Source of the DNA: Welwitschia mirabilis
Lineage: Eukaryota
Assembly: GCA_051453625.1 (NCBI GenBank)
Contig: JBOZIK010000001.1
Coordinates: 4,555,481-4,593,375 of the forward strand
Direction: 5' to 3'
DNA length: 37,895 nt
In this document: positions 1 through 37,895 of the stretch, piece by piece
Numbering within the stretch: position 1 is the stretch's first letter
Layout of the letters: every line of letters starts with the position of its first letter
The notes under the pieces: generated by a model
The model's database searches: none
The model's input: the letters and a program-made list of their open reading frames with translations, nothing else
What the model was told of the DNA's origin: nothing
Program-made: the position numbers and the translations under genes

Positions 1-1499
1 TGTTCGTGGTTATCGTGAGTTAGTGGTGTCATAAAATCAGGAATTCTAGTTGTGAATTTGTCCTATTTATATGTACTTCTGTAACTTGTTTTAAAAAACG
101 AAATACAAGTATTCCTCCCGTTTAAGTTACTTGTTCCGGACTTCTTCTTGTTTCAGTTTTTAACATTCTTCCCATCATTTCTGATCTGATGCTCCTCTGC
201 GTTCAGTTGCCACCTGCTCCATCTGCTTTTCTGAGTGTGTCGCTACCTCCTTCGATTTTGTGTGTCGCTCTTGCTGTCTCTTACTTGAACGCAAAGCCTT
301 ACTGCGTTTCTTCTGTGTGTATTCTTCTCGCATTGTCTGCTTCTGATCGTTCTTGTGTTTACAGTGTGATTCTGCTCTTCTATGTTTTTGTTCTGTTGAT
401 ACGTGTCCCTTTTTTCCTGTATCTTTCTTTGTTGCAAGGCCTTTCCCGTGCAGTAAGTGCTCTCCTCTTTGTGATCTGATGTGCCTCTTCCAATCGTTCC
501 ATGATGATGGCTTTTTCTGTGTCACAGTCTTTACTGCGTCCCTGTTCCGTCTTCTCTCCTCTCTGCCCTTCATGAATGCCGCCTCTCTGTTCTTTCTCTT
601 TGATTACCTTTTTTTTTATGCATTCTTGCTGGTAATTCTTTTTATTATCTCCCTCTCCGCTGGCTGCTGCATTTTTCTGCTGTTGCGTCGCTTATCCAAA
701 TTTCCTTCGAAATTCGCTGAGCTTTTATCCATCTTCTTCTCCCAGGCAATGGACGGAAGCATTCGATATACACTGAGATTAAAGGCGTCTCTGAAGTCTG
801 GCTCAAAATCCTAGGTGTCAAAAGCTCTGTAGACCAGATGAGGAATCATCCGTAGAATATTACTCTTTGAAATGCACATGGAGTAAGAATCGCGATCCGC
901 TTTTCTTCCGTCACCGTGTCTCTACCATCTCCTCAATGCGCGGGCTTCTTCTGTTCGCAGCGTCGTTGACTGCAGGCCTGCCTGGTCTCCTGAAGTGCTG
1001 TGTTTGAAGCGCCTTTCAATGCTAGCGCCTTTGATCTCCTGTGCTTAGCCTCTGCAGCACAACTGCCTTCCCATTCACATCTGTAGTCTGTGATGGTAGT
1101 GAAAGCAAATACCACACTGCGAGTGAAATACAGATAGCTAACAACATAGAACTGCCGGAAGAGCGTTTAACTTCTCCAAATTTCTTGCCACCTTTCCATC
1201 AGTCTTGGATGCTTCTCTGAGATTTTTAATAGACCAGATAGTAACTCTTGTGTTTGATTCAAGACATATTGACAACTTCTCAACACCAACTAAAAAGCCA
1301 TGCAAGTCCTTGGATCATTTGATGGTGGGGGCATGCAAACAGGCTTCATAAAGAGGCCTTAAATCTTCTTTTTCTTTAGGAGATGTAAAATTGAGCAGCA
1401 CATCCTGATTGTATAACTTACATAGAGATGAGGGTTTATGTTATAAGATGGGTGAAAGGCAATGAATGGATGGGTATGAGTTATTTAGGTATGGGAGTA

Positions 1500-3170
1500 T
1501 GGTCAAACTTCGATGATCATAGAAGGTGATAAAAGTATGTATCCACACCCATTAATTACTTATTTGTAAAGAGTAGGATATATTAACTCTCTTGATGATC
1601 AAGTTTGTATCTTCGACCAAGGGGAGGTTCTACTTCGATGAGAGTCTTTGATTGCATTTGATTTCAATAATTTTTTGGCATAATTTGTCCAACTAAGGTA
1701 TATTGCCTTATTCCTTTAAATAATTTTCATCCTCAAATAATAGTGTACTAGAGTTAATACTAAAGACTCCAACTTCATAGCTAGTTGATTAGCAAGGTCC
1801 TTAATCCATGGTACATCTAGTCCTATAACTAATAAGTCATTAACATGAAAGGCTAAGAACATTTTTGTTACATCTAATTCCATGAGAATGAGCTCATTTA
1901 AAGCTAATTTATCCTTCTTGATTCCAACCTCATAATAAATTTATAAAACCAAAAATACGAAACTTTTAGTCTTTGTTGTAGACCATATAAAAAATTCTTT
2001 AGTTTTATACTAAGCTTAGATTTTTGTCGTCTTGAACTTTAGCATTGAAACCATTGATAAGTTTCATAAAAAAATTAGCATTAAAACCATTGAGAAGTTT
2101 CATAAAAAAGTTATCTTCTAAATCTCCATATAGAAATGATAATTTAATGTCAATCTATAATATTTTATAATTCAACATTACTATAGAATTGATCAATGCT
2201 CTTATTGTTAGCATTCTTACTTTTACTGTAAATATTTTATTCTAATCCATCCCAAGGACATGTGAAGATCCTTGTTTTACTACTTTAACTTATGTTTCTT
2301 CGTGTTTTTAAATTCATAAGATTTACCTGTGTTCACCCATTTCGGACCAATAATGTTTTTATTCATTGATCTAGGAACTACTTTGTAGATTTCTACTTTT
2401 ATTGATAACTCATATGGTCTATTTATAAATTCCCTGCATTCTTTTATGAAAAGCACATCACTAATGGCTTTGGAGTGATTATCCTGGGGTGTACAACATA
2501 GATTATATCATGATCTTCCATAAGTGAACTCCTACTTATGATGATTCCTTCTCTTATATTTGTATTGACATCTCTACCTAAATCTTTTAGTAACATTCAT
2601 ACCCATCTTAATGTTTTTAGATACCTTTCTTCATTATCATTAGAGGTAACTTGTTGGAGATCTTTATATGTCCATGGGTTCTTTATGAAATGTAGGTTTC
2701 ATGTAGATTGTCCTTAATATTCATAATGTCTTTTAGGTTGCATTGGTTATTTAGGTCTTTATTTTACTTGACATTTTCTATAGTTTACCAACATTGGATC
2801 TTATTTCACTAAATATCATATCCCTAGTGAGAATTATCCTCTTCCCTATGGGAATTTGTATTTTGTAGGCTTTTTCATGGTATACATAGTAGTGAAGATT
2901 CCTTGCATAACGTCAGCTATAGATTTCACTCTATTTTGGATATGTAAATAGGCCCTACATCCAAAATTTTATTAGATGATTAATTACATACTTTAAGTTA
3001 TTTCATATTTATAATTAGCTTGTAGAATTTCAACGCTTTTGAGGACATGCTAATAATGATGTGTGCTAAGTTCATTAGGTCATCTTCTCATCATTCAACT
3101 TTCATTTCGCATGTTCTAACATGCACCTTGTCATCTCACATAAGGTTCTATTCTTCTTTTTTTTATACGA
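1500..3170 (-). mobile_element. Degenerate Ty1/copia pol fragment (integrase to RT)
   Basis: Minus-strand motifs KNRTLCEMTRCMLEHA (~3155-3108; integrase), *IDIKLSFLYGDLED (~2158-2114; cf. QMDVKTAFLHGDLEE), LYGLQQ (~1990) and AFHVND (~1850; cf. LYVDD). Many stops; boundaries approximate. Confidence 0.8.
2039..2110. repeat. 36-bp tandem duplication
   Basis: ttagcattgaaaccattgataagtttcataaaaaaa followed directly by ttagcattaaaaccattgagaagtttcataaaaaag. Confidence 0.85.
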
Positions 3171-3303
3171 CATTTTAAAAAAATGAAAATATGAGCTTTA
3201 TATTATTTCTATATTACCTTGCTTTTCAAGGTGGGTTCATTTTAAAAAAATGAAAATATGAGCTTTATATTATTTCTATATTACCTTGCTTTTCAAGGTG
3301 GGT
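3171..3303. repeat. 67-bp tandem duplication
   Basis: cattttaaaaaaatgaaaatatgagc...ttttcaaggtgggt occurs at 3171 and again at 3238, essentially identical. Confidence 0.9.
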
Positions 3304-5344
3304 CTCACCTTGGAAATAGCCATATATAATGGATGTTGTGTCGGGGGCATGATGAATAGGACGTTCCCGAAATATCTGGTTTATTCATTCTATAATTCAC
3401 GTATGTGTATGGCCTTTTCTTTTTGGGTGCTTATTTTGCTTTTTATAAATTGAAAAACTTTCTCCACGGAACATAAAGGCTTTAGATTACCCATAAGGAA
3501 CTGAGGTCACCACATCCTCGGCGTGGTAGAAGTAGTCCTTTATCTTGACCCCTAATCAGGAGTCATAGGTATGAATCACGTGTATATAGTATGGTTATAG
3601 CGCTACTGGCAAGAGTCATACAGTTATACAACGGTGGGGTGGGGTGCCCTGTCATAACAGCGATACTAGCTCACCTTTCCATTTTCAACTAGCTTATAGA
3701 ATTTGATAAAATCTATACTATTTGACTCTTATGCCTTTCATAGGATATAGGTGTACCATTCAAATAAAGTCATATATAATTAGTAAATGGCAACTAGTAC
3801 CTACATTTAAAGTTACATTTCACATAACACTACATCATCATGTATTAATTTTAATGCTATTAATGCTCTCCATTCTACAGCTTTCGATGTTGTTGTGTTA
3901 GTTTTTTTTTTCAATTTTTATTACAATTTATTATAGAGAATTAAGATATTTTGTGGTTTAACTCTGTAAGAATTTTTTAATAATTGTGATAGATATCTTA
4001 CACTCGTGTATCCTAGTATCTAATGCTAAAGATTAACATTAACATTAATAAACATAAAAGAGATATATTCAAACATGCCATTCTTCCTAATAACTAGAGA
4101 TACAATTTCACTATGTTTCTAATTATTATTTATTTTTTGGCTTTCCATCATCTAATTCCATCATAATTTTGTGACTAGAGTTTATTAATTTTATGGTAAA
4201 AAGCCAATTTATTTAAAAATTTATGCATCATTTATTTAAATATTTTATTACTAATTTGAGTATTAGCTTTACTAATATTTGCATGAAAACATTTTTATTA
4301 CAATAGTCAAAAAAAAATAAGTAACTAGTATTAAATTCTTTTTAAGAAATTCTTTACAAGTTTATTTTTTGAAATAAGCACAGCCAATGTACCAAAAACA
4401 TAAATCTTTATTATCATCATCATCATTAGAGTAATAATGATCTACAAGTTTCCTCTCTAAGAAGAGTTTATTTAAATTTAAATCATTATCCATTAAAACA
4501 TTATTTACATATCCATGATTATCTTGTCACTCAACTTTAACATGACTATGCTCTATTTTTAGGTTTTTGTTTTCATCATAAAGTTTGTAGATGCTATTAT
4601 TAACAAAAATGATGACTGATGCATGGAAACACTATTGTGTTTAACTTGCAACATGGCCATCCTGATATGTAAGTCCCAGTTGGTGGGATTAGCTATGTAC
4701 TACAAAAAAATGTATTATTACGATTCCCTTGTGTGAGACATTTTCTTCCTTACCTTTTCTTCTTTCTTATTCTTTCAATTTTACAATTAGTAATGAATCA
4801 TTTGATTCTTTTTTTTGTAGAATAAGAAATTTTCACAAAATTTACTTTCTTATCTAGTCTACATAATTTCTTTCATCTTTATGAAATATATATGTTTCCT
4901 ATTATCATGGTGTTTTTTTGCTATCTTTTTGTTCATCGCTTCTTTCATTATATTTTTAGCCTGGCATAGCTTATGCTTAAAATATTTAACATTTCTATAA
5001 AGTGGTTAAAGGTATAAATAAACTACTTCTAAGAGCTTAGAAGGGATTTAATGATATAGTTGATTGTTCTTATTTCATGAACTTCTCTTTCATGCTCCCT
5101 AATATCTTTGTGTATGAAGTTTACCTTGCTAATACATTAATATATCCTTTTATTTTATTTCATTCTTAAATTATTTCCTTTGGTTAGCAATATTTTAAGT
5201 ATGAATTTATTAGTTTATCTATATAACTTCTTAAACTTTGTGCACATCGCTTTTGCACATGGCATTTTTCTAATCGTGGCTATGATCATTGGATTACAAA
5301 TAGTAACAATACTACTTTCTTAATCATCTAAGGTAGCTCTATAG

Positions 5345-5350
<6 letters not shown>

Positions 5351-5419
<69 letters not shown>

Positions 5420-5519
5420 NNNNNNNNNNNNNNNNNNNNNNNNNNNNNNNNNNNNNNNNNNNNNNNNNNNNNNNNNNNNNNNNNNNNNNNNNNNNNNNNN
5501 NNNNNNNNNNNNNNNNNNN

Positions 5520-5558
<39 letters not shown>
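5351..5558. repeat. (CT)n microsatellite spanning a 100-N gap
   Basis: Perfect CT repeats on both sides of Ns 5420-5519; true length unknown. Confidence 0.97.
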
Positions 5559-5560
<2 letters not shown>

Positions 5561-6239
5561 CTCGCTCACTCGCTCGCTCACTCTTGCATAGTTGGCTCCC
5601 TTTTTAGCATCTTGTTTATTAAGTAAGATTAAAGTACAACAATACTAATATCATTTCGAATTAAGTAGTTAACCACTTATTTTAGGATGTTTATTTCAAG
5701 AATTTTAAACCTTAGAAGCATCCACAATTCTACTAGGAATTCTTCTTGTAGTAAAGGTCTAAGCGTTGCTATTGCTGTTGTTGATAATTATCCTTAAGGT
5801 CATCATGTTGAGACTTCATGGAAGGACTTAGTATTTCCTCATGAAATTAAGAAGAACAAAATTCTTCTTTAGTTTGTACAAATTTTTAAGTCATGAATTA
5901 ATCTAAGAGAGTTTTTATTAGAATGACTTTAATGCCATGTAATGATTTCAATGAAATCTAAAAATTAAAGAGAAAAATATAAACAGAAAAACTTTAAAAT
6001 TTTTCAAAATTAAATAAAAGATTAAATTAAAGCCTCTTATTTAAAAAGTTTTCTAGACTCTCCTAAATTGCTTATAACATTAAACAATAAGATACTACAT
6101 AGCATACAATTACATGAATGGTTATGTCCTTCCTTAATTTTAGATCATGACTTTTGATCATACTAATTACATGAAACAAAATTCATTATAATAATTTCCT
6201 TATAAAATAATAAAATCATGGTGTTCTTCATAAAATCAT

Positions 6240-8200
6240 ATTATGAAATTGAATTATCACCATGAATTTAGTAGCTTCAGTAATAAGAATACATTGGACT
6301 TTTATTGATCTCATTAGAAGTCTGAGGAATTCATCATAGAATATTATACACGAAGCTTATGAATTTATGATTTCATGGTTAGGATTATATGACATAATCT
6401 AAGACTCATGATAAAAAGTTACACATTTACTTATCCTCCATAGACATTTCTATGGATAGTTATAATAGGAGTCATAAGGATAAAAAAGAAGATCATCTTC
6501 AAGTGTAACTTTAAAGAAAGAAGGGAAATTGACCTTAATCTCTTTTGGATCTCTTATAATTTAGAGTTATCTTGCATATGTCAATTACCTTTACAATATT
6601 AAATAGTAAAAATGAATAATTCGAATTGTACTTATATATTTTTTGTTAGGGGTAGTTGAAAACCTTGGTTAAATGCAAATATTTTAGTATTATTATTATA
6701 GAACTTCTTCTTTTTTTTTTAAATTTTAATTTCAACAATAGATTTTGAACGCCTTTTGTGATTACTATATAAAGACAAGATATAAACTTTTTTATTTAAC
6801 TTTTTCAGAGTGTTTTAGAATTTGTTTCCAAAATATGTCTTACATAAACATACTATCTAAAATTCCATCAAACAAAAATAGAAGAATATCTGAAATGTTC
6901 TATCATTCAAATCTTACTACTTTATTTGATACCTATAAGGGGCAACAAAAAAACTCATAAGTATTCAAATATTTTTATTTCATTCACTCTTTGACACATG
7001 TTGGTTCTAATCCATTTTAATATATTCTCTTAGAGATGTTATTAAATCCTTGATTATGTCTTTAAGTTCTTTCTACTTATAGTTCAATCTTTGTGAATTC
7101 TTAATCGGGCTTCTAATCTAGGTTACAAACTTTGTTATTGAACTTTGGATCTAAGGAGGGTATGCAATATTTATAAGACTAACTTTTGGGTATTTGTAGT
7201 TTCTAACTTTTGGTTTGTGCATGATACATTAATTTTGTCTTCTTGTAACTTCTTATTACAAAAGATCTAGTTTGGTATTTTTCTTACTTTAGAATTTGTC
7301 TGTCTTCTACTTATGATGGTTAGAGGTTTTGGACTTTATAATGATTATATATTAAATGCCTAATAATTTTTTCTCAATGTCTTATCTCTAGTAACAAATA
7401 ATTATAGGTAGGAAAGATTTTACATCTTCCTCTACAAATGTTTTGTTTGATTACACAAATTTTTTCCATCTTTATTCATTAAATTCCCCCTCTCATGTTG
7501 ATTTTACTCATTATGTAGTTTTCTTATTCCTTTATTGAGTTTATATGATTGTGATCTTATGCCATGGTATTATTTTATTTAGTTTATGAAGTAGAAACTT
7601 AACTAGGAACTTTATTAAATAATTACTAAACTAATAAATTAGGCAATAAAGATTACTTCGATAATAAATGTTACTAGTAATGTAATAATAATTATAACTA
7701 ATATTTTATGACTAAATATATTTAGACTTCATAATAACATAGGCTTATTAGTTCCATGTTGAAATTTCCATGTTGAAGCAAGTAGATAACATAGATCAAG
7801 AAACTAAACTTCATATTTATGCATTAAGGTTCTTTATTTAATTAGTCATGACCTCAAGATTTGGTTATGGATCTAAGAATGCCATGACTACTTACTATCC
7901 AGTGTAGTTATTACTTTACATAGTTGCTTCATATTTGATTCCACATTCTTCACCATACTTATACACTTCACATCCTTCGTATTACGAGCTTATGTAAAAT
8001 GTCACTAAGTATTGGAAATAGGTGTATTGATTCCACTACAATCTTTCACTTTCATTTAGGGTAAGATAATGGATATATAATAAGTTCGTCCTTTAGGATT
8101 TAATAAATAGAGATATCCCTAACACATGATATAATGTCTATATTCATAATATACAGAAAACCTTTTTATGAAATATGATGCATGTACTTTTTAGTTAGGT
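6240..8200 (+). mobile_element. Highly decayed Ty1/copia RT and RNase H fragments
   Basis: Residual motifs NKNTLD-like (~6280; cf. KNNTWxLV), LAYVN (~6570; cf. LYVDD), an RNase H-like stretch at ~7970-8080 and an NPxFHE-like stretch at ~8150. May be more than one element. Confidence 0.45.
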
Positions 8201-8399
8201 CATACATGATTTTACACAAAATACTTTAAAAAAATATTTTTCATTATTTTACATCTATAAACTCTAGAAATAGATTTATTTAAAGGGTATGAAAATTTTG
8301 TGATTTTTTTCCCCCTAAGTAGGTACCAATTCAAGTTATTACTGAATATAGGATTTTAGTACCTAGGTTAAATGATATGACTTTACCAATGTTCAGCTA

Positions 8400-11300
8400 T
8401 TTAACTTGACTTTAGTCACCATCCAAGGAACTGGCATCATTGTTTAGAGAATTGATACTAACAGCATTCAAAAACATACTAGATCTCACTTTTATGGCAG
8501 TAAAAATCAAATCTCAAATCATTAATTTAAATCAACAAATAAGAATGAAAACCCAAAAACTAGAAAATTAATGATAGGGTTCAACTTGGTTTGCATCCTA
8601 ATTAAGCAATCTTATCCAAATTCAATATACCTTTAAGCTAAAGTGGTGTAAGACTCTAATTTCAATGCTATAAAAGAAGAAATAATCCCAAGAGTTAGTA
8701 ATCATAAATTCAATCTTTGATTCTATAGTTATATTGGATTTGATTTCACATTCAAACATTTACAATCCATACTTAGTTATCCATCTTTTATATTTCTTAT
8801 CCTCCAATACTTTCTTAATGTCTTCTATGACCAATATAAAGGCTTATTTTAACATGGGTTTTTATACCTTTTTTCTCCCTTTGTAAGCATAAGGAGGTGA
8901 TTATTTCATAAGAAAACTCCCTTTCCAAGCCTACTTGTCAATTTTTAAATTATTATTTTTTTCCCATATTTTCATTGTTTGTTAATAAATTTTACTTCTG
9001 GTTGAATGTTTTCTATTTTACTTTCATCATTGATTCATCTATAATAGTATGTAATGCAATAGGACCTCTTGAATGTTCTTATAATAATTGGTGTTAGTTG
9101 ATAATTACATTAATGCTTTGTTAAGATATTTAGATTAAGATGGTTGATGTATTAAATCTATGAGATCTATGATGCTTTTCATTTCCTACATCACACTATG
9201 GGATAATCCATCATTGAACAATGATTATATTGTTTGATATTATAAGTTCTTTCATGCATTTTAATAACATTCAAGGTTTGTAATAAATAATCTATTACAT
9301 AGGCCCATGATGTTCTTATTCTTTAATGATTTAGAATAATAGGTTAAAGAAATGATGACAATTAATATGGTTTCCTTAGTTTAGGATTTCTTTAGATTTT
9401 TTATGGTAGTGACCACTCCCAATGGCTAGGAGGAGAAAGATTCATCCATTATTTCCTCTGTTCTTAAAAGCATTAGGAGGAAAAGGAACCATTCTTTTTT
9501 TTTTAATTTGGTTTAAATAAATGATATAGATGTGAGCATTTAATATCTCTTGTAGTCTCTGTGGAACAACAAAAATTAGGATTGCCTTATGCTACGACTC
9601 ACAAGCCTTTTTTGTATCTAAACTATTATCCTCTCCCTTGGCAGCTACTGCATATCTTTTGCTTTTGTTGAGTACTATTGTGGAATATATTTTATAGCAC
9701 AAGGAACATTGTACGGTTTTTCTTGAATTTTATTTGTTAAGGTGTAGTATTTTTCATTCAAAGATAAGAAAATTAAAAAAAACATAATAATAAGATATAA
9801 CTCTCTATTAAATATGATTAAAAATAATAAACGATAGCATAGTTGGTTCAACCCATATTTATAAGTCGAGAGCTTTAATCTCTTATATTTGAATCCTATG
9901 GTATTTAGGTTGGCTTGTGGTTTATATGCATGTATTCAATGCACATATGAGTGTAGGATTCAATGTCTTGGGTATGGATCATAGTTGAGATCCGGAAATT
10001 TGGTGGTTAACTCCCAAACTAGCAAGATCATCATGGGTTTTTACCTAGTTAAGAAAACCAATAACTCTAGCAAGTGAAATATGATTTCTCTTGAAAGAGT
10101 AAAAAAAGAAATAGACCAAACAACATAATAAATCAGGGGCAATGTTGAACCTAAACTTCTAATGACTCTCTTTCATCCTTACAAGTACAACCATTATGAT
10201 TAATACAACAAATAATTGCAATTATCTTTAAGGCCTCATGATACACTAATTAAGTCATCCAAAGGTTCAAACCCATGACATCCTTAATGGAGGATGAACG
10301 TCTCACTAGTAAGACTATCATTCCATTAGCAAAAAAACACAATAAATTATTATTTATGGCATAAAGGCATAATAATACAATTCAATGGTAAGAAGTGTAA
10401 AATTTCATTATGGTTCAAGTAATAAAGCATGACCTTAAAAAGGAATTCAAAGGTCCTTATAAGGATTGTTCTAATCATAGGAATAAGGCAAATGCATTTA
10501 GATTCAATATACTTTAAGAGTATTTATATAAATATTATCTAGGTAAATATTATAGCTTAATGGAATAACTCCATATACACCAACTAATATTATTACCCCT
10601 TCTTTACAAAACTATCTTTGAAAATTTTACTAAATCATATAAGATTCATGTGAAATTCTCGAATGGTAAAAGTGATATGCTACTGTTGAAAAGAAAGGGG
10701 AAATGCTTGCACTTATAATTTGTAATATACTATTTTTATACTCTAATTACATTATTTACAGGTATATGAATATACTAGAGGCCTTGAACAAAAACCAAAG
10801 TATTGCATCCTATTTTTTTAAAAAGGGGAACTAAAAAGATTAACATTGAATAGTGTAGGAGCTCTCAACTATAAGATATGAAATGTAATTTGCTTACTTG
10901 GAAAATGAAGGATTTATTTGAATCTTACGTTAATGCTTGCAATATCCATATCTAATGAAAGAGAAGAGAAACCACCATAATAATAACAACAACAACAACA
11001 ATAATAAAGAGAACTAATGAAAATATAATAATAAAGAAAGCTAGACGTTAGTTGAATTAAAAGGGGGTATTGTGTTATGATTTAATAAGATAATCAATAC
11101 AATCACAAGTAATATCATACCTGATGCAACTTCTTATGTACAAGTAATAATGGATAATTATTTATATCTATTCATAATTATTGCTTATGATACTTATTCA
11201 AGTCATAATCTCAAAAACATTATTGAATCAAGTATCAATGTTGTGCCCCTTTTGTAGAAGTTAACGAATGGATTATGCTATTTAATTCATTCATAATACA

Positions 11301-12500
11301 TTACTTTGGGATAGTGACATCACAACATAAAATTGCTTATCAAAATCAATTATGGATTAGCATCAATATAAGCTCAAATTTGTTTAAAAAAGCCTAGATA
11401 ACACTATTGTTTAAATAAAAAATAAGGAAAAAATTTTATAACTACAACATATCATAATACACTAAAGGTAATACCACAATTAATACTATTTTATGGTACT
11501 TAGGAATATGTAGCTTTAATTTTTTTTTTAAGAAAATTATTTTCATTATTAGATTGAGATAATACCATAATAAGGGATTGTTGTAAAGAATTTTCAATAG
11601 TATGAAAACAAGTTATCAGTACACAATGAAAATCAATGTTCTTTTTAGTTTATTTTAGTTTATGATAATATTGGCTTGGAATTAGAAAGTTCCCTTTAAT
11701 TTTCTACATTATTTTAAACCATCAAATAAAAATGTTTTTCCCCTCAAAACTTTCATAAATCATTTATAACAAGCTACACATTTCACAAATCATCTATAAC
11801 CACCTAGGCATTTTAAGGAATGATATAAAAATCAATACATATTGTTTACTCTTTAATTATAGCTTGGAACATCTTGCAACATCATATGATCCCTCCTTAC
11901 CACCCCCTCCCCACCCTCACAACCTTCACTTTTCTTTTTGGGAATAAATCTAATTTATTTCAAATCAATTTTATCAGGTCTAGCTTAGTTTCATAGATAT
12001 TTGTTTCTTGATCTACTTTTAAAAATGGATATCCTCAACATTTTGAAAATTTTAAACTTATTATAGAAGTCAAATGTAAGAAAGGCCTTTATTGAAGCTC
12101 ATATTACCTAAAACTTGGTAGAAATTATTGGTCATATTATGGAACATAAAGAGAATTTTATACAAAACCTCGTTATGGTACAAAATCACTATTTTATAGA
12201 ACCTTAAAAAAAATGAAAAGAAACATTACTTCATAACATCCAAATGTCATCTAAACGTGATATCACTAAGGCTCTACAATTTCACAAATCTTAAAAATAT
12301 AACTCTCTCTTTAAACAAAACACCTCACTTATTTTAATTGTATAATTATTTGATTTGAAAAAAATGATTGTACATAAGGTACTCAAATTCCTTATAACTT
12401 GGCAATTGCTAGGGTTTAATAACCATTAAATATCTATCCAATTTATCACTAGTCTAAGGAGTGCTTTGTGAATTATTAGCTAGTGAATTAATAGCTAAAG
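8400..12500 (-). mobile_element. Decayed L1-type LINE ORF2 fragments (RT, zf-RVT, RNase H-like)
   Basis: Minus-strand remnants LNNDAS (~8445), AWKGSF (~8925), VVRRDH (~11900; cf. GGVVRDH) and PSNCQ (~12410). Fragmentary and interrupted by a SINE; probably several copies. Confidence 0.4.
9835..10110 (+). mobile_element. tRNA-derived SINE-like element, copy 1
   Basis: A-box-like tagcatagttgg at the 5' end and an A-rich 3' end. Homologous to the reverse complement of 15810-16000 (shared agttggttcaacccata, aggttggcttgtggtt, catgtattcaa). Confidence 0.6.
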
Positions 12501-12993
12501 GCAAATTTGCTTTGAAGAATTATGCAAGTAAGTGGCTTAACCATATCTAAATGCCACACATCCTTTAACAAAATCATACCTAAATTTTCCTTTATTTTAT
12601 AATAGATATTTTGTTTTTTAATTTAATTAGGAAATTTACACAAATTTTTGTTTTATGAAATGGCTTCGTAGGCATCTCAACTATATAAAAAGAGTATTTA
12701 TTTAATATTAGAGACCTGATTTTTCAATTTATTCCCTTGAATATTCAAGATTCTAAAAATCTAATAAAACTAAACTTTGTATTATCTTAAACATTACTAA
12801 AGATGATAACGTGGCACACATGTACATATATGGATAACCTTATAACAAAGAATTTCATATTAAAAAATTATCATCAAGCTTCTTGATCCCCATTTATGTT
12901 TTAGCAACTTTTATTATAACTTTATGCTACTAGTGTTATATAAACTAAAATGGATAAGCTCTTTTATGTCCTTCATCAAGCCTTTGAATACCC

Positions 12994-13128
12994 TTCTATG
13001 CAAACTATCTTTCTTGTCTTTGAGCGGTTATTTAGGGGCCTTATTAGGTGATTTAGGTTGTTCCCCTCTTGACAATGAAGCTTATCACTCATCCTTTAAC
13101 TAGCTAACCCTCCCCTCGTTTGAGGTTA
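12994..13128 (-). pseudogene. rrn23: Plastid 23S rRNA-derived nuclear fragment (NUPT)
   Basis: tgagcggttatttaggggccttattaggtgatttaggttgttcccctcttgacaatgaagcttatc aligns by eye with the recalled antisense plastid 23S sequence tgagcggtcatttaggggccttagctggtgatccgggctgtttccctctcgacgatgaagcttatc; differences are mostly C>T and G>A. Confidence 0.8.
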
Positions 13129-13899
13129 ACTTACTCTTTATCACTTTGATTATGCGTTATTCTTATTGTCATAATTTTACAGCTTAGAAAAGATCAAATT
13201 TTGGCTATGTTTTATTATTGATTTCTCATTATTTACAAAAATCATTGTTCTCTCAACTACAAGCTTTATTAAATGTTAAAGTCAAATGTCTATGAAATGT
13301 AAAGTGAAGTGTAATTTAATGCATAGAAAGGAAAAACTTGCAAAAACCATATGTAAGAAAGAATAATAAAAAACTTTGTTTATATTATAAAAATCATTTT
13401 GTATAATCAATACAGTTATAGTTGAAAAAGTTGTTTAAGAATACTTAAAAAAATTAAAATATTTTGATAAATTTTGCTAGGTAATTCTCAACTAACTCTA
13501 CATTTTAACTAGGTTCCATAATATAAACCTCCATATGATACTTTGATATTTTGATTCTGTAATAAGATCCTTAACTATTCTTACTATTATTATTTTACAT
13601 AATTCCCTAAAAAGTAAGAAGGGAAAATTAAAGGGGAAGAACAAAAAACATCAAAAAGACAAATAGAAAGTTGTCATCTATAGGTTACCCATAACAACAC
13701 TAAATGCTAACACTTTATATTCTCGTTTGCTTAGTTTTCTTCTCGTTTTAATAAGCATCCATTAAAAAATTTAACTCTAATGTTCATTATAAAGACCTTA
13801 GACTTCTCTCTTCCTTTAGCATTCATACTCAACTTGTTCGACTTTATGACTAACAATTTGTCATTGATCTTCTACCATAAACAAGTGGTTCTCTTGTCC

Positions 13900-15370
13900 C
13901 TTTAAGTTGGCCACATATATTCCTCTTCATTTAAGGCAAAGAGGCCCTCGACCTAGATGACTAAACGCTTGGAGAAGGTTCTTTTGCATATACGCTCTCT
14001 AAACAAGAGATGTTCTAGAAGCTTCTTCTATTTAAAGTACTCGTGAGTCTAGAATCCACACAAATACCTTTTTGTTTCAGATTTTACATCTCTCAAATAG
14101 GAGATTATTCCCTAAAACGCCCTCCTTGGCTCCTATCTAGAGGTTGTGTCGCACAACGTCCTTCCCACAATGCTTGCCTTCAGTTTTCAAGAATGACAAA
14201 TACTAATAACCTTGCCCACTCAGTTACCAAAGATTTCTCGACTAATTGTATTATTGTTATCCCAGCTTCCTTGTAAGGCCTTTTTAGTGGACATTGGGTT
14301 TTGCATAATAGAACAAAAAGATACTCCCCTAGTAACTACTATTCTATTTATTTTAATTAAATCCTTACTTTCCCATCACATCCTTTCACTTAACCTTACT
14401 TCCATTCTGTTCCTGAAATAAAAAATACAATGATAAACAAATTAGAAATTATGAATTCTATAAAAAAGACTTTGCTTGGAAAAAGTGGCACTATGTCCCC
14501 CTCACAAAAAAAATGTTTTCTTTTTTATTTCCTTTGTTTTTGGTTTGGAAATAACAAAAACACAGAAAATAAATGGTCCTGATCCATCCAAAATCTTTTT
14601 TATAGCTGATGAATCTACATCCTTGTTTTTATGTCATTTATTCCTTGATAGACAAGTGACCCTCGTCTTCATCAATGTCTTCTCTTCTAAAAACCAGTAT
14701 TCAATACACTTTCTACACATAATAAAATCAACGTTTGATCTTTACTTCACATTAGTTTTTGAAATGTTTCTGTAAACCCACTTGTAAAGAAAAATACACA
14801 CATTTTTAAAAGTAGCTACACCACTTTTTTTTCCTCTTTTTGAAGGGAATATTTGTAAATCCAAAATCCATCCTTTATTTTGCAAGACCTCCTCAGTGAT
14901 ATCTTCAGAATTTATTACTAAGAGGGATGTCAATCCACTGCTCGATTCATCAAATCCCTTACCCCAACCTTCAAATGTCCTAGGTTATTAAGTTCTACCT
15001 AGGACTAAATACGTCTTTCTGAAAGTCAATGAGTTTTCTGGAATGTTAAACCTGAGGCAATGGGTCTTCTAGAAGATTTCCCACTATTTGATACAATTTT
15101 GTATGCTTTAGACTAACTAGAAAATTCCAATTGCCATCATTTATTTCATCTAGGAGATTCCACTTTTGTACTCACAGCCCCTAGTCTGATCATGCCACAT
15201 CTTCCAAGACACTCGGGACTAACGACCTCCCATGAAACAAGGGGTTCAACTATAGGTCTCAGATCCATGCAAGGGAAGGCAAAAGTTATAGACGTAAGAA
15301 ATACAGGTTCATAGGTGAGTGTAAGTGAGGTTGCAATGACAATAAAAAGAGTCTTAATTGGATTCATTAA
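13900..15370 (-). mobile_element. Decayed L1 LINE ORF1-like region
   Basis: Minus ORF piece EEVLQNKGWILDLQIF resembles the DUF4283 motif VL..GPW.FD of plant L1 ORF1; frame broken. Confidence 0.45.
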
Positions 15371-15809
15371 TACTTAATTCAGTTAATATAAAATAAAATT
15401 AAAACTTAAGGACTTTAATTCACAAGTATGATGTAGTAAAAATGGCATCAATCGATCTTCGGTTTACATGTCACAAAGAAAGAATATACATCTTTATCTG
15501 CACTACATAAATCTTGTTAACACCACCTCATTTTATACAACTATATTTCCTCTTTCTGACTTTAGTAATAAAATGAAAACAATAATAAGCAACATATTGC
15601 TAAAAGTATCCAAACGGGTCTTCCACCCTTAAAGTTGATTATCTCTTAGTCTACATTGCTCAAAGGCCAAGACTTTCACTTCGAATACCAAAATAATTCC
15701 GTACATCAAAGTGACGATAATGCCACTCAGAATCTAAATTAGAAGACAATGTTTTGGTTTATCTTAGAAACCTCACATGATCAACCCTTTTATTTCTTTA
15801 AGATAATGA

Positions 15810-16000
15810 TTTTTAGAAAACTGTATCACTCACTCCACTAAGTCACTAGTTTGCTTAACCGAATGAAAACCAATTGATGACCCACCAAGTGCACCTTGAA
15901 TACATGGGTAGAACCACAAGCCAACCTGCACAATATAAGAGTCAGACCTGGAAACTTGAATCTCACCAATTATAACTATGGGTTGAACCAACTACACTAT
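15810..16000 (-). mobile_element. tRNA-derived SINE-like element, copy 2 (internally shorter)
   Basis: Minus strand begins atagtgtagttggttcaacc (A-box-like TAGTGTAGTTGG), with B-box-like ggtctgactct at 15948-15938. Homologous to 9835-10110 but lacks about 70 bp of the middle. Confidence 0.6.
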
Positions 16001-16594
16001 GTACAGGATTCCTAACATAATCACCTTTAAGGCAGAAACAATAAAGTTAATTTTTTATGAACAAGCAAAAATTATGTCTATATGAATGTCAATCATGCCA
16101 AAATTTATGACCATATTACCTAGGGCTCTACATTTTCCTAATGATCCCACATAGTCAATACCAACAAAAATTCCAGCAAAAAGATACAAGAACTCAATGG
16201 GAAAGGATGTATTCTACTTTACTGTATTTGTGAAATCCAAATTTGACAAAATGATAGAAATCATGAATGAATCATAAGCCATGCAGTGTATTAAGTTCAT
16301 GTATATCATCAAAAGAAGAGATCTCTTTTCAATAGACTCGTCACAGAAAAATCATGAGAAAATCACAAGGAAATGCAGTGGTAACGTAGTACATCCTATC
16401 AAAAGGAAATGATTTTAGCTTACATAGGCAAGGATAACAGAATTTCTGCAACTTTAAAATGAGAGAGAGTACAATTTTGATGAAAAATCAGAAACCCACC
16501 CATCATGAATCATTTAGCATTGAAATAGCCACACAGCACTTTCTTTATTTATCATTGAAGCATTGGAAAGGAGTATGCATGAGGTGGCTTTCTG

Positions 16595-17156
16595 CTAGCT
16601 TTACTGTCAAATTATAATTCATTACATCCATGCAGAATGGGGTATCTCCCATTAAACACCAAGTATTGTTTGGACCAACTGAGGTATTTCCAATACATAA
16701 ATAGGATCTAAAACTATGAGGTGGCTTTCTGCTTGAATGCCATTGCCTCGTCCATCAATGTCCAGATATTCATAAGACAATGCAGAGAATCATCTCTGCG
16801 TTTAACCAACAAGCATCATTATCCACAGTTCACTTTAAGCATAGAGTTGCAAACTTTTTATAACAAGCTGTCTAGAGTTGCAAACTTTTTTATAACAAGT
16901 TGTCTAACAATAGCCTCGATATACTTCTAATGTGGCCATAAGAACCACTAGGGGATGTGAACTCACCTCCGTACCCAACATGTAAGGGTCCAAAATTCTT
17001 ATTTGACATTAATCAATAACTAGGTAGAAACATCTAGCTTTACTGTCAAATTATAATTCGTTACATCCATGCAGAATGGGGTATCTCCCATTAAAGACCA
17101 AGGATTGTTTGGACCAACTGAGTTATTTCCAATACATAAATAGGATCTAAAACTAT
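16595..17156. repeat. 123-bp dispersed direct repeat (16595-16717 and 17034-17156)
   Basis: Both copies run ctagctttactgtcaaattataattc...ataggatctaaaactat with 4 mismatches; the first copy is flanked by an 18-bp direct repeat. Confidence 0.95.
16842..16903. repeat. 31-bp tandem duplication
   Basis: tagagttgcaaactttttataacaag(c/t)tgtc twice. Confidence 0.9.
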
Positions 17157-17648
17157 TACAAACTAAGATGTTCGTAGCTAACAATTAATCTTGAACACAA
17201 TTAAATGTGATTCGATGTAACTTGTGAGAGGAATCATTCTGCATTGGAAAAATTGAGAAGGAATAACTGTCCATGCTTTGAACTGAGATGGATTCGTCAG
17301 AAATACAAATTATAAAGCAGTGCTCACTAATCCTAGAAGCGAGTGTACTTTACTACCGCATAAGAAAAACCAGTTATAAAACAGCCATGCAACTGGAAGA
17401 ACAATGCTTGGGAAAAACAGATTATGTTTTATACCAAATCCCAGCAAACTTTCAAGATTGAAACGTGCACTGGATTCCATTATGAAAATGGTACTTTGAT
17501 GCATATGCCTTAGCATAAACGGATTTGTTCAGCTTATATACACTCATTCCAGGCACGAAAACAGTTTGCTTTCTGAAATCTCATATTCCCTGTATTCCAC
17601 TGCAAGGCTGGAGAATGCGAACAAGCATATAATAAAACTACCCAAGTG

Positions 17649-17939
17649 TTAGTAGTTATTGTTCCAATTTAGTTGACCTGCCTGTGAATGTTGGTAACTG
17701 GCTGTTTGAGGATTGTCACTCCCGGCTGCTGCCAACTGCTCTGACTGCTGAAGTAGTTGTGGAGAGTTTTGAGTCATCCCGGACTGTGCAGGATGGTAAA
17801 TTCCAGCATACGCAGCATGCCCAGATTGTGCTGGTGCAAAGGCCATGTTCTGCCCTTGTGCAGACAAACTATAATATGAGCTGGACTGAAGGCCAGAAAT
17901 ATTTTGGGGGGTACGAAACCAGAAAGCAGGCCCGTCAAC
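17649..17939 (-). CDS. GIP1L: GBF-interacting protein 1-like (DUF1296 family), last exon
   Basis: Acceptor TTGACAG|GTTGAC; 291 bp ending in TAA at 17649. Translates VDGPAFWFRTPQNISGLQSSSYYSLSAQGQNMAFAPAQSGHAAYAGIYHPAQ...QLNWNNNY*, the characteristic C-terminus (AGIYHPAQ ... INWPxNY). Confidence 0.92.
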   Translation of the reverse strand, partial: VDGPAFWFRTPQNISGLQSSSYYSLSAQGQNMAFAPAQSGHAAYAGIYHPAQSGMTQNSPQLLQQSEQLAAAGSDNPQTASYQHSQAGQLNWNNNY

Positions 17940-18027
17940 CTGTCAAATCGGATTTCAAAACTATATATTAGGCAATATGATTGCCATAGTTCTATACTGG
18001 ACATGAATAAAATACTGAATACGTAAC

Positions 18028-18525
18028 CTGCTGACTAGGAATATACAAGTTTGTTTCCTTATTTTCTTCAAAGCCAGCTCTGCTTCCTGCATTCGCTGGA
18101 CTCGAGGAAAAAGCTGAAGGTGGAGTGTTATAATTAGTATAGCCAATAGGAAATCCTGCTTGATTGGTATTACCACCGACTGCTATTGGTTTAAATTGAG
18201 ATAGTGAATATTTAACAGCAGCAGTTGCTGCTGATGGAAATGATGCACCAGAAGGCAATGGGAAATTACTAGCAGAAGAAGGCTGTGCATATCCAAAATT
18301 TCCTGCAAAGTTATTGATGGCAGGAGGAGAAAAGTATAGAGGTGATAGATATTGGTGAGCATAAGGAAAATAGGTATGAGGAAAATGAGATATATGCAAA
18401 CTGCTGGGTTGATGAAACAAATGCAGCTGCTGTTGAGGGAATGAAACAGTGGATGGAGCAATGCCTGCCATTTGTGTTCCTGGAGCCGTTGGAACTGCAG
18501 AAGATATGGATACAGAGCTTCCAAC
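18028..18525 (-). CDS. GIP1L: GBF-interacting protein 1-like (DUF1296 family), penultimate exon
   Basis: Acceptor TCACAG|GTTGGA, donor CAG|GTTACG; 498 bp, open, phase 0. Contains QQQLHLFHQPSSLHISHFPHTYFPY, AVKYSLSQFKP and KETNLYIPSQQ, matching the family motifs KYSLPQYKP and FKENNVY recalled from known members. Confidence 0.92.
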
Positions 18526-18619
18526 CTGTGATACTACTCCAGTCAGTTAATGCAGTTCAAACAATAGAACATACCATGACAAACAAATAAAGATACAAAG
18601 AATGTCCTCGTGTATATAC

Positions 18620-18772
18620 CTCCTGCGATGTTGGTACCCCTTGAGCAGATAGGAAACCTGTATTTCCAATATGTTTACTGACAGGACCCACACATGGAGA
18701 GAAGCGAGCATCACCATCAACAGGCTTTATAACTGTAGCGTAACTTGTTGAAGGATCATATGGTGGTTGTAC
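18620..18772 (-). CDS. GIP1L: GBF-interacting protein 1-like (DUF1296 family), third-to-last exon
   Basis: Minus strand: acceptor CTACAG|GTACAA at 18773/18772 and donor GAG|GTATAT at 18620/18619; 153 bp, phase 0. Translates VQPPYDPSTSYATVIKPVDGDARFSP...PTSQE, resembling the VQQPFDP..Y....DGR.SPF segment of plant GIP1-like proteins. Confidence 0.85.
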
Positions 18773-19229
18773 CTGTAGTGATGACATGTATAATCACAAT
18801 AAGAGGTATACAGAAAGGTAGAAAATATATACTTACATAAGCCACCAGATCTAACAAACCAGGGTAGAAGATTTATGAAATAGGAATAAAGCTCAAAATT
18901 AATACCCTTCTTACTAGGAAAAAAAACTTCTAGTAGAAATACTAACAAGTTCAAACATGTCCAATATTAGGTTAATAGATGTAAAGTGATACAAAGAATC
19001 AGAAATTGGGTAAAAAGTAAAAACACAAACAGAAAATACAACACACAAGGACAGAAGGATTTAGATGGTAAAGCACTTTCAACGCCCCTGAACTAAGAAC
19101 AACTAATTCATTTTAAAGACCAGGGGATAGGTGAGGTAGTGGCTCTGACAACTAGGAATAGTAATTCTATTCACTGTAGAAAGTGAATATCATACAGTGT
19201 ATCTCTGACACAAAGTCTTCAAACCAACA

Positions 19230-20000
19230 TTGCATTTTAATAATGCAAATGTTCATGGTGATTTTCTCACATTTTGTTTGTATTTTCTGCTTCTATAGTA
19301 GCTACAGTCACTAGAAACCTCCACCTACAATGGCCACTTGAATCAATATTGCCACCAATGTGTGAAGCAAATATTCATTGGGATCAACCATATACAGCCA
19401 GTTCATTCTAATTATTGGAATTAAATCAGATTTATTTTATGGTAAAAAAATATTTCATTTTAGAAAACAAAAAATATTTCATTTTAGAAAACAACCCCAA
19501 TTCATCTGCATTAGAAGAGAGAAGGCAAAGTGGATCCAAAATAAGCTGTTTAGCATTAAAAAATTAATTCACACTTCTGTCTTGATTCACTCATGTATAC
19601 CAACAACTTTCATAGCATCTTTTGTCTGCTGTAAATGCTTTCCTAAGTAAAAGGTGTGTCTTATCATTGTCAAATAATAACTGACCATTTCTGGTAAAAT
19701 CATTCAAATATTTTGAATGTTGATATTTAAGTCATCTAGATGGTTAACCGTTTTTAATGCTTCATGAAACATGCCATTCTCTGTTGTTTGCGTCAATATT
19801 GTCAATCGCCACAGATGCCAAATAATACATCCTTGGTAGTGAGCAAAATCCATCATTTGCCTAAAAAGATTTGGTAAAGTTAACAACCAGTGCTTCCACA
19901 TTGGTTGCATCCACAAGGATATTCCCAACCACCATAATATATCAGAAAAAGGCTTTCCTGATGCAGGGCAAGAAAAACTGTATTTTTTGCCCTACATTTT
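19230..20000 (-). mobile_element. L1 LINE 3' part (zf-RVT tail and RNase H-like domain)
   Basis: Minus strand FSCPASGKPFSDILWWLGISLW...IIWHLWR (19980-19800) and HIGGNIDSSG...TIEAE (~19365-19285) fit plant L1 zf-RVT and RNase H motifs. Continues across the copia insertion at 32109. Confidence 0.65.
19445..19492. repeat. 24-bp tandem duplication
   Basis: aaaaaatatttcattttagaaaac twice. Confidence 0.9.
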
Positions 20001-20300
20001 TGTTACAAATCTAATAACAAGAAAGTAGTAAAACAAAATGGAACACCAGGCACACAAAGGAACAACACAGAATTTATGTGGTTCGGCCTCTTTTTACCGT
20101 ACATCCACGAGAAGCAATGCAAAGCTCTATTGATTGATTAGGAGCAAATGTGTTCCAGATACAACAAATAACCCTTTAACATTTTATATAGCCTTAGGGT
20201 TAGGGTTACAAGTCATACCCCTTTTACAACTTTAAATAGGGGTCAATGTTGAAACATAACATTTCAACATAAACAATATATTTTGCTTCACATATCAACA
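20001..20300 (-). repeat. Copia 3' LTR
   Basis: TGTTACA...TCAACA termini; adjoined by aaacttcccctcac (minus strand GTGAGGGGAAGTTT, the PPT) at 20301-20314. Confidence 0.9.
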
Positions 20301-20593
20301 AAACTTCCCCTCACAAGTAGGAAAGCCGGTGTGAGGTCTAAGCATTACTGCTACACCCTTTCGGGTTTTCCGAGAATAATGCTACCAAGGAGCTTACTAA
20401 GGGCAAATGCCTCGCACTGAATAACCCCTAACTGAACTCCTGAAACCCTTGTGAGGCCTAGCACATGGAAGACACGCCAAATCAAGGTGAGAAACGCACC
20501 TCCACCTATCGCCAAGCACTCCAAAGACAAACCCTAGCAGCTCTGCTCCTCTTTCCTCTGCTCTTAGATCTTCTTTATCTTTATTTTTTAATC

Positions 20594-21160
20594 ATGTATG
20601 ACTGGCACATAATTAAAAGGCTTTAGATCTCTTAGGATATTTAAAAAAATAATTATTTTATTCATCACTCATTGGATAGTTACAAAGTTCGTCATGAGGC
20701 TTTGATCTGGCTCCTCTACCAAAGGAAATTTCGGACTGATGCTAGAGAGCTGGCTTGGAGAGATATTGCTAGGGGCCCTATGCGATTAGCGCCTGCTGTG
20801 GATTCCCCACAGTATACTGAGAGTGAAGAGGAGTGTGGCCTCCCTACGCCAACTGGAAGAGCTTCAGACGCACCAAAAGAGTCTGAACACGAACAAAAAG
20901 AAGATACAGAGCAGCAAATGGAGGAACATCCGGATTATGGCAAAGAAGAGGAAGCAATGGAACCAATTCCTATGGCAAAAATTCGCTCTGAAACCTATGG
21001 CCCTAATGATTATCGTTTTGTTGTTAATCATTATGGATATGCTAGCCTTGAACCTATGTCTGCTTGGAAGTGGGAATCCGAGCTTACCAAATTAGATGCT
21101 TGGGTATGGGGATTTGAATACCAGAGCGATCATTACTGTGCTTGGAAATCCACCTTCTAA
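20594..21160 (+). pseudogene. Antisense ORF of unknown function in the copia 3' region (open 20672-21160)
   Basis: 162 open codons with an acidic centre and a Trp/Tyr-rich C-terminus. The same frame extends to ATG 20594 through three stops (TAG, TAG, TAA). Confidence 0.5.
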
Positions 21161-23366
21161 ATCACTCTACTGTTGGTTTTAGTTGTCTAATATATTTATC
21201 ATTTCTCAAAAAAAAAGAATATTATTTTATGTTAAAACAACAACATCAGACTTGTTAGTGTCAATCAGTGACCTATACTTCACAGCACATCTCAGGAGGT
21301 CTATGCGGACCCTAGACTTATTGCTCATCACGACAATCAGACATATCATCATTGCCTCATGTCCTGTATTATGAGGTCTAATTGACATCCTCATAGTTCA
21401 AGGGCATGATCTACATGTTCACAGCCCCATCTGTTTCTGCTAGACTCTGCCAATTGCCCTATAGGACATCTTAGCAAGATCTGAAGACTTCTCATGTTAT
21501 TTTGTAGAGTCAACCCCTCCAGAATCTAAATCTAAAGTCTTCTCTCTCTTTATGAGCTTTTACTTGCAACACATGAACATAACAAATAGGTAATGCTCTA
21601 ACATTGTAGGTTAAATGGTCTACATTCCTGAAGAAGCAGACATATTGTATCATCCAATTCCACTGTCTATGTGAGAACAGCCTTCATACAAGTTGTGGCC
21701 ATATAGTGCAGTCGGGTACATTAAATTGATCCATATGTTTTCATGATCAGTGACAAAAAAAAAAATGTGTATAACAGTAATTCTCCTGTTTTACTTATCA
21801 TTTTTGTAAATTCGTAAATTCCACCCACATGATACTCCATATCAATGACATAGTTATAAAGTAGCAACATTTGGCTCCATACGTAGGACTCTAAAAAATA
21901 AGGTTGAGTCTGTTTAAATTCCAGTTAGCTAAGTTGCTTAGGTGTCATGTCTAGTTGGAGTTTGGTTGAAAGAAATGAAGAGGTTTCGCTTTCCTTTGTC
22001 ATTGCTTTATGATAAGTTGCTAGCACACATTTGTCAGCTTTAGTTATTATAATCTAACATTGATTTTTGTTGGACCAGTCAGATCAGATGAAAAATTATG
22101 ATGAAGGTTGACTGCTCTACAGTGTCTTGAGTTGGAATCCCTTATGCAATCCCTAGATTGCACACTCAGNNNNNNNNNNCAATTTAAAAATGCATCTCTA
22201 TAAATTGATGTCACAAGTACACAGGAGGGTTAATATTCACTGTAACAGGTTTTTAGTTCCTTCTCAATGACCTAGATTCTCCCGTGATTGTTACCACATC
22301 ATTGATATTTTCCACATTAAACCTCTACTATGTGTTAGCCTTTACACTGATTTCTTCATTTTGGATTATCTCTGCAATATCTCACTTCTGATCTCCCAGT
22401 GAATGCATGTCACACTAGAGAAGGGAATTTGCAGATTAACTACGATCCATTGGTGTCAGAGCTTAGTGAATGGACTTGACATAAGGCAAGGATTCTGGTT
22501 CTACTATCTACCAGTTTGTCAGGCCTTAGATATGACCATTGCCTTTACACTCGTAGGGATATCAGGCAGGTAATCAATGTTAGAAAGAGTCTCACTTCTG
22601 TTGGACGACAATATGATGTGGGTTGTCATTCTATCCAGCAACAGTACATGAAAGACTAACAAAGGATCTATAGCTTTTTTAGACATCAAATACCTAAGCA
22701 TAGAGAGTTAAGGCTCAAACACTGAACAACAATAACACAAGAAAGGGTCTGTCCGTCTGTGTTGAAATCAAAAGGCCCTACTAAGTGTTCTACTACTGAG
22801 ATTGTGTGACAAAGTCATACCTATACTATAAGAAAGCAATACAGGGTAGTTTTCTAAGAGAGTCTCAAGGCCCCTGATTTGTTCAGCTGATTGGCAATTA
22901 CTTAAAGAAATCTTTTAGATAAAATCAGACAGTTTCACTGTATTTAAAAACTGTATATCTACAGCCAAAAATGTTTAACAACTTAGCATTCCTAAATTAG
23001 GTGCCTGCTTACAAACAATTAAAGTGAACTCCACATTCTATTATTTAAAGTCAGTACAGATTTGTCAAAACGACACGAAAAGGGAACTACACTTCTGAGA
23101 ACACTAATGGATTGGCATGAAGCAGAAACAGAGCCATTCTCCATCAGTTGTCAATACTTTATTTAAGAATGGTGAAGTTGTTTTAGAATATGGCTGCAAA
23201 ATGGTAACACACTTAGTCAATAGATGGCCTAGTGGTACTTCAGATTGGCACATTCCAGAACAGCAATGGAGTGCATCAGTTCACATACAATCACCACAGG
23301 AAGTTTAACTGTGAAGCATATATCTTGCTGGCTGAAAAGGAACAAGTCTGACTGTTCTGGCAATAA

Positions 23367-23750
23367 TGAAGATTGTACCACCTGTGGTTTGCAGGGATTC
23401 CAAAACAAGACACAGAAACATGAAAATGGGTAAGTGTTTGGGAACATGTATTTTTAGGATATGCCTAAGGAATAGAAAATATGCATATTTAAAAAAACAC
23501 GATTTAATATTTTTATGATTGAAATGGTTTTGTATCAATGTATCATATATGTCAAACTTAACAAAGATCATGAAGTGTTCCCTTTGGGTTGTGATGAAGA
23601 TCTTAGTGCCCATGCTTTGCGAACATTCTGAAACAAGACACAGAAACATGGAAATGAATTTGCAAACATGTTTGGGGATACTTGGTGCTTTTAAAAAATG
23701 TATATTTATTACTTTTAATATTTTTATGATTAAAATTATTTTATATTCAA
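23367..23750. repeat. Diverged ~227-bp tandem duplication, MITE/hAT-end-like
   Basis: Both units (from 23367 and 23594) contain atgaagat...aaacaagacacagaaacatg...ttaatattttt?atgatt. Confidence 0.55.
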
Positions 23751-25169
23751 TGTGCACCGAGGTGTGGGCTTCAACATCTTGGGTATGGTTCACAGGTGAG
23801 ACTTGGCTAGCTGCCAAGCCAGAGGTGGGGACAATGGATGAGTTCTCACTCAGCAAAGCAAACCAACGACACAGGCGCTCTGTTTTTAAAGGGTGACATG
23901 TCCCCCAATAAATATTTTAGGAAAAAGTCAGCATTGAGGTAACTTTTTCAGACGATTTTTTCAAAATGAGTTTTCTGCCCGACATTTTCAGAGAAAGCTG
24001 CAACATTTTTGGGACAAGTAATCATAAAAACGCGTGAAAGAAAGAAACACGCCACAGAATTACAGATACACACGTGAAAGAAGGAAATCAACAGAGATAC
24101 GGGAGAAACACACCAGAAAGGCAAAAACACAGACAGGATCACAGAAACAAATGCGCCAATAGGAGGTGTGGTCATTAAGCCAATCTTCAATATCAATGTA
24201 ATATTATAATTGAATTTGTTTTCATTTTGTTTTTCATTTGCTTGTTAATACTTAGTACGTTGTAGTCTGTTGCAGTTCTATCGATCATTTCTCTTAATAA
24301 TCACAACTTCCTTGTAGACATCTAGAACATGTTTTGGTGTTACAGATTGATCCTTCATTGTGCTTCCTTTTGAAGGCTATTTTGGCTAGAAAGAACTGTC
24401 AATAAAAGTAATCATATCAATATATAACAAATGCTTAGCAAATGCAATTCCAGTTATGTAATTGAAGAACCAATTATGTAGCTTGCACCCATAGAAATTT
24501 CTATTGAAGCGTCTTCCATTGATAATCTTAAAACAAGCAAAAACTAAGAACAGTTTAGTGTGTATAACTGTCCACTTTCACAACATAATAAGCATTGTGC
24601 AATTAACGCTCACTCCAAACAATTTTCTTCATACTATGTATTATGCTACTTATCGCTAGTATTTATTTTCTCAGGGGAACTTCAATTTCAATTTTCAATA
24701 ATGTTTGCCTTTTATTTATACTTTACATTTTGTAAATTTAATTTATTATATTTCATTGTAAATCCCAAATCAACATGCAACATTCTTGGGCATCGCACAT
24801 GTCCTAACATCTTAGACATAGGCACATGCTATTTGTAAGTCTGACTCTGAGTTTAGTTTGTTATTTCGATGGTCTCAAGTTTCTGCCCAAACATATAGGT
24901 TGAAGGGTTAAGGGGGAATTTAAAAGCCATAATCTTAAACATAGAAATGGTTAAAATGAAAAGATAAATAATAATAAAAATTACAGCTAAAAAAATGAAA
25001 TATAATGTTTGGTTTGCCATAAGCCCTTAACATTCTTCTTTTTTGAAAAATTGATTAACTTTGTCACATTCTACTATTTAATATTTTTAGTTATACAATA
25101 CATATTTACTTTTGAAGAAAAATGTTTTATTTCCAGTTTCCTATTTTAGAATAATTCTCTTATAGAATA

Positions 25170-26275
25170 TGTTACAAGGATCAGCCCTACAAGGGGGTGA
25201 ATAGGGTAATAATAAGTGTGAAACAAACTCAAAAATAAACCTGCATTAAAATACCATTCAAATAAAAACAAGCAGATAAATAGATTCAACAATACACCAG
25301 AACTCATGTGGATATTTTTGTTATTAGCGGTTTGTAACCACTCTTCACCTAACAGACCAGGTGTCTTCAGCTCGATTCTATTATTCCACTATATGGTTTT
25401 CCGGAGTCACCTTACAACCTTTTCACAGTCAAGGGTTTTTAGGGCAAAACCAAAAACTTTGCAGAGAAGCAGAAGAGGAATGTCAGATGTGCAAAGCTGC
25501 ACTAAGTCACTCCAGGTTCAACTCAAGAAGAATAGCTCCTTAAGCTTGATGGTAGAATGCTGGCTTGAAGAAAATAACTACAGATCAGACAGACAAAGCT
25601 TAGCCCTAAAGGCTTTCTACAACCAGAGTGTTTTTGCACCAGAGAAAATCTTACAATTGAAGGAACAAACTTACAAGCAAGGTTTCAAGTTATTTAAGAT
25701 ACTGGGGTTTCTAACAGATTTGTAATCAATGTGTGATCTCCAGTCCCCTACACTTTTCTTCAAAATAAGTGAAGTCCGCTAATGTTCACAAAGTTCAAAT
25801 GATTAGTTATTCAATCAGCCTCACACAATATTCAGTCAACCTGATGAGTATGTTACAATCAATGTAAAAGGATTTGGTCGCCCTCACAAGAGATTCAGTC
25901 GCCTTAAAAGATTCAGTTTGCAAGTCCAAAAGACAGCTGGTTTGGATCCAATCGACCTCAAAAAATGTGAGGTTGCTCTCAAAAACTCCGGTCACCCTCA
26001 GAAAATGTCTGGTCACCCTCAGAAGAATAGGTTTTGCTGAAAGAAAATCAGCTGAATTGAGTCCAATCGGCCTCATAAAAATGAGGTTGCCCATAGCTAG
26101 GTTACCCTTAGAAATTGTCCAGTCGCCCTCAGAACAAGCAGCTTTTGACAGGATGAAGCGAAAACTTTAAGTTGCCCTTAGCAAACACCTACCCAGCCTA
26201 ACCTAAAACACAACTTAGAAAAACACCAAAAAACACTTTTGAAAAGGGGCATCAATGAAAAAACTATTTCCAACA
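25170..26275 (-). mobile_element. Solo LTR (~1.1 kb), SIRE/Sirevirus-like
   Basis: TGTTAC...CCAACA termini; flanks gaata/aaata (4 of 5). agggggtgaatagg near the left end, as seen at copia/SIRE LTR ends; repeated gtcgccct/ggtcaccctcagaa motifs; no PBS or PPT adjacent. Confidence 0.75.
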
Positions 26276-26964
26276 AAATAATGCTTCATTTCCTTTCTTC
26301 CCCACATTTTCTATTGCTATTGCTTTTAACAGGATTCATTTCTCTTAAATCTTGACGATGGTTTACCCTAAAGATAAAGCTTAGCAAGGGTGTAATCCTG
26401 GAACAAAGGCAATAGAACTTATTTATAGGTTTCATGGTATGAGCATTTTCAGAGGAGTTATGCGATTGAAATATCACATTGCAGGCATTACAGGGCATGA
26501 TATTTGTAAGTGTCCTGATCCAAGATATGAAATCGATAAAGAAATCATGCAAGAGTGCATGGCAATGCTTGCAGACAAGGATAGAAAAAGATGTGCTTCT
26601 CAACAAGCAAAGGAAATGATTGCAAAACGAAATCGAGAACAATTTCATTCACATTCGAATGTTCCAGGTGTGGGGTCTTCTCTAGCTGTTGAAGATACTA
26701 CAAGCTATACAAGGACATTTTATGCCCCTCCTCAGATTCAAAAAAGGGATAAAGAGCAAATAGATCTTAGCTTTAACCATGCAAGGCTCAAACAAACAAA
26801 AGTCCCAGTGGTGGGAGAATGGGAAGTTCATCTTCTCCTTCGTTACCACAAAACAAATTGCATAACACTTTACAGATGAAGAAATTGATACTTAAAACCA
26901 AAAACAGAATGGTTGAATTTTAGTATTTTCGCATGTTGCCTCTTAATCCTTTTCGTTCTACTAG

Positions 26965-27525
26965 TGTTTGGTCCTTTACCATCAACCCAAAAAGCCATAA
27001 CTTAGGTGAAAATTAGAGCCCTTTATATTTACCCATTTGTCGGGCTGAGCATGGGGAGCAGATACCCAACAATCTCCCCTCGATCCAAATGCCTAGTGCT
27101 CACATAAAGCAAGAAGCCAGTAGGAAGACTCGAACCCAAGTCCAACCAACAATCATGGCTTTGATACCAATCGTTATGAATCTTTACTATAAATCAATAT
27201 TAAAGAAAACGAAACAGGAAGCACAAGAACAACACACATAGATTTATAAGAAAAACCACAGGAAGCAGATAGAGCTCTTAATCTTATTCAAGGAGCAAAA
27301 AAATCACCATACAAAACAAACCCACAAGCAACCTTTAAATAGGTTTAGGGTTACAAGCCAAGACAATATAGAAAGCTCCTCCCTCCCTTCGTTTTTTTCC
27401 TTTTATTTTAAATACCCCAAGGAGTTAAAACATAACATACTTTTACAACATTACAAAAAGGGGGTTAATGTTAAAACGTGACATTACAATATAAATAACA
27501 CAAATTTGGCTTCACTTTTGCAAAA
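26965..27525 (-). mobile_element. TRIM-like mini LTR element with two unrelated LTRs
   Basis: 107-bp LTR 26965-27071 (TGTTTGG...CCCAACA); PPT AGGGGAGAT at 27080-27072; ~98-bp internal domain; PBS TGGTATCAAAGCC at 27169-27157; ~354-bp copia-type LTR 27172-27525; TSD actag/gctag. Confidence 0.8.
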
Positions 27526-27861
27526 GCTAGCATGTTAAAAGAGATGTGTAATGCAATTTACAAAGTAGGGCCTAATTTCAACCCCTAAGATATACTGAGA
27601 TGAGAAGAAAATTGCTTGATGAAGTTAAATCTCACGTCGATGGCATGCTAAGAAACCACCATAAAAAATGGCATGAAAAAGGTTAATGTGTGATGGTTGG
27701 GAAGACAAGAGAGGCAAAACTTTGTTGAATTTTTTGGTTGCTTTGCATCTGCAATCATGTTTGTATAGAGCATGGATGCATCAAAGCACGTGAAAAATGC
27801 GGAATACTAATTTGAAGTCATTAAAGAATGCAGTAAAGAGATTGGTAGATAGAATGTGGTT

Positions 27862-27905
27862 CAAGTCAAACTTTTAAGCTATACAAGTCAAACTTTTAAG
27901 CTATA
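27862..27905. repeat. 22-bp tandem duplication
   Basis: caagtcaaacttttaagctata twice. Confidence 0.9.
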
Positions 27906-30097
27906 CAATTTTATGACTATTATTTAATTTGTAAGAAGGCATGTTGGCTATTTAGCAATTGGTATCTATTTTATTTTGACTCATTGTTATTTCTTAATTT
28001 AAATTAGGTTTTCACAAACGAAGCAATCCCTTTGTTGAGGCTGGTCAAATTATCATGACTTGCCTATCCAACAATTTATTGGATACCTTTTGTTGCACAT
28101 TGCCTTGATTTCCTTCTGGAAGACATAAGACAAATTCAATGGATCAGAATGGTAACAATCATCCTTACTTCTTTAAACTTTAAGTATATTACTTTTATGG
28201 CATTTGTGTAGTAGAATATTAATAATGTCAATATTGTGGACTTCTGGCCTATCACTTCATGTCTCAATGTATTTGCTAATTAACTTGTCTCCTTTTTTGA
28301 GGTTGTGAGAGATGCAAAAATTATCTCCAGGTGTACCTAGTTACATCAACATGTTCATCATTACTTCTTGCAATTTTCAAATGGCAATGAAATCATCAAG
28401 CCTTCTATAATAAGGTTTGCCACTAAATTTATTCTACCAAATTCCTTATCCAAAAGCAAAAGTGCTTTGATGAACATGTTCGTTAGTTAAAAAATGGAGA
28501 GATCCTAAAAAATTCAATAGGATTAGGTGACTTCCTTTAGCAAAGATTCCCAAAAGAATAGTGTTTGATGAAACAAATTTTTAGTTTGGTGTAGATGATA
28601 TTTTATGCGTAAGTGATTCCAATTTCCAACTCTATAGTTTATACTTTTAGATTTTTCACATTGACATATTAAGCAAGTTGATGTAATGTTTTTTATTTTG
28701 TTTGTACAAATCACTGAATCTTTAGTAAAGGTGTTACATATCGTAGATAGTGAGGGACCTTCCATGGGATTCATTTATGATGTGATGGAGAAGACTAGAA
28801 GTCAAGTTGAGACTTAGATGCTTGCAAGCAAACAAGATTTAGACTAGGCACACATATCCTCTCTTCTGCAACAAAAATGGAATGAACATTTGCATACAGA
28901 TTTGCATGCTACAGCACATGTTCTAAATACAAAAATTGGTTTTCAAAAACCACTTCTATATCATCTTCATCTTGCCACAAGAATCACCCATGTTTTTTAC
29001 AATATGGTAACCAATCCATGAAAGTCGTTATAGCTCATAAATAAGCTACACAAATATGGAAAGAAAGATTGCCCAACACTCATGATGGCCTCAAGTGAAT
29101 GCGAAGTTAATGAATGTACATCAGGTAAACTTTATGGTCTACAATTAACAGAATGTACTCTTACATAGAAGTTGGTAATTTTTTACTTTAGTAGTGTAGC
29201 GCTGTTCCCTAAGATTCAATGATTTTACTTTGGTTATTTATTATTCTAGATGATTGGTAGCTTGCTTTTGGAACAAAAGTGTCAAATTTACAGCTAGCCA
29301 TTAAATATTAACCCAACCCTGCACTACATCCAGTAAGTTGGTTGCACGTTTGCAATTTTGCACATAGAATTTTCTTGTGTTCTCATATAATTTAAGTGTT
29401 TTTGTGCATTTTGGAGTTATTTTATACATCATTAATTATTGTCTTTTTCATGTTGATTTAGGGTGTGAAAGGAATTGCAGTGTATTTGAATATATTCACT
29501 CTAAAAAATGTAACAGGCTCATTACAGAGAAATTAAATGATCTTGTATCTTTGCATTGCAATCTGAAGTTAATACACAAAGATATCGTGAGGGCTATTGG
29601 TGCCATCAAAGACAATGAGCATGATGACGTAGATTTTGGAAATGTTCATATGCTTTTGAGCCTCTTTATGATTGGGTTCTTGCCACTATTGATGATGACC
29701 ACATGCACACATTCATGCATCTACTATTGATGGAGCTTCTACTTCTCATGTACATGCACAGGAGGAAACAGAGGAAGTAGAATTTCCTCCAAATGAAGAT
29801 CTTTGTGTTTTGCCTCTTCTTAATGCACCTCCATTTCAGGCTAAAACATCTCATCCACAACACCACTCTTCACAACCCTCATATGTTGGCTAATGATTCT
29901 AATGATGATAATTCCAATGAGGAGGAGGAGAAGGAAATGGCTAGAGGTGCAAAGATTACTCCCAATCATGATGACTTATTCACTAATGAAGAACTTTNNN
30001 NNNNNNNNNNNNNNNNNNNNNNNNNNNNNNNNNNNNNNNNNNNNNNNNNNNNNNNNNNNNNNNNNNNNNNNNNNNNNNNNNNNNNNNNNNNNNNNNN

Positions 30098-31747
30098 TTG
30101 GAAGTAAACTCACCTCCATTATCTGTCATCAATTCTTTAATTTTACAACCAGTTTCATTCTCAACTCTGGCCTTCAAAATTCTAAATGTCTGAAAAGCTT
30201 CATCTTTTGATTTTAAAGGGTACAGCCATAACCTTTTAGAAAAATCGTCAACAAAAGTAATGAAATATACAGCACCTCCCAAAGAGGTGTGTCCAATGGG
30301 GCCAACTAAATTAGAATGAATTAATTCTAATCTATATTGTTTTAAACGCTTACTATTTCTTTTAAAGGTCACTCTCCTAATTTTACCAATCACACAATTT
30401 GAACAGAAATCAAAAGAGGGGGAAACTTTAAGTAATAAACCTTTAGAAATAAGTACCTGTAGACCTGTTTCGCTCAGATGCCCAAGACGCTTGTGCCACG
30501 TACCTACTGTAACTTCTCCACTGGCCACACAAGTTAAATTAACAAGATTAACAGAACGTAAAACATACACGGTACTTTCTCTACTTCCATAGGCAATCAT
30601 TAATGCTCCTTCACTGATTTTCCAAGAACTACTATCAAACATGGTTATAAAACCACTATCACTAAGCCGAATAGCTGAGATCAGATTCTTTGCCAAACCT
30701 AGAACATGTCTAACATTGGCCAAAGTGATGGTCTGAGGACAATCGTTCCTTTTTGATCTTATATTTACGATCATCTCCCAACCAAACACGACACATCTGT
30801 GATAGGTTCATAAGAAGAAAGAATGCTTTACTTGGGCAAACATGAAATAAGACACTAGTATCAATTGTCTAAACCTCTGAAATTGAGTACGCAAAGACAT
30901 GAGCGTCTCCTCCCTGCGTTAACAGAGTAATGTCAGCTTCACTATCCAAAGGTGAAGCAAAATTGGACGCGTCCTCGTTCGTTTCATCCCTCTTTTCATG
31001 TTTGTCTTTAAGCTTCTAGCAATCTTTTACAATATGCCCTTTCTTCTTGCAGTAATGGCAGACAACGTCCCTGCCTTCGGACCTAGCTATGCTCTTGCTT
31101 CTACTATGTCCTCCCTTAGATTGCGAACGTCCTCTATAAGTTGCCAAAGCCTCTCCTTGTTTCTCACTGCTACATGGACCAAATGCATTCTGCTTTTCTA
31201 TATCCAATAACATTACTATAAGTTCTTCAAGTGCTAAACTATTCTTACCAGCAGCTCTGAGAAAATGAAATTAGAATAGAGTAATGTACATCGCCTCTGT
31301 AAATGTGATCCCAAGATCACCAATTTGCGAAAATATGTTTTACATCTCATCCAAATGACTCAAAAATCTTGTTCCTTCTTTCATCTTTGTAGCGAAAGCT
31401 TGGCTAAGGGCCACATACCTATTTATCAAAGAAGGCTAGTCGTACCACTCTTTCAACTTTTGCCAAAGTGCCTACGTAGTCAGATTTCTTGAATGAGCCT
31501 TCAAAATGCTATTGCTGAGACAAAGGCCAATGAAAGACAAGGCATTGGAATTTATCTCGTCCCATTTGGCATCTGGCATGAAGGCCAACCAAGTCGTATC
31601 ATCCATCTTCAAATCTGCCTTTGCTTATGCTTTCGTCTTTAGACCAAGTTTACATCCCTTTTGCTGCAGAATGTCTTCTATCAAGATTTTCCACACACCC
31701 CAATATTCTGGGCCCCAAAGTCTGTCTGTTGTTTGCAAACACTTCAT
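30098..31747 (-). pseudogene. Copia gag-pol pseudogene (Gag, Zn knuckle, protease, GAG-pre-integrase, integrase core), cut by gap
   Basis: ATG at 31747; ALWQKLKEWY; CHYCKKKGHIVKDC knuckle; *TIDTSVLFHVC protease; WHKRLGHLSE; ELIHSNLVGP (the catalytic Asp of HSD appears as Asn); LMTDNGGEFTS. Several in-frame stops in gag. Confidence 0.92.
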
Positions 31748-31799
31748 TTGAAACTCTAGCACTTCGATCTAAACTTGCTAAGAAAGTACTTTGAACCTC

Positions 31800-31811
31800 G
31801 CTCTGATACCA
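31800..31811 (-). other. Primer-binding site (tRNA-iMet)
   Basis: gctctgatacca is TGGTATCAGAGC on the minus strand, 2 bp from the 5' LTR. Confidence 0.93.
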
Positions 31812-31813
31812 CT

Positions 31814-32103
31814 TATTACAAATCTAACAAGAAGAAAGTACTAAAACAAAATGAAACAACATGCACACAAAAGGAACAACACAAAATTCACACGGTTCGG
31901 GCTCTTTTTACCCTACGTCCACGAGAAGCGATGCAGAGCTCTATTGATTGATTAGGAGCAAATGTATTCCAGATACAACAAACAACCCTCTAACAAGTTT
32001 ATATAGCCTTAGGGTTAGGGCTACAAGCCAATCTTACAACTTTAAATAGGAGTCAATGTTAACATTTCAACATAAATAGTATATTTGGCTTCACATATCA
32101 ACA
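31814..32103 (-). repeat. Copia 5' LTR
   Basis: Aligns end to end with 20001-20300 (roughly 90% by eye plus a few indels); tattaca...tcaaca termini. Confidence 0.9.
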
Positions 32104-32108
32104 ATTTT

Positions 32109-33750
32109 AGTAGGGTCAAGCATCCAATGTAAGACACTTGTGATAAGAAATGAAGTTTCTATAGTTAAATATCATGGTTAAATAAATAGAATGGCAAGGA
32201 TTGAGGTGAAAAGTGCATTACCTTAGAAAGTGAAACCAATTGAAATTACCTCTTGCCCCGATGTTCTATAAGTTTCAAAGCTGCCTATGCAGCCCTAAAT
32301 TACGCTCTACCATGAATTCCCTGGCAGTTTCATTCTGCACTACAGAAACTTCACCTGAACTCCAAAGAATTCACAGGTGCACTGTGCATTTGGAAACATC
32401 AAAGACTACACAAGATAGATAGCCAACACCTCTCGAAAATGCAGGCTAAATAACAAAGAACAAGAATCTCATGAAGAAGTTTATACATCTTCCCTAACAC
32501 TGGTAATGTGTTTCTTAACAGATAACCATCTACAAAAACCATCATATAACCACCATTGAATCCATTTTTGCCTCTGAAACAAAGACACAATGAAATACTG
32601 CTAAAAACCAAAGCAAGCAACCACCCCAAGAAAGATTAGCATCACCAATCTCTGCTATGTAGAACTTGCCTTTCAGCAGTTGCCTTTCTGCTTTGCATGC
32701 CACTGGTATAATTAACTTCACCTTATCAACAGTACTCATTGCCGAGTGCCAACATCGGCCTTTTATTGAGCCTAGAGTCATCTACCACCTGATGCACTGC
32801 ATCATTCCACGTCAGACTCCATGCCTTGGAAAACTTCACAATATCCTGTCAAGTGAATATCTACTCCAAGTCACCAACAAATTTTGTAACTCCTCAATGG
32901 CATGAATAGGCATCCTGTTTACCTTGTCATCATGAATAGGCATGAATACATACACTTTTTCAGATCAGTTAAACTCCATTTCTATTTTGGATGTTATAAA
33001 TGACAACAACTATTGCCTTCCATCCACATATTTCTGTATTCACTCCAGCCAATCACAGCCTTTCCAAAACATAAGAAAATCTAGACAATCTATCCAAAAT
33101 TTTATTCCCATCTTTAATAACAATCAGCACATTCATCATCTCCCTGCTAGTTTCCAAGAACTAATGAATTTGCCATGACACTACTTGCATTGGATCTCTC
33201 AAGAAATTCAAAAAAAGACTAGGTTTGCACCTACCTCAAATTCACTCACATGGGACACAGAAGAAGTCATACGATGTTCCATTTTCACTTAAAACCATAG
33301 GTGATCTAAGTTCCCTCATTTGCTTCACTTAGGATCAATGAATTTCTTCAAGTATACAACTTGGTTGTATCATTTTGCCATCAGTTCTTATCTCCTTACA
33401 AATGAAGGACTCCTTGATGATGTTTTCTGTCATGATGAACATGTACATCTCCTGTAAGAATTCAGTTAGGATACGTATCATTTCAATCCTGATCCGTGCA
33501 CAAACTGCTTGCCATTCTAGACTATTCAATTTCCCTGAAATGATCTGTTGGATCACTCTCTGAAAGCAGTTTTCTGTCTCAAATTTCTAGTGAAAATCAA
33601 TAAGTTTGAAGATTACAACTTTGCTAGTTTCTGATCAATCATTGTTGGGTTCATAGGGGAACCATCTTTTAGCTGACAATTGAAAGCCTTATCCAGGGCA
33701 TATCCATACCATAGGGTTCACAATACCGTTTCTTTACTTTCTCCAAGAAC
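32109..33750 (-). mobile_element. L1 LINE reverse transcriptase remnant (5' part of the LINE split by the copia)
   Basis: Minus-strand remnants NGTSYDFF (~33280; cf. VNG...FF.S.RG.RQG), GDD..VLIVI (~33140; cf. FADDVLIF) and an GLEVN-like segment (~33045). Many frameshifts. Confidence 0.6.
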
Positions 33751-34300
33751 ACATTTGTTGTTGCCTCTGAAACACACATGCTTAACAAATTGTTGCAGAG
33801 TCACGAACAAATCATTGGCAATGCCATGTCGTTCATCTCAATTCAATCTTTATATCACATATCATAAGGCCACATCCTTTATAGCACAGCCCTACACTTC
33901 TTTTGTGTCAACATGTCCTTCATCAATATCTTCCAAATCTGCTAGTTCTTCGCACAAATAAGATGCTCTCTTGTCCGCAATATCTCCAATATGGTTCAAG
34001 AAATCAGAAAGTTCTAAACACAAACTCCACAATGTGAATCCAAAACCCACAAGAGAAATAACTCACACAAGAGATTTAATAAGGTATGTCCCCTTCCTAA
34101 CTTACATCCTTGAGAAACCAGCGCAAACCTCTCATTGATATAAGAAAGTTCTATGAATACAAATGGAAATAAAGCACACAATATCATAGGATGCCTTCCT
34201 AAATAGCTTTTAAGATATAAATATTAGAGAACTAATGTAACAAACTGCCAAAAAGCTCAGAACCGCCATACTTCTTTTTTCTAAAGTTATAGTTTGAGAT

Positions 34301-34612
34301 GGCCCTCAGCGCACATCCTAGTGGTGAAGAGCTTGGCTTCCCACCTTCGAGACCAAGGTTCGAATCCATGGGGATGTCCTATAACTTCTACTGCATTGGG
34401 TGTAAAGGGGGCTCTACACTTGACTTACAGGGCAGTCAAATAAGAAAGAAATTAAGACAGATGGAGGCTATAGGCATGATTTGGGGCTACGTGACAGGTC
34501 ACAATAATCTTGAGAAACCATGCAGCTAGAGAGTTTACTATATCTCCAGCCAAGTGACCCTTCATGCAAGGGGGAGGGTTCTCTTCATTACTCGGGCTAC
34601 AGGGAAAAAAGG
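34301..34612 (+). mobile_element. tRNA-derived SINE with target-site duplication
   Basis: A-box-like catcctagtgg (34314-34324), perfect B box GGTTCGAATCC (34357-34367), short A tail, and TSD gttatagtttga at 34286-34297 and 34613-34624. Confidence 0.85.
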
Positions 34613-35439
34613 GTTATAGTTTGATATAATAACAATCCAGATAACAAAAAAACAACAAGTCATGCTGGAAATCAAAATCCAACAAGAGGCGGCGCATCTA
34701 GATGACAAAAATTTCATTAAAAAACACCGAATCCCAATTTCAGAAATGTTGTTCCATACCTGGCTAGAAACGATTACGAAGGAATGTCTGGAAAATCAAA
34801 ATCCTAATCACAAAATTCATTGTCAATATGAATAATTTAAATGAGAGTACTCTATTGAAGGTCCCTTGAACAACAAATAATGCAAGCATAGTTACATCTA
34901 ACTTGCAAGTGTAGATATTTTACATATTAAATAAATTTTTATATGAGTTTGAATTTTAAAAAATAAAGTAAAGAAAATAATTTCATAATATTAGGCACTC
35001 AATCAATTGTAATACTAAGAAATAGGTTTTTGAGCCAACTATATAGTTCCTTAACTATATTTGAATAACTAAATTGTTGGCTTCTAATCTAAGTATAATC
35101 ACCATTTGCTCAAAATCAGAATTTTAATAGTTGGAATCGTCATTCAAAAGTGAATCACATTTCCACTTGGTATTGCGATTCTATACAATGCAAAATCAAA
35201 ATGATTAAAAACGAACACAAAAATAAAAAATTGGACTGGGTGAGGTTGCTATTCTAAGGCTCGAAGGTGTCTACTTAGGAAAGGCTACAAACAACTTATC
35301 CTCACACATATTGATCTCCATGTGTTGTCCATTATTTGGACTTACTGACTGAGGATATTAGCAAGTTGTCTTGGATTAGGCCTGTAAGTTAAATGTTCAC
35401 TGAGATTTGAGAATTTGGACTTTTTAGAATTCGTTTTGA

Positions 35440-37140
35440 TATTGTTTCCTTCATTTCCCTACTAAAATATTTACAATGTGTTCATTCAATGTTTATCTAG
35501 TGATCATCGCTTCCTGATCCACATTTACAAGTTTTATCTAATCACATGACTTGATCCATTCCTTGCTTTACAGATACACAAAGGATAGGTACTTAGCAAC
35601 ACATGCTATTACTAGGCTTGCTACAAACTTTCTAATGTTGCAAAGCTTTATGGAGTTTAAGGGGAAGTTCATGCATCCATCTGTATCTCTTTAAGTGGTT
35701 GTCTAATAGTCCTTCTCGAGATCATTTGCACAGTTCTCCTAAGGGAATATTTATCAATAGCTAGCCTGGTATATGGCCTTTCTCATTGTATAGGAAACAA
35801 AAAAATAATAGATTCATTTTCTTACATACTTTCATAGTTCCCTTATGAGATTTCATTAAATTGATTTCATGTGTACTTTAACAAATCTTCGAGCCATTGG
35901 TGAAGTTATTGAGGTCCGTGGATTCTAATAATCCCCCATAAGGTATGTTTATGATGTTATGGCCACTATGAGGGCCAAGGCATATCAAACAAATAGAAAT
36001 GAAATATGAACAAGGGGCAAAGCAAATAGAGAGGCTTATTAAGAAGACATGGAGCAAAATGTTAACACTGATTTGTACACTCCAGCATATGTTCTACATC
36101 CAAAGTTTGGTTTGGGAAAGTATGATGAGCTAAATGATAAAGAAAAAATCAGAAAGACTACTCAAGAGGTAATTTAAAAAACAAATCACAACTTAATACC
36201 TTCAATTTCTTTTCAATTTTGTATCTTTTCAATTTGTATGAATATGTTGTATAGGTTATTGCTATTACAAAGGTTGACACTTCATAAGTATTTGATTTTT
36301 GACTCTTCCTTTTGTCTTGTAAAAGTCCTTTAGACAATGAGAAATCTCTATTTATTGCAAGGTGTGACAGTAATTGGAGTGTTTAAGCATATCCATTCCA
36401 AGAGGCATAATAGATTGGACCAAGGTAGATTAAGCAAGCTAGCCGGTGTATACTCCAATTAAAAAAAAAAACTATCATAAATCTCGTGGAGAAGGAAAAC
36501 AAAGGAAAAGATATGATTTGGCCTGACAGATCAATACTAACATGGAGTTGGAGGAGGTTGATGATGATTTAACATTAGCAAATTAGATTCTTGATGAGCC
36601 CTATGTGACACGACTAAAAGGTATCACACCTAAGAACACAACACAGCAGGGACCAAATGATTTAGAGATTCCAACTGGGCATCCTGGTGCTCCTAATAAC
36701 GATGATTTATTATTGAATGATGAGCCACCAGAGCCAAAGTTAGAGGTCAATTTTGATATCAACCTCAATGGTGATCTTCAAAGTGGAGTCGCCATTTTAG
36801 AGCATCCAGCAACAAACCCAGAGGATTTCAATGATGATGGTGGTGGAGGTGGTGACTACGATCCATACGATGATATTCAGATTAAGCAAGAAGGTGATCT
36901 TCCTAAGGAATTTGCTAGACTGTTAAGAGTAATGATATTTAGAGGGAGATGGAACTTAAGCATCAGATGCTTCAGTATTAGTTAGAAGAAATAAGAGATC
37001 TAATATATGATAATGATGTTGGACCTTCAAGGGGACCTTCTCGAGCTAGAGGACATCCCCTAAGAAGAGAACTTGTATCAGAGCACTCTGTGGAGAATCC
37101 TCTAGGGGATAGTAGCATCAGTCAAGCAGAGGCCTGTTAG
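35440..37140 (+). mobile_element. Second hAT transposase remnant
   Basis: TRLATNFLMLQS (~35610), EPLVKLLRSVDS (~35890), LYTPAYVLHP (~36075) and CDSNWSV..HIHSKRHNRLDQ (~36362). ORF 36605-36985 is an acidic tail; stops and frameshifts present. Confidence 0.85.
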
Positions 37141-37895
37141 GGCCGTCATATATTATTGTTGATATTTGGTACTTTTTACTTATGCATGTTAGGATGTCAA
37201 AAACACATGCTTTATTTTCTACAAACAATTGATCATGGATCAGTTCTCAATACACCTTCCTTACTTTTTGCATCACTGCAACAGGATAATTAGAATTTTT
37301 AAACATTCAAAATAAGCTATACATATTAATCATGTTGTTATCTTAATGTAAAACACATCTATATTTTAGTTGTTACATGTTTTTTTAATCTAAAGAAGAA
37401 TCAGAATTGAAACACATGCGTAAATCTTAGTACGAAACTAAGAACCTACATATGTAGTCATCCCCAATTAGTCTTATTTCTAGGGGAAATTATTTTACTA
37501 TATTTTAAGAACTTATGCAAACTCCCCACGTCTATGACAGTTTGATCTGATTTATGCGCTAATTTTTGTGCCAATTTCAATTTTTAAGGGTGGCAATTCC
37601 TGCGGTGATCCAAATTCTAAATGCTATGGTTTGAATAGTAAATAGTGATCATTATGTTAATGTTGCATAACATAGGTAGCAATGCTATAGAGGATGAAAT
37701 GCTACTTCAAGATGTTATGCTAAGACATTATGATACTCCAAACTTCCTACTAAGGTTACTAGGATATTTTACACAAATCATCCTGATAAGGTTGAGGAGA
37801 ATTTGCCCACAATGGTCAGTTTACAGAAGGATATATCAAAAGAGTCATAGCCATTGAAGGACGGATTCCCATATGTCAATAAGAAGCAGCCTAGA

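Follow-up and report, generated by a model that had tools for sequence, protein, structure and literature searches.

A hetero-LTR insertion in a decayed hAT gene of Welwitschia mirabilis combines a TRIM-like body with a copia-family 5′ LTR

Within a 37,895-nt stretch of the Welwitschia mirabilis genome (the window), a short unit with two unlike LTRs is inserted in a hAT gene, which in turn lies in a copia element. The outermost of these, at positions 20001..32103 on the minus strand, is an old Ty1-copia element between two perfect copies of a 5-bp target site (AAAAT/AAAAT), and the 354-bp LTR of the unit is related to its LTRs. Matches to Retrotran_gag_2, zf-CCHC, Pol_BBD, gag_pre-integrs and rve lie at 30100-31800 on the minus strand. 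The gag and integrase of this element become visible only after the frames are read through stops, and among the 98 stop-free ORFs in 18917-33175 only two gave Pfam matches; a reverse transcriptase was not found in 20302-26300 with Pfam and read-through frames. The order of domains between the related LTRs is that of copia, gag and then integrase, and this surrounding relative of the 354-bp LTR is a true Ty1-copia element.

The host of the unit is a decayed hAT-type transposase gene (DUF659) on the plus strand (26300..29990), which carries many stop codons and is split between 26964 and 27531. DUF659 matches lie at ~27682-27867 and 28041-28154. A search of 24000-31500 for hAT terminal inverted repeats gave 75 weak pairs, none convincing. 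The right hAT flank returned no match in a word-based homologue search. An exhaustive search returned two proteins, of which P0001, an intact hAT protein fragment, is the sole relative; P0002, long and repetitive, matched over 37 residues only and was rejected.

As read from the sequence, the unit comprises 561 bp on the minus strand (27525→26965) and is made up, in that orientation, of a 354-bp LTR, the spacer AT, a PBS, 86 bp of non-coding DNA that end in a polypurine tract, and a 107-bp LTR, with 100 bp in total between the two LTRs. Alignments and read ends show the 5′ LTR (27172..27525) to be full-length and to belong to one subfamily of the window's copia LTR family. This copy starts with TT and ends with CG instead of TG..CA; reads of the family have the canonical letters at both termini. 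Next to it, the spacer (27170-27171) leads to the PBS TGGTATCAAAGC (27158..27169, read as 27169-27158), which matches the canonical copia/iMet PBS TGGTATCAGAGC, the one carried by the copia beside the unit, in 11 of 12 positions. The site is of the tRNA-iMet type. The internal part (27157-27072) consists of a non-coding domain (27082..27157) and the polypurine tract GAGGGGAGAT (27072..27081), which abuts the 107-bp LTR on its 5′ side. The 3′ LTR (26965..27071, TGTTGGG...CAAACA) belongs to an abundant short-LTR, TRIM-like family. A TGTTG start (TTTTG in the 354-bp copy) and an AACA/AACG end are common to both LTRs.

ACTAG on the left (26960..26964) and GCTAG on the right (27526..27530, seen in the sequence and in reads) flank the unit. 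This duplication is imperfect, with four of five letters shared; the chance probability that two pentamers agree in at least 4/5 is 0.016. No protein family was found for the ORFs within the unit (27017-27238, 27032-27193 and 27242-27478). Rfam gave 0 matches in 26500-28000 at E up to 1 and ARAGORN found 0 tRNA genes in 26800-27700, so the resemblance of GGGTTCGAGTC in the internal domain to a tRNA is unsupported.

The literature on TRIMs reportedly includes the work of Witte and colleagues from 2001. Like the TRIMs described in the relevant parts of Gao et al. (2016, PMC4717578), the unit is tiny and non-coding, has a tRNA-Met PBS and a PPT, and combines a ~100-bp interior and a ~100-bp LTR with 5-bp duplications; the helper of such elements is usually unknown. 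Its PBS (TGGTATCAAAGC, for the tRNA-Met 3′ end) lies beside the 5′ LTR and its PPT beside the 3′ LTR, the 100 bp in between fall at the short end of a TRIM interior (~100-300 bp), and a net insertion of 561 + 5 bp accompanies the ACTAG/GCTAG duplication. A TRIM, however, has two like terminal repeats of ~100-250 bp, whereas the repeats of the unit are 354 and 107 bp long and unrelated, the 5′ one being a copia-family LTR. The reads agree with a TRIM as the source of the internal domain and the 107-bp LTR, and with a separate element family as the source of the 354-bp LTR. Five motifs of the unit had 0 occurrences in the text supplement of PMC4717578, and no match to a named TRIM family was obtained.

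Raw reads cover the 107-bp LTR at a depth of 339-533; the lowest flank bin has a depth of 4.3. The depth of the internal domain is 58-64, ~1/9 to 1/5 of that of the LTR core; this gap suggests that many 107-bp LTRs may be solo or attached to diverged internal parts. In the reads, the 107-bp LTR is usually preceded by the internal domain of the unit. Among the loose ends listed (24 of 1140), 124 reads at 27079 extend beyond the 107-bp LTR into the PPT and interior known from the unit, with an agreement of 0.87, and 287 X14 reads pass the end of the 107-bp LTR and continue with ATTGGT (mean agreement of the consensus 0.81), the six letters that also follow the 354-bp LTR in the unit. The original prediction had placed the 107-bp LTR in ordinary TRIMs with this internal domain. 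The shared internal domain and ATTGGT agree with this; neither reads nor contigs contained an ordinary TRIM in full, with a 107-bp LTR at each end. Exact patterns from the 107-bp LTR (27 nt) and the internal domain (22 nt) each had 0 matches in metagenome contigs.

Local alignment of the two LTRs of the unit to each other gave a z of 0.08, with the score reached by 238 of 500 shuffles, and the 107-bp LTR against the copia LTRs of the window gave a z of -0.6. At this level of similarity, a reading of one LTR as a deleted or diverged form of the other is out; the LTRs of the unit are unrelated. The 354-bp LTR aligned with two copia LTRs of the window at z 9.9 and 15.2, scores that 0 of 500 shuffles reached. 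Blastn against these LTRs returned 76% identity over 76 nt (E 6e-9) and four more collinear pieces in matching orientation, and MAFFT alignments contained 181 identical columns of 325 and 183 of 324. The original prediction had described motifs shared by the 354-bp LTR and the surrounding copia LTRs, had called the 107-bp LTR unrelated, and would have been abandoned if the two LTRs aligned to each other; the alignments bear out both statements, and the motifs it had listed occur in unchanged order in the copia LTRs at 20001-20301 and ~31810-32103. We conclude that the 354-bp LTR is, as judged from these alignments, related to the LTRs of the Ty1-copia element around it but diverged from them. 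This coding relative, with its copia gag and integrase, has an LTR identity of only ~56%.

Each LTR runs in full to the termini of its family. Among the loose ends listed, 192 X14 reads match the unit to 27523 and then continue with two canonical LTR-start letters and into a purine-tract-like stretch that is unlike the PPT of the unit. At 27173, the loose ends listed comprise 30 X1 and 13 X9 contigs; contigs that match from there upward have unrelated letters before the match (agreement 0.38-0.44). A further loose end among those listed lies at 26990. The subfamily of the 354-bp LTR (LTR start ...GCAAAAGTGAAGCC) has many copies in the reads, with a purine tract of its own ahead. Variability of LTRs is also seen: among the joints listed (15 of 95), 74 X14 reads, 37 per orientation, have 22 nt in place of a 99-nt stretch. 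Diverged copies of the chimera could have escaped these tables, given the rows listed.

Sequences that lack the unit define the empty site. Among the joints listed, one from 26960 to 27527 skips 566 nt (six X14 reads, one contig each in X7 and X9, 0 in X1), one from 26962 to 27531 skips 568 with two letters between (15 X14 reads, two contigs in X1, three in X9, 0 in X7), and one from 26960 to 27531 skips 570 with four letters between (four X14 reads, one contig in X1, two each in X7 and X9). All three derive from paralogous hAT copies; the net loss in each is 566 bp, equal to 561 + 5, and one flanking pentamer is kept. The alignment of P0001 is contiguous across the same site: residues 1-11 extend to the left junction (26965) and residue 12 begins at 27532. 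Together, the net 566-bp joints and the contiguous P0001 alignment argue that the unit was inserted as a single piece. The original prediction held that the unit had integrated as one, and that its removal along with one copy of the TSD restores the hAT frame; the frame it quoted is present on the plus strand on both sides of the unit, and the paralogues and P0001 uphold both claims. Insertion of a hetero-LTR cDNA by integrase in a single event is well supported.

On balance, the unit is probably one dead-end insertion of a cDNA that had become hetero-LTR before integration, most likely via transfer of copia strong-stop DNA onto a co-packaged TRIM. A copia RNA and a TRIM RNA would have been packed in one virus-like particle and both reverse-transcribed. 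A member of the Ty1-copia LTR family would have given the 5′ LTR, and an abundant, TRIM-like miniature element the PBS, internal domain, PPT and 107-bp LTR, that is, the 3′ two-fifths. The TRIM minus strand would have carried the PBS complement at its 3′ end, and there the copia plus-strand strong-stop DNA, composed of U3-R-U5 and the tRNA-copied PBS, would have annealed instead of the TRIM's own; extension of both strands would have produced a linear DNA with the copia LTR on the left and the TRIM LTR on the right. Integrase would then have put this DNA into the hAT transposase pseudogene and made the 5-bp duplication; both outer ends are of the TGTTG...AACA type and may have been usable by one integrase. 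Retroviral plus-strand transfer reportedly almost always takes place within one molecule, which counts against an intermolecular transfer.

According to the accounts in PMC6894440 and PMC3187697, as far as they are used here, ordinary reverse transcription yields two identical LTRs, copy-choice included, and complementarity at the PBS directs the second transfer. Under the scheme in PMC6894440, by our reasoning, unlike LTRs cannot come from copy-choice recombination in minus-strand synthesis, and this source was rejected. From the junction at the LTR/spacer-PBS border and the identical LTRs produced by ordinary reverse transcription we infer the co-packaging and strand-transfer step. The two R regions of the unit differ, which precludes a first strand jump, so the copy should not propagate.

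Joining without strand transfer is a less probable route to the same molecule, to which we assign a modest chance. Here, copia-family and TRIM cDNAs would have been joined before integration, or one integrase complex would have used both. Finished or partial cDNAs could have met in one particle, in the pre-integration complex or in the nucleus, and been fused by host recombination or annealing at the ~14-20 nt of common spacer and PBS; alternatively, the integrase complex could have inserted one cDNA by its left end and the other by its right end, with the gap repaired at the PBS. This route explains the complete family termini, the 5-bp duplication and the net 566 bp equally well, is compatible with a junction exactly at the LTR/spacer-PBS border and requires no intermolecular plus-strand transfer, but it needs more steps, two full cDNAs and precise host repair, and the PBS shows neither scar nor filler. 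Sequence alone does not separate cDNA joining from strand transfer. Two insertions followed by a deletion are improbable. In this history a TRIM entered the hAT gene, a copia element later hit the TRIM's 5′ pentamer, and unequal PBS-PBS recombination removed the copia body, the copia 3′ LTR and the TRIM 5′ LTR. The final order and flanking pentamers would be identical, nesting is common here (unit in hAT in copia) and the duplication is only 4/5; yet the second hit would have had to fall on one exact base pair and recombination to act over ~14 nt of identity, neither a second duplication nor the TRIM 5′ LTR has left a trace, and the coincidences expected per genome are, by our estimate, far below one.

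Very improbable is the reading of the unit as a normal family member, in which the 107-bp repeat is a shortened or diverged 354-bp LTR or the composite spreads as such. The shared start and end letters of the LTRs and the variable LTR families, such as that with the 99-nt stretch replaced in X14 reads among the joints listed, speak for it; against it stand the chance-level similarity (z 0.08) and the membership of the 107-bp sequence in an abundant family with its own termini. Moreover, by depth the exact chimera is single-copy and has not been amplified: contigs that match exactly over all joins have a depth of 3.7-5.0, the same as that of flank-bearing contigs. Fusion of two repeats by assembly error has the slimmest chance of all. 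The region is rich in repeats and the window contains three N runs, but the outer junctions and inner joins are reproduced with 0 differences in contigs of other samples (three samples, two organism labels). Every join is spanned by exact contigs of short reads, namely X9 record 17 (26933-27279), X7 record 9 (27018-27245) and X1 records 1 and 7 (the latter 27409-27650), and the flanks form one continuous hAT gene. These 0-difference contigs from other samples and a second organism label dismiss an assembly artefact, and the lack of read support that would have undone the original prediction is not seen at any junction.

LTR swapping in the soybean SARE/SNRE elements has reportedly been described by Du and colleagues in 2010. 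The unit is a variant of known inter-element retrotransposon recombinants, and chimeric miniature elements are already in print. In sugar beet, the sections of PMC13570524 considered here describe chimeras that, like the unit, carry the LTRs of one family on the body of another miniature element and that are put down to template switching or recombination. Their donors are other TRIMs, with the LTRs called additional, whereas the donor to the unit is a copia-family LTR; set beside these chimeras as described, the unit has a documented single-event insertion. The three-LTR complex insertions of Sabot & Schulman (2007, PMC1950507), in the account drawn on here, likewise involve two co-packaged RNAs, one event and a 5-bp duplication, with the duplication taken as a sign of one integration and abnormal template switching as the cause. 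Those fusions, however, unite two like elements with highly similar outer LTRs through the first (minus-strand) jump; the unrelated outer LTRs of the unit point instead to the second (plus-strand) transfer or to cDNA joining. The inter-family recombinants treated in the pertinent parts of Drost & Sanchez (2019, PMC6894440) also arise by cross-packaging and subsequent recombination, and such recombination serves there as a sign of autonomous/non-autonomous partnership. Their two LTRs are identical mosaics, and they can found new lineages, whereas the unit has unlike LTRs and should not replicate.

Partners of non-autonomous elements are hard to trace: by the figures in the passages cited, a retrotransposase-encoding relative is absent for 278 of 289 TRIM subfamilies, the rice TRIM partner identified being a Ty1-copia element (Gao et al. 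2016, PMC4717578), and 61 of 115 non-autonomous families in sugar beet are without a traceable partner (PMC13570524). Sequence similarity is the usual basis for guessing at TRIM partners; when a hetero-LTR copy has demonstrably gone in by one integration, two families are linked by a shared replication event, not by resemblance. The copia lineage may thus reasonably be inferred, from this single fossil, to be the mobilising partner of the TRIM. We propose only tentatively, at somewhat short of even chances, that the unit is a natural fossil of intermolecular plus-strand strong-stop transfer between two unrelated, co-packaged LTR elements; it would then be direct physical evidence that a particular Ty1-copia lineage packages, reverse-transcribes and integrates this TRIM family. 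The unit also bears on whether plant copia particles permit second strand transfer between molecules; a lone copy of this age proves neither this nor the partnership. Any assembly can be searched for unlike LTRs around a PBS...PPT body, with complete termini, a matched 5-bp duplication and a paralogous or allelic empty site. If the proposal is true, screens for hetero-LTR copies with matched duplications would provide a general means of assigning helpers to orphan TRIMs.

Read on the minus strand (27525→26965), the 561-bp unit carries the complete signal set of an LTR retroelement without coding capacity. A 354-bp 5' LTR (27525-27172) is followed by an AT spacer, a primer-binding site (PBS; TGGTATCAAAGC, 27169-27158), 86 bp of internal sequence with the purine run GAGGGGAGAT at its end, and a 107-bp 3' LTR (27071-26965) that starts with TGTTGGG and ends with CAAACA. 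On the plus strand the unit is preceded by ACTAG (26960-26964) and followed by GCTAG (27526-27530). Re-reading this strand returned the same coordinates and features as the original prediction. The three stop-free ORFs of the unit have no Pfam matches, no Rfam families or tRNA genes were found within it, and two scans of metagenome contigs for exact short stretches of it (27 nt of the 107-bp LTR and 22 nt of the internal domain) gave zero matches.

The two LTRs had been described as unrelated, and the comparison bears this out. Their best local alignment scores 17 against 16.8 ± 2.4 for shuffles (z 0.08; 238 of 500 shuffles match the observed score), and the reverse strand gives z 0.78. An alignment at chance level rejects one LTR as a version of the other, whether diverged or deleted. 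The 354-bp LTR is a diverged relative of the surrounding copia LTRs. Both LTRs that bound the surrounding element align by blastn with five collinear pieces of it, all in the same direction (best piece 76% over 76 nt, E 6e-9), and MAFFT gives 181/325 and 183/324 identical columns, with conservation highest at the start (GTGAAGCCAAA...) and at the end (...GATT..TAAC.A, followed by TGGTATCA). The corresponding local alignments (z 9.9 and 15.2) have scores reached by 0 of 500 shuffles.

The surrounding element spans 12.1 kb (32103→20001, minus strand), is bounded by a perfect AAAAT/AAAAT duplication and has a canonical PBS. Its 30100-31800 region encodes Retrotran_gag_2 (E 4e-13), zf-CCHC, Pol_BBD, gag_pre-integrs (E 6e-13) and the start of the integrase (rve, E 1e-8); gag thus lies ahead of integrase, the Ty1-copia order. 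No reverse transcriptase was detected in 20302-26300. Much of its body has been replaced or broken up by the hAT gene and other sequence, a 100-N assembly gap (29998-30097) lies between the hAT gene and the copia integrase at the nesting border, and the element's own LTRs are ~80% identical over the aligned stretch (290/362 columns, short flanks included). Elsewhere, the window contains a perfect tandem duplication (3171-3303; 66-nt unit, 67-nt period) and, within 5306-5600, a long (CT)n microsatellite with a 100-N gap (5420-5519) inside, followed by GCTC-rich short repeats. An 89-nt inverted repeat (9834-9922 and 15912-16000; 74% complementary, arms 5989 nt apart) may represent DNA transposon ends; near its first arm, 9933-9990 resembles 23744-23801 (76%). 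A 123-nt direct repeat (16595-16717 and 17034-17156; 97% identical, spacing 439 nt) could represent the terminal repeats of a further tiny element.

The unit is flanked by a decayed hAT-type transposase gene (26300-29990, plus strand; numerous stop codons and frame changes) that lies inside the copia element; its DUF659 matches are at approximately 27682-27867 and 28041-28154. Terminal inverted repeats and an 8-bp duplication of the hAT element were searched for and not found. The hAT family is multi-copy, with a depth in raw reads (run X14) of up to 108 beside the unit vs 4.3 in the lowest flank bin. Paralogous hAT copies are the source of three unit-less joints among those listed (15 of 95): 26960→27527 (skip 566; 6 X14 reads, one contig each in X7 and X9 and none in X1), 26962→27531 (skip 568, two other letters in the gap; 15 X14 reads, 2 X1 and 3 X9 contigs, 0 X7) and 26960→27531 (skip 570, four letters in the gap; 4 X14 reads, 1 X1, 2 X7 and 2 X9 contigs). 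In all three the site is 566 bp shorter net, matching the 561-bp unit together with one pentamer. Three more listed joints (skip 586-645, intervening letters not known) have one contig each. As independent evidence, querying proteins exhaustively with the right flank yielded an intact-looking hAT fragment of 128 aa (P0001; E 1.5e-15, 44% identity). In tblastn its residues 1-11 correspond to 26933-26965, and residue 12, where homology picks up again, to 27532. Both alignments run on into the unit by a few mismatched residues, and zero residues are lost or gained across the insertion site. The three joint types and the contiguity of P0001 confirm that removing the unit with one duplication copy restores the hAT site, which supports entry of the unit as a single piece.

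A run search for 26600-27900 listed 18 runs, of which 13 contain part of this stretch and 8 at least half of its words; those containing it come from 4 studies with two organism labels. Four runs were placed on 26850-27650 at 85% likeness. A 347-nt X9 contig, whose sample and study differ from those of the best-matching run, agrees with 26933-27279 with 0 differences. It spans the left junction, reaching 32 letters into the flank, as well as the borders between LTR and PPT and between PBS and 354-bp LTR. An X7 contig, under the other organism label, matches 27018-27245 with 0 differences. X1 contigs match 27019-27245 with 1 difference and 27409-27650, including the right junction, with 0; X1 is a possible source sample and was left out of independent support. 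The assembly of the unit is thus supported by contigs that span both outer junctions and the inner joins with 0 differences, the right junction in X1. Contigs exact for the chimera have a depth of 3.7-5.0, equal to that of contigs with unique flank, indicating that the exact chimera is single-copy.

Both LTRs belong to larger families in X14, of which about 1 in 100 was read, so that depths are rough; 2358 of 2433 placed reads overlap the stretch only in part. Of 1140 loose ends, 24 are listed. The 107-bp LTR core (depth 339-533) represents an abundant family in its own right. Among the listed ends, 124 reads lead from this LTR into a unit-like PPT and internal domain with few substitutions (agreement 0.87), and at its other end 287 reads have a slightly altered version of the final 24 nt followed by ATTGGT (mean agreement 0.81); listed consensuses there are alike in the other three runs (29, 24 and 31 contigs). 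ATTGGT corresponds to the AT spacer and the opening four letters of the PBS, identical to the letters after the 354-bp LTR of this copy. An ordinary TRIM (107-bp LTR, AT, PBS, internal domain, PPT, 107-bp LTR) would give this pattern, which here comprises six letters of a consensus; no whole two-LTR copy was seen among reads and contigs placed on 26850-27650. At a depth of 58-64, the internal domain reaches roughly one ninth to one fifth of the value for the LTR core, suggesting that many copies are solo LTRs or have diverged bodies.

For the 354-bp LTR, 192 reads among those listed match to 27523 and continue with the dinucleotide of a canonical LTR start, then a purine-tract-like stretch (agreement 0.55) unlike the PPT of the unit. 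In listed contigs that match at 27173 and above, the letters ahead of the match are unrelated (agreement 0.38-0.44). Thus both ends of this LTR in the unit are true family termini, and the different sequence beyond them indicates that its own elements have another body. The letter at 27172 gives a canonical CA end in 59 of 63 reads; the TT start and CG end in the unit are later substitutions, which together with the duplication mismatch fit an old insertion. Within the LTR, 27362-27460 comprises 99 nt, including the purine-rich run GGAAAAAAACGAAGGGAGGGAGG (minus strand), vs 22 nt in other family members (74 X14 reads, 37 per read-orientation column), an insertion/deletion polymorphism of the family.

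According to PMC6894440, a single U3, R and U5 are the source of both LTRs in ordinary reverse transcription, and copy-choice recombination between co-packaged RNAs changes the parent of these segments with both LTRs still identical. Unlike complete LTRs therefore need plus-strand strong-stop transfer or cDNA joining. We somewhat favor an intermolecular transfer, which involves no additional step and no scar: a copia-family element and a TRIM would be reverse-transcribed together, copia plus-strand strong-stop DNA would anneal to the PBS end of the TRIM minus strand, and a single enzyme would integrate the hybrid DNA. The PBS guides the second strand transfer, as outlined in PMC6894440 and PMC3187697. 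Host joining of two cDNAs at the PBS before integration predicts the observed junction at the LTR/spacer-PBS border equally well but adds a step compared with strand transfer, and we consider it unlikely. The same final structure could arise after integration if a copia element landed exactly on the flanking pentamer of an ordinary TRIM and PBS-PBS recombination followed, but this hinges on a one-base-pair coincidence and is improbable. Ectopic crossover is ruled out by flanks that form one continuous gene with a matched duplication, and for gene conversion homology is missing on the outer side.

Inter-family recombination, or 'LTR swapping', was reportedly described by Du et al. in 2010. Inter-family recombinants and 'LTR swapping' are also listed in PMC6894440. 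Three-LTR complexes, as summarized in PMC1950507, are single-event products of co-packaged RNAs with 5-bp duplications; their outer LTRs are alike, whereas those of the unit are unrelated. In a 2026 sugar beet survey (PMC13570524), TRIM-01 or TRIM-05 is reported as the donor of the LTRs of two TRIM-08 elements, and template switching is invoked. Full-text word searches of an open-access subset, by which absence is not provable, found no natural hetero-LTR insertion that joins a TRIM to a copia LTR and has a matched duplication. Aberrant co-packaging products and inter-family recombinants are known in print, and the unit is therefore a variant on these. The case for a copia-TRIM partnership rests on one old, single-copy fossil; strand transfer or cDNA joining alike would mean that a copia-family element and a TRIM were reverse-transcribed together and integrated by one enzyme.
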